Both the position numbers and the translations under genes were made by a program. From IMG/VR virus record IMGVR_UViG_3300008255_000165, positions 1-51,675 of that record: a stretch of DNA of 51,675 nt; one strand, written 5' to 3'. The number at the start of each line of letters is the position of its first letter. Within the stretch, counting starts at the first letter, position 1. The DNA comes from a virus (taxonomy: Duplodnaviria > Caudoviricetes). Positions 1 through 51,675 of the stretch are shown here, one piece after another. A model generated the notes under the pieces. The model did not search any database. It worked only from the letters and a program-made list of their open reading frames with translations, and was not told where the DNA came from.

Positions 1-130
1 CCGGGCCAGTCTTCGCGGAGGGGTTTCCGGCGAGGTTCTGCTTGATGGAGTCGAGCAGCCCCGGGCCAGTCTTCGCGGAGGGGTTTCCGGCGAGGTTCTG
101 CTTGATGGAGTCGAGCAGCCCCGAGCCAGT
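1..130. repeat. Perfect 60-bp tandem repeat (2 copies plus a partial one; may continue past the edge) encoding GLLDSIKQNLAGNPSAKTGP in the TMP frame
   Basis: 1-60 and 61-120 are identical; 121-130 is a degenerate copy. Confidence 0.95.
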
Positions 131-3100
131 AGGCTTCACGAAGCCTTGGTTTATATTCCCCTTAGCTGCAGATAACGCTGCGCCCAGACGGCCCGGCACA
201 GAAGGCAGGCTCTTAGCAAGACTAAATAGGCCGCCGCCGGCCTGCAGGGCTCCAGCCCCGGTCAGCCCAAGAAGGGAAGCGTTCGTAAGAGTGTTTAACG
301 CTTTCTCCTTACTAGATAAGTCAAACTCTGAGTACGTCTTGGCAGACAGCGCACCAACACCCTCGGCCGCCTTAATCGGCGCTGTAAATACAGAAGACGC
401 TCCGATAGCGAATGATTTTGCAATACCCTCTGGGCTAATAGGCTGCACACCCTTTGCAGCAAACTCGTCAGATAGCTTATTACCACCTCCTACGAGACCT
501 GCACCTACTGAACCTACCACCCTTTTCAGTAGGCTGGTGACAAAGTCATTTACCTCGCCGGCGCCTCCAACACCGCTATTATCGTTGGCTATGCTCAACC
601 TATTAAGAGTAGGATTCTCCTCAAATCTTGACTGTGAGCGCTGAAACTCAAGAATCTTCTCCTTCACGTTCAGAAGTGCGAGCTTGGCCCTCAATGCCTC
701 TTTGTAAGGCACCTTATACCTAACACCCTTCAGAGAAACAAACGCGCCTTCCTCTGGGCTATGACTGGGGAGGGTGATGCTACTAGCTAGGGTGCCTGCC
801 TCTACTTGCCTATCATAAAGGCCACGCAGCAGTGGGTTTCCAGACTGCCCGAAAGTAATCCCCCCTAGTGACTTTCGCAGCTGGCCCACATCTGCTAGGA
901 TGCTGGCCCCCTTTCCTCCGATAGCTTGCAGAGCTATGGCCCCCTCCTTAGTAAACTGGGAGCGCGCCCTGGCTGGGTCGACAACCGCCACATCCTGAGG
1001 GGACCCTACCTGGCTTACAAGCTCGCTAATAGATTTTTGCTGAGACGCTGCTAAGCGAGCGCTTTTCTCTGCAGAGTACTCTAGAAGAGCAGGGTTGTTC
1101 AATGCCCTATCTATACTAGCGGCACCTACGCCAGCGGCTATCTTATCTGCTTCGGTAGCTGCTGTATACTCTTGCAAAGAGGAAAAGCCCTTTCTAACGG
1201 CCTCCTGGTACTTTATGTACCCAGACTTAGCTTTCGTTACTGCCTCTTCAAAATCATTAGTCTTATTGCCTCCCACCGCAGACGGAGGAACAGCTATACG
1301 GGACGAGTCAAACAGGTCGGAGTCTTCGGAGTTCGACAGTACTATCCTACCGCCCTTACTTACGCCTACGTAAGAGCTCCCCGTGCCCTCAGGACCACCG
1401 TACCCCCCACCAGGGTAAGCAGAAGGCTTATAGCTGAATCCGGCAGATAGAAGAGACCGACCATCCGATACCTGTGTAGGGTCGTGTAGCGTCTTTACAC
1501 CAGCTACTCCCTCGCCGTTTAGAGGGCCCTCCGCAAGCGTACGGCCCTTAGGAGAAACGAAGTTACCGTTCTCATCATACCAGCCGTTCTCTTTCAGAAT
1601 CAGGCCACCCTTAGCGTAGCCAGGTAGCTTACCGGAGCGCAGCGCACTAAGCGCTCCCTGCCCATACGAAGAGGACAAACTACGAACAGCAGTTCTAGGA
1701 AGAACAAACTCACCGGAGGTAAGCATTGCGGGTACTTGGTCAACACCACTGGGACCGTGCACTATTCCGCCCAAGGCCTTTTTGACGGGGGCGGAAAAGT
1801 CTATCGGCAGAGAAGGAACAGCGTCGCTCTTAGCTGTGCCCTTTAGTGCGTTAGCTACCATCTCTGGGATAGACTTTACCAGTTTATCAAACGCCTCACT
1901 AACATCGCCAGCGGATACTGCTAGCTTATCTAAGGTAGTAACTAGGGGGTCTGACGAACCTGCTACTGCCTTCACGGCCTCGTCAAAAAAGTTGCCATCT
2001 AGAGGAGAAGCTGGTCTTTTACTATCGGTAAATGCTGTAAAAGCTGCTGTGTTTTCCCTAATCTTGGCTAAGTCAGAGTTAGCAGTCCTGGTCAGGTCCT
2101 CAAGAGGGCCTAGTGTAATCTTACGCTGGTTCTCAAGAGTGGCCTTAGTGTTGCCTTCCTGCAGCTTAGAAATCTCAGCCGATAGGTTCTGAAGAGATGG
2201 CAGCCCTTGGAAGTACTTCTTACCGCCAACCTCTTTGACGTCGCCCGCAGAGGCCAGCTCTGACTTGAGCACCTCAATAAGATTGCCAACGGGTGCACCG
2301 CGCCTTTCAGCCTGAGCCAGCACTTGAAGAGCCTGCTTGCCCGCATTAACCTCAGTCGAAAGCTTCTCACGTTCCTTGGCCTGGGCCTCTGTAATACCAA
2401 CCTCTTTCTTGTCAAACTTCAGCTTCTCCAGCTCTCGTTGAATATTTCGGTACTGGTCAGCTGTGACTCCCTGCTCCAGCTGTGACTTAAGCTGTTCTTC
2501 GCGCTGCTGAAATTTATTGAGGTCCGTTCCTTTCTGCCCGAACTGCGCAGGCTGAACAGAGAACGCGCTCTTACCTAGAGCCCTGTCAATTGAGGAGGTA
2601 TCGAAGCTAATCCGCGAAGCTATCTCTAACGTGGATACTAGCCCCTCAATCTTCTTCTTGACGTCCTCCAGTATAAGCAGGCGTCGCGCCGACTCGGCGA
2701 ATCTACCAATTTCGGAGTTAGAAGTTTGTATAACCCTAGTGAGTCTATCCCTAATGGCCTTCTCTTTATCCAGAGCACTAGAGATTGCTAGAGAAGCACG
2801 TACACCTATCTCGGTCTTATCACGTCTAATTGTAGCCAGGCGCTCTTCATTTTTAGTAATCTCCGTACCTAATGATTTAAGCACGCGCAGAGACTCTGGG
2901 CGAATAACTGACTGAAAATCCTCCACCGCCCTAAAAATACCACCAAAAGTCTTCTGCAAACGCTCAAGCGGAGACAGGTCTTCTTGCGCCTTGCCAACAT
3001 TAGGACTGGAGGTTACAAGCCCCTTCAAAGCTCCCGCAAGCGGGCCGGCAAGCTTTCTGTCGATATCCTTACCGGTAAGCTGAGATTTTATCGTACGAAG

Positions 3101-6100
3101 CGATGTATCCAGCGTATGTGCAAAAGTTTGCACAGAGAACGCGCTGCTAGCTACCTCTGCGTTGAAGCTGTCCAGTGTAGCGGAGAGAGCAGCGTTAGCT
3201 TTCTGAAGCTGAATAACTCCACCCAACATACTCCTAAACTTCTTCTCTAACGCATCTACAGCCTGACCAGTATTAACAGTGGTAGTCCCACCAACCTTTA
3301 AGCTGTCCGGTCGAGCAGATATGCCGGCCTGTATGGCTTTCTTAATAGCCCCCTCAAAGCCGGGGGAGTTTACAAACATAACAGCCTGCGTAGCTTGTGA
3401 ATACGCAGCAGAATCCCCCTGTACAGCATTATAAGCTGCTCGGGCCGAGCCTCTTTTGCCGAGGCCTATGGAGGAAAGCACTGTGGCAAAACCAAATTTC
3501 ACGGAGTCTACAAGCCCGTTGGTCAAAGCTAGCCCAGGAGCTGCTCTAGCGTCTTCCCTGACTAGAGAAGCTATCTCTTTAATAGAGCTAGGAGAAGCGT
3601 CACCACGTGAAACTGCTTCTTTAATAGCGGCCGCTAGAACTTGTGGTGTGTCCTGCGAGGTCTTACCAGAAATCCTGCGTGGGCCGCTTTGTGCAGCGTC
3701 AGCTTGAGCTATAAGCCTTTCCTCAATAGAGCTTAGCGCGGCTGGGCCAAAAAACGACTGCATACTGTTAGAAAGTGAAGCAGAAATCGCAGTCTGGCTA
3801 GCTTTATCGGCCTGCTTCTGCTTGAGCTCCTGCTTGGTTGCATCTATAGTTTTCTGGTCAGCAGTACCATAAAGTAGGAGCTTGGTGAGCGTACCTAGTC
3901 CTTTAGCCGTCTGCTCAGTAGCTGTAGCGGTACGGCCTGTTAACTTCAGCTGTTGCTCTCTCTGAGCAAACGCCTTACTCTGCAGTGTTTTCTCTAAAGC
4001 AGTTTTAGCGTCCCCCGAAGCTTGGATGTTACGCACCAAAGAAATAACATCATCTGGAGTACCAAGCTTACCCAAAGAAGCCCGGAACTGCGTAAACAAG
4101 GCGGGCAAGTCAGCGGCAAGTCTCTGTGTGGCTTTAATCTGTGTAGCCTGCTGCTTGCTGGCGTCTTTGTTAGACGTGAGCTTATCAATCTGCTGACCAA
4201 AGTCCCTGTTAAACTTCTGAGCAGCCGTGAGCTCACCAGTAGTAGCTGTGGGCTTAAAGTTCCTAGACTGCACAACGCCGCGCTCTGCGCCGACCGCAAA
4301 CTGTGCTAGAAAGTCGTCTACAGAGCGGCCTATGTCTGCGGTCTGAAGCTTATACGCTGCCTTCTCGGACTCGATTCCAAGCTGCTGTACATCCGTAGCA
4401 AGCCTAAGCACAAATGACGAGACGTTAAGGTCAGCTGCTGCTTTCCTAAGAGAAGAGGAGAGCCCCACAGTGGCCTGCTCAGAGTTCTTGGTAATCTCTT
4501 TAAAAGTCCTCAGCGCTGTGTTGTAGTCCCGCTGGGCTTTTGAGGCTTGACGAAACAAATCAGGCAGTTCCTTGGCTACTCTCTGCTGAGGGGTTAGGTC
4601 TAGGTCAAGCCTAGCTCCAAGGTTAATCTGCCCGGAAAACGCGGTGCCCGCGCCGGCTCCGGTAACTATCTGTTTTACCTTATCAATCTCCTCCCCAACC
4701 CTCCGGGCGAGCTTCCCCGGAGATAGTACTTTAGCGTCAGATATACCGCTATTGATAAACTTCGAGGCCTCGTCCCTGACTAGTCGTCCAGCCCTATTAA
4801 ACCGCTCTACTATCAGCTTGCCTTCTTCATCAATCAGCAAGCGAGCTTGGCTAAGCTTGTCCTCTCCCGGCAGCCTAAAAACAAGAAAGGCATTCTCGAA
4901 ATCCCTGGCCCCCTTCTTTATCTGGTCCCGTATAAGCTCAACGTTACCCGCATCAAAAGGCAAGGGGTCGACCTTTTTAGCTGCAAACTTAGCAAGGGTG
5001 ACCTCGCCGATAGCGCCTACATCCTTTAGCCTAGTTTTAGTGCGCAGCAAGAGCCTGTTGAGAATATCAGAGGCATCTGCAGCCTTCCCAAGGGCGGGCA
5101 CAAGCTTGCTGTTCGCTGCGCTGGCTAACGCAGCTAGAACTTTAGACCCCCCTTCTGAATCCCCCAGTGTCTGGAAGAACTCTGCGGGCGTATCTTTATC
5201 GTATGAGTCTACCAACGCGTTAAGTCTGAACTCAGCTACCTTGAGCTCGGCGGAGTATTTGGATACCTCTTTTGAAGACTCAGCGATGCTACGCCTGAAG
5301 CGCTTAGTCGCCGAAGACTTATCGAAAGCACCCACGTTAGGCAATGAGCTAGTTACAGCTGTGTACGCTTTAAGACCAGAAACTAGCCTTGTGTTAGCAT
5401 CGTTGTACTTGTCAACAGTGCGCGCTGTCTTAAACATCGAAGCGCCTACTATCTCTGTAGCTACAGCTGCGGCCGCCTGTGTCTTCTTTATGGCAAGGCC
5501 CGTGGCGAGCACTGAAACCGCGGAAGAATTAAAGTTCTTCATCCCCGAGTCGGCCCTAAGAAGAGCGTTACCCATATCGTCGAAGCCTACAACCACATCA
5601 ACGGCCGCTGCACCCAGAGAAGGCAAGATATCAGTCTGAGCCCTGGCTAGTGCAAGCGACTCCAGCTCCGGGGGCTTGTAAGTACCTTGAGAACGCTGCT
5701 CGGCAGCCTTGGCGGGCGACGAAGCGCGCGCAGCTTCAATCCTCTTTTGCGCGTCCTCAAAAGCTCGCAGCTGCCCTTGGGCTTTTCTAGCCACGTTCAG
5801 CTGCTCCTCCATCACGGCGATGGGTTTCTTGAGCTTGTCCGCCGCCTCGAGGCCCGACTCTGTAACAGCTTTGTAGGCAGAGTACAGCCCATAAACAACG
5901 GCGACTACGGCAGTAATACCAAGAGCTAGGCCGCCCATCGAGGCTGTAAAGCCCGCGTTAGCGGTCAACGCCGCTCCCTGCGCTGCCGTCAACTTACCAA
6001 ATACCTGCCCTATAATAGGTACGGTGGTGGCTATAGCCAGCCCAATACCTGCAAACCGCTGCCCGAGACGCGCCGCCGTAAGGCCAAGCTTGCTAAAGAA

Positions 6101-9100
6101 TGAGTTCATGTCCGCTACGCCTAGAACGGCTGCCCCAGTGCTCTTATCTACGGCGCGCACCGCCACTGAGAACTTACTCATCTTGTTGGCGGTCTCGGTT
6201 GTGGTATTCCCCAGCGACCTAAGCGCACTATTAGCTAGATACACACCCTCAGCAGAAGTTGATAGACTCTTGACCGCATTCTTGGAGAAATCTCCAACCT
6301 GTATAGTTGCTGCCCTAAAGGGGTTGTCCTTAACCAGCGCAGTTGCTGCGTCTCCCAGTGAGTCTAAAGACTTACCAGCACCAATAGTACGAGCGCCAGC
6401 GCTGATAGAAGAAAATAGCCCCACAGATGCGCCCGGCAGCGCAGACATAGTGGAGAGTACCCCGTCTAGCCTATCACCTACACGAAGAGCTGCTACACCT
6501 AGTAGGCCAAAGCCACCTACGAAGGCCTGTATTGACGCGGGAAGTGCGTTGAATCCGGCAGTTAGAGCAGTAATTCCTCCAAGGACAAACTTTGCTGCCG
6601 GCAGAAATACACTACCCAGCTGTACTGCAGTCTGCTTTACCTGCTCCTTGAACAAGGACCACTGCTTCACGGCTGACTTCATTACCTCCTGATTTTCACG
6701 CATAGCCGAGCCAGCAGAGTCAGTACTAATAGCAGAAGCACTTACAAACTCGTTGAACCTCTCCATGATAACTAGGAACGTGTTGTACTGCCTAATGCCT
6801 GCAGCAGACTGTGCAACAGCTAGGCGTTGGGACTGTGATAGCGTTCCCCAGACCTTAGATAGGTCCGTAATGATTGGTAAGAAACCACGAAAGTTACCAG
6901 CAGCATCAGAAGCATCTACACCGATTTGCTTCAGAGCAGTGGCTGCGGCGGGACGAGTAAGCCTTTGAAAGATAAAACGTAGTGAGGTACCAATCTCCTT
7001 ACCAGTCTGCCTAGTAGCAGAGCCGATGGCAGAGACCAAACCGTTGAAGCTATCAAAATCTACGCCAGCGCCTCGGGCGGCTGTACCAGCCTTTTTAACC
7101 GCGTCGGCCAAAACATCTTCTGTTACGGCTGTCCTATTCGCTACCTCGTTCCACGAATCTAAGATTCTCTCGGACTGTGAAACCTCAAAGCCAAACTGCT
7201 TGAAAGCAGCAGTCAACGCTTCAGCAGCCTTCGGCGCGTCAAGAGAAGTAACGTTTTCCGCAAGGGCTGTGACCTGGCTGGCTGAACTTATGTCTGGCAG
7301 CTTAAGGCCCTGCTGGGCAAACGTAAACATGGTCTGCAGTACCGACTCGATGGAGGTACCAAACGTATTTGTAATAGCGTTGGCGGTATCAAGAACCTCA
7401 CGGCGGAAAGAGGAGAAGTCAGCGCTAGACCGTTGGATTACCTTTCCAACCTTGATTACCCCGGTTTCAACCTCTGTGATAGTAGTCAGGCCACTTCTAA
7501 GTACTGATAGCGCACCATAAAGAAGGCCTGAAGCTGTGCCCCACAAGGCCACGCGCCTTACAGCTGTCTGTAGGTCAGTCCTGCTTGCCAGCACTGTCCC
7601 TGCGGACTTAGCTACTAGAGCTAGCCTGCCATAACTATCAGTGGTGTTCTTGATAGTCAGGTCAAGCTTCTTCATACCACCGGTAGCAGAATCGGGGACC
7701 GAAAACTGGAAGCTTATGGGAGCAGCCCTCTGTCCAGAAGCTAACTTAGACTGCAGCTCGGACCTCTTCTCGGCTACGGTGCGCGCAAGCTGAGTAAAAG
7801 CCTGGTCTCTAGTAGCCCCTTGTGGCACAGAGTTCTTTTGAAGACCGCTACTAATTTGTCTAACAGCCTGTGCCGCAGCGCGTAGGTTCTCCGGGTCTAA
7901 GCCTTCTAGCTTGGCTCCTTTCGCCCTTGTGAGGTCGACTGCTAAAGCCGCTATCTGCTTACGAACGTCTGTAGCCGAGCCCTTGAGCTCATCGAAAATC
8001 TTATTAACTATCTCTGCCGGCTGGCGTAAAGCCTGTACCCCCTGCAGTGATTTTACTACCTCACTAGACAGCTTGTTGGTAATCCCGTCAGCCCCAAAAA
8101 GTGAGAGCGGAGCGTCGCTGCCTGTTCTTACGGCTGAAACCCGTCCGCGCTCCTGAGCCAGCGCACTAAACTGCTTCGCAGCGTCGCGTAGTTTAATCTC
8201 ATCGATGGGGTCTACATTCTTAAGAGCCTTCAGGTTCCTTATTACTACCTGAATCTCCTCATCTAGCCTTTCGACTGGAAGACGGGCGGCGTCTAGCTGC
8301 TTGTATAGCTCCTTGGCTAAGTCGTTGCCTGTCTTGAAAGAGCTTAGGTCGAGGGTGCCTAAGTTGTCACCTACTCCACCAAATGCAGCAGAGCTTACAG
8401 CGTTAGCACCCACCTTGCTCTTAGTGTTGCCCTGCGTAAAAATCTTCTGCTGGAGCTGCGCTGAAAACCTATCTGGCAGGGCCCCTCTCTGTAACTGGGT
8501 AGAGGTTGTAGTAAGTACCTGTCTAAGTACCTTCAGCTCCTCGTTAGCAATGCCATCCTCAGCCAAAACTCGGCCGGCTGCTGCAACTGACTCACGCAAA
8601 GTCTTCATAGAGTTGCCAGACGTTAGAATCTGGCTCTCTAGAAACTCCATAGCTAGCGCAACGGGCTCTGTCTTAACTAGGTTGAACTTTCTCTTGAAAT
8701 CCTCTACTTCGTCCTCTGTACCGTGGACAATAGTATCTATGGAACGCTTTATTTCACGACCAACTTTTCCGAGGCCGCGCGAACCCCCTACGTTCAGAAT
8801 ATCCGCGCCAGGAAGCGCTAAGCCCTCCGGGCCAGTGTACGGACCAGGGCTGCCCCCTCTAGGGGCGCCTGCTCGTTGTACATCAAGCGCCTGAGTGGAG
8901 ATATTGGCGAACTTTTTCTTCAGCTCATCGTACTCGTCGGCTGGTGCACCTCTTGCCGCTGCGTCGCGCAAAGCCCTATCGGCTGCCCTAACCTGTTCCT
9001 GCATCTGCCCAGTAAGAGCTACAGTCGTAGCATTACCTAGCTGCTTGAACGCCGTGTTAAACTTATTGGCAAACTCAGTGCCCTGTTCAACAATAGTGCC

Positions 9101-10147
9101 CTTCTTAATCTCCTGGATAATCCTGCGGACTTCGGTTACTTTTTCTTGTACTGTCTTACTAGAGTCCTCAAAGAGCTCACGCAGCGTGTTGGAGTACTTC
9201 GCCAAATGGGCGGGAAGCTTAGCGAACCTTTCTAGCGCTGTTTGTAGGTCGTTAGTTGGAACCTGCTTGGCTTCGCGCTGCAGGCCCTCTAGCACCTCGT
9301 TCAGCTCCCTAACATCCGAAACACCGACCTGGCCTGCATGTGAGCGGCCTCTCTTCCTGGCCAGAAGTGTAGCAGCTGTGCGTGTGGCGTTGCCCTCTTT
9401 GTAGATAAAAGGGTCGGTAGAAGATACAGCTGGGCGCGGGCCTGCGGCTGCTGCAGACGTGCTAGACGCATTCTGCGCAGCCGAGGCGGCGGCTGCGGAC
9501 GCCGCCGACGCTGTAATACTATCGCCGGCCTTCTTGATAGAATCGGCCAGGCCGTCCAGCTTCCCTACGAGGCGTGCAATGGCCCTATCTAGGTTAGTCC
9601 TACCACTGCTGCCGCCGTCCCCGCTGTCGCTGCTGTCTTTTGGGCTCGGCGTTCGAGGGGGCGGCGGGGGAGGGGGAGGAGCTGCACCGCTGGCAGCGGT
9701 CTTTAGACCCTCAGCCGCGGTCTTGAGCGTGTTTACGGAGGAAGTAACGGTACGTACTGTGGTTGGTAAGGTATCTAGGATAGCTACAAGCTTGTCAATG
9801 TTAGACGCGGCAGTCGCTACACTGCGCGTAGCGCTTCCACCAAGCTTGCCTGGTACAGACGCTAGTGCTGTTACTAGCTTGTTCACACTACGCGCAGCAG
9901 TATCAAGCTTAGCAGCAGAGTTACCGTTTGGGAGGCTCGAAGAAAAAATACGAGAAACAGCCTTCAGGGTCCCCTCAAGGGCCTGGGTCTGAGTCTTTAT
10001 AGCTGAGGACTGGGCTGCCTGGAAGGCTGCGGCTTTGATATCAAGCGGTATTTTGATACCCTTGATGTACTTCTCGAGCTCGCTGGTATCTCCAGGCTTA
10101 AGATTTAGGAGGGCGTCAAGATTGAACTTGAAATTGGTATCTGCCAT
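1..10147 (-). CDS. Tape measure protein, >3,380 aa, 3' end outside window
   Basis: ATG at 10147 (MADTNFKFNLDALLNLKP) after AAGGA RBS. Frame open wherever I translated it; the antisense + ORFs all share one register. TP901-type core at ~6600-7560 (ALWGTASGLLYG...KAAEALTAAFKQFG...ILDSWNEVAN...GKEIGTSLRFIFQR). GGIVHGPSGVDQVPAMLTSGEFV motif at ~1700-1780. Lies downstream of tail and chaperone genes. Confidence 0.92.
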   Translation of the reverse strand, partial: MADTNFKFNLDALLNLKPGDTSELEKYIKGIKIPLDIKAAAFQAAQSSAIKTQTQALEGTLKAVSRIFSSSLPNGNSAAKLDTAARSVNKLVTALASVPGKLGGSATRSVATAASNIDKLVAILDTLPTTVRTVTSSVNTLKTAAEGLKTAASGAAPPPPPPPPRTPSPKDSSDSGDGGSSGRTNLDRAIARLVGKLDGLADSIKKAGDSITASAASAAAASAAQNASSTSAAAAGPRPAVSSTDPFIYKEGNATRTAATLLARKRGRSHAGQVGVSDVRELNEVLEGLQREAKQVPTNDLQTALERFAKLPAHLAKYSNTLRELFEDSSKTVQEKVTEVRRIIQEIKKGTIVEQGTEFANKFNTAFKQLGNATTVALTGQMQEQVRAADRALRDAAARGAPADEYDELKKKFANISTQALDVQRAGAPRGGSPGPYTGPEGLALPGADILNVGGSRGLGKVGREIKRSIDTIVHGTEDEVEDFKRKFNLVKTEPVALAMEFLESQILTSGNSMKTLRESVAAAGRVLAEDGIANEELKVLRQVLTTTSTQLQRGALPDRFSAQLQQKIFTQGNTKSKVGANAVSSAAFGGVGDNLGTLDLSSFKTGNDLAKELYKQLDAARLPVERLDEEIQVVIRNLKALKNVDPIDEIKLRDAAKQFSALAQERGRVSAVRTGSDAPLSLFGADGITNKLSSEVVKSLQGVQALRQPAEIVNKIFDELKGSATDVRKQIAALAVDLTRAKGAKLEGLDPENLRAAAQAVRQISSGLQKNSVPQGATRDQAFTQLARTVAEKRSELQSKLASGQRAAPISFQFSVPDSATGGMKKLDLTIKNTTDSYGRLALVAKSAGTVLASRTDLQTAVRRVALWGTASGLLYGALSVLRSGLTTITEVETGVIKVGKVIQRSSADFSSFRREVLDTANAITNTFGTSIESVLQTMFTFAQQGLKLPDISSASQVTALAENVTSLDAPKAAEALTAAFKQFGFEVSQSERILDSWNEVANRTAVTEDVLADAVKKAGTAARGAGVDFDSFNGLVSAIGSATRQTGKEIGTSLRFIFQRLTRPAAATALKQIGVDASDAAGNFRGFLPIITDLSKVWGTLSQSQRLAVAQSAAGIRQYNTFLVIMERFNEFVSASAISTDSAGSAMRENQEVMKSAVKQWSLFKEQVKQTAVQLGSVFLPAAKFVLGGITALTAGFNALPASIQAFVGGFGLLGVAALRVGDRLDGVLSTMSALPGASVGLFSSISAGARTIGAGKSLDSLGDAATALVKDNPFRAATIQVGDFSKNAVKSLSTSAEGVYLANSALRSLGNTTTETANKMSKFSVAVRAVDKSTGAAVLGVADMNSFFSKLGLTAARLGQRFAGIGLAIATTVPIIGQVFGKLTAAQGAALTANAGFTASMGGLALGITAVVAVVYGLYSAYKAVTESGLEAADKLKKPIAVMEEQLNVARKAQGQLRAFEDAQKRIEAARASSPAKAAEQRSQGTYKPPELESLALARAQTDILPSLGAAAVDVVVGFDDMGNALLRADSGMKNFNSSAVSVLATGLAIKKTQAAAAVATEIVGASMFKTARTVDKYNDANTRLVSGLKAYTAVTSSLPNVGAFDKSSATKRFRRSIAESSKEVSKYSAELKVAEFRLNALVDSYDKDTPAEFFQTLGDSEGGSKVLAALASAANSKLVPALGKAADASDILNRLLLRTKTRLKDVGAIGEVTLAKFAAKKVDPLPFDAGNVELIRDQIKKGARDFENAFLVFRLPGEDKLSQARLLIDEEGKLIVERFNRAGRLVRDEASKFINSGISDAKVLSPGKLARRVGEEIDKVKQIVTGAGAGTAFSGQINLGARLDLDLTPQQRVAKELPDLFRQASKAQRDYNTALRTFKEITKNSEQATVGLSSSLRKAAADLNVSSFVLRLATDVQQLGIESEKAAYKLQTADIGRSVDDFLAQFAVGAERGVVQSRNFKPTATTGELTAAQKFNRDFGQQIDKLTSNKDASKQQATQIKATQRLAADLPALFTQFRASLGKLGTPDDVISLVRNIQASGDAKTALEKTLQSKAFAQREQQLKLTGRTATATEQTAKGLGTLTKLLLYGTADQKTIDATKQELKQKQADKASQTAISASLSNSMQSFFGPAALSSIEERLIAQADAAQSGPRRISGKTSQDTPQVLAAAIKEAVSRGDASPSSIKEIASLVREDARAAPGLALTNGLVDSVKFGFATVLSSIGLGKRGSARAAYNAVQGDSAAYSQATQAVMFVNSPGFEGAIKKAIQAGISARPDSLKVGGTTTVNTGQAVDALEKKFRSMLGGVIQLQKANAALSATLDSFNAEVASSAFSVQTFAHTLDTSLRTIKSQLTGKDIDRKLAGPLAGALKGLVTSSPNVGKAQEDLSPLERLQKTFGGIFRAVEDFQSVIRPESLRVLKSLGTEITKNEERLATIRRDKTEIGVRASLAISSALDKEKAIRDRLTRVIQTSNSEIGRFAESARRLLILEDVKKKIEGLVSTLEIASRISFDTSSIDRALGKSAFSVQPAQFGQKGTDLNKFQQREEQLKSQLEQGVTADQYRNIQRELEKLKFDKKEVGITEAQAKEREKLSTEVNAGKQALQVLAQAERRGAPVGNLIEVLKSELASAGDVKEVGGKKYFQGLPSLQNLSAEISKLQEGNTKATLENQRKITLGPLEDLTRTANSDLAKIRENTAAFTAFTDSKRPASPLDGNFFDEAVKAVAGSSDPLVTTLDKLAVSAGDVSEAFDKLVKSIPEMVANALKGTAKSDAVPSLPIDFSAPVKKALGGIVHGPSGVDQVPAMLTSGEFVLPRTAVRSLSSSYGQGALSALRSGKLPGYAKGGLILKENGWYDENGNFVSPKGRTLAEGPLNGEGVAGVKTLHDPTQVSDGRSLLSAGFSYKPSAYPGGGYGGPEGTGSSYVGVSKGGRIVLSNSEDSDLFDSSRIAVPPSAVGGNKTNDFEEAVTKAKSGYIKYQEAVRKGFSSLQEYTAATEADKIAAGVGAASIDRALNNPALLEYSAEKSARLAASQQKSISELVSQVGSPQDVAVVDPARARSQFTKEGAIALQAIGGKGASILADVGQLRKSLGGITFGQSGNPLLRGLYDRQVEAGTLASSITLPSHSPEEGAFVSLKGVRYKVPYKEALRAKLALLNVKEKILEFQRSQSRFEENPTLNRLSIANDNSGVGGAGEVNDFVTSLLKRVVGSVGAGLVGGGNKLSDEFAAKGVQPISPEGIAKSFAIGASSVFTAPIKAAEGVGALSAKTYSEFDLSSKEKALNTLTNASLLGLTGAGALQAGGGLFSLAKSLPSVPGRLGAALSAAKGNINQGFVKPTGSGLLDSIKQNLAGNPSAKTGPGLLDSIKQNLAGNPSAKTGP

Positions 10148-10175
10148 TTTATCCTTGCCTACGCCTAACCTGCGC

Positions 10176-11210
10176 CTATCGTTTCTTAACCTTTTCTGCT
10201 AGGTCCACCACGGACGTATCGCCTTTCTCCCTTGCCTTTTGTGCGGGGGTCTTAGAGAAGTCAACATCCTCAAAGACTGGATTCCCCTTCATAACTATCA
10301 GCTCTTCGTGGTTCCAAGCTGTGGAGTTCTTACCACTGGCCTTCTTAATGCGCTCTTCGCTAGCTTCACGCTTAGTCCGCTCGAAGTATTCGTCCATAAA
10401 CTTGTCCAGCGCAAAGTCGTCCTCGATGACTGCAGGGTCCGGCCTGTCTGAAGGCATCATCTCGTGCAGCGACTGGTAAAACGCTGTCCAGTGCATTAAG
10501 TGCAGCATATCTATAGAATAATCATAAATGGGCCTTGTGAACAGTTGTCCCCCGTGCTTCTGTGCAGCTAAGTATCTTACCCCCCACTGGGAGGACCTAG
10601 CTATATACCTGAGGGTTTCTGTTGGCAGCCCCATAGAAAAAATGGTAAACTCGAGAGCTGCGTGCCGACGAAACATCACGTCTGGCTCATCGTTAAAGCT
10701 GGATATAGTAGGCCAAACACGCTCGCCAGTCTCAGGCTCCAGAACACACGAAGAGGTAAGGTACAAGAGCCTAAACTCCTCTGACTTACGTTCCACAGTG
10801 TGCTCTAAAAAGCTTTCCTTGCGGCGACGTATGTCAAGAATCTGCCCCTTTAGGTCATCGATTATCTTAACCAGACGCTCGCGGCGCATGGGCACACGAG
10901 TAGTCTTAGCTAAGACTGCCTCTTGGGCCTTAAGTTTGCCTTGCAGTACCTCAATATCAGAGCGCTCGCCGTCACCCCAAAGCCCTCTAGACTCAAGCAT
11001 CTTTTCCATAGCGCTGATAGTAGGCAAGCCCATACTCAAGGCTTCTTCCTTGGCCTGGGCTGCTGCAAAATCTGAACGCTGGAGCAGTTCTCTTGTTGGG
11101 TGCTTGAGGCATACCAAGGCAGAAGCTCCATTACGTTGCAGGGTAACGAGCTTCTGCCCCAGCATAATCTGGCTAATGAGGGACTCGACCTCTTCGTAGG
11201 TCAAGTCCAT
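10176..11210 (-). CDS. Putative tail assembly chaperone, 344 aa
   Basis: Helical, charged protein immediately upstream of the TMP; assigned by position. Confidence 0.55.
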   Translation of the reverse strand: MDLTYEEVESLISQIMLGQKLVTLQRNGASALVCLKHPTRELLQRSDFAAAQAKEEALSMGLPTISAMEKMLESRGLWGDGERSDIEVLQGKLKAQEAVLAKTTRVPMRRERLVKIIDDLKGQILDIRRRKESFLEHTVERKSEEFRLLYLTSSCVLEPETGERVWPTISSFNDEPDVMFRRHAALEFTIFSMGLPTETLRYIARSSQWGVRYLAAQKHGGQLFTRPIYDYSIDMLHLMHWTAFYQSLHEMMPSDRPDPAVIEDDFALDKFMDEYFERTKREASEERIKKASGKNSTAWNHEELIVMKGNPVFEDVDFSKTPAQKAREKGDTSVVDLAEKVKKR

Positions 11211-11215
11211 AACGC

Positions 11216-11965
11216 CTACTCCTCAGCAGGGGCTGCTGGTTTCCTTCGACGCCTGCGGGGGCTCGGGGAGGGTTTCTCGTCGGCAGGGGCATCAGCCACA
11301 ACTTCGCCTGCTTCGAGAGCAGCCTCATCGTGGGCCACATCGGCAGCCTCATCGAGAGCTTCCTGCTCTGCTTCGGCCTCAGCAGCTAGGTCATCAAGAA
11401 CCTTACGTTCGGGAACTTTGGTAAGGAAGTCCTGGTCGAGGCCCTGCATAAACAGCATTACCTGCATACGTGCCTGCATAGCCAAAACTCTGTCCTCTGT
11501 ATTGATAAAAGCGTCGAAGTCTTCCCACGTCTTCGTACCATCAGCGCTCTTTACCATAGCAGACGTAAGGTAGTCTGTACGGGCATTATCAGCTAGGCTT
11601 TCGCAGGTATGACTCATAGGGCTGTTTACCCTGTGATGCCAGTCAAGCAAATCCTGTCGAAGAGATGCAACTTCTACAGCCAGCTCTGCTCTGCGCGGCT
11701 TGCTGACCTCTAACTCCATTTCAACAATCTTATCTCCGAGCAGCTCTTGAATTTCAGCCAGCTTCTTATCGTAGTTGTCCCCGATAATACCCCGGCTCTT
11801 CAAGATGTCTAGCATCTCAGATTGTGTGTTGATACCGCGAGACATAGCCTCGTTGTACGTCTTACTATAGTACCAATCAGCTTGGCGCACCGCGTCGCTA
11901 GAAGGCACAGCAAGAGCGTACTTAACATCACCTACCTCAAAAGTTCTATCCAGCTCAGTTGTCAT
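11216..11965 (-). CDS. Putative tail assembly chaperone, 249 aa
   Basis: AGGAG RBS; between tail protein and TMP; acidic tail followed by PSPSPRRRRRK. Confidence 0.55.
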   Translation of the reverse strand: MTTELDRTFEVGDVKYALAVPSSDAVRQADWYYSKTYNEAMSRGINTQSEMLDILKSRGIIGDNYDKKLAEIQELLGDKIVEMELEVSKPRRAELAVEVASLRQDLLDWHHRVNSPMSHTCESLADNARTDYLTSAMVKSADGTKTWEDFDAFINTEDRVLAMQARMQVMLFMQGLDQDFLTKVPERKVLDDLAAEAEAEQEALDEAADVAHDEAALEAGEVVADAPADEKPSPSPRRRRRKPAAPAEE

Positions 11966-11985
11966 GATAATCTCCTATCCTTCCC

Positions 11986-12417
11986 TTACCTGGGCTTCAC
12001 AACCACAACATCGTTGGTTGGAATGAATTCTACAGTGTAATCAGTATCGATAACTCTCTCGATTTCCCTGATAGCATCGTTTGAAACAGTGAGAATCTTA
12101 GCACGTAGTGCTTTGTACCTGCCAGCATCCCCGATGGCTACTTCAGAGTAGTCTAAGATACTAGAAAACATCTGTGTAACACGTTGTTTTACTTCCTGCT
12201 TAAGTCTATGTTTAGACCTTACCCTATCCTGCCCTACATCTCTCATCACAACATCTCCTTGTAAAGGCCTAGCTAGTACTACGTCATAGCAACTAGCACG
12301 ACCGTACCTATTGAGCCTATACACCTTCTCTGCAGTAAGTTCATTTGCATCTATAGGACCAGCCACGTAGGCGGCGGCGCCGGACATGGTGGTGGAAGTA
12401 GGATTCCTGACAGCCAT
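11986..12417 (-). CDS. Hypothetical tail-region protein (possible internal start at 12246)
   Basis: ORF track; strong AAGGAG RBS precedes the internal ATG (MRDVGQ). Confidence 0.6.
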   Translation of the reverse strand: MAVRNPTSTTMSGAAAYVAGPIDANELTAEKVYRLNRYGRASCYDVVLARPLQGDVVMRDVGQDRVRSKHRLKQEVKQRVTQMFSSILDYSEVAIGDAGRYKALRAKILTVSNDAIREIERVIDTDYTVEFIPTNDVVVVKPR

Positions 12418-12444
12418 TTAAGTGCTAGAACGCACTCGGGCTTA

Positions 12445-12654
12445 CTAAAGAATAGTACAAAACCGCTGTACTGGAAACACATTAAGCCCTCGGTAATAGT
12501 ACCCACCTGGTTTTTCCAACGTCGAAGACCTTGAAATACCCAGCAGCTCAGAAGCGTATTTAGCATTTTGTGGGCACCACTCATACACAACTTCTAGCTC
12601 TTCCAGCGACCATTTTGTACCGCGCCGGTCTTCCTTAGGACTCTTACACATCAC
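12445..12654 (-). CDS. Small HTH/Myb-like protein, 69 aa
   Basis: AGGAG RBS; KWSLEELEVV...ASELLGISRSS resembles an HTH. Confidence 0.4.
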   Translation of the reverse strand: MMCKSPKEDRRGTKWSLEELEVVYEWCPQNAKYASELLGISRSSTLEKPGGYYYRGLNVFPVQRFCTIL

Positions 12655-12681
12655 GTTCTCCTACCAACCTATAAAAACAAG

Positions 12682-12712
12682 AAAGGGGAGGGGCACGTGG
12701 CCCCTCCCCTTT
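12682..12712 (-). terminator. Intrinsic terminator after the major tail gene
   Basis: 13-bp perfect stem aaaggggaggggc/gcccctccccttt followed by a T-rich run on the minus strand. Confidence 0.8.
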
Positions 12713-12741
12713 ACAGTAGGACAATGAGAGCTGTGTGTTAA

Positions 12742-14367
12742 CTACGAGTTCTTCTCGAATCCAGGCACCTTAAACAGGTGGTTGATGGGTACAAAGCCCT
12801 GAACCGCGAACATCTTGTTGGTAGAGCGGAACCCAAAGGTCTGAGTGGCGTTAGACCCCACAGCGAGGTTGTACGCCTCGTCCGTCATCTTAAGTCCAGG
12901 AACAATCAGAGTCTTCACGGGGTACTCGCGGTCGAGAGCTGCATACGTGTACTTCTGACCCTCTACAAAGTACTCCTTGCCGATAAGCGAAGCGCCTGTC
13001 TTGATAATACGGTTGGAGTACGAGCCGCCGGCCTCTTCGTCTGTCTGCTGATAAACCATGACTACGAGGATAAGGTTATCCTTGACAAGAATATCATCGA
13101 TACTCAAGTCAAGCAGGCTGTTGGCAGCAAACTCAGTGTACTTACCAGCGATACGAGCATACGTCTCGAGGTCTCCAGCTGTGGTCTCTAGGGACGACGT
13201 GATTTCCGTCGGGAAGGTCACCGTACGATAGTAAGGCTTGAGGTGGCCAAGCTCTGTCAGGGTTTCACGAGTAAGAGACGCCGTGACCGTAGCAGACGTG
13301 ATACGCAACGACAGTGCGTAGTCCGACGGAAGAGCGGTCGGGTCAACTAGGAAGATTTCAATCTGGCCCTGGCGAACCGCACCGAGGTCTTCAGGAGCAC
13401 CTCCGGTTACGATAGAGTCGGAACCTGCAGCGGTGAAGTAGTTCGCCGTAATCCTATCGGCCGTAACAGTGCCGGAGTTGCCTGCAACCGCGTACTCGTT
13501 AGCGGCGTAAAGTACGCGAGCCTTGTCACCAGCGGCCGACGTAAAGCCAGTCGGGAGCGTGATAACATGCGTGGCTGATACGTAGTTGGCCTGTGTGGCT
13601 GTAGCAGCCTGGTCGACCAATACCTCATACTTAGTCCATGCAGGGGTGCTCGCAGAGGCATCCCACAAAGCGATAGCAGGGGCGCCGGCTTCGGTCTTAA
13701 GCAAAAACGCTGCCTTCTGATTGGACAACGTGGGAATAGTCCCAGTGCTATCGTCTAGGCAGAGCTCAATGGTACCAGAAGCTGCTGTGGTAAAATCCCA
13801 CTCTTCCTGGTTTACAAAACGACCGTCGTTCAACAACCACATCTTGTTGTCTGTCTCTAGGCTGTAGTTCTCGGTACCGTTCGCACCGGCGCCATATGAG
13901 AACTCAACGTTATTGACGTAAGTGTTGCTCATGAACAACGTCTGGTCAATAAGGTCGTTGTTCGTACCCAAAGCAGACTCTGTCTGAATAGGCGCCCAGA
14001 GCTGAATCTGTGCAGAGTCTAGACCGAAGTCAGACAAAGCGACGCCGTGGTAAAACGCCACGTTGCTGCCAGTGCCGCTGTCTACAGTAAGGTTAGCGTT
14101 ACCGGCTGCAGCGGACACATTGAAATAACGACTATCAACGCCAGCTAGTGCTGCCATTGTGAAGACCGAGCCCCAGTCGTTGGTGTCAATAGTCACCGCG
14201 ACCGTAGGGACGTCGTCAACAACATCGATGATTTCAAGCTGGCCGAGCTCAAATACGTCCTCAGAAGTAAACGTACTGGTTGAGCCAAGTGTCTGCACAC
14301 GGTAAAGAAACTTACCATCTACAATTACGGACTGACTTGCGTAGATTACGCGATTTCGTCTAGTCAT
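12742..14367 (-). CDS. Major tail (tube) protein, 541 aa
   Basis: AGGAGGAG RBS, biased codons and a downstream terminator. Beta-rich; ELG motifs near both ends (VFELGQ, LTELGH); position after the neck genes. Confidence 0.7.
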   Translation of the reverse strand: MTRRNRVIYASQSVIVDGKFLYRVQTLGSTSTFTSEDVFELGQLEIIDVVDDVPTVAVTIDTNDWGSVFTMAALAGVDSRYFNVSAAAGNANLTVDSGTGSNVAFYHGVALSDFGLDSAQIQLWAPIQTESALGTNNDLIDQTLFMSNTYVNNVEFSYGAGANGTENYSLETDNKMWLLNDGRFVNQEEWDFTTAASGTIELCLDDSTGTIPTLSNQKAAFLLKTEAGAPAIALWDASASTPAWTKYEVLVDQAATATQANYVSATHVITLPTGFTSAAGDKARVLYAANEYAVAGNSGTVTADRITANYFTAAGSDSIVTGGAPEDLGAVRQGQIEIFLVDPTALPSDYALSLRITSATVTASLTRETLTELGHLKPYYRTVTFPTEITSSLETTAGDLETYARIAGKYTEFAANSLLDLSIDDILVKDNLILVVMVYQQTDEEAGGSYSNRIIKTGASLIGKEYFVEGQKYTYAALDREYPVKTLIVPGLKMTDEAYNLAVGSNATQTFGFRSTNKMFAVQGFVPINHLFKVPGFEKNS

Positions 14368-14437
14368 TATCTCCTCCTAACATCTTGTATCTAGTTTGGT
14401 GGTTGGGCTGCTTTCTTAGAAGATTGCCAGACCTGCC

Positions 14438-15196
14438 CTATCCTTTATACACAACTAGGTCAAAAGAAACTACAGCTCTATACCTATTAGTATCAGACCA
14501 ATCTACGAAATTGGAAATATTACGCTCGGACACATTGTCAAAAAACATCCTGGGACCCTCTAAAACTGGAGCACGAGTAAAACTAGAATCGAAATACCCA
14601 GAAGTAGTTAAGTAGTCCCCAGTACTGTAGTCTAGTACCGGTATAGATTTACTGTACAAAGCATCAAAAAGTACTTCTTTCAAATCATCGCGCTCGGACG
14701 AGGTTGAACCAAAGATGTGGAGGTCTACGGGCCGACTAGAAATAAATCCAGGGCCAAGTTGGAGGCCTACACGCTTCTGTCCATAAACGTCTACAGCTAC
14801 CACTGGAAGGTCTGGAACAACATTCCCTGGCCACCCATCTACCACAGACACGTAGTGGTAGGTATATGAGAGCGAGGAAGGTACAGTATCGGGGTCTTTC
14901 AGACCACCATATACATAATTTACAGAGTACGTCGAAGCCCCTATAACAGAAATCCTACTAGATTGCTCCGAAGTAGTTATGATTTCAGAAGAAACTTCGT
15001 CAAATGGAACCCACCCGCGGCCCGCAGACACGGGGCTGGGGTACAAGGAGTCTACTGACGGCCTATACAGTCCAGTAGTATTATCGTACAACAACGACTG
15101 ATTGGTATAGGACTCAACGAATTCCAGGCCTAAAACCTGAAATTTAATGTAGTTGTGTAGCGTAATATCCTCAAGCCTAGCTCTAGATATAGACAC
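14438..15196 (-). CDS. Putative tail terminator/completion protein
   Basis: Position directly before the tail gene; C-terminal DLHIFG..SERDDLKEVL pattern. Confidence 0.55.
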   Translation of the reverse strand: MSISRARLEDITLHNYIKFQVLGLEFVESYTNQSLLYDNTTGLYRPSVDSLYPSPVSAGRGWVPFDEVSSEIITTSEQSSRISVIGASTYSVNYVYGGLKDPDTVPSSLSYTYHYVSVVDGWPGNVVPDLPVVAVDVYGQKRVGLQLGPGFISSRPVDLHIFGSTSSERDDLKEVLFDALYSKSIPVLDYSTGDYLTTSGYFDSSFTRAPVLEGPRMFFDNVSERNISNFVDWSDTNRYRAVVSFDLVVYKG

Positions 15197-15885
15197 TACG
15201 CACCTCCCAGGGCCATTCGAATCGCCTTATGATAGACCGCCCTCATGTCGATGCCGTCCATAGCATGCTCGAATATCTTCGCCGGACGCATACCTGACTG
15301 CGGGTGCCTAACCGACGCAAACGGAACTACTTTACTAAAAGCGCGTGCTTCGTAGGCCGCTCTACTAATCATAAACCCAGAGTGGTACCAGCCCCAGCGC
15401 TTGAAATCGGCGTCAGACCTGCTGATGACTACACCGGCCTTTATGAACTTATCGTACGTATCCTTAGATATGAAAGCAAATTCTCCACCAAAACCCTCGA
15501 GATAAAAAATCAACCAGTCAAGTACCCACGGATTATTTCCGACACTCTTAAGGTGCGACTCTAACGAAGAAGCAGACCCTGCCAGGTTGAGGCGAAGCTG
15601 CTCTATGTTTCCGGCGCTAACAGATACGGTGTTGTTTGAGCGCACAAGAGTTTTTTGTAGCGACTCCCTAATAATCTTCTCGAAGGCCTCGCGCGCTATA
15701 GGCTCCTCAGGAGAAGCTTTATCGCCAGCTGGGGCACGCCCTGCCATCTCGGAGTCATACGCGCGCATCAGATTTGTGACTATGGCTGGAACTACCTCCG
15801 CCCTCAACAACAGCTTTAAAGCAGTGAGGGCTTTTCTATCCAGCACCGCAGTAAACCTACGGAGCTCTGACTTTACCGAAGGCAC
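15196..15885 (-). CDS. Putative neck/tail completion protein
   Basis: Position; C-terminal HPQSGMRPAKIFE resembles HK97 gp10-like proteins. Confidence 0.5.
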   Translation of the reverse strand: MPSVKSELRRFTAVLDRKALTALKLLLRAEVVPAIVTNLMRAYDSEMAGRAPAGDKASPEEPIAREAFEKIIRESLQKTLVRSNNTVSVSAGNIEQLRLNLAGSASSLESHLKSVGNNPWVLDWLIFYLEGFGGEFAFISKDTYDKFIKAGVVISRSDADFKRWGWYHSGFMISRAAYEARAFSKVVPFASVRHPQSGMRPAKIFEHAMDGIDMRAVYHKAIRMALGGA

Positions 15886-16434
15886 TTAGCTATCCTTAAC
15901 GCTGTGCCCAGTGGCGGTGGACTGTAGAAAAGCAACTACCAGCTCGTCCTGAGCGCCGAGGCCTCTGAACACAGGGGGGCTCGTCAAAACACAGCGCACG
16001 CCATCCACCATAAAGTAAGAGGCATCACGTATGGCTTGGTAGTAGGACCTGCGAGCCTTAATCCTAGCTATATTCGAGCCCTCGATACCAGCCGGAGTAA
16101 GGTCCATCGCCCCGTCCTTGGGATTCCACTTAACTAGGGCCTTGACAATTGTGGGCACCTCGTTGAATAAGTACCCCGCCCCTTTACATACTGGGCACCG
16201 ACCTCTATTAAACGAAAGGGGGCTTATTGCCTCGTCAAAAATAACAACAGGCGTAACGAAGGAGGAGTTGAATATGTTCTTGGACTCGCCGGTGACTAGG
16301 TCTTGGTAACAGTTAGGGCAGGGCTGCTTCTCTGGTGGCCCATAAACTAGTATAGTCTCTCCGAGGTCCTTGACTACAGTTTTTATCAGGCTCTTGTACG
16401 TCGAACGAATCGCATTGGTAACTATCTTGCCCAT
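15886..16434 (-). CDS. Putative head closure protein with Zn-finger insert
   Basis: CPNC...CPVCKGAG; neck position. Confidence 0.55.
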   Translation of the reverse strand: MGKIVTNAIRSTYKSLIKTVVKDLGETILVYGPPEKQPCPNCYQDLVTGESKNIFNSSFVTPVVIFDEAISPLSFNRGRCPVCKGAGYLFNEVPTIVKALVKWNPKDGAMDLTPAGIEGSNIARIKARRSYYQAIRDASYFMVDGVRCVLTSPPVFRGLGAQDELVVAFLQSTATGHSVKDS

Positions 16435-16461
16435 TGGTCAGCTCCCAGTGGCGTGCTACAG

Positions 16462-17376
16462 CTAATCAATACGGACGCCGAAAATGGTCAGATTGTTGCT
16501 AGTAGTTGCTGTAACCAGGTCTTTCATCCGCTTACGTAAAGCCTCCAAGTCTTTCTGACGAGCTACTAGCCCAGAAGACGGGTCTATCGATATCTCTTCG
16601 TAGATACTTACCTTCGAGCTCGACGTCGCCATAAACCCACGCAGCTCACTCTCCAGAAGCCTAATAGCTGTCTGAATCTCGTACATCTCTGCGGTAGACT
16701 GCGCAGCAGAAAGTCCTATCGGTGGGTCTACGCTCGTGTAGGCCTCTAGAATCTCAGCATCTGAAAACCGAAAACTCTCATACCAAATATCTACTGTACC
16801 AGAAACAGTGCTTATCTGCGTCCCAGAGAATGTCACGAACTGATAACCACGTACAACAGGGTCGTTAATAGTGGTAAACGGTACGCCATCTATGGACACA
16901 GAAAGAGGCCAGCCCTTAGGGTTGTCTAGCTCAACAGAGTACCCGTCCTGGGAAACATTGTCGTAGCTAGTAGCTGAACTTATGTAGTCGCGGTTTATAG
17001 TCTTTGGGTCCCCAATCAACTGGCGTACACGCAGTACTGCTGACTGCTCCACAGACGAGAGATAAGATTCGGCTGGGTAGGAGGCCCCTCTATAACTAGA
17101 GCCTGATACAGTGCCCCTGGCGGCCTCTGAAAGGGAACTCTCGGAAGGGGCATCAACATCGTAGTAAGACCAGCGGTACCAGGAGTCTGCATTACCGAAG
17201 ACGTCGGTATACGAGTACCTACCTACTCCTTCAAGAAGAGGCAGCCTGGTTCCAAAAGCAGTAACCTCAGAGTAGTCAGTAAGCTCTCTTGTGGACCTGT
17301 AGACCTTGATTTCATCATAGCCGGAGCTCAGGAGCCCATAAACATCGTCTACGAATATGTCTAACCTAACGGTCAT
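16462..17376 (-). CDS. Putative head-tail adaptor, 304 aa
   Basis: VRQLIGD...FRFSDAEI adaptor-like motifs; N-terminal FN3-like beta domain. Confidence 0.55.
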   Translation of the reverse strand: MTVRLDIFVDDVYGLLSSGYDEIKVYRSTRELTDYSEVTAFGTRLPLLEGVGRYSYTDVFGNADSWYRWSYYDVDAPSESSLSEAARGTVSGSSYRGASYPAESYLSSVEQSAVLRVRQLIGDPKTINRDYISSATSYDNVSQDGYSVELDNPKGWPLSVSIDGVPFTTINDPVVRGYQFVTFSGTQISTVSGTVDIWYESFRFSDAEILEAYTSVDPPIGLSAAQSTAEMYEIQTAIRLLESELRGFMATSSSKVSIYEEISIDPSSGLVARQKDLEALRKRMKDLVTATTSNNLTIFGVRID

Positions 17377-17392
17377 AGGCCCTTCCTATCAT

Positions 17393-17704
17393 TTATACTA
17401 CAGTAGGACTCCCCGACTTCACCTTCACCATCTGCATGGCGTCGTAGTCAATAGCCCATGTACCGTCGTTTGGGATTCCAACCAGGTCGCAGAGTTTGGT
17501 CTTAGCGTCTTTAGCGGACTGCTCACACTTATTAGCAACCACAATTGTATTGTTTACAACCTGCATCAACCTACCAAGCTCCGCACGAACCGCGTTCAGT
17601 TCCTCAGTAAGCCGCCTCACTGTGTTAGCAGAGTCTTTGGAGTCGCCCTCTAAAACGATAGGTTCAACAGATGTATCAACTGGAATACGATTGTCAGAAA
17701 ACAT
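17393..17704 (-). CDS. Hypothetical coiled-coil protein
   Basis: ORF track; GGAGG RBS; TAATG coupling. Confidence 0.65.
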   Translation of the reverse strand: MFSDNRIPVDTSVEPIVLEGDSKDSANTVRRLTEELNAVRAELGRLMQVVNNTIVVANKCEQSAKDAKTKLCDLVGIPNDGTWAIDYDAMQMVKVKSGSPTVV

Positions 17705-18033
17705 TAACCCTTACCTCCTAAGTAAAACTTATCCAAGTACCTATCCACTACCATGTGCAGGTAGTTTGAGCACCTATGTACAACTATTACGATAAGAGGC
17801 AAGGCTAAGTAGCTAAGCTCCCAGCCGCCGACAAAAACTACAAGCAGTACCCATAAAACTGAGGCCCATAAAGAGAAGCAGTGCGGGCAAGAGACAAGCT
17901 TATGAAGCCGCTGAAACTTGCCGCTGAGCGCCTCTCTCACGGGCCCGAATAGGTACGACTTTACTACGATTTCAGTAGTCGCCTCAACAGCTATCGTAAC
18001 CGCTAAAAATAAGGCTAGGTAGTACCACAGCAT
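17704..18033 (-). CDS. DUF1360-like membrane protein
   Basis: Three hydrophobic segments and CPHCFSLW motif. Confidence 0.65.
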   Translation of the reverse strand: MLWYYLALFLAVTIAVEATTEIVVKSYLFGPVREALSGKFQRLHKLVSCPHCFSLWASVLWVLLVVFVGGWELSYLALPLIVIVVHRCSNYLHMVVDRYLDKFYLGGKG

Positions 18034-18035
18034 CT

Positions 18036-18539
18036 CTACAACCTCTCTAGTTCCTGAATCCTCTCTCTGAGAATCTTCTCTAGTCTACGCTTCTTCGACA
18101 TATTGCGCACCATAGAGTACGCTCGGCGAAGCTTGGAGACACTGGTGATAGAAGCAACTAGCTTAGAGGGGTCATCCACAAGCCTAAGAGCTGCGATATC
18201 CTTGTATGTCAACGACTGAATAACTTTGGAAGGCGCGTTCGCCAAGGAAGGCTTTTCAGAAACATCCGAATCGCAGTCATCCTTTACATCTAACTCTTCG
18301 TGCACAGAAAGGCTAATCTCTTTGGATTCCCCTGGAATATACGTAAACTGCGGAAGCATGTAGTGGTTGTTGTCTAACCACTTAACAAAGTCAGCCTCTG
18401 TAGATAGCTTGACTCCAGATGCTTTTACCTTCTTCTCATACATATCCCACAAGGCGCTTAGTTCCACTGTGTGCCCTGTAAAAAACTTGCGCTTGAAGAT
18501 AAACACCGGGGACCCATTATTCCTGATAAGACCTTCCAT
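18036..18539 (-). CDS. Hypothetical protein, 167 aa
   Basis: ORF track; AGGAGAGG RBS. Confidence 0.7.
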   Translation of the reverse strand: MEGLIRNNGSPVFIFKRKFFTGHTVELSALWDMYEKKVKASGVKLSTEADFVKWLDNNHYMLPQFTYIPGESKEISLSVHEELDVKDDCDSDVSEKPSLANAPSKVIQSLTYKDIAALRLVDDPSKLVASITSVSKLRRAYSMVRNMSKKRRLEKILRERIQELERL

Positions 18540-18540
18540 G

Positions 18541-19977
18541 TTAAAACTCCTCTCCTAAGTCTAGTACGTAAGTGGCGTGGCCACAGTCCCAAATCCTGTC
18601 GTATCCCTGCTCCTGCCTCAACTCCCACTCTGTCTTACCGGTCAGGCGTTCCTCGGGCGTCTTGCGGAGCCCTTGGTTTCTGTGCCGCTTACCAGCTTTT
18701 ACATAATGAGGAGTATGAGTAGTCCTGGATACTTTCTCGAAGCCCAAAGACTCATATACAGGACCAGCTATATTAGCGTACCTCATATCACAGTACGACT
18801 TCAAGTATCTATACTCATTGTGCCTAATCAACAGCTTGAGTGAGTTCTTCAATAACTTTGACGCGCCACCAGGAACAGACCACCCAGGCAATGAGGCGAA
18901 TCGTTTGAGTTCCAAAGTAGGCTTACCGTCAACCAGAGCGTGTGTCCTGGATAATGGCCCGAAGGTCATCAACATAACCAACTCGCTCTCATAGAACAGC
19001 CCAAAAGCATACTTGAAACCAGACGCCCCTTGTAGATGATTATCATCTAGAAACAGCTTGGCTTGCTGGTGCTGCACTGCTCCAAACAAACACTTACGAG
19101 CATAAACTCTTCTTTCTGCTACACCGAGGGCGTTTGCTACCCTGCTTTTAACTACGTGAGGGCGTGCTAAGTACTCATCCTCAAACACTGTAATCAAACG
19201 TACACCCTGCTCACTGCACTTCATCATCTTATCGTAGTGGTACCTACGCGGTTTCCCAGAAGCTACCTCGCTGTGCCAGTATAGTCCACAATACTCTATT
19301 GCGACCTTTTTGTCCGGCACAAAAATATCAAGCTCAAGAGGAGCTATTAGTGTACGGTCATTCCTCAAAACTTCAACATCTACAATAGAAGAAACGTAGT
19401 CAGCGAGTTCTCGCTCGGGCGCAGAGTCTGTAAGTACAGCTGCACAGTGAAGACAGCGACTCTTATTGTCCTTGAAATTATGTAGGCTACTCTCCCACAA
19501 GTGGCCTACAGGACAAACAACGCGCATCTTAGTATTGTTGTTTACATAAGCACTGGAAACAAGCACGTAATCTTCACAAGACAGGGCGTCCAAAAACGTC
19601 TCTAAACCACGCTTGCGCCGCAGCTCTTCGTCCACCACTTCTCGGCCCGGGTGCAGAACTTCTCGGTAATACTTATTTTTGTATTCCCCGCGAGCACCAA
19701 GGCGCGCTCTTTCGGCTTTAGCAGCCTTCTTCTTTAGGCGCCTCTCCTCACATTTAGTGGAACCACAGTACTTCTTTTTTGAATCAGTGGTCTCGAATGA
19801 CACTGAGCAAAAGGGGCACTCCCTCTTCACAACCTTACGAGATGCTCTATCCCTCACGCGGTCTGTTGACCTACGCAACTCCACAGAACACTCTTCAGAA
19901 CACGTCTTATGCTTTGGTGATGTGGGGGCAAACACCTTTCCACAGACACTGCAGTCTTTCGGTTTAAACTTTCTCAT
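18541..19977 (-). CDS. Free-standing homing endonuclease (Hef-like PD-(D/E)xK) with Zn fingers and a GNAT-like C-terminal domain
   Basis: CSVC/CPFC/CPVGH...CLHC; LELDIF..KVAIEYCGLYWHSE; YARKC, HLQG, ELKRFA, SYCDMRY, RIWDCG. Start at 19977 after GGAGG. Confidence 0.8.
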   Translation of the reverse strand: MRKFKPKDCSVCGKVFAPTSPKHKTCSEECSVELRRSTDRVRDRASRKVVKRECPFCSVSFETTDSKKKYCGSTKCEERRLKKKAAKAERARLGARGEYKNKYYREVLHPGREVVDEELRRKRGLETFLDALSCEDYVLVSSAYVNNNTKMRVVCPVGHLWESSLHNFKDNKSRCLHCAAVLTDSAPERELADYVSSIVDVEVLRNDRTLIAPLELDIFVPDKKVAIEYCGLYWHSEVASGKPRRYHYDKMMKCSEQGVRLITVFEDEYLARPHVVKSRVANALGVAERRVYARKCLFGAVQHQQAKLFLDDNHLQGASGFKYAFGLFYESELVMLMTFGPLSRTHALVDGKPTLELKRFASLPGWSVPGGASKLLKNSLKLLIRHNEYRYLKSYCDMRYANIAGPVYESLGFEKVSRTTHTPHYVKAGKRHRNQGLRKTPEERLTGKTEWELRQEQGYDRIWDCGHATYVLDLGEEF

Positions 19978-20077
19978 TGCAAGCCCTCCAGAACAGTAAT
20001 AGTACTGAAGGCGTAAACCGTAAACCAAACTGCCCTGCGTTTAAACCTAAAAACCAGCTTTATAGGTACTCTCTTGT

Positions 20078-20103
20078 GCGGCCTTGGGAAGCCCCAAGGC
20101 CGC
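20078..20103 (-). terminator. Hairpin after major capsid gene
   Basis: 11-bp stem gcggccttggg/cccaaggccgc; no clear U tract. Confidence 0.6.
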
Positions 20104-20110
20104 GAAATCC

Positions 20111-21190
20111 TTACAGACTTCGGTCAATTACACCCATAGAAATCATGCGCGAATCCAGGCAAGCAAATCCCACTTCCTCCCATCCAAACACGCCCTGCTT
20201 CTGACGACGCAACAGTGTCGGGTCATCATAAGGCGTGAACTTGCGCTTGATGGGCATAACTAGCGAGTCGTTTACGCTGCGGTCGAAACCCCAGACCTGC
20301 GTCTCACCAGCCGTGGTGACTTCCCTATTAGCGTCAACGACGTTCGGGTTGTCGAGGTGGTAGTTCTTGAAGTTGGCGGAGCCATCAGCCGTGAACACGC
20401 CATAGCTGGAGGTGCTGCCATTGATGTTGAACTTGCCAACCGGACCGAGATGCGGAATCTCGTGCAGGTTAACGTTCCAGATGCTGCCCATACCAGCCGC
20501 TTGGAAAATCTCGCGGCGGGTAACAGGGTCGACGTCTGTGTCGGTCCACTCGCGGATATCAGCAGCATCCTCGGGGGATACATAGAGGTCCGTAAGGGTG
20601 CGGTCCGTACGACGCATACCAACAATCATCTTGTTCAAGAGCTCTTTCGAGAGGTAGCCAGCGCCAGCGGACCCACTGGAAACTTCGTACACGGGAGCGG
20701 AACGAGCACCGAGCAGGCCTGCGCCGCCGAAGTTCGTTGTACCGGCAGGAACGATAACCTTCCAACCACACTCTTCCTCGTACTCAGCAATCGCCTGAGC
20801 AATCTTGTTGATGGAACGACGCATAATATCTGTACGGCCTTCCTCGGCGTAAGAGAGCTTCCAGTCTGCAGCGGCGGAGATAGAGAACGTAGGTACGTAC
20901 ACGTCCTCGCCGACGCCTTCGATGAAGTTCTGAGCTACATAGCCCAAGCCAGGGAGTACCCACACGGGCACGTCAAAGTCATCAGCTACTGGGTAGAGAG
21001 CCTGGGCGCCGGGGCCGAGATTCTCAACCGAGAACATTTCGCGGATGACGGAGCGGAGCTTGATTTCCTGAAGAATAGGAAGCTCCAGAGCAGCAGCAAA
21101 CTCAGCTCGCTTAGCGTCGCCGACAGCGTTCATAGGCGCGGCAGCGGCTTCGCTAAACAGATTGGTTAGGTCTTTAAGAGTGATTTCCAT
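20111..21190 (-). CDS. Major capsid protein (HK97 fold), 359 aa
   Basis: AAGGAGG RBS before MEITL; strongly biased codons; position after scaffold and decoration genes; C-terminal GVFGWEEVGFACLD. Confidence 0.85.
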   Translation of the reverse strand: MEITLKDLTNLFSEAAAAPMNAVGDAKRAEFAAALELPILQEIKLRSVIREMFSVENLGPGAQALYPVADDFDVPVWVLPGLGYVAQNFIEGVGEDVYVPTFSISAAADWKLSYAEEGRTDIMRRSINKIAQAIAEYEEECGWKVIVPAGTTNFGGAGLLGARSAPVYEVSSGSAGAGYLSKELLNKMIVGMRRTDRTLTDLYVSPEDAADIREWTDTDVDPVTRREIFQAAGMGSIWNVNLHEIPHLGPVGKFNINGSTSSYGVFTADGSANFKNYHLDNPNVVDANREVTTAGETQVWGFDRSVNDSLVMPIKRKFTPYDDPTLLRRQKQGVFGWEEVGFACLDSRMISMGVIDRSL

Positions 21191-21204
21191 CGTACCCTCC
21201 TTGC

Positions 21205-21702
21205 TTATAGCAGGCACTTGATGAGCAAGCGCGTACCAGCGGCGGTCTGCGATGCTGTGAGTGTATTCAGAGCCATTGCCGCCGGCCCGTAAGCGTTGTC
21301 CGTGGTGGAGACTGAGTCAGCGTTTGTGTCAGAGAGCTTACCGTCGTTGTCACAATACAAAAGCGTACCGTAGGCAATACCGTCAGAAGCCTCGTCTACA
21401 TACTGGTCGGTCTCCCAGACACCCAAGGAAGCGACTGCAACAGCGTCGCCCTTGAAAGCATCCGAAGAACCCATGTCACTACGAAAACGAGCGTAAGAGG
21501 GCAAGTCAGTGTACTCGGCCTTAATCTTCTGCATCAAGAACCCAACGGGCGGGGTCGCGGTGCAGTCAGTGATAACGTCAACAGTCTTGTCGCCGACTAG
21601 CTTCATCAAGGTACCAGCGGCCAAAGGCAAGCTAGTAGCCGAATCTGCGTCGTGCACGAAAAACTGCATTTCAAGAACGGGTTCGCGCGGAATGAAAGTC
21701 AT
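21205..21702 (-). CDS. Capsid decoration/cement protein
   Basis: 165 aa, beta-rich; PVGFL...GVWETDQY...LLYCDNDGKL; immediately upstream of MCP. Confidence 0.7.
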   Translation of the reverse strand: MTFIPREPVLEMQFFVHDADSATSLPLAAGTLMKLVGDKTVDVITDCTATPPVGFLMQKIKAEYTDLPSYARFRSDMGSSDAFKGDAVAVASLGVWETDQYVDEASDGIAYGTLLYCDNDGKLSDTNADSVSTTDNAYGPAAMALNTLTASQTAAGTRLLIKCLL

Positions 21703-21735
21703 TGTGTCCTCCTAAGTAGTAGATACTCTATATCT

Positions 21736-22446
21736 CTACTTGTCTTCCTTTTTCATGATGAGCTTGCTGATTGCCTCGCCAAGCTTAATGGGGTCAGATT
21801 TCCTAGAAGCTAGGTCCATCTCTGTGGTAACAGGCGCAGCACCAGTCGTGTCGGTAGCGCCGTGGGCCAAACTGGCTACAATCTCGTTACGCAGTGCAAC
21901 TAGGTCTGCAACGTAAGCAGAGAACTCTTCATCAGACAGAGCAACAACCTTCACCTTCTGCGCGTCAAGGGCAGCCCCTGCTCGAAGCACGTTCGAGGAC
22001 TGAAGCGTCTCTAGGCGAGAAGCAAGAAGGGCCTCGGCATCAATTGCGTCCAGCCTGTCCTTGAGAGCAGAAGCCACCGCCTGCGACTCGGAAAGCTCCG
22101 CAGTTACAGCATCGAGCTTAGCAGCAAGCTCTTCCTTCTCTGTAGCTACAAAAGCAAGCGTGTCCCTGTCGGCCTCTAGCTCAGCCTTCAAAGTCGCCAG
22201 CTCGGCCGTCATGGCCTCTTTCTCGGCAGCAAGCTCCTCTAGGGAAGTCTGTGCTGTCTGCACATTCTCCGCTAGGGTACTTGCCTCTTCGCTCTTCGCG
22301 GAGAGCTCGGCCTGGACATCCGCCAACTGTGCGAGCTTTGCGTCGAACTCAGCCTGCGCCCTAGTGGCAGCAAGCTTACGCTCTTTCTCGGACAGGGCTT
22401 CATTCAGTGCCGCGGCAATGATTTCCCTAATCTCAGTCTTATCCAT
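21736..22446 (-). CDS. Capsid scaffolding protein
   Basis: Ala/Glu-rich coiled coil; GGAGG RBS before MDKTE; between protease and MCP. Confidence 0.75.
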   Translation of the reverse strand: MDKTEIREIIAAALNEALSEKERKLAATRAQAEFDAKLAQLADVQAELSAKSEEASTLAENVQTAQTSLEELAAEKEAMTAELATLKAELEADRDTLAFVATEKEELAAKLDAVTAELSESQAVASALKDRLDAIDAEALLASRLETLQSSNVLRAGAALDAQKVKVVALSDEEFSAYVADLVALRNEIVASLAHGATDTTGAAPVTTEMDLASRKSDPIKLGEAISKLIMKKEDK

Positions 22447-22532
22447 TGTTGAAACCTCCATGTATTCTTGTGTGTGCCCAACCAAGTAATCCTGTCAGAT
22501 TTATTCCTGGGCCTTTCCTGCCTTGCGGCACC

Positions 22533-23747
22533 TTACTTCAGCAAGTCGATAATCTCTTGATGAACTTGCTCGTCATAGTCATCTGGCGGCAAATCGACTC
22601 CATCTACCTCATCGGAATAGTGCATGAACCACAGAGAGGCGTGCAGGTCGTCCATACTGTTTACAGCATCTTTGACCGACCTCCCTAGAATATTACGAAT
22701 GCACCGTGCGTCAGTTGCGTCAGCGCGCGCTGGGCAGCCTGTCTCGAAAAGAGCACAGTAACTCTCGGCTGCGACCACGTCGTCTGGAGCCAAACCGATG
22801 TCCTCGGAAGTTCCAGGTGTGGAGCCGGATGAAGGTGGCCCTTCAACAACTATCCGCTTGTAGCTAACACAGGTACCGGGGTTGTCGCTTCTTCGCGCCG
22901 ATTCGGCACCCGCAGTATCGGACGAGTCTGTAAATAGATTAATACTACTAGACGGTTTTGTAAAGAGATTTTTACTGGACATGCTATTTTTACTCACCGT
23001 TTGGATGGGCTGGCATCCAGTTAGGTCCAAAGAAAGTCCCGATAGTGTGGTAGTCGCCTCAGCCTTGGCGGCCTCCAATATAATGGACTCAGGGTTAGCC
23101 GGGTTCTCCACCAAACCAATTCCGGAAAACATTAGGTTACGAAGCACCCTACCAATCACTGCACCGACGCGCCTGCCGTCTGGCATCACAACGTCTGCAA
23201 GTGTGCCAGAATACTCTACAACCTTCTCCGGAGTAAGTCCAAACTTAGCTGCTTCGTCCATCGATAGAATGAGCTCTCCAATCATAACATCAAAGTGGGA
23301 GTAGAAACACTCCATAGATACTTTGTAGTTACCAAGGGTGATTGCATCAGCGATATCTGGAAACCTCTGCTTGTAGAGAGTCATCAAAACAGCGATATCA
23401 AAGGAGGACTTCTCTATGTCAGCGGCACCTTGCTCCGCTAAAAACTGCAGGGGCTCAAAAACGCTGCGCTCTTTATCCATAAATGCACGACCGTATATAT
23501 GGCCTACTAAGGCATGCTGGATGTGCTCGACATCAAGGGGCTTACTGAGCATTGTGTCGCGGGCCTTGATGAGTTCAGAGGGCATAAAGACAGCACCATT
23601 GAGATTCATCCCAGTTGATACAAGGACGGCTGAGATGTACTGCAGGTCAGGCATCCTCTCATCTTCGGGAGGAAGCCCAAACGTTGGCGCTCCGGGAGCT
23701 GAAGCTACTTCAACCAGCGGAGCTTCAAGTATTACCTTATTTTCCAT
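22533..23747 (-). CDS. Prohead protease
   Basis: NLNGAVF, KPLDVEH, VSMEC, FSGIGLVENPA motifs; start at MENKV after GGAG. Confidence 0.8.
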   Translation of the reverse strand: MENKVILEAPLVEVASAPGAPTFGLPPEDERMPDLQYISAVLVSTGMNLNGAVFMPSELIKARDTMLSKPLDVEHIQHALVGHIYGRAFMDKERSVFEPLQFLAEQGAADIEKSSFDIAVLMTLYKQRFPDIADAITLGNYKVSMECFYSHFDVMIGELILSMDEAAKFGLTPEKVVEYSGTLADVVMPDGRRVGAVIGRVLRNLMFSGIGLVENPANPESIILEAAKAEATTTLSGLSLDLTGCQPIQTVSKNSMSSKNLFTKPSSSINLFTDSSDTAGAESARRSDNPGTCVSYKRIVVEGPPSSGSTPGTSEDIGLAPDDVVAAESYCALFETGCPARADATDARCIRNILGRSVKDAVNSMDDLHASLWFMHYSDEVDGVDLPPDDYDEQVHQEIIDLLK

Positions 23748-23949
23748 CGCCTTCTCCAATAGCGCAGTCATCAACTGACTCGCTCTCAATGGCGTCCCGA
23801 ATTAGTCTGGCAATAGCTCTTATACGGGCTTCGGTATCTGCTAGGCGGTCTAACTGCTTATCAACTACAGCAAGGCTGTAATCTTCAGTGTTATCTACCA
23901 CCTCTACAGCTACGCACCTACCAGCAGCTGGATGAGTTTCTTTATCCAT
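23737..23949 (-). CDS. Hypothetical protein, about 70 aa (true start may be downstream)
   Basis: ORF fills the gap and overlaps both neighbours. Confidence 0.45.
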   Translation of the reverse strand: MDKETHPAAGRCVAVEVVDNTEDYSLAVVDKQLDRLADTEARIRAIARLIRDAIESESVDDCAIGEGDGK

Positions 23950-24458
23950 TCTGGTGCTCCAACACTAGTCAAAATAGCGGTTATGCCTGCTGCCGCAACA
24001 ATAAAATACAGCCGTGACAGACGTGATTGTAGTTTGAGTACCGTTGACGGGCTCTTCTCTACCACATCCAGTATTGCGACTTTCTCCTGGTCAGACCAAT
24101 TAGCTACGGCGGAAGTAAACCTACGTACGAAGCCTATAAGAGCTGCGCGGTCTTCAGTATGATAGGGGCGGTCCTCAAAAAATGGAGCCAAGCCTTCGCG
24201 TAAAGCAGATAATGACGAAGTAAACTCGTTGTTGGCTGCGAGGATAACAGTAGCGTCATCCTTTATGGACTTGATAATATCAACCTGCTGACGAAGCTGA
24301 CTTAACGTAGCCTCATCAAGAGATTGCCCTGCTTCTAGAGTGGAGTTAATGCGTGACAAAGCTTCAGAGAACCTCTCAACGAGATTCCTGACCAGTACTG
24401 TATTTACCTCCATAACGTGGTTAGAAACCGCGCCGGAAGGATTCTTCTCATCTGGCAT
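23910..24458 (-). CDS. Coiled-coil protein with C-terminal TM helix
   Basis: LYFIVAAAGITAILTSVG hydrophobic segment. Confidence 0.65.
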   Translation of the reverse strand: MPDEKNPSGAVSNHVMEVNTVLVRNLVERFSEALSRINSTLEAGQSLDEATLSQLRQQVDIIKSIKDDATVILAANNEFTSSLSALREGLAPFFEDRPYHTEDRAALIGFVRRFTSAVANWSDQEKVAILDVVEKSPSTVLKLQSRLSRLYFIVAAAGITAILTSVGAPEWIKKLIQLLVGA

Positions 24459-24462
24459 TTAG

Positions 24463-26181
24463 CTACCCCCGGCCCTCCATAAGAAGGGCAAGTAACTCGT
24501 CTCTCTCACCTTGGCTCATCTCTAAAACATCGTCTCGCAGTGATGCCTGTGATTTCTTCTTAGGGCGCCCCGTGCCTACTGGCCTGCCCTCTGAAGGGGT
24601 GCGCGAAGGAGTACGCTGTGTAGGCTGTACGTTATCTCCGCCGGCTTTCTGGTTGTAGGGGCTGCCTATAATTCCGAAGTTCCCATCCAAAACGTCTTGT
24701 TTTTCTTCTGTAAGTCTAAACTTCTCTGTGTTCCAGTCGAAGTTAAGCTGCTTGACACCAGTCTCGTAAGATATAATACGCCGGTCGATTAGGCCCATTA
24801 ATACCCGAGTTAGCTCAATCTCATCTCTCAGCTCAATATCGTTGAATCTGACGGTAGGAATCCTATCGAACCCTGCAGCCTCTGCGACCTGCTTGTACTC
24901 CCTGTAAATCCACCGCTTAACCTGGCGCCTCGCGTAGGCTACCTCTGCGATGATATTCTTGATGGCAAGTCCAACTGCAGCACTGGACGAGTTTCCAGAG
25001 CCGTCAATAAGAGCGCGGACTACACCTAGGGCGCCTGTATAGTCGTCGTTTACCTGCTCATACTTCCGCTTGCCAAGGATAGCTTCAATCTCAGGAGATA
25101 CAATCTTCTCTACCTTAAGTGTATGATTCCACACAACGTTAAAAGACTTAGAAGACGTATCGAACAAGGAAGCGGCATTCTCTAGTACCTCCTGAGCCGT
25201 AACTGGATAGATATCGTTTCCTACAGTAATTAGTAGGATGTAGTTCGTGATGCCATCTAGTGTGCTGTAGTCGGCCTGGCGTAACGCACGTTTGTAGTTA
25301 ACTGACTCAAAAGCGTTAACCCCTCGGGGGGCTGGATACCTAGAGTACGGCATAGGCCTGTAGTCAATCTCACCCAGAATATTTGGGTCTAGAATATACC
25401 CCTCACCTGCGGCAGCGGCGGCTTTCATATCAGCCGGTATTCTAGCCAACAAGCTCCTCTCGTGGGCAGTCTTCCCTTCCTTCTCGATAAGTGCCCTAAT
25501 CTCCGAAAGAGCCTCAGCCTTTAACGCTGTGGTGGCTGTACCAAACATAACACTGCCTGAGATTTCAATAGAGAGGGGGTTGAGAATGGTGTATTTAACT
25601 GGCACACTAGCTTTAGACCAGCGCCGCTTGCGAGCTGCAGTTTCTTTTTTGGCGATTGGGCCGTAGATGTTGATACCTGGAACGTAAGTGCCGAGCTGCT
25701 TATAAGTACGCACCATACCCACGCGGTACAGGTCAAAGAACGCCTGGTCGACAATAGCGTCAAATCCAATATCAAATCCCCAGGAGTCAAAGTAGTTCTT
25801 TACAGAATCATCATCTGTATCGTTCTGAAACCCACTAGCCGAAAAATTCGTAAGTACTCGAATAGTAGAACCGTACAAGTCCTCATCATAGTAGTACTTT
25901 AGCGACTTTTTGAACAAGTCATGTGGCTTCTGGTCCGACGGAGGGGTAGAGCTCGTAAGGTCAAGGTCCCCTCTCTGGAGCTCTTGGCGCCTGATTACAG
26001 AACCCAGCTCCTCCATCTTACGCTTAATTACAGGGTCAAGGCCCTTGACGTTATTCCCGAGAGTAGCCAGCTGCTGGCCAGACACCTCCAGCTCAAGCTG
26101 TACCTGGCCGGGAGCTTTCTCTGTAACGCTAAGTACTCGTGGGGATACATCCCCCAATACGGCAGTGTCATCAGTAGACAT
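24463..26181 (-). CDS. Portal protein, 572 aa
   Basis: Directly after terL; typical size; DRRIISYET motif; low-complexity C-tail with GRP. Confidence 0.8.
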   Translation of the reverse strand: MSTDDTAVLGDVSPRVLSVTEKAPGQVQLELEVSGQQLATLGNNVKGLDPVIKRKMEELGSVIRRQELQRGDLDLTSSTPPSDQKPHDLFKKSLKYYYDEDLYGSTIRVLTNFSASGFQNDTDDDSVKNYFDSWGFDIGFDAIVDQAFFDLYRVGMVRTYKQLGTYVPGINIYGPIAKKETAARKRRWSKASVPVKYTILNPLSIEISGSVMFGTATTALKAEALSEIRALIEKEGKTAHERSLLARIPADMKAAAAAGEGYILDPNILGEIDYRPMPYSRYPAPRGVNAFESVNYKRALRQADYSTLDGITNYILLITVGNDIYPVTAQEVLENAASLFDTSSKSFNVVWNHTLKVEKIVSPEIEAILGKRKYEQVNDDYTGALGVVRALIDGSGNSSSAAVGLAIKNIIAEVAYARRQVKRWIYREYKQVAEAAGFDRIPTVRFNDIELRDEIELTRVLMGLIDRRIISYETGVKQLNFDWNTEKFRLTEEKQDVLDGNFGIIGSPYNQKAGGDNVQPTQRTPSRTPSEGRPVGTGRPKKKSQASLRDDVLEMSQGERDELLALLMEGRG

Positions 26182-26189
26182 TTATACCT

Positions 26190-27899
26190 CTACTTCCTTG
26201 GCTGCTTTAGGACTGCGCTAGAGATTGCTCTGGACACTGCGGTGCGGGATTCTGGCCTTGAGGACGACGCGGTGCGGTCGTATACCAAGCCGCCTGTCCA
26301 CAATACCTGAGCATTATCCACTGCTCTCTCCATCTGGGCAATCTTTCTGCCACCATAGACGAATGCTGAAAATAAATCCTTCTTCTGCGCCCCATGGCCC
26401 CCACCGTTAGGAACATCGAAGTGTGCCTGGCCTGATTTTGTGGATGTAACCACGATTGCTAATAGCTGCTTTACCAGTACTACAATACTCTCGTGAATAA
26501 GCTCCTCTGACTCTAGCCCTGATAGGGTGGGTCCAGCAAAAAACAGCTTAGAGTTTTCTAGGAGGTTCAGTGTAGACCAGATGCACTCGGAGTTGACGTT
26601 CGGAGATGGGTTGACCAGCTCTAGTATGTGATTTCCTTCAACTCCAAAGTATTCTTCATCGTTAACATCAAGTATAATACGATTTCCGTATCTTGTTTCA
26701 TCAGCGAGCAAATCCTTGATAGCTAACCCTCCACCTTGTGAGTCCATAACCAGGTACTCCGGCTTAAAGAGCTCACATACATCCATAAGCCTGTCGGCCA
26801 TAGCTGGGAACTTCACCCCGTTCTCGTGTGTGGCATAGCATACCTTAGTAACACCCGTAGGCTGTAGCTCAAATACCACTATAGCAAAAAAGTCATTAGT
26901 TCTAGCAGGGTCACACGCTACTACGTACCGACAAGCTTCGGCGCGCTTGGTAACAATAGTATCCCCAGGAGGCAATACCCTGGACTGCAAAAGAGAGGCT
27001 TTGAAGACGCCGTCAGAGTCACTTTCCCAAATACCAAGATATTCCATACGAAACAGCGAGGCAGGCATAGTAGCCTTTGCCTCTTCTAGGACGTCCTCGT
27101 TCATAAATCCTTCGGGCATATCCGTATAGTTAGCGTAAGCAACCGCGTAGCCCGGCTTACCCTCGGCAATCATCTTCTCGTACTCTTGAATACGAGCGTA
27201 CATATGATTGAACTTGTAGAAAGCTGATGACACCATGATTATCGTATTAGAGTTAAGCTGGCCGGCAAGGTCCTCCTCTGAGACACCGAGCTCTCGAAGG
27301 CCTTTTAGACGGGCTACCTGCTTAACCCTCTCCATCGGATTACTGGATGTCGCTGCCATGGGCTTGATTACAGCATCGAAGATTTCTTCCGGCAGCTGAG
27401 CAAACTCGTCTGACAAAATAACGTGAAAGCGGGCGCCTCGGATTTTCTCTCCGGTCCCCAACGGAACGGCCTCAATCATGGATGCGGGCACTGGCGCTAC
27501 AGACCTAAACTCTAGAATGCACCTATCAGACTGGAAGGTGGGCTTCTTCGCTGTGGCCTCCCTAAAAATAGGCGAAGCATACCAAAGCTTCCGCACTTCC
27601 TCGAAAATCATCTTCGACTGGCGAAAACTCGGGGCGATTAGGCCAACCCGAGTACCAGGATATAGCATAGCTTTCAGGGAGGCGAATACAGAGAGAAGAA
27701 AGGTTTTTCCACAGCCGCGGCCTGCTGTTATGATGGAGAACTTGTTGTTCCACATAGCATCTAACAGTACTTGCTGCGACACTGGCAGGTCTACGTTAAG
27801 AAGCTCCGTCGCAGCTATAGCTGGGTACTTTCTGTAGTACTGCAGCAGCTCGAAATTGGATTCTTCTACCGTATCAGATACGGAGAGCCTATCGTTCAT
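26190..27899 (-). CDS. terL: Terminase large subunit
   Basis: Walker A AGRGCGKT, IRGARF, Walker B ILSDE, nuclease CDPA and KKDLFSA. Confidence 0.95.
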   Translation of the reverse strand: MNDRLSVSDTVEESNFELLQYYRKYPAIAATELLNVDLPVSQQVLLDAMWNNKFSIITAGRGCGKTFLLSVFASLKAMLYPGTRVGLIAPSFRQSKMIFEEVRKLWYASPIFREATAKKPTFQSDRCILEFRSVAPVPASMIEAVPLGTGEKIRGARFHVILSDEFAQLPEEIFDAVIKPMAATSSNPMERVKQVARLKGLRELGVSEEDLAGQLNSNTIIMVSSAFYKFNHMYARIQEYEKMIAEGKPGYAVAYANYTDMPEGFMNEDVLEEAKATMPASLFRMEYLGIWESDSDGVFKASLLQSRVLPPGDTIVTKRAEACRYVVACDPARTNDFFAIVVFELQPTGVTKVCYATHENGVKFPAMADRLMDVCELFKPEYLVMDSQGGGLAIKDLLADETRYGNRIILDVNDEEYFGVEGNHILELVNPSPNVNSECIWSTLNLLENSKLFFAGPTLSGLESEELIHESIVVLVKQLLAIVVTSTKSGQAHFDVPNGGGHGAQKKDLFSAFVYGGRKIAQMERAVDNAQVLWTGGLVYDRTASSSRPESRTAVSRAISSAVLKQPRK

Positions 27900-28650
27900 C
27901 TAAATCCTTAAGTGCTTTAAGCTTCTTACGCTTAAACTCTTCTTTATCTGCTTCGAGACCTTTCGCCATGTCTTCCAAACGAGCTCTCTTCTCAGTATCG
28001 TACGCTACAGCAATATCAACAATGCTAAAGCTCTGCTTGTTCTTGGTATCTACCCTGTCCATTCGCCTAGAAGCCAGCCCCATCTTCAACTTCTCTGAGT
28101 TCTTTCTAAGGCGCTCAATAGTACCTGCGGAGTCTAACATCGCCTTGTCCTGGCCCTTGGCTACTTTGAGCAGGCGCAGCTCCAGTACCCTGTTCAGCAC
28201 TAGGCTGATGAGGTCATCTAGGTCAGAGGCAGATAACTCATCGCGGGGAAAATCCAGTAGAAACTGCTTGAACAGCCCGAAAAATAAAGACTCTTCATCT
28301 CCATCCCTCAGAATGTCCCTAACGGCCTCTAGAAAAATCAAGTCATCAGGCTTAATCATATCCCCAAAGAACTCGGAGATGTCCTGCGACTGCCTGGTAG
28401 ACCTGAACTGGAGCTGCTTTACAATCTTCTCCTTAACCTCTTTTGGCTTGTCCTTCCGGTACTGTATGAGGTTTGCTCTGCTGTTGGAGTTACTACGTGC
28501 CTTTGGGCTCGAAGGCTCCTCACTAGCAAGCTGCTCCTCAGAAGGAAGTTCAGCCGTTTTCCACTCCTTATCCACTATCTCTTGAATACGCTCGTCGCTA
28601 AGAACCTCGTCGGCCTTCTTAACGTCGATGATTTTCTTTTTCCGAGCCAA
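27889..28650 (-). CDS. Putative terminase small subunit
   Basis: Overlaps the terL start; helical, charged; NSRANL motif. Confidence 0.6.
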   Translation of the reverse strand: MARKKKIIDVKKADEVLSDERIQEIVDKEWKTAELPSEEQLASEEPSSPKARSNSNSRANLIQYRKDKPKEVKEKIVKQLQFRSTRQSQDISEFFGDMIKPDDLIFLEAVRDILRDGDEESLFFGLFKQFLLDFPRDELSASDLDDLISLVLNRVLELRLLKVAKGQDKAMLDSAGTIERLRKNSEKLKMGLASRRMDRVDTKNKQSFSIVDIAVAYDTEKRARLEDMAKGLEADKEEFKRKKLKALKDLDER

Positions 28651-28651
28651 T

Positions 28652-29161
28652 TTACGCCTCCAGGCGTGCTTTGTCCGCGTCGGCTTTATCTAAAGCTGTA
28701 TCAGCACGGCGCCCAAGAATCTCAAGCATCACGTGCACTTTACTGGACGTAACACGTACTACCCGACCAGTGAACCCCTTGAATGGGCCGGCGTTGACAA
28801 CAACAAGGTCATCTACGGAAAACTGCTTGTTAGAAGACACCTGCCACTCTTCCAAGCGCTTAACCTCTCTGACGGGCTCGACGTCCTTTGCTGAGCACGA
28901 GCCAGTGTAAGTAGTAAAAAACGGTGAGGCTGTAAGTAGTTGGAAAACTTGTGGGTGGCTGTGGTAGTTAATATAGATGTACCCCGAGTACAGCGGGACG
29001 GACTTCGTCTTCCTTTTACCGCCCTTGGTCTTGTACTCTTCAATCGCTGTAGGGTACAGGTACTCGCGCACTTGCGGAAGACTGTCTAACAGCCTAACGG
29101 CGTCGTCGTACCTGCTCTTGCGTATAACCCAAATGTGCCACTTGTAATCCATAACCACCAC
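28652..29161 (-). CDS. NusG/RfaH-family transcription elongation factor
   Basis: NGN-like PLYSGYIYI and KOW VVVNAGPFKGFTGRV...LEILGR. Confidence 0.9.
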   Translation of the reverse strand: MVVMDYKWHIWVIRKSRYDDAVRLLDSLPQVREYLYPTAIEEYKTKGGKRKTKSVPLYSGYIYINYHSHPQVFQLLTASPFFTTYTGSCSAKDVEPVREVKRLEEWQVSSNKQFSVDDLVVVNAGPFKGFTGRVVRVTSSKVHVMLEILGRRADTALDKADADKARLEA

Positions 29162-29422
29162 CTAATACGAGTAACTGTTGTCCTCTGTAACACTGTACAG
29201 CTCTCCGCAACTGGAGCAGCCAACCATAACTGTGGTACGCGTAACGGACGCGCCACTACCACAGCTAGGGCACTCAGCCATTACACACAATCTGCCGTGT
29301 TTCTTTACCTTGCCGAACGAGAAGGGTAGATTTTTTGCTGCGGCCTCGCGCTCTCCGCGAGCCAACATATCCCGGTATCCCTTACTGCCTCTGGCTGCTT
29401 TGTTTGGCGCTTCTCTTGCCAT
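29162..29422 (-). CDS. Small Zn-ribbon protein
   Basis: CPSC...CSSC; GGAGG RBS. Confidence 0.7.
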   Translation of the reverse strand: MAREAPNKAARGSKGYRDMLARGEREAAAKNLPFSFGKVKKHGRLCVMAECPSCGSGASVTRTTVMVGCSSCGELYSVTEDNSYSY

Positions 29423-29434
29423 AACTGCCTCCTG

Positions 29435-29623
29435 CTAATCCCTGAAAGGTGGGGGCTTCTTAGTATCCTTGGGCTCAGAGAAGGGGTTCGTTTCTCCAGG
29501 CACGTAACCCTCTCTAGGGTACTTACCTCTATAAGACCGAAACCGGTCTGCCGTATCAACATCGAACTCCCTATGAAAGTCTGAAATACGGGAAACCCCC
29601 CTCTTAATCACGTTATCTCCCAT
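29435..29623 (-). CDS. Hypothetical protein, 62 aa
   Basis: GGAGG RBS; coupled to the upstream gene. Confidence 0.6.
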   Translation of the reverse strand: MGDNVIKRGVSRISDFHREFDVDTADRFRSYRGKYPREGYVPGETNPFSEPKDTKKPPPFRD

Positions 29624-30275
29624 ATCGTCCCTCCAAGACCATTAAACTGTCAAGCTGTTTGTATAGGTTACTGAAGTCGGCATCGTTATTTACCACGTAG
29701 TCCCACTCAAACCCGTCCAGCGCCACCTCAGATTTGTGAGAAGCGGTAGAGGCAGCTAGAGTTTGGGTGGGCCTGGTCACATTTACCAAGATGCCTCCGG
29801 CCTCTCTAACCGCTCTCACCTCGTTGGGAAAACGCACATCACATACTGCTGTATTAACGTCGGGAGAAGTGCGGGCTAGTAGTGTTCTAAGATGATAGTC
29901 TGGGTAGTAACTGCGTATCACATCGGTCCCAATGAACTGTAGAATCTCTCTAGGGGTACTGAGCACTCTACCTATGCGGCTAACGTCGCTCTCTACGTAC
30001 ATATCAGATAGGTCAACACCGCACTGTCTAAGGTCACCAAACACTCGGCTAAACACAAGCGAGTCTAGGTGTGCAGTATATTCTACGGATTTGGGCAGCT
30101 TAGAGGACTTTCCTGCCTCGGTACTTACATCCTCAGCGCTCAAAGAAAAAAGCTCCATACACATCCCTTTAAGGCTGCGTGCGAAGCTATCCTTAGCGAA
30201 CCCATACTCTTTCACTAGATAGTCTCCAGACGTATCCTTACCAACCCCCGCCTTGTACCCAAAACCAATAAGCAT
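29613..30275 (-). CDS. Deoxynucleoside monophosphate kinase
   Basis: GYKAGVGKDT, FARSLK, TPREILQFIGT, DVRFPNE, HKSE. Confidence 0.9.
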   Translation of the reverse strand: MLIGFGYKAGVGKDTSGDYLVKEYGFAKDSFARSLKGMCMELFSLSAEDVSTEAGKSSKLPKSVEYTAHLDSLVFSRVFGDLRQCGVDLSDMYVESDVSRIGRVLSTPREILQFIGTDVIRSYYPDYHLRTLLARTSPDVNTAVCDVRFPNEVRAVREAGGILVNVTRPTQTLAASTASHKSEVALDGFEWDYVVNNDADFSNLYKQLDSLMVLEGRYGR

Positions 30276-30290
30276 TGTAAATCTCCAGTG

Positions 30291-30803
30291 TTAAAGCCCA
30301 GCGGCGGCAACTGCTGTGTTCGCCTCCGCCTCTAAGTCCTTCAAAGCTACATTAGTGTGGTTGGCATTAGAGTCACCAACAACTACTGTACCGATAACAT
30401 GGCAAAGCTCATGTATGAGAGCAGAACGACTAATCTTACCCCTCCAAGCTACACTTACAGTGTAGCCGACAGTGAGCCCACTGTAAAGTGTGCCCTGCAG
30501 CACTGTCACAGTATTTAGGGCCCCAGTAGAGGGCGAGGGTGCTACAACCCCAGACCAGGTAAGGGTTACGGGCTTTATAGCCGCAGCACACTTACTTTCA
30601 CCGTACCTTTTCCCGCAGGCCGATAAAAATAGCCCAATAGCCCTGTCAACTACAGCAGGAGCAGGAGCGCCGGGGGAGTTTCCGCTCGATATCTTAGAGA
30701 TATAACTGGAGGACGCCGTTGTATAACTTGAGTACACCGGCTGGGGAGGGATGCAGGCGAGAAGGGATGAAGCTAGTAAAGCTAGTAAGGCTCGATATAA
30801 CAT
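30291..30803 (-). CDS. Lipoprotein with HEXXH (putative Zn metalloprotease)
   Basis: Lipobox-like LLA-C; LIHELCH and a later His. Confidence 0.6.
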   Translation of the reverse strand: MLYRALLALLASSLLACIPPQPVYSSYTTASSSYISKISSGNSPGAPAPAVVDRAIGLFLSACGKRYGESKCAAAIKPVTLTWSGVVAPSPSTGALNTVTVLQGTLYSGLTVGYTVSVAWRGKISRSALIHELCHVIGTVVVGDSNANHTNVALKDLEAEANTAVAAAGL

Positions 30804-31132
30804 GTAACAGCTCCCTGCGAAACATCTGGGAAAATGGATACTGTTTTATCTGACCTTGACTTAATGTACACCTTCTCCCGCACAGTAGTTTCTCCAGGGC
30901 ACTCTAGGCCAGCCGGACAGCAAACTAGCGAGACCCAAATAGGTCTGGTATACGGATTAGAGATGGTAACGTTCAGCTTACGAAACTGTGACCTACGGGC
31001 AGATTCCACACCGGTGATAGCAGGCTCTACTACTTTAGTATACCCAGCGGCGGCGCAGCCGTACATCCCAGAAGTACTGAAAACCAACACCAAAGCCAGT
31101 GCACAAAATAGCGATACAAAGTGCTTAATCAT
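30782..31132 (-). CDS. Secreted protein or lipoprotein, Ig-like
   Basis: Signal peptide from MIKHF with MYG-C; GGAG RBS. Confidence 0.55.
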   Translation of the reverse strand: MIKHFVSLFCALALVLVFSTSGMYGCAAAGYTKVVEPAITGVESARRSQFRKLNVTISNPYTRPIWVSLVCCPAGLECPGETTVREKVYIKSRSDKTVSIFPDVSQGAVTCYIEPY

Positions 31133-31147
31133 AAACCACGCTCCTGT

Positions 31148-31179
31148 GCTAAGTGGGGGCCATAAGGCCCCCACTTAGC
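31148..31179 (-). terminator. Strong hairpin after the 56-aa gene
   Basis: 14-bp perfect stem gctaagtgggggcc/ggcccccacttagc. Confidence 0.65.
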
Positions 31180-31188
31180 TAGTCAATA

Positions 31189-31359
31189 CTAACCACCTGC
31201 CGCAACGCCACCACTCTTCATAGAGTTGCCCTTACCGACGGGAGCAGAAACACTCTCACCAGCTGGATTGCCGTGCGGGCTGTTTGTCTTCTTGGGCGCC
31301 GTGATGTTATCCACCGACTTCGCCGCACCATTCTTAACTACATAAAAACTGTGTGCCAT
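31189..31359 (-). CDS. 56-aa basic Gly/Ser-rich microprotein (not in ORF track)
   Basis: AGGAGG RBS; MAHSFYVVKNGAAKSVDNITAPKKTNSPHGNPAGESVSAPVGKGNSMKSGGVAAGG; own downstream hairpin. Confidence 0.75.
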   Translation of the reverse strand: MAHSFYVVKNGAAKSVDNITAPKKTNSPHGNPAGESVSAPVGKGNSMKSGGVAAGG

Positions 31360-31413
31360 AATGTCCTCCTATAGGATTTACATGTTTACCCGGCCAGGGA
31401 ATATCCCTAAACG

Positions 31414-31851
31414 TTAGGGAACTAGTACTTCAGTTGTTACCTCAAGTAAGGCAAGCTTCTCTTGTAGGACTGCTCGAGCCTCAAGTATCCGCCTGTACTC
31501 CTCAAAGTATTTTGATATCTCAACGTCACCAAGTGAAAGAAGACCATCTTTAACCAGAGACGAAAACTGCACGCCCAACTCTAGGTTAGACTCGGCGAGG
31601 CCTTCCATCTCGTCTACTAGCAGCTCGGCCTCTGCTATTGTCATACCACTGGCGCTGGAAAGCAGCTGCAGTTTTGACTGTAGCAAAGCGGTCTTAAGCT
31701 TGCGCACCTGCGAGTACCTGTCCTGTAGAAACGACACCGTAGAAGAGATTTCCTCTTTCGAGGACGATGCCCCACTACTGAGCCACCGCTTAGTGGCTTG
31801 TATCTCACACTCTATACGGGCTAACCGTATCTTCGCAGAAGCTACGTTCAT
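31414..31851 (-). CDS. Hypothetical coiled-coil protein
   Basis: ORF track. Confidence 0.65.
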   Translation of the reverse strand: MNVASAKIRLARIECEIQATKRWLSSGASSSKEEISSTVSFLQDRYSQVRKLKTALLQSKLQLLSSASGMTIAEAELLVDEMEGLAESNLELGVQFSSLVKDGLLSLGDVEISKYFEEYRRILEARAVLQEKLALLEVTTEVLVP

Positions 31852-31857
31852 AAAAAC

Positions 31858-32103
31858 CTACTCTGGCAGCTTTTTGACGTCCTGTGCCTGAAAGCCTCGG
31901 GCAGTCTTTACCAACGTATACTGCACACGCTCGTTCTCTTTTAGAGTCTTAAAGCCCTCTGACCCAGGCTCGATAAACCTAAAATGGACAAAAATGTCCC
32001 CGTCGTGGCCCTCGCCTACGATGAATCCAAAACCTTTTGAATCGTTGAACCACTTAACGCGGCCTTCAAGACCACTACCAAGAACCACTTCTTCTGACGA
32101 CAT
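31858..32103 (-). CDS. Cold-shock domain protein
   Basis: VKWFN, RNP1 KGFGFI, RNP2 IFVHF, GFKTL; AGGAG RBS before MSSEE. Confidence 0.93.
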
Positions 32104-32113
32104 ATGAAGTCTC

Positions 32114-33277
32114 CTAAGGATAATCAGTACATAGCTGTACTTCAAAATCTCTTTCCCAAATAAAAACCACGGTATACCCGGCTTTCCTAAGCCTCTCTAA
32201 ACGACGCATTGTTTGGTTATACAGGGCGCCGAACGTCTTCTTGCTCGTAGGGTTGACACCTTTAGAGTCATACAAATCTGGATTCCCGTGCCAGTAGTTC
32301 CCCAAGAATTCGTAGACAGTGCACGTCTTCGGGTCGAACCCATCAACCCGGATAGGCCACTTTTTGCCGGGGAGCTTTATCGGGTACTCACGAAATTCTT
32401 CTGGAATCCCAAGCGAGTCTAGCCACTCCTGCGACGCCGCCGAGACAGGCCCACCTGAGCAATACGGGCACCCAGCGCCGTTAGCCCTGTGGGCAATTCT
32501 TGTAAGCCACTCGTGGCCCTCTGAGCATAGCCACCAAGCTTTACTATTACAGCCAGGGGTTATACTGCTCGGAGTTATTTTACCGTTTTTTGACGGGTGC
32601 CATTCGGACGCCAAAACGGGATTTACTGTCGCTAGACAGTTGCCTGCACACACGCGCCTGTTAGAACAATAGGGGCAACCGCGGCCTTTAGACCTGTTAC
32701 AAATAGACTCCTGCCAACAGTGCCCATTAGAGCAGGCCCACCAAACCTTTTTATTAGCACCATGAGTTGCGTCCTTCGGTGTCAAATCACCGTTTTTAGT
32801 TGGATGCCACTCGGACGCTAAAGCTGGATTTATCGTCGAAAGACAGTTATCCAGGCACACCTTTCTTCCAGAACAATACGGGCAGCCGCGGCCGCTAGAG
32901 CGGTGGTTTACTGTATCCTCCCACTCGTGACCTTTCTCGCAAAGCCACCAGGCTTTCTTGTTGGACCAGGGAGCAACATCCTTTGTCGACAACTTACCAT
33001 TTTTTGTTGGGTGCCACTGGGAAAGAATGGAGGGGCTAGTTGCCGCCAGACACGATTCCGGCAAGACACGCTGACCAGCACAATAAGGGCATCCATGCCC
33101 TTTGGACCTGCTGGCAACGACGGCCTCCCAGCTATGCCCATTATGGCAAACCCACCAGACCTTCTTATTAGAAAAAGGCTTTACCTCAGAAGGATGTAGA
33201 AGATTTTTTTCCCAGTCCCAAGAAGCAAGTAACCTAGAGTCTTCTGTAATGCTTTCCATCAGTTTAGGAATAAACAA
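32114..33277 (-). CDS. Zn-ribbon-repeat (DUF4379-like x4) endonuclease with Vsr-like C-terminus, copy 1
   Basis: Four WW.C..GH.W...CPYC repeats; VDG...[10 protein letters not shown]...IWE. Confidence 0.85.
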
Positions 33278-33302
33278 AAAATCACAAAGTGTAAACTATC
33301 AG

Positions 33303-34142
33303 CTATTTAAGTAGCGAGCTCAGGCCTGACTTTGTCAAAAAATCGCGGACCATATGATAGGGCACCGCAAAATAACCGGCAGGAAACGGTATGGAGCTAC
33401 CGCCGACGCGAACTCCATAGAAAGACACTGCGATACCTACAACCTCTCCTCTGGCGTTAAATACGGGACCGCCTGAGTTACCAAAGTAGATGGGGGCAGT
33501 AATGCGTAGGTCATGGGCCTTGCCGGACTTGTTCAAAATCGAAGCAATAACACCGGTGGATACAGAAACAGATTCGTCTAGACCATTCTGCTTAATATAA
33601 GAATCGTTGTACGGTGCAGGGTAACCGATAACGGTGATTGGGTCACCAGCAGATGCCGTCCTGGCTACGCGCGAGGAGGCACCTAGGTAGACAGGCGTGG
33701 ACGCAATCGCGAGGTCTACGTCGCTAGATACCGCCACGATAGTCAGCCGTACTCCGGCTGCCTTATAGGGAGTGCTTGTAGAGCGGTGCGCTGTAACAAC
33801 ACACTTGTATTTCAAAGTAGGCTTAAGTACGTGCGCCGCGGTTAGAACATAGGAAAGGCCAGACCTAGACGAGCTGAGAATAACTCCGGACGCGTGCCCA
33901 CGCATCTTCTTAACTCCCTTTACGATACGAGGCACACCATCAGCACCGACTACCAACGAGGTATAAGGAACATCGCACGACAGCTTAATTAGCACTGTCT
34001 TGTTGATTGACGAAGCCACTAATGACTTCGCAGTAGAGTCTGGCTGAAGCTCAGCGCGCTGGCCAGCAGATGTGATACAGCCAGCAGCGGACAACGCAAG
34101 CAGCAGCGCGCCAACAGTCACCAACCTTAACGATGTTCCCAT
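33303..34142 (-). CDS. Trypsin-like serine protease, lipoprotein
   Basis: AAG-C lipobox; triad motifs TAAH, DLAI, GNSGG. Confidence 0.9.
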   Translation of the reverse strand: MGTSLRLVTVGALLLALSAAGCITSAGQRAELQPDSTAKSLVASSINKTVLIKLSCDVPYTSLVVGADGVPRIVKGVKKMRGHASGVILSSSRSGLSYVLTAAHVLKPTLKYKCVVTAHRSTSTPYKAAGVRLTIVAVSSDVDLAIASTPVYLGASSRVARTASAGDPITVIGYPAPYNDSYIKQNGLDESVSVSTGVIASILNKSGKAHDLRITAPIYFGNSGGPVFNARGEVVGIAVSFYGVRVGGSSIPFPAGYFAVPYHMVRDFLTKSGLSSLLK

Positions 34143-34154
34143 AGTCCCTCCGTA

Positions 34155-35141
34155 CTAGAGGGAAGCTGCTAAATAGCACCCCTTCGCTACCGCTTCTAGA
34201 GGTGACGCGGAGCGCCTTACCTCTGAGATTGGGATAGGAAACCCTGACTCAACAAACGCAGCCTTTACCTCTTCAACAAAGCCCTCCGGCATCGATGTTC
34301 CTCCGGAAATAGCTACTGGAATAGGGGAAGAAAACGTAGGTAGAGCGGTAAACCCAAGCAGCCGATTAGAAGCCTCCCTGACTACGACACGCACAAAGTG
34401 CTTGTAGTAAATGCTCAGCGCCTCCTGGACCTTTCCAGAAGGGCTGAGGATGTTCAAGTTCTGTTCTTTCTCTGCCTGCACCAGTGTTGGAGTCAGGCCC
34501 AAGCTCAAAGCAACCTTTTCGTCAATCCAGTCTCCGCCTTTGGCCACAGAAAACCTAATATCGCTTTTACCAGACGACATCACAGCGAAGTTACACATAC
34601 CTGCCCCAAAACTAATGGATAGGCCTGTAAGACCATCATCCATAAGCTCTGCGTAGGCGACAGCCTCCGCCTCGTTGATGGGCTCACCAGTATAACCTAG
34701 CCCAGACAAGATGGCGTTCAGGATGTTCTCGTGGTATACTACATCGAATTCCTGGTCGATGGGCTTCTCGGGTACCGAATAAACGCACTTCTCACCCGGG
34801 GTTTGAGGCTCTCCTAGAACTCCACCTATGATATGCTTAATCATCTCTAAAGCCTCAGGCTCACGAGAATTGATTACACCCTGGTGCAGAGGGCGCTGCA
34901 ATACTGCACGCCTCTCTAAGGCTTTCTCTAAGGCTTCCTCACCGATTACGAAGAACTTACTTTCTTTGCGAAAAAAGTTAGCTCCTGATTTTACAAGCCC
35001 CTGCTCGATGAATCGAGCATTCATAGGAGTTTCAGCCTCGATGGTAAAAAACCCATCACGCTGAAGCTTGTAAACTAGCGAGTCGCCTTCCTGCCTACAT
35101 CCAACAATAAAGCAGGTACCGATATCCAATCCAACAGGCAT
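34155..35141 (-). CDS. Actin-family ATPase, volactin-like
   Basis: Phosphate-1 GLDIGT, connect-1 INEAEA, phosphate-2 SFGAG, GGDWID, KE, adenosine SGGTS, AVAKG. Confidence 0.88.
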   Translation of the reverse strand: MPVGLDIGTCFIVGCRQEGDSLVYKLQRDGFFTIEAETPMNARFIEQGLVKSGANFFRKESKFFVIGEEALEKALERRAVLQRPLHQGVINSREPEALEMIKHIIGGVLGEPQTPGEKCVYSVPEKPIDQEFDVVYHENILNAILSGLGYTGEPINEAEAVAYAELMDDGLTGLSISFGAGMCNFAVMSSGKSDIRFSVAKGGDWIDEKVALSLGLTPTLVQAEKEQNLNILSPSGKVQEALSIYYKHFVRVVVREASNRLLGFTALPTFSSPIPVAISGGTSMPEGFVEEVKAAFVESGFPIPISEVRRSASPLEAVAKGCYLAASL

Positions 35142-35153
35142 AACTAAACCTCG

Positions 35154-35555
35154 TTACTTTGAGCCGCGCAAGCGGCGGAGTTTATCGACAAGGGCCTCTG
35201 CGTCAGTCTTCTCTTCGACGCGCTCCCCAAGGTCAGTGAAGCTTTTCTTCATATCACTGGAGTCTGTCATAGGGTTGACAAACACATCATCCTCAGCAGG
35301 AGTCGTAGGCCGATTGCTATTGTTGCTATTCGTGGAGGCAGCCTGGAAAGACTTGCCTTCCACCATGGAGCGTAACGAGTCTAACATGCTAAGCAACATC
35401 TCGTTCTGCTTAACTAGAAACTCGTTTTGCTCCTCTAGATACTTGGTGTGGGCTGCTTGGCTAGGGGGCCGGCCCTTATAATGGTTACGAGACAATATGA
35501 ATACCCCTAGGGAGACAACGGCCCCTGCCGCTGCTAGTAAAATGTACCAAAGCAC
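35154..35555 (-). CDS. N-terminally membrane-anchored coiled-coil protein
   Basis: TM helix at about residues 3-21, then coiled coil, disordered linker and amphipathic C-terminal helix. Confidence 0.75.
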   Translation of the reverse strand: MLWYILLAAAGAVVSLGVFILSRNHYKGRPPSQAAHTKYLEEQNEFLVKQNEMLLSMLDSLRSMVEGKSFQAASTNSNNSNRPTTPAEDDVFVNPMTDSSDMKKSFTDLGERVEEKTDAEALVDKLRRLRGSK

Positions 35556-35556
35556 T

Positions 35557-36303
35557 TTACGTAAGAACTACAGGGCCACCATGGGAAATATACACTGTAT
35601 TCTCTACATGGGCAGATAGACAGCCATCTAGTGAAACAATGTCCCATTCGCCCTGAGCTTTTGTACGCCAGTCCCCATCAAAAATCACAGGCTCTATAGC
35701 CAAGAACATACCAGGCTTAAGGAGAGCGCCAGTGCCTTTTCTACCGTAGTTTGGAATCCATGGAGGCTGGTGCAGCTCTTTTCCAACTGCGTGGCCGACG
35801 AACTCCCTAGACACCGTAAACCCCGCGGGCTCTACTATTAACTGTACAGCAAACGATAAGTCACCAATCCTAGCGCCAGGCTGAGCTGCCAACGTCGCAG
35901 CTGTAAGAGCACTGTAAGCAGTGTCTACTAAGCGCTTAGCCCTAAGGGAGGGTGGTTTCCCTACGAAAAACGACCTACATGCGTCTGTAATAGCGCCATT
36001 GTACTCTACCCCGCAATCGATACTGATAAGGTCCCCAACTGAGATTGTACGACTACTTGGCACACAATGAACAACTTGGTCGTTTATTGAGATACAGATA
36101 GCAGCAGGAAACCCGTCGTGCCCTAAAAATACGGGCCGAGCGCCGCAGGACTCTATGAACTTACGTACAACCCTATCAACATCCACTGTAGCTGCTCCAG
36201 GGGAGCACGCTGCCGTGCGGCCAAGCTCGAGCGCCTGCTTCAAAATAGAGGCGCTGGCGACCATATCACCTAACGGTGGGTATTTCGACATTTGACTTAC
36301 CAT
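35557..36303 (-). CDS. map: Methionine aminopeptidase type I
   Basis: VVHC, IDCG, ITDAC, VGHAVG..LH, AIEP, SAHVENT metal ligands intact. Confidence 0.93.
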   Translation of the reverse strand: MVSQMSKYPPLGDMVASASILKQALELGRTAACSPGAATVDVDRVVRKFIESCGARPVFLGHDGFPAAICISINDQVVHCVPSSRTISVGDLISIDCGVEYNGAITDACRSFFVGKPPSLRAKRLVDTAYSALTAATLAAQPGARIGDLSFAVQLIVEPAGFTVSREFVGHAVGKELHQPPWIPNYGRKGTGALLKPGMFLAIEPVIFDGDWRTKAQGEWDIVSLDGCLSAHVENTVYISHGGPVVLT

Positions 36304-36344
36304 GATATAAGAGTATGCAAAATTTCTGCGATTGTTCTAACTGC

Positions 36345-36791
36345 CTATAGCAACAACAAGTTAGCCCTTCCAAGGTAGGCTTCGAGCTGTGTCGCTAGAT
36401 TCGGGAAATGAGCACTAATCGCACTAGAGAATATATCGCTTGCTAGTACCTTCTTCAGGAGCTTAGCACAGTAGATTGGCGTTTGGCCGTTCGGAGAGTA
36501 CTCGTCACCATTAATGACCTGTACCAAAATATGTACCTGCAGGGCCTTGAAGTCCTCAGACATATTTTCTGCGGCGCCAAAAAAAGCAGCCATCTCGTTA
36601 TCGTACGCGTCCTGCCTCATAGAAAGCAAGGTTCGATACGAGAGTGTGTTCATGTACTCCATTGTACTCTGTTGAGTAGTGGCATCGTGGTTATGCGCCG
36701 TGCTAGGAGTGACTTCTCGAGCCTCCTCCTCATTAGGCCTCTCAGCATAACGTGAAGAGGGTTTGTTACCCCCACAGGACGTGCAAGCCAT
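36345..36791 (-). CDS. Hypothetical protein with N-terminal CxxC
   Basis: MACTSCGG; GGAG RBS. Confidence 0.7.
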   Translation of the reverse strand: MACTSCGGNKPSSRYAERPNEEEAREVTPSTAHNHDATTQQSTMEYMNTLSYRTLLSMRQDAYDNEMAAFFGAAENMSEDFKALQVHILVQVINGDEYSPNGQTPIYCAKLLKKVLASDIFSSAISAHFPNLATQLEAYLGRANLLLL

Positions 36792-36800
36792 CAGTAACTC

Positions 36801-37871
36801 CTAGAGCTGTAGTGCGTTGAGCGACGTGACTACGGCCACCACAAGGGCAACCAAAGGCTCCAACGCAGCAGGTGAAAATAAAGACAGGGGCGTGTGCAGC
36901 ATTCTAACTGGCACACTCAAAAGGCAGCAAGCTGACCCGCCATTTACAAGCCTCAAATCCTCGAGGTCTGTACCTGTAGTCTCCGCAGAATAGGGTGTAC
37001 AGTAATCTAAGCGTAATCTCGACGCAGCTAAGACCACAAACTCATGTAGGGCCTTATGAATGAAAGGGCCTTTGGGAATTACCAACCTAGTGAACGGGTG
37101 TGGAAGAGCTAGCTCATCGTCCTGGTCATCGAACGGGCCTACAGGGTGCACATCCAAAACGATATTTATTGCTGGGTCGACTTTCCGAGCTGCGCAAACA
37201 GCGGCGCTGCCCGTCGCTTCTTCAGCAGCTGTGAGCACCCCAAATACCTTAGCGGGTAAGTGAGTCTTATCCTTGGATAGCTCCTGCATTACCCTGGTCA
37301 AAACGTAGACGGACAGCTTATTGTCCGCTGCGCGAGCAAACATCTTCCCGCCAGGGGCTGGGATAATCTCAGTTTTCCACACCCCGTATGTCTCGATAGG
37401 ACAAAGCGCTTCGGCCTCCTGCAACGAAGAGACACCTAAGTCTACTACACACTCCTGAGTCTCTGGGACTTTAGTAATCTCCTCGTCGTCCAAAGCATGT
37501 ACTGGGGTCCTTAGAACTACTCCGGCAATCTTCTTACCTGTAGGTGTTGTGAGGCTTAGTACTGACCCGGGCAACGAAGCGGGGTCTATGTAACCGACTG
37601 GGGCAATAGTAGCGTACCCATCCTCTGTGTGTCCTGTAACAACTATACCTACCTCATCCTGGTGGGCTGATATCATTACGCGGGAGCCGTAGTTCCCTCC
37701 CTGCACAGAGGCAGACACATTACCCAGCACGTCCTTACCCACGTAGTCTGCTACCTCAGCTAGGGTGTCCATATAGAGATTACCGAGCTCGGCCTCATAG
37801 TACGTAGGAGACTCTGTGGCTAGAATAGCAGTGAGCAATTTTTTGTCGAGCTTATACCGTCTCTTATTCAT
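36801..37871 (-). CDS. M42-family aminopeptidase
   Basis: AHQDEVG, AADNK, AEEATG, VLDV, TGTD, PVRMLHTP. Confidence 0.88.
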   Translation of the reverse strand: MNKRRYKLDKKLLTAILATESPTYYEAELGNLYMDTLAEVADYVGKDVLGNVSASVQGGNYGSRVMISAHQDEVGIVVTGHTEDGYATIAPVGYIDPASLPGSVLSLTTPTGKKIAGVVLRTPVHALDDEEITKVPETQECVVDLGVSSLQEAEALCPIETYGVWKTEIIPAPGGKMFARAADNKLSVYVLTRVMQELSKDKTHLPAKVFGVLTAAEEATGSAAVCAARKVDPAINIVLDVHPVGPFDDQDDELALPHPFTRLVIPKGPFIHKALHEFVVLAASRLRLDYCTPYSAETTGTDLEDLRLVNGGSACCLLSVPVRMLHTPLSLFSPAALEPLVALVVAVVTSLNALQL

Positions 37872-38145
37872 CTGCCCACCAATCCAGCCTTGTACCTGCT
37901 GGGTCTACTAAGATACTGCCGTGCGGTACTGAGTTATCTGTACGAATCGGGACTCCACAAAACTTCCCCCTTGACAACAGCGGTGGAATCATGCTCTTAC
38001 TAGCAGAGTAAGACTTAAGTAGCTTTCTAGTACTACTAGAGCAAAGAATTGCTATAGAGGCTACTGGGTGTTCAGCGACCTCCGATAAAACAACTACCTC
38101 TGGGGATAGATGCCTTACTTTACTGCTTAGCCTCACTATCTTCAT
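37864..38145 (-). CDS. Hypothetical protein
   Basis: ORF track; overlaps neighbours. Confidence 0.55.
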   Translation of the reverse strand: MKIVRLSSKVRHLSPEVVVLSEVAEHPVASIAILCSSSTRKLLKSYSASKSMIPPLLSRGKFCGVPIRTDNSVPHGSILVDPAGTRLDWWADE

Positions 38146-38416
38146 CTAAAATAGCTCTCCCGTGTATAAACCTTGCTGCACACTGAGCGCACTCTAGCGT
38201 AGGGTTTAGAAGGCTTGCTAATGGACTAGCCTCGAATCCATCCGTGCAAACAGCCGCGCCGCTATCAAACTCCAACCAGCAAAGACCATTCTGGCGCATA
38301 TACAGCTCGTGCGGAGTTACACCTACCTCTAGGTCGCAACGTTTAAAGAGCTCCTTTACAACTTCCTCATCCACAGCCACTACGGCCTCCTGCCACCAGA
38401 GGCACCGACCGTGCAC
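38120..38416 (-). CDS. Hypothetical Cys-containing protein (start uncertain)
   Basis: ORF track. Confidence 0.55.
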   Translation of the reverse strand: MHGRCLWWQEAVVAVDEEVVKELFKRCDLEVGVTPHELYMRQNGLCWLEFDSGAAVCTDGFEASPLASLLNPTLECAQCAARFIHGRAILDEDSEAKQ

Positions 38417-39432
38417 TCATACAGAGCTATGACTAGCAAGTTCTCTGGCTTGGGCCCTGCAAAGGGCTGGCTAAACGCTTTCATAATCCTGTAGTGCATT
38501 GGGGACGGCCGGGACATGAGGCAACTGCGGAAGTACCCCAGGACCGACATCCTAATAGCCTCAGGGTGAAACGTAGTAGATTTAACTATACCCATAAGCT
38601 CTGGCCAGCCGGCTCCCTTGGATAGGGCACGGGCCATCTCAAGGCCTGCAGCGGTTTCCTCGGAAGCCACGGACAGCATCTCCTCAATATCCGCACTACT
38701 GATGTTCCCAGCGCTATCCCCAGACAAAGTCTGGAAAACCTGCTGCAAGCTCACCAGGGCTGCGCGAGCACTGCCGCCGGCGGCCTTCACTACCAGCTCT
38801 AACGCTTTATCTACCATACCACCAGTTGGGTTACCCTCTAGGCCCCAAACCTCGTGAACGAGCTCAGAAATCTCGCTGTCAGACAGCTTAGGGAACTTGT
38901 AAGTCTGGCACCGATTTCTAACAGTAGGAATAATCTTCTGCGGGTCCGTGCTGCATAGTATAGTGTAAACACCTTTAGGAGACTCTTCCAGCAGCTTTAA
39001 GAGCATCTGCTGTGCGTCTCTCGTCAAACTATGAGCCTCGTCCAAGATGTACACCTTGTTGTCGCAGCTCCAAGACCCAAGCGCCGCACTTTCCTTTAGA
39101 GCTCGAATATCATCAATGCCCCTAGTGTCCGCAGCGTTAAGCTCTACTACCCCAGGCTCCTTGCCATCCATAATACGCCTACAGGTGTCGCACCTAGCAC
39201 AAGGGTTTCCAGACTTACCTTTCTCTGTGCAGTTCAGCGCCATAGCTACAATACGCGCAGCTGTGGTTTTTCCGCACCCAGAATCCCCAGAAAAAAGAAA
39301 CGCCTGGGCTGGAGAGGCCATAGTAGCTATCTTGCGCAGGCTACTTACCGCCGCTTTTTGACCAACAACCTCATCGAACGTCTGGGGACGATATTTGTGG
39401 TAAAAATCCCCTGCACCTCTAGGTAAAACCAT
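38380..39432 (-). CDS. dnaX: DNA polymerase III gamma/tau-like clamp-loader ATPase
   Basis: KYRPQTF, GDSGCGKTT, C4 Zn site, ILDEAH, LLKLLEE, NRC arginine finger. Confidence 0.9.
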   Translation of the reverse strand: MVLPRGAGDFYHKYRPQTFDEVVGQKAAVSSLRKIATMASPAQAFLFSGDSGCGKTTAARIVAMALNCTEKGKSGNPCARCDTCRRIMDGKEPGVVELNAADTRGIDDIRALKESAALGSWSCDNKVYILDEAHSLTRDAQQMLLKLLEESPKGVYTILCSTDPQKIIPTVRNRCQTYKFPKLSDSEISELVHEVWGLEGNPTGGMVDKALELVVKAAGGSARAALVSLQQVFQTLSGDSAGNISSADIEEMLSVASEETAAGLEMARALSKGAGWPELMGIVKSTTFHPEAIRMSVLGYFRSCLMSRPSPMHYRIMKAFSQPFAGPKPENLLVIALYECTVGASGGRRP

Positions 39433-39442
39433 CTAAAACTCC

Positions 39443-39646
39443 TTACTTCGTAATCCAGGAAGACACGTCTATCATACCGTTTTCTGACAATAATCCCTTA
39501 CTCTCAGCCCAGTGCACGAACGACTTGAGCACCAGGGCTAAGTCGTCTTCACGCAGTAAAGCAAAAACCCCGGAGCCAGCCGCGTTTTTGGCAGTCATGA
39601 AAAGCATAGACACTCCGGACACCACAGATTTGGGCACCTTTACCAT
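39443..39646 (-). CDS. Hypothetical protein, 67 aa
   Basis: GAGG RBS. Confidence 0.6.
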   Translation of the reverse strand: MVKVPKSVVSGVSMLFMTAKNAAGSGVFALLREDDLALVLKSFVHWAESKGLLSENGMIDVSSWITK

Positions 39647-39656
39647 AATACAAACC

Positions 39657-39848
39657 TCACTTACCAGTACCGACCGTGCTAGAAACTAAAGCGGCTACGA
39701 AAGCTAGGCCCCCTATAACCGCCGCCTTGCGCACTAGGGGAGTATCAACAATCCCAAGACTCACTGCGTAGGCTGCTACCAGAAGCACAGTCAACGCCAA
39801 CAGGTAGAGCAATACCGCTAGTGTCCTAAAACTCCTAAAAAATCGCAT
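39657..39848 (-). CDS. Two-TM small membrane protein, holin candidate
   Basis: Two hydrophobic helices with a basic N-terminus; directly after the endolysin. Confidence 0.5.
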   Translation of the reverse strand: MRFFRSFRTLAVLLYLLALTVLLVAAYAVSLGIVDTPLVRKAAVIGGLAFVAALVSSTVGTGK

Positions 39849-39849
39849 A

Positions 39850-42003
39850 CTACGACCAGGTAAGCACAACTTCAGAACCAAACTTTTCCTTTAGGTCCTG
39901 GATGAGCAGCTGCTTGGTCTTCAGGTCTTTGATTCCGCTAACATACTGCAGCTTTTTAGTGGACTGATACTTAGCAAGTGCTGCCTTAGACGAGCCTCCC
40001 CAGTCTCCATCAACACCGTCGTTACGCTTACCATAGTTGCCGAGGTCGTAGCCCAAACGTACCAAGGCGTATTGCCAATCGAAAGACGTCCAGTTATCGG
40101 ATGTACGAGCGGGGTCTCTATTTAAAGCCTCGATAATACTGGTGATTGTGAAGCCTGGGCAGTTGTGTACAAACACACCAGCCAGCAGCCCAAAGTTACT
40201 GTAGGGTGCACAGTTAATCACATCATACACATCTTGCATTCCAGCGCGCTCAACTGCTACTACTTTATGATTATTGGGCCCTACCAGGCCGTCTATATAT
40301 CTAGAGGCAGTCTCAAAACGAGGTGTAAATCTACCAAACCTAGCACGAGCCTGCTCCCAGGCTGCCTCATCAGGCTCCTCACCACTATCGATAATGTAGT
40401 TATACACGTCTTCACACTTCTTAGTTAAACGCCGGTTGTTGGACTCCTTGACTGCGTTAGTCATCTTGTCCCTATACTCTGCTCTCTGCCAATTGGCTTC
40501 TACCTCCTTAGTTAGACGAGAGGTGTGCTTAGACCTAAACTCTTCGTCTTCCCATCGAGCACGAATACCGGCAGCACGCTTGCTCTTAGTAAGCTCAATA
40601 TCAGCGCTAGCTCTATGTGCGTCTAGTGTCTTTTTCCCCGCTGATGAAACAGCTTCTCTGTACGCTGGGTCGTCCCAACGCTTCTTTGCCGCGGCAGACG
40701 CTTTTCTACTGAACTCTGCAGCAAACTGTGGGTCCTTGAATCGCTCCTTTAAAGCTGCCTTGGCCTTCGCCTGAGCCTCTGGATTACAAAACAACTTAAT
40801 AGTCCTCGCTCTCGCTTCGGCTCTAAATACTGGATTCTCCCAGTTCTTTGACATATAATACGAACCCAAGGAAGCGTGCAAACCTATATGGTCTTTGTCG
40901 CCCATAATCACTAACTCACCAGGGGTGTTATTGGTTTTACATAGCGACCGGTGGTGAATAACCTGTTTCTGGCCAGCAGGCACAAACCCTTCCAAATCCA
41001 CTGAAGAGGCTACCATGCGATGAGTCATCCTATACTTCCTGGAATACGGGTCCATAACTACTTCGTAGCCGCCAGGCGTAACAGCTCTATATAAAGGCAT
41101 CAAGCTGGTACCAGCCTTTAGCTCTTCAGCAGAAGCGTAGCTTCCGTCTCTTAGCATAAAAAGGTGGTCAGTAGTACACGTAATACTCTTGCCATTATCA
41201 AGAGTAACCTTCACTACCTCTCGGTTTGTACCAGTCCGTTTAACGAGGCTTGGGCCACCTGGCACCACAGTACCGTCAGAGCTACAAGAGTAAAACCAAT
41301 GCTTTTCCCCAGACTCGGCCATTTCAGCCGCTGTCTTCTTTGTGCCATCTAGCAACGGAATCTCTGTATCTCCAGAAATGCATGCAGGTTTTCCAAAATC
41401 GTAGTGTCCAAATACTTGGTCGTACCCAAGCCCGAGGTTATCACATAGATAGTTAATAAGCTCGAGTAAGGAGTTCATTTGGGCTAATGTGGGCTCATTA
41501 GTGCCGTCACTGTACCCAGTCCCGTTGAAATGGCCCCCAAGAACGATGGATAGGTACATCAAGTTCTCATCACCAGGAATCTTAGAGGTCCCCTGTGACC
41601 AGGTAATATCCTCTAGGTCATTACACATCCAGATATCACCAGAGCGTCGGATGTAAAAGGTGTAGCATACAGAGGGAGCTCCAGGGCTCTTTGACCCGTT
41701 TGGAAAATAAGTCACGTGGTAGTTAGCTGTATTGACTGGGTTATCCCCCCCAAGCGTTTGGTGAACGCAGAGGCCCTTGATATCTGACAGCTTTCTACGC
41801 CCCCACTTAAGTTTTTTATGGCGAGGGATTTCTTGACGCTTATCTAGCAGCTTACTAGGACGACCGGACTCTGGCCAGTCAGAGACAGGGTTAGTACTCA
41901 TAGTCTTCTTAGCTCCAGTAAAAACTGCAGCGGTAGCCTTTGCGGCTAGCGCTACAGGTCTAAAGATGTACCTTGAAAGGGGAGAAGCGGACTTACTACT
42001 CAT
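39850..42003 (-). CDS. Endolysin: Amidase_2 N-acetylmuramoyl-L-alanine amidase plus C-terminal PG-binding domain, intein-containing (start 42003 or 41901)
   Basis: CVHQT, YTFYI..SG, PTLAQ, FGHYDFGKPA|CPG; WQYALVRLGY...GVDGDWG..SKAALAKYQ. Confidence 0.88.
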   Translation of the reverse strand: MSSKSASPLSRYIFRPVALAAKATAAVFTGAKKTMSTNPVSDWPESGRPSKLLDKRQEIPRHKKLKWGRRKLSDIKGLCVHQTLGGDNPVNTANYHVTYFPNGSKSPGAPSVCYTFYIRRSGDIWMCNDLEDITWSQGTSKIPGDENLMYLSIVLGGHFNGTGYSDGTNEPTLAQMNSLLELINYLCDNLGLGYDQVFGHYDFGKPACISGDTEIPLLDGTKKTAAEMAESGEKHWFYSCSSDGTVVPGGPSLVKRTGTNREVVKVTLDNGKSITCTTDHLFMLRDGSYASAEELKAGTSLMPLYRAVTPGGYEVVMDPYSRKYRMTHRMVASSVDLEGFVPAGQKQVIHHRSLCKTNNTPGELVIMGDKDHIGLHASLGSYYMSKNWENPVFRAEARARTIKLFCNPEAQAKAKAALKERFKDPQFAAEFSRKASAAAKKRWDDPAYREAVSSAGKKTLDAHRASADIELTKSKRAAGIRARWEDEEFRSKHTSRLTKEVEANWQRAEYRDKMTNAVKESNNRRLTKKCEDVYNYIIDSGEEPDEAAWEQARARFGRFTPRFETASRYIDGLVGPNNHKVVAVERAGMQDVYDVINCAPYSNFGLLAGVFVHNCPGFTITSIIEALNRDPARTSDNWTSFDWQYALVRLGYDLGNYGKRNDGVDGDWGGSSKAALAKYQSTKKLQYVSGIKDLKTKQLLIQDLKEKFGSEVVLTWS
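40162..41382 (-). mobile_element. Intein, 407 aa, with HNH homing endonuclease
   Basis: Block A CISGDTEIPLLDG, block B TTDHLF, HRMVA...IHH...KTNN...HIGLH, block F DVYDV, block G VFVHN followed by Cys+1. Confidence 0.95.
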
Positions 42004-42241
42004 CGCTAGAGGCCTCGGCAAGCGCCTTCATCAATCGGGCATACGCTGAAGTGGAATCGAAGTAAGGCCTCTCATAAGAAACTACCTGGGGCTCCTCTGA
42101 CCCATCAGCCAGGAAAAACAAGTAATGGTACCTCGTTTCCCCGGTATGGCCGGGCTCACCAGATGGGTAGTACCCGATTGGCATAACGAACGTTAAATGC
42201 TCACTAGAGCTATCGAGAAACGATAAATCCGTAAACAGCAT
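41996..42241 (-). CDS. Hypothetical protein
   Basis: AGGAG RBS. Confidence 0.65.
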   Translation of the reverse strand: MLFTDLSFLDSSSEHLTFVMPIGYYPSGEPGHTGETRYHYLFFLADGSEEPQVVSYERPYFDSTSAYARLMKALAEASSDE

Positions 42242-42257
42242 TGGTAAACTCCTAACT

Positions 42258-42524
42258 CTAAGCGTTGTCTCTCGATGACTCAGTAGGCACCTTTACAAAG
42301 TACCGTGCTGCTGGCCCGAGATAAGGCGGTAAGGCGACTACAGACTCAACGTAGCGCGCTCCACAAGTATCACAGCTATACCCCTCACGCACACAAAACT
42401 CCTCTTCTACGTTGATATCTCTCTCTAAAACGCCTTCGGGGCATTTCAAACAATCACCCTTATCGGCAGTGTACGGGATGTAAACAAACAGGTCTTTGTT
42501 AATAGGTCTTCGGACAGCCCTCAT
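42258..42524 (-). CDS. Small Zn-ribbon protein
   Basis: CLKC...CDTCG; AGGAGG RBS. Confidence 0.7.
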   Translation of the reverse strand: MRAVRRPINKDLFVYIPYTADKGDCLKCPEGVLERDINVEEEFCVREGYSCDTCGARYVESVVALPPYLGPAARYFVKVPTESSRDNA

Positions 42525-42594
42525 GTGGTGCCTCCTACTCTCGGTGAGACCGCTGTTTTACAACGACCGCAGCCTGGTGCTACTGCGCACCTTA

Positions 42595-42623
42595 AGTATA
42601 TGGCAAAAACAAGAGGCTGTCGA
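42595..42623 (-). promoter_or_regulatory. Sigma70-like promoter
   Basis: TCGACA-17 nt-TATACT in the intergenic gap upstream of the lysis/dnaX block. Confidence 0.65.
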
Positions 42624-42634
42624 GGCTCCAGATG

Positions 42635-43963
42635 CTAGAAGTAGTGGTTCAAGGAAAGGCTAGCGTACACATCTGCAGTGGACGATGCTGTCTTAGCCAC
42701 CAAAGTTAAAGTGTTGCTTACACCATAGAATGAGCCAACTAAACCAAGCACAGAATTCAAAGACATAATCTGCGAAACCTTGTTCTGGTTGGTAGAGTCT
42801 ACGTAGCCTGAAGAGATTATATGACCAGAGCCTTCGGTATAGTCTACAGCTGTCGTAGACTTATCAATACCATCTACCTGCGTCCAAGTGAAGGGGCCGC
42901 TAAATGTACCACCAAGCACCAACCGCCACGAGACTAGTACTGAGCCTGCGTTGTGCAGCAAAACACTCTCCGGCATGGCATACGAACGTACATAGGCAGG
43001 ATTAAGCCTTACAGCTACTACATTCTTGTACGCGCTAGAGCCTATGGAGTTAGCAGCAAATCCAGTGTCCACGGCTATTGGTTTGGCAGGGTCCTCTTCA
43101 CCGCCCTCTCTAACTACGGAACTACAGATTTGCTTCAGTGAGCCACCTGCAGAGGCAGCGGGGGAAGAAATCTCATACCGACAAGGCAACGAGCCTGTAG
43201 ACATATACGTGGTAGTTTCCTTATTGGCGTGTAAAAATTCGTGTACCTGACACAGCCTACCGTCTATATCTAAATCTACGCGAACTCGGCCGGCACCTAA
43301 CCACTGCACATCTGTATGAAAGATGTTAGTTTTACTAGGGTCTAAAGTATATCCACTCGGTCCAGCCCCGTCAAGTCTATCAATAGTCCAAGCGGACTGG
43401 GCTACGCGAGTATCAACAATGGCCCCAGACGAGGAAGACCGCTTAACTAGGTATAGTTCAGAGGCAGAGGACTCTAGAAATATACCGTCTTTACCATCAA
43501 AGTACCCCAGCCTTTTTACAATCCCCGTCTCAGGGTGCATACTAGCGAAAGACTTTACAACACTCTGGGACTGACCAGCGCGATACAAAAAGTATTTGTA
43601 GGTTTGCCTAATAGCCACATCGCCGGCCGTGCCACTAACTGTCATATCAATCGTATTGGAATACGGGTCACGAGATACTGTTGAAGTACCAGATACGATA
43701 GTTTCCCACTCCAACGGCTGCATATCGTAAGTAAATGTAGAGCTATGTAGTACGTGGTTGTTGGAAACCCTCTGGCGGTGGAAAGCATCAACCTGAGGAC
43801 CATCTCGGAGGGTTGTTATGACAGTGCCTGTAACAGAGGTAACTGAGGGGCTTACAACGTTAACGTCAACAGGGTTGGTAACGGTATTCAAACGGTCTAA
43901 GGTATTCAGGGAGCCAGTCACAGTAGTGACCTGCCTGGGTATACCTTTGTAGTGGTCTCTCAT
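42635..43963 (-). CDS. Beta-rich lectin-like putative virion protein, 442 aa, N-terminus MRDHYKGIP
   Basis: GGAGG RBS; DAFHRQRVS, QWLGAGRVR; Thr/Val-rich stalk. Confidence 0.65.
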   Translation of the reverse strand: MRDHYKGIPRQVTTVTGSLNTLDRLNTVTNPVDVNVVSPSVTSVTGTVITTLRDGPQVDAFHRQRVSNNHVLHSSTFTYDMQPLEWETIVSGTSTVSRDPYSNTIDMTVSGTAGDVAIRQTYKYFLYRAGQSQSVVKSFASMHPETGIVKRLGYFDGKDGIFLESSASELYLVKRSSSSGAIVDTRVAQSAWTIDRLDGAGPSGYTLDPSKTNIFHTDVQWLGAGRVRVDLDIDGRLCQVHEFLHANKETTTYMSTGSLPCRYEISSPAASAGGSLKQICSSVVREGGEEDPAKPIAVDTGFAANSIGSSAYKNVVAVRLNPAYVRSYAMPESVLLHNAGSVLVSWRLVLGGTFSGPFTWTQVDGIDKSTTAVDYTEGSGHIISSGYVDSTNQNKVSQIMSLNSVLGLVGSFYGVSNTLTLVAKTASSTADVYASLSLNHYF

Positions 43964-43982
43964 CGCTGCCTCCAGCACAAAT

Positions 43983-44008
43983 AGGGGGCTGCGGAAACGC
44001 AGCCCCCT
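43983..44008 (-). terminator. Hairpin/attenuator inside the RDHY gene cluster
   Basis: 11-bp stem agggggctgcg/cgcagccccct followed by ATTTGT on the minus strand. Confidence 0.6.
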
Positions 44009-44041
44009 CCTGGTTATGCACTATTTTTTTGGGAGGGCTAG

Positions 44042-44395
44042 CTACACCTTAGGCGAACCTAAGCCAGGATTGAAGACTACGTAGCTAAACCTACGAACGT
44101 CTGCGTTGTCCTCACCAGAAAAATGCACAGTCTGGTTAGCAACATCAATCGAGTGAGCAATACCCTGAGTCTTCGTACCACTGGCAGGGCTAACCATAAC
44201 TAGTGAGTGCCAGCCGATACTGGGGTCTGTCATATTTGCATAACCAGCCGTAAGAACACCGCTGCCTACTAACACAGGGGTAAAGGCACTGGTACTATCC
44301 GCTGCCCCAGAAGGGCGCGGGTGCTGCACCTTACCGTCCTTGTCCATACGCATCACAAATTTCTTAGGTACACCTTGGTAGTTGTCACGTGACAT
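44042..44395 (-). CDS. 117-aa beta-rich protein, N-terminus MSRDNYQGVP
   Basis: AGGAG RBS; C-terminal small beta domain resembling fibre-tip domains. Confidence 0.7.
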   Translation of the reverse strand: MSRDNYQGVPKKFVMRMDKDGKVQHPRPSGAADSTSAFTPVLVGSGVLTAGYANMTDPSIGWHSLVMVSPASGTKTQGIAHSIDVANQTVHFSGEDNADVRRFSYVVFNPGLGSPKV

Positions 44396-44407
44396 GATAT
44401 GCTCCTA

Positions 44408-44551
44408 CTACGCTGTTTTGACCGTAGACATCTCAGTTGTGTTAGATACGGCGCCGGTTTCCGAATTGGCGTAGATATGAACCGCTCGGTTCGTCTTAAG
44501 TACAGGGGTGGTCAACGATTTTGGTAGATTGCTATAATGGTCTCTTGCCAT
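44408..44551 (-). CDS. 47-aa microprotein MARDHYSNLP... (not in ORF track)
   Basis: AGGAG RBS; exactly fills the gap; paralogue at 51371-51511. Confidence 0.8.
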   Translation of the reverse strand: MARDHYSNLPKSLTTPVLKTNRAVHIYANSETGAVSNTTEMSTVKTA

Positions 44552-44560
44552 AATATTCTC

Positions 44561-45322
44561 CTATTTGGGTAGGTACAGCTGTGATGATGTGTCTATATCG
44601 GGCTGGTTCTTCAATACTGATGTCAACGCCAGGCGAGCGTTTGAAAACGACTTAAGCTTTATTGGGACGGTATTATCCACCAAAGCGCTATCTAACCACA
44701 AGTCTGAGTGTGATTCTAGGTTAAATCCAATAGAAGAATCGGAAAGAACAAGAGCCCTCCCTGACACGAACCCCCCCCCTACTGAAAATAGGCCACCCCT
44801 AAGATGTAGGCAATTCAGCTCCAAGGAGCTGCTAGGCGTACAGAAGATGGTACCCTTAAGCGCTGTATTGGGGTGGAACACCTTGTTAGCGTTCGCGTCA
44901 AAATCTCCATCAACTGGTGACGGAGAAAACCTGGCACTGTCGTGGGGGAGGCTAAAACCGCGGCCGTACCTAAGCGGTCCCGCTGAGCCTCTAATGACTA
45001 GTCCCAGATGGGAGGAGCCCGTTCCGTTCAATCCTATACGCGTACTTATAGTACGAGAGTATCTAGAGCTGCCATAAAACTGGATAGCCGGTATAGTGAT
45101 GTCCTCAGTCCAGGTACCGTCACCAATATCTACCACTAAACCCACATTAGACTTAACAGGGAGCAACTCTATAGCACGCTCGATTGTTCGCACGGGGCTG
45201 TGCATAGACGAGCCATCGTTATGGTCAGCACCGTTCTTACGAACGTACACTGCACGCATACTCCTGGGGCCGCCAACCTTAGTAGCACTGGACCTATAGT
45301 GGTCCCGACCTAAACCAGGCAC
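44561..45322 (-). CDS. Pectin-lyase/beta-helix-like protein, N-terminus MPGLGRDHY
   Basis: VYVRKNGADHNDG...PVRTIERAI...IGDGTWTE is a typical beta-helix N-cap; GGAG RBS. Confidence 0.65.
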   Translation of the reverse strand: MPGLGRDHYRSSATKVGGPRSMRAVYVRKNGADHNDGSSMHSPVRTIERAIELLPVKSNVGLVVDIGDGTWTEDITIPAIQFYGSSRYSRTISTRIGLNGTGSSHLGLVIRGSAGPLRYGRGFSLPHDSARFSPSPVDGDFDANANKVFHPNTALKGTIFCTPSSSLELNCLHLRGGLFSVGGGFVSGRALVLSDSSIGFNLESHSDLWLDSALVDNTVPIKLKSFSNARLALTSVLKNQPDIDTSSQLYLPK

Positions 45323-45398
45323 GAAAACTCCGAAGTGTGGATTTTTATTTGGTAGGCTAACGGCCTTTCCCTGCCGCTTAAAACTCGGCTTCTCTTAT

Positions 45399-45564
45399 GG
45401 CCTGGGAAAATTGCCCAGGCCGACATTAATTGGTCAGCAACCCAACTGAAAGGCGTCCCTAAAAGCGTGTTCCTCAGTTGATGACCTATGACCGACCGAA
45501 GTCGGGTCTCTAAACTAGAAGACGCGAAGGCATGTGCACTGCCTGGAACACCGCCCCCTCTAGT
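45399..45564 (-). ncRNA. Candidate structured leader RNA
   Basis: Five adjacent stems, a C(UUCG)G loop and 7-bp loop-loop complementarity. Confidence 0.45.
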
Positions 45565-45664
45565 GGGTCTATACAAATGAATAGTAAAACAATGGCTTTA
45601 TGGTAAGGCATTGCTTAAAAAAATTGCTTTGCCTTAAAAACTGGGCCTTCCCAGAAACTGCCTA

Positions 45665-46849
45665 CTAAAGCTTTTTTCTTGCGGGGCGTTTGCCGCCGTT
45701 GCTTGCGAGGAAATCCTTTTCCCAGACGAAAACTACGCTATACCCTGCTTTACGTAGCTGCTCGAGACGCCGAATCGTCTTTCGGTACAACGTGCCGTAC
45801 ACTGCCCTACTTGTCGGATTTATATCATTAAAATCATATACTTCGGGATTCCCGTGCCAATAGTCACCCAGAAACTCATAAACAGTATTCGAGGCTGGGT
45901 CAAACCCATCAACGTGAATTGGCCGTTTTTTACCTGGCAGCCTTATCGAAACCTCTCGATGCTCTGCAGGAACCCCCAACGAGTCAAGCCATCTTTGTGA
46001 TGCTGCAGAAACGGGGCCCCCGAAGCATTGTGGGCAACTGCTGCCTCTGGACCTATTATTTACTGTTGACTGCCACTCATGCCCTTCAGCACAAACCCAC
46101 CAAACCTTCCTACGTGAGTATGGCAGTACACCAGCAGCGCTAATCTGATTTCTTGTCGGATGCCACTCAGAGGCCAACTCTGGATTAACAGTGGCAAGAC
46201 ACGTCTCTGGAAGCACCTTTTTCCCAACACAGTAGGGGCAGTGGGTACCGGTGAGCCTATCTCTTACGCTAGTTCTCCACCTGTGGCCCTTACTACAGAG
46301 CCACCACACCTTTTTATTGGACCCCGCGGTAACATCCTCGGGCGACAGCTTGCCATTTTTTGTCGGGTGCCACTCTGAGACCAAATCTGGTCTAACAGTC
46401 GAGAGGCAATTATCCTGACAGGCCTTCTGACCAGAGCAGTATGGGCAGCCGTCACCAGCTGACCTATCATTAATAGTGGACTGCCACTCGTGGCCCTTAC
46501 CACAAACCCACCAAACTTTCTTATTGGAGCCCTTGGTTACATCGGCCGGCGCCAAGTCACCATTTTTTGTCGGATGCCACTCGCCCGCGAGTTCGGGATT
46601 TACAGTCGAAAGGCAGTTATCTTGGCAAGCACGCGCGTGCTTTGAGCAATAAGGACAGCCACTATTATTACCTGCCCTGTTGTAAACTGCTGCCTGCCAG
46701 GTATGGCCGAGGCCGCACTGCCACCAAACCTTCTTATTGGAGCCCTTAGTAATGGTATAAGGTGTTAGCGCTAAACCCAGGTTTTTTTGGGAGTGCCACT
46801 CTTTAGCCAGCTCCGGGTGGGTAGAGGCTAAACAACTGTCTACATCCAC
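45665..46849 (-). CDS. Zn-ribbon-repeat endonuclease, copy 2
   Basis: Four repeats; VDGFD...YEFLGDYWHG...VWE. Confidence 0.85.
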   Translation of the reverse strand: MDVDSCLASTHPELAKEWHSQKNLGLALTPYTITKGSNKKVWWQCGLGHTWQAAVYNRAGNNSGCPYCSKHARACQDNCLSTVNPELAGEWHPTKNGDLAPADVTKGSNKKVWWVCGKGHEWQSTINDRSAGDGCPYCSGQKACQDNCLSTVRPDLVSEWHPTKNGKLSPEDVTAGSNKKVWWLCSKGHRWRTSVRDRLTGTHCPYCVGKKVLPETCLATVNPELASEWHPTRNQISAAGVLPYSRRKVWWVCAEGHEWQSTVNNRSRGSSCPQCFGGPVSAASQRWLDSLGVPAEHREVSIRLPGKKRPIHVDGFDPASNTVYEFLGDYWHGNPEVYDFNDINPTSRAVYGTLYRKTIRRLEQLRKAGYSVVFVWEKDFLASNGGKRPARKKL

Positions 46850-46868
46850 GAATGGAGCGTGACGGTTC

Positions 46869-47549
46869 CTAGTAATGGCCTACCTCCCACGGGACGGGAA
46901 CGTACCCGATGGAACGGCTGACCGACCACCTAGTATACACCGCTTTCGGCAGGCGCTGGGTTTTTTTCTGACGGGCTGCACGCTCCCTTTTCGGCGCTCT
47001 TACCTCTCGGTACCCATCCGTAGCGACATAATGCGTCATCTCGCGCATAGCCCGCGTGACCTTGAGCAAACCACACGCGGAAAGGGCCGTCACGTGGCGC
47101 GATACCGTCCGGCCGGAAAACCCGGTGACTTCCTCCAGGCGGCTGACCGCAATTTCCGACCCCATCGCGTCCCACGACATCGTCTTGATAGCCACGTAGA
47201 TAACCCTGGCTTGAGCGGAGAGGCGCCTGTTCATGATAACGATACGAGGAATGACCACGAATTTGCCAGGCGTACAGCGTACCCTGTGACCTCTGGGAAG
47301 GTAGTACGCCATCCCCCTCGGCCCCTTATGGTATGTCCTTACTAGGCCTAGCCTTCTTAGTTCCCCTACTAGCTTTGATACTTTGTCTACATGAAACCCT
47401 GTCAATGTAGATAGGTATGCTCTAGTAACGTTGAATGCTCTTCCCCCTATTGCTCTTGCTGATAGGACCCAGTAAAGCAGTCTAGCTGAGGGTGATTGTA
47501 TTGTATCTGCAGTCACTAAATCTTTTGGGAAGAACACTACATCCGACAT
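46869..47549 (-). CDS. Tandem winged-HTH DNA-binding protein (HTH_36/replication-initiator-like)
   Basis: Two repeats: SPSARLLY...LSTLTG...V..L...GLV and SAQARVIY...LEEVTG..RTV.R....L...GLL. Confidence 0.75.
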   Translation of the reverse strand: MSDVVFFPKDLVTADTIQSPSARLLYWVLSARAIGGRAFNVTRAYLSTLTGFHVDKVSKLVGELRRLGLVRTYHKGPRGMAYYLPRGHRVRCTPGKFVVIPRIVIMNRRLSAQARVIYVAIKTMSWDAMGSEIAVSRLEEVTGFSGRTVSRHVTALSACGLLKVTRAMREMTHYVATDGYREVRAPKRERAARQKKTQRLPKAVYTRWSVSRSIGYVPVPWEVGHY

Positions 47550-47590
47550 TATAAAGCTCCAAAGCTACGGGAGGCCCGCAATAAAAAATA

Positions 47591-48115
47591 CTACCTAAAT
47601 GCTGACCTGAGCCACTCGGTGACTTCCTTTGACATGAGATACCTGGTACCGTCGATTGTCAACGTCTCGCCGTGCTCGACGTCGAGACCCAAAGTGATTT
47701 CGTAAATCTTCTTAGGCCGTGCCTGCAGAGTTGGCGCATCAGAGATACCCTCAAGCCACCCATCCATAAGGTTGAAGTCGGCTTGGGTTACACCACGACA
47801 GTGGTCCTTCAAAACATCATCTGCAGAGTCGCCAGGAAGGCCTGCAGTTCCTTGCTCGTCTCTAGAATTGTGGTAAAAGTCGAAGGGTCCTTCGACGTCG
47901 CGCCAGGAGAGCTTCTTGTACGCCCGCTTCTTCTTGGCCTCTTGCTGTGCTGCTTCCTCAGTGGCTTTCGCCTGCTCTTTCAGTACTGCTCCTCGCAGCT
48001 GCTTCTTGTAGAAGTTTTCACACGTACTACACATCAAAGTCTCCTTTGTGGATTGTCCTACTAGGCTGGTTACTGCTCCACACTTTGTACAAAATCCTGC
48101 GACTACACTACCCAT
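47591..48115 (-). CDS. Hypothetical Zn-finger protein
   Basis: CTKC...CSTC. Confidence 0.65.
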   Translation of the reverse strand: MGSVVAGFCTKCGAVTSLVGQSTKETLMCSTCENFYKKQLRGAVLKEQAKATEEAAQQEAKKKRAYKKLSWRDVEGPFDFYHNSRDEQGTAGLPGDSADDVLKDHCRGVTQADFNLMDGWLEGISDAPTLQARPKKIYEITLGLDVEHGETLTIDGTRYLMSKEVTEWLRSAFR

Positions 48116-48130
48116 CGAAAAAAATCCTTT

Positions 48131-48304
48131 CTAGTGGCACTCGCGCCGCTTGCACTCGTCTACCAGCGAGGGGGCCGGCTTGGAAATGTCGTCAGAAGGT
48201 GCCTTCGTGTAGCTCACTACTGCAATGACGACACACACAGTATAAGCCAAAGCTATAGCTAGTGCCCACCAAAAAGAGTACGTGTGCGGAACTTTCTGAC
48301 TCAT
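48131..48304 (-). CDS. 57-aa single-TM peptide (not in ORF track)
   Basis: GGAGG RBS; MSQKVPHTYSFWWALAIALAYTVCVVIAVVSY... Confidence 0.7.
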   Translation of the reverse strand: MSQKVPHTYSFWWALAIALAYTVCVVIAVVSYTKAPSDDISKPAPSLVDECKRRECH

Positions 48305-48313
48305 GTTACCTCC

Positions 48314-48397
48314 CTACTCTACGATTTTACGTGCGAGCAGCCAACCGACCAGTGAGCTTACAGCCACAACTATAAGTAAAGATACAGCATTTAGCAT
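48314..48397 (-). CDS. 27-aa single-TM peptide (not in ORF track)
   Basis: GGAG RBS; MLNAVSLLIVVAVSSLVGWLLARKIVE. Confidence 0.6.
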   Translation of the reverse strand: MLNAVSLLIVVAVSSLVGWLLARKIVE

Positions 48398-48567
48398 TTT
48401 ACCACTCCAATAAGAAACATAGCGACCAGCAGAGCTGTAAAGATTGCCCACCCTGGGACTCTCCGCCACCAGGCGGAGCTATTCTGTGCTGGCGCTAGGT
48501 AGGGACTTTGTGACGGCGGGCCTGGGGGCCTTAGCGCTCGTCCAGATAATTCACGTCTTGTTGCCAT
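48391..48567 (-). CDS. 58-aa peptide with C-terminal TM helix (not in ORF track)
   Basis: MATRRELSG...WWRRVPGWAIFTALLVAMFLIGVVKC; coupled to neighbours. Confidence 0.6.
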   Translation of the reverse strand: MATRRELSGRALRPPGPPSQSPYLAPAQNSSAWWRRVPGWAIFTALLVAMFLIGVVKC

Positions 48568-48568
48568 G

Positions 48569-48661
48569 CTACCTTGAAATCCTTTCTGCGACTAGGTAGA
48601 CAGCTAGGCCTCCTACTGCCGCCAAAGAAAAAACAGATAAAATCACACCTAAAAATGACAT
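48569..48661 (-). CDS. 30-aa single-TM peptide (not in ORF track)
   Basis: TAATG coupling; MSFLGVILSVFSLAAVGGLAVYLVAERISR. Confidence 0.6.
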   Translation of the reverse strand: MSFLGVILSVFSLAAVGGLAVYLVAERISR

Positions 48662-49110
48662 TATTTGCACCCCTGCAGAGACCTCGCTAACTTTTTCAGC
48701 TTGCGCGCCAACTTTTTTGCGTCTTCTGCAGATAATTCTGCTACAGAAAGCCCTTTTCCGGGCGTATCAAGAAAAATCTGCACAAGCCCATCTTTTTCTC
48801 TACAGTCATAATTTAATGAGGTCTTCCAGCCTGTTAGTTCCAAAGGCTCTGCCTTCCAGTCTGTGAACTCTAGTTCGGACGGAGACTTCCACGGGCCCAT
48901 AATCTTCTCGTACGTGGAGGGGGCTATAGGGGAACAGGTTGGACAGTACGTCCAACTCATACTCACCCCCGTAGTACCGCACCCGGTGCTGTCTGACGCC
49001 TTAAGCTGGCCCCCATTGGGATATACTGTGGCCAGGGAGCCCCCGCACATAGGGCAAGTCGGCGCTGATGTAGTCTCGATTACACGCATGTAGTTAGTCT
49101 CATTTTCCAT
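48661..49110 (-). CDS. Hypothetical Zn-finger protein
   Basis: CPMC...CPTC. Confidence 0.65.
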   Translation of the reverse strand: MENETNYMRVIETTSAPTCPMCGGSLATVYPNGGQLKASDSTGCGTTGVSMSWTYCPTCSPIAPSTYEKIMGPWKSPSELEFTDWKAEPLELTGWKTSLNYDCREKDGLVQIFLDTPGKGLSVAELSAEDAKKLARKLKKLARSLQGCK

Positions 49111-49118
49111 CGATACAC

Positions 49119-49349
49119 CTATGAGTAATGCGGCTTCCTTGAAGATAGCTTACCATTAAGCCGCTTCGCAGTAGCCATACTAGCGTACTTGGCTGGTACG
49201 TACACAAAAGATACCAGCTCTCCGCAAGCCATACAAACCCCGCGGGCCACCAGAGCGCCGGCGACATCTTCGAAGAGCTCCTTCTCTATAGAGGAAGCAG
49301 CTCCGCAGGTCGGACATTTACAGAGTACGTGCAGCTCGGTGTTGTTCAT
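49119..49349 (-). CDS. Small Zn-ribbon protein, 76 aa
   Basis: AGGAGG RBS before MNNTE; CPTC...CMAC. Confidence 0.7.
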   Translation of the reverse strand: MNNTELHVLCKCPTCGAASSIEKELFEDVAGALVARGVCMACGELVSFVYVPAKYASMATAKRLNGKLSSRKPHYS

Positions 49350-49649
49350 GATACCTCCTATAGAATGGTATAAATCCCCTAACGTGTAGCCCAGGCCCGC
49401 CGAAAAAACCACCCGAGGTTTGTCCAACGATACATAAGTACAACGTACTATGTATATCCAGCCGCCGGTAACTACCGAAGCGGCCGTGGTTATATGCCGT
49501 ACAACCGAGGCGTACCTTCTAGGTACGCAGCCTGCGTCGCCTCGCAAGCTCGGCTAGCAGGGACCCGCTCAGGTTATAAAAGCGGGGTAGGACGCTGGCG
49601 GTGCTTTTATATCATACATGTAAGAGCACCTAGTAACGAGGAACCCCCT

Positions 49650-50798
49650 ATGTCGAAAATCACTAGACCGAAGCTTCCAGAGACGCGCCCAGAACTAGTG
49701 TCCGAGTGGCATCCAACAAAAAATCAGGGTTTAGCGGTCAGTACACTAACCACCTTTTCCAACAAAAGGGCCTGGTGGCTCTGTGAAAAAGGACATGAGT
49801 GGGAAGCACGCATCGCAGACCGGTCTACTGGGCAGGGGTGCCCCTACTGCTCGGGCCAGCGCGCGTGCCACGATAACTGTCTTGCCACTGTTAACTCGAA
49901 GCTAGCGAAGCAATGGCACCCTACTAAAAACGGAAGTCTTGGGCCATCTAAGGTTATGCCGGGCTCTGGTAAAAAGGTCTGGTGGCAGTGCCCGGAGGGC
50001 CACGAGTGGAAAGCTACTATTAACAGCCGGTCTTGGGGCAAGGGGTGCCCCTACTGCGCAGGTCGGCTCTCTGTAAGAGACACAAGGCTTTCCACCACCA
50101 ACCAGGAACTAGTGTCCGAGTGGCATCCAACTAAAAACGATGACCTGACTCCAGAAAACGTAACTACTAGCTCTAACAGGAGGGTCTGGTGGCGCTGTGC
50201 TAATGGGCACGAGTGGGTAGCTTACGTATTTAATAGAGCTAGGGGGTATGGGTGTCCTTACTGCTCAGGTGCCTTGGCCACCCCGGAAAACTGCTTTGCT
50301 ACGCTTAACTCCCACCTAGTACCGGAATGGCATCCCACTAAAAACGGCGATTTGACTCCATACATGGTTACTAGAGCCTCTCGCAGGGAGGTTTGGTGGG
50401 TCTGTGCCGCCGGCCACGAGTGGAAAGCTAGAATTTCCAGCAGAGCCCGCGGTCATGGGTGCCACACCTGCATGACAGGTCCTGTTTCTGAAGTCTCCCA
50501 ACGCTGGTTAGACTCCTTAGGTGTTCCACCTGAGTATCGCGAGGTTCCAGTTAAACTGGCTGGTAGAGAGCGTCCCTTTAGAGTTGACGGTTTTGACCCA
50601 GAGACCCTCACAGTGTATGAGTTTCTCGGGGATTTTTGGCATGGGAACCCTGCTGTACATAACCCAGACGACACTAACACTGTAAATAAAAAGACGTTCG
50701 GGGCTCTATATAAGAAAACCATCCGGCGGCTAGAGCTACTTCGCAAAGGTGGTTATAACGTGGTGTTCATCTGGGAGTACGACTTTAGGAATCAATAA
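49650..50798 (+). CDS. Zn-ribbon-repeat endonuclease, copy 3 (only credible + strand gene)
   Basis: GAGG RBS before MSKIT; four repeats; VDGFD...YEFLGDFWHG...IWE. Confidence 0.85.
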   Translation: MSKITRPKLPETRPELVSEWHPTKNQGLAVSTLTTFSNKRAWWLCEKGHEWEARIADRSTGQGCPYCSGQRACHDNCLATVNSKLAKQWHPTKNGSLGPSKVMPGSGKKVWWQCPEGHEWKATINSRSWGKGCPYCAGRLSVRDTRLSTTNQELVSEWHPTKNDDLTPENVTTSSNRRVWWRCANGHEWVAYVFNRARGYGCPYCSGALATPENCFATLNSHLVPEWHPTKNGDLTPYMVTRASRREVWWVCAAGHEWKARISSRARGHGCHTCMTGPVSEVSQRWLDSLGVPPEYREVPVKLAGRERPFRVDGFDPETLTVYEFLGDFWHGNPAVHNPDDTNTVNKKTFGALYKKTIRRLELLRKGGYNVVFIWEYDFRNQ

Positions 50799-50804
50799 CC
50801 TCCC

Positions 50805-51371
50805 CTACGCGGCGAGGATTTCTGCTTTTGCCATAGCGGAAAATTTCGGAATTCCCCACTTAGCAGGCCACGGAAATAAATAGCTTACGGAGCAGACAGC
50901 CGCCCCGAAGGCCTCGGCTCTATTGATGATTGCTCTAGGGTCGACGCTAATTTTGCGCATGAGCTCTTCGCGGATTGCAAATCTTTCTGCGTCTAATTCA
51001 AGCCAAAATCGTACATAAGCAAGACCAGCGAACGGCGGAAGTAGGGCATACAGTATTAGGTAGAGGGGCACCCCGAGCATGGGGTGAATCCCGAACCCGC
51101 ACCACCTAAACTGTGTAGTATGCCTTGTCTCATGAAAAAGTGTAGTGAGCACGTCGTAGTACGACCAGGATTCGTCGTAGAACTGAAAGTTTCCTGTGGT
51201 AAACGCGAAGTGCTTGGTGAACGTCTCTTTATCAGCGATGTGAAGCAGCACCACCACCCACGTAATAAACTTTGCAAACCAGTTGTCCTTAGTCATCAGC
51301 ACCACGGTCTTATCGACCGTGCGTGCCAACGCCTGCAGCTCGTCTTTACGCGCTACCCAGGAATCTTCCAT
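50805..51371 (-). CDS. Membrane-associated HEXXH protein (putative Zn protease)
   Basis: FHETRH...ELDAE; hydrophobic segments. Confidence 0.6.
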   Translation of the reverse strand: MEDSWVARKDELQALARTVDKTVVLMTKDNWFAKFITWVVVLLHIADKETFTKHFAFTTGNFQFYDESWSYYDVLTTLFHETRHTTQFRWCGFGIHPMLGVPLYLILYALLPPFAGLAYVRFWLELDAERFAIREELMRKISVDPRAIINRAEAFGAAVCSVSYLFPWPAKWGIPKFSAMAKAEILAA

Positions 51372-51511
51372 TAGACCGACTTAACAGCAGACATTTCTGC
51401 TAGGTCCCAGATGTTGCCGTCGGCGTAAATGTGCAGAACGTACTTCGTAGCCGTAGCTGCAACGGTGTGGGGGTAGTTATCAGGACGTCCTTGATAATGG
51501 TCTCTTGCCAT
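51371..51511 (-). CDS. 46-aa microprotein MARDHYQGRP...
   Basis: GGAGG RBS before ATG at 51511 (the ORF track over-extends it); paralogue of 44408-44551. Confidence 0.8.
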   Translation of the reverse strand: MARDHYQGRPDNYPHTVAATATKYVLHIYADGNIWDLAEMSAVKSV

Positions 51512-51675
51512 GATGGCCTCCATCCTTTCCCTTGAGGGAGGTAGTAATTCTTGAAACGCTTGAATTGGGTGAATTTTTTCGGCGGGGGCTGCATAAAGCT
51601 TTGCGCTTTGCCCAGCGCGTAAGAAGAACACACGTGTTCTGTATACCTAGACAGGTACAGAATAGTAATAAGAAA

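Follow-up and report, generated by a model that had tools for sequence, protein, structure and literature searches.

The window analysed here is a 51,675-nucleotide stretch of DNA from an uncultured groundwater phage. Five of its genes, all on the minus strand and starting at 45322, 44551, 44395, 43963 and 51511, encode proteins with the tetrapeptide RD[HN]Y close to the N-terminus, as a preliminary description had reported. These genes and the features associated with them are as follows (run X2 represents a ~99% identical strain):

51371..51511, minus strand: collapsed spike gene of 46 codons (first ~32 plus last ~14-15 codons); a 465-codon allele lies at the same place in run X2
44561..45322, minus strand: 253-aa short right-handed beta-helix protein with DUF1565/Pel9A-like neighbours (phrog_4577 tail protein, E 1.7e-4)
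44771..44779, minus strand: G9 tract in the 253-aa gene; no other homopolymer in the window reaches 8 bases
44408..44551, minus strand: collapsed spike gene of 47 codons, from a 466-aa beta-helix protein of which the first ~33 and last ~15 codons remain
44454..44456, minus strand: deletion junction, CGG, which flanks the 1257 extra bases of X2 at either end
44042..44395, minus strand: 117-aa tagged protein (~30-residue tag, linker, beta-sandwich of the tailspike-C-terminal type)
44123..44219, minus strand: strain-variable segment of that beta-sandwich (run X2 has 28 substitutions here, plus a 1-base shift that is compensated)
43983..44008, minus strand: hairpin resembling a terminator, between the genes of the 117-aa and 442-aa proteins (by consensus match only)
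42635..43963, minus strand: 442-aa protein, tag and linker on a PHROG 1645 body (E 2.9e-80, residues 55-437)

A search for RD[HN]Y in all six frames of the 51,675 bases yields just these five matches, all at gene starts; each lies 1-5 codons past a start codon that is preceded by a Shine-Dalgarno core of the GGAG type. In 100 mononucleotide shuffles the number of matches anywhere averaged 0.6 and never exceeded 3. Among 6292 pairs of Shine-Dalgarno-led N-termini from the window, the top five by score are tag pairs. The longer consensus that had been proposed, RD[HN]YxGxP, fits in part: the tetrapeptide is present in 5/5 proteins, but GxP in only 3/5 (SNLP at 44551, RSSA at 45322). The synonymous codon differences between the tags exist as described, but the RDHY codons of 44551 and 51511 are identical. 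The ribosome-binding site and other 5' DNA are also alike between the tagged genes. The weakest of the five tags is that of the 253-aa protein, with RDHY at residues 6-9 and no GxP, and the start of this gene is uncertain: the GGAG that precedes the GTG at 45322 is the better spaced, but in the Atlas gene call the protein starts with residue 22, past the motif. The C-termini of its orthologues are seen at loci L026 and L069.

Beyond the window, the tetrapeptide is the front of a tag of ~25 residues, M[ST]RD[HSN]Y[KR]G[VI]PK-x8-DG-x4-L, which 31 of 77 profile matches carry N-terminally (24 of the 31 from outside the training alignment). The 46 matches without the regex motif comprise one N-terminal variant (P0075) and 45 internal, mostly repeated ones, 8 of which were inspected and which we treat as noise; matches by pattern only were chance-like in 19/34 metagenome and 19/20 genome cases. 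The tagged proteins range from 34 to 737 aa and the 28 that are longer than 70 aa form 14 blastp components; in related phages, too, the motif stands at the head of unrelated bodies. At tag positions not used for choosing the rows, proline occurs in 32/32 and glycine in 31/32, and in an 8-sequence alignment of the small tagged protein the first 11 residues contain 7 of the 12 invariant columns. R, D, Y, G and P of the tag stay constant, with varying third codon positions and bodies down to 25% identity; a second phage has two tandem tagged genes (479/492 aa) that are 25% alike overall. Four of the five window genes match the 25-residue form only over their first ~9 residues, its profile scoring them at 2.6-16.5 bits.

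The tetrapeptide itself is lineage-specific, since the head-slot homologue of sister lineage L013 keeps IPKK..DG..L without RDHY, and RD[HN]Y is absent from the records of three other relatives, including the 97%-complete G004. The tagged proteins gave no match in cultured phages, nor did they or the tag match PDB sequences; a search with the 46-aa protein and scans of viral contigs with the 442-, 466- and 253-aa proteins also gave no matches. A blank obtained with alignment A1 among longer proteins was a false one, in view of the later profile search. One tagged 3.2-kb contig (L119) falls in a Bacteroidia bin, which is too weak for naming a host.

The bodies with an assigned fold, up to 737 aa, all belong to extracellular types (spikes or adhesins). 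A Beta_helix domain is found in 10/27 tagged proteins scanned (E<=0.01) and several bodies have weak PHROG matches labelled 'tail protein' (phrog_4577). Beta-helix spikes are usually tail-borne. By analogy of fold, the tagged bodies are probably trimeric spikes. Of the five window genes, three are members of a single beta-helix family. The bodies had been called otherwise dissimilar, but end-to-end homology links the 46-aa product to the 47-aa one (40% over 48 columns, with an E of 5e-7 in a set of 19 proteins). The sandwich of the 117-aa protein is K1-lyase_C-like, and its gene is the orthologue of a ~100-aa tagged gene that relatives carry in the head operon. The 442-aa gene is absent at the same site in the close relative G001. 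Its PHROG, 1645, is annotated as 'virion structural protein' (cyanophage S-RIM8, HMO-2011, Rctr197k), with homologues in 174 phage records; the match starts at ~residue 52 and 3/3 inspected N-termini lack the tag. To judge from these comparisons, the tag on the 442-aa protein is a lineage-specific graft. In structure prediction the tag has a pLDDT < 50 at residues 1-10 and a beta-hairpin at residues 16-24; a single-sequence fold of the 466-aa protein (pLDDT 32) was left out of the evidence.

The two products first described as ~46-aa peptides are in fact paralogous spike genes shortened in frame, the remnants of ~466-aa spikes. The strain of run X2 carries 466- and 465-codon versions of them, about 1.26 kb longer, whose open frames are inferred from insert length and ends because letters were seen only for 30 bases per end. 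There have been two separate in-frame collapses, with nearly identical breakpoints. The differences between X2 and the window lie mostly in the tagged genes, and they extend to the poly-G tract, which is G6 (in frame) in X2 and G8 (frameshift, 201 aa) in both locus L063 and a contig of run X1. The best reading of these data is that the population has shed, or is shedding, beta-helix spikes. One X1 contig spans both collapse junctions, with no loose end among those listed there; a 216-base contig from another study (X5, depth 2.1) crosses the 46-codon junction with no difference, and an ENA record holds a 47-aa variant with one substitution. Among the matches listed for runs X4, X6 and X8, no piece lies across either junction, and RNA run X3 consists of contigs only, so that it is not informative on transcription.

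A site-specific recombinase at the collapse points is not supported: only CGG(C) is common to the sites, and in L069 the two breakpoint regions have no repeat longer than 6 bases in common. Four clustered genes in one frame, ending in TAG, also raised the idea of a polyprotein made by read-through. This was rejected, given that each gene has its own ribosome-binding site, that a terminator-like hairpin precedes the last gene, that a 3382-codon gene reads without TAG and that the corresponding junction of L026 does not keep the frame. We did not find in the literature an in-frame deletion with microhomology in a phage tailspike.

With respect to the position of the basic tagged gene, the relevant part of the window is its head operon:

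22486..22532, minus strand: empty slot between the prohead protease (22533-23789) and a scaffold-like gene (21736-22485), where relatives have their small tagged gene
21205..21702, minus strand: cement/decoration-like protein, candidate socket (Phage_cement_2, E 2.4e-4, under the cut-off)
20111..21217, minus strand: major capsid protein, candidate socket (phrog_2522; 25% to phage G gp27)

In relatives, the ~100-aa tagged gene lies between the prohead protease and scaffold genes at 8/8 loci showing both neighbours, all from outside the window's own lineage; at incomplete loci it is beside the expected neighbour in 3/3. The tagged genes of the window lineage and of L072/L081 are outside the head operon. 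Gene order thus indicates that the small tagged gene has moved out of the head operon in the window's lineage. The slot of still other relatives holds MPQ-type proteins, whose kinship with the RDHY proteins is not supported (hhalign probability 1.1%) and which are a positional analogy only.

The interpretation we favour, with a probability of roughly 0.5, is that the conserved tag mounts interchangeable spike-type proteins of a single uncultured lineage of large phages on the virion as a docking peptide, probably on the capsid. That the tag serves for external docking, at whatever site, is quite probable; docking at the capsid, where the gene order of the relatives likely places the socket, overall has about an even chance. 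The earlier idea of an address label on interchangeable cargos gains from the spread of the tag, the cargo folds and strain-level swapping, but the docking is putative and the packaging branch of that idea fits these cargo types poorly. The tag, predicted to be disordered alone, would become ordered in a pocket that either the major capsid protein or the cement protein provides, and a new cargo would arise when the ribosome-binding site and tag are copied onto a foreign body. Two beta-helix spikes have lost their ~420-codon middles via in-frame microhomology deletion, and a third varies at its poly-G tract; as a consequence, the window strain likely displays fewer beta-helix spikes. The gene ends, both of which are kept, would act as homology arms for regaining a body. 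A bolder and rather doubtful extension is that a capsid socket takes whole folded spikes of 100-740 aa via one 10-25-residue tag, that spike genes collapse at almost constant points and leave stubs of tag and C-terminus which plug this socket or wait as two-armed landing pads, that poly-G switches the third spike, and that the population can strip and re-arm its head with the gene slots kept. Should the socket prove to be on the capsid, the system would be a natural plug-and-play display in which a very short tag serves a wide range of cargos; the tag would mark unannotated virion-surface proteins across a lineage without a cultured member.

Perhaps the peptide docks, but the socket is part of the neck, of the tail or of a branching adapter of the K1-5/KP32 type, the position in the head operon reflecting late transcription only. 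The cargo folds are indeed tailspike folds, the weak phrog_4577 matches are to a 'tail protein' and the long tagged genes are outside the head operon. However, in most relatives the only tagged gene seen is that of the head operon, and the tail module of G001 has no gene start with RD[HN]Y, its fibre-like genes having another common N-terminus. No T4gp10-like branching-domain Pfam family was found in 12 G001 tail-module proteins, a weak blank, or in 24 window proteins; the window is without its own tail-tip region. We consider a tail socket possible, though unlikely. It seems less likely still that the tag is a trimerisation or folding cap, or a duplicated 5' piece with a strong ribosome-binding site, and has no outside partner. 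Common descent could account for the alike starts of the three beta-helix genes, the 5' DNA including the ribosome-binding site is similar between genes, and the predicted hairpin at residues 16-24 would suit a cap; nevertheless, R, D, Y, G and P are fixed despite the varying third codon positions and 25% body identity, and the tag also stands on bodies without detectable kinship.

It is very improbable that the tag is a capsid-targeting sequence for entry into the prohead core, packaging and ejection, as in the T4 internal proteins. T4 gp21 cleavage is Glu-specific, and the tag is not followed by a conserved acidic residue that could be a cleavage site; moreover, every body with a fold assignment is of the extracellular type described above. 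In favour of packaging, the simplest tagged gene lies between the prohead protease and scaffold, and the T4 internal proteins are diverse with the targeting sequence alone in common (PMC3012670). Finally, the idea that chance or faulty assembly produced the motif or the short genes is almost certainly wrong: X1 and L063 may be the window's own source, repeats can collapse in metagenome assemblies and many pattern matches are chance-like, but the shuffle control, the tag family of 31, the X1 contig over both junctions, the X5 contig over the 46-codon one and the ENA variant all argue against it.

The statement that no described family has this motif holds in our searches: 'RDHYKG' was not found in the literature (supplements, outside the search, could hold such sequences), and the literature on 'RDHY', among the matches listed, is unrelated. 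The principle, however, has been described (PMC6872550, PMC13352976), so the surprise is limited. The likeness to the T4 internal proteins is that these are diverse, exchangeable, with an N-terminal label alone in common, and have a link to head assembly genes; but their cargos are small, internal and ejected (PMC3012670), whereas here a label on diverse proteins goes with surface-type folds and no evident cleavage motif. PHROG 1645 proteins have a body like that of the 442-aa protein, but the three inspected homologues have other N-termini. In crAss001, residues 1-38 of the trimeric head-fibre gp21 bind a capsid hexon pocket, gp29 being a dimer; there too a short N-terminal segment anchors a fibre, and a head has more than one fibre type (PMC10172136). 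Nevertheless, each of the two fibres has a pocket of its own and the available text of that source mentions no common motif, whereas here one motif heads many bodies; crAss001 is of a different phage lineage, with no homology seen. A head-module gene such as the crAss001 case implies is present in the 8/8 full-context loci of relatives, but not in the window lineage.

Also close are the secondary receptor-binding proteins with N-terminal docking peptides: the 7- and 11-mers of K1-5/K1E/SP6, the heptapeptide of KP34, and PhiK64-1 (PMC6872550, PMC13352976). A conserved 29-aa peptide of KP32 is required for RBP2 incorporation (PMC13352976), and truncated tag-bearing genes are proposed to be temporary docking sites for regaining a spike (PMC6872550, PMC13352976). 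As in that system, a short, conserved, lineage-specific N-terminal peptide heads non-homologous, interchangeable spike bodies of beta-helix/tailspike type that vary between strains. It differs in that we found no sequence match to the peptides given in the available text of those sources, and in that neither an anchor RBP nor a T4gp10-like branching domain turned up in the proteins scanned here; furthermore, the basic tagged gene is in the head operon, the cargos include non-enzymatic modules, and the short forms keep both gene ends in frame, not the N-terminus alone as in the accounts consulted. Such docking peptides are known from K1-5 and KP32; what is new is this motif, its link to the head operon and the collapse that spares both gene ends, and the strain pair, which catches spike loss in the act, provides a concrete case for the idea of a truncated RBP as a docking site.

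The RD[HN]Y tag, which the preliminary description had read at five gene starts, is real and well above chance. Over six frames of the window the pattern has 5 occurrences, every one at a tagged gene start (shuffled sequence, n=100: mean 0.6, maximum 3), and the top five of 6292 N-terminal pair comparisons in the window are tag pairs.

start 45322 (-), 253-aa protein
start 44551 (-), 47-aa protein
start 44395 (-), 117-aa protein
start 43963 (-), 442-aa protein
start 51511 (-), 46-aa protein

The longer consensus proposed there, RD[HN]YxGxP, holds only in part: RD[HN]Y is present in 5/5 genes, GxP in 3/5 and not in the other two. A GGAG-type ribosome-binding site precedes all five starts. The weakest member, the 253-aa gene, which lacks GxP, has a rival start at residue 22 in one gene call.

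The window comes from a large tailed phage and covers part of its genome; the phage's capsid protein has a sole match among 50,697 phage records (Bacillus phage G, 25%) and is matched by 17 uncultured loci (55-84%).

27899-20111, terminase, portal, protease-like, scaffold-like, cement-like and major capsid genes
left end of window, tape-measure-sized gene
39850-42021 (-), endolysin (Amidase_2 + PG_binding_1) split by an intein; the orthologue in G001, a close relative, has no insert
36801-37871, 35557-36303 and 38380-39432 (-), lookalikes, judged by eye, of an M42-type peptidase, a methionine aminopeptidase and a clamp-loader subunit
45665-46849 (-), 49494-50798 (+) and 32114-33277 (-), three DUF4379 genes, related to one another, with zinc-finger repeats and a putative nuclease end; two of them are near tagged loci
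L063 1-9836, the 9.8 kb of this locus upstream of the tagged genes and past the window's right end, changing over to opposite-strand genes, with repeated intergenic motifs, a long low-complexity stretch and no further tagged gene

A search at DNA level for M[AS]RD[HN]YxGxP covered viral contigs, metagenomes and genomes. Its 6 matches in viral contigs all fall on one ~100-aa gene that related phages carry in their head operon; Shine-Dalgarno-led tagged genes account for 15/34 metagenome loci (2 from the window's own phage and several redundant), with 19/34 chance-like, and for 1/20 genome loci. Relatives supplied 11 different small tagged proteins; their gene lies between the protease upstream and the scaffold downstream in 8/8 loci with both sides, and beside the expected single neighbor in 3/3 truncated loci. 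The 117-aa protein is the orthologue of this head-operon protein; its gene has moved in both the window and G001, leaving the head slot empty. In the capsid tree, seven head-slot RDHY/RDSY loci cluster weakly (94/92, unstarred), and the window and G001 form a separate branch.

A 34-column tag profile from 17 N-termini, run against 1.84 billion representative sequences, gave 77 matches, 31 with the motif at the protein start (7 of these came from the training set or nearly duplicate one of its members). In full, the element is M[ST]RD[HSN]Y[KR]G[VI]PK-x8-DG-x4-L, where R, D and Y were fixed by row selection and G and P were not. The bodies of 28 tagged proteins fall into 14 blastp components, several of which probably belong to a single small-sandwich family. 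Two matches of 34 and 38 aa resemble tag-only genes (their contigs reach 49 and 175 kb), and locus L081 has two tagged genes in tandem (479 and 492 aa). The records of G002, G003, G004 (97% complete) and G005 lack RD[HN]Y. G005 carries RDSY, and the L013 head-slot homologue retains only IPKK..DG..L (hhalign 96.7%). On this distribution, the tag is bound to lineage.

All of the bodies given an assignment are surface-type modules. The 117-aa model (pLDDT 68.5; residues 1-10 under 50) resembles the tailspike C-terminal sandwiches of Pam1, K64-1 S2-4 and K1 lyase (PDB; E 3e-3 and weaker) and K1-lyase_C proteins in BFVD (E 6.5e-5); an orthologue matches Pfam K1-lyase_C, under cut-off. Beta_helix was found at E<=0.01 in 10/27 tagged proteins scanned (5 at or above cut-off), and the 253-aa protein and a 466-aa one have beta-helix neighbors in Atlas (TM about 0.6). 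The 442-aa body is PHROG 1645, found in 174 phage records; three homologues inspected have N-termini unrelated to the tag-bearing one, and the gene is absent from the corresponding G001 site.

The two ~46-aa peptides, at first counted among the bodies, proved to be collapsed genes. Locus L069, syntenic downstream of a 253-aa orthologue, encodes a tagged 466-aa protein (P0080 is a second allele) whose first 35 residues match both the 46-aa and 47-aa products and whose C-terminal 15 residues match the latter, 14/15. In run X2 (different study, depth about 200, ~99% identical to the window), one contig carries an additional 1257 bases at 44454-44456, which makes 466 codons, and a second has 1382 bases in place of 125 bases of the 46-aa gene, which makes 465; these counts were computed from insert lengths, the 30 end letters seen reading like L069. 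The deletion behind the 47-codon gene is recent, since the gene's flanks are unchanged relative to X2, and the two deletions are separate events, because the 46-codon gene descends from a different allele. The short forms are genuine DNA: a single contig of run X1 covers both junctions (the window itself may derive from X1 and L063), one from another study crosses the 46-codon junction without change (depth 2.1), and a 47-aa variant with one substitution is on record. Both deletions fuse Gly at residue 32-33 to Gly 15 residues before the end, at CGGC; a socket-plugging stub and recombination arms are candidates for these shared ends. The 46-codon gene's stop overlaps the following start, and translational coupling would account for the kept frame, but not for the breakpoints.

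Other tagged genes vary too. Within the 117-aa sandwich, X2 differs from the window by 28 substitutions in a stretch of 97 bases, while about a dozen are listed across the other 9 kb. The 253-aa gene holds a G9 tract, the sole homopolymer in the window that reaches 8 bases; it is G8 (frameshifted) in L063 and the X1 contig and G6 in X2, and either phase variation or an error of assembly may lie behind the difference. Separately, an MSRDNY start at L069 1752-1884 reads out of frame into the mid-portion of a 253-aa-type gene, and L069 and L026 (G001) open with 123 identical bases: either a chimera or a rearrangement inside the tagged array.

Other shared or tag-like motifs were seen, some of them beside an actin-like gene:

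35154-35555 (-), membrane-anchored-looking protein with RNHYKGRP directly behind the hydrophobic segment; G001 (L026 7156-7563) has the motif unchanged, and it was not seen in the G003/G004 positional counterparts; a tag-like motif in non-terminal position, or chance
34155-35141 (-), the actin-like gene that follows, of the Volactin family (PF25216, E 3.7e-65), conserved in G001, G003 and G004
L035 14148-19118, L036 564-1178 and L036 1197-2099 (G003, upstream of volactin), bodies of 1656, 204 and 300 aa sharing N-terminal T[SA]IR[GA][AS]Q[IL], possibly a parallel tag system
L029 804-3473 (G001) and L039 18636, L040 905, L040 3349 (G003), tail-region Ig-bearing or fiber-like genes sharing xEN[IV]xxxxxN, which may be a homologous domain and not a short tag

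Of the address label for swappable cargos originally envisaged, what we see is an N-terminal segment that is conserved and portable: it sits on spike-type bodies unrelated to each other, and these bodies are exchanged or lost from strain to strain. The tag would dock these bodies onto the virion surface, a reading to which we give a probability of roughly three in four. As the site, the capsid has about even odds; it is favored because the basic tagged gene lies in the head operon and the G001 tail module has no tagged start, its fiber-like genes sharing another N-terminus. Docking at the neck or tail, which the same gene positions speak against, is the less likely alternative.

Among known systems, T4's capsid-targeting sequence (PMC3012670), the analogy first offered, fits as a shared label, but not in its cargo types, the assigned bodies here being surface-type. 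The nearest head precedent for the tag is crAss001 gp21 (PMC10172136), with background on head fibers in PMC7602432 and PMC12796354. In K1-5/KP32-type spikes, conserved peptides are lineage-specific and as short as 7 residues, and truncated forms are proposed as docking sites (PMC6872550); in KP32 the conserved peptide is required for virion incorporation (PMC13352976). The tag would act alike, as a short lineage-specific N-terminal peptide on spikes, with truncated forms in both. A Pfam scan of 12 G001 tail-module and 24 window proteins (the window being without its own tail-tip region) found no branching domain, and the tag is a candidate member of this type. The tag is a variant of a principle already known from other spikes.
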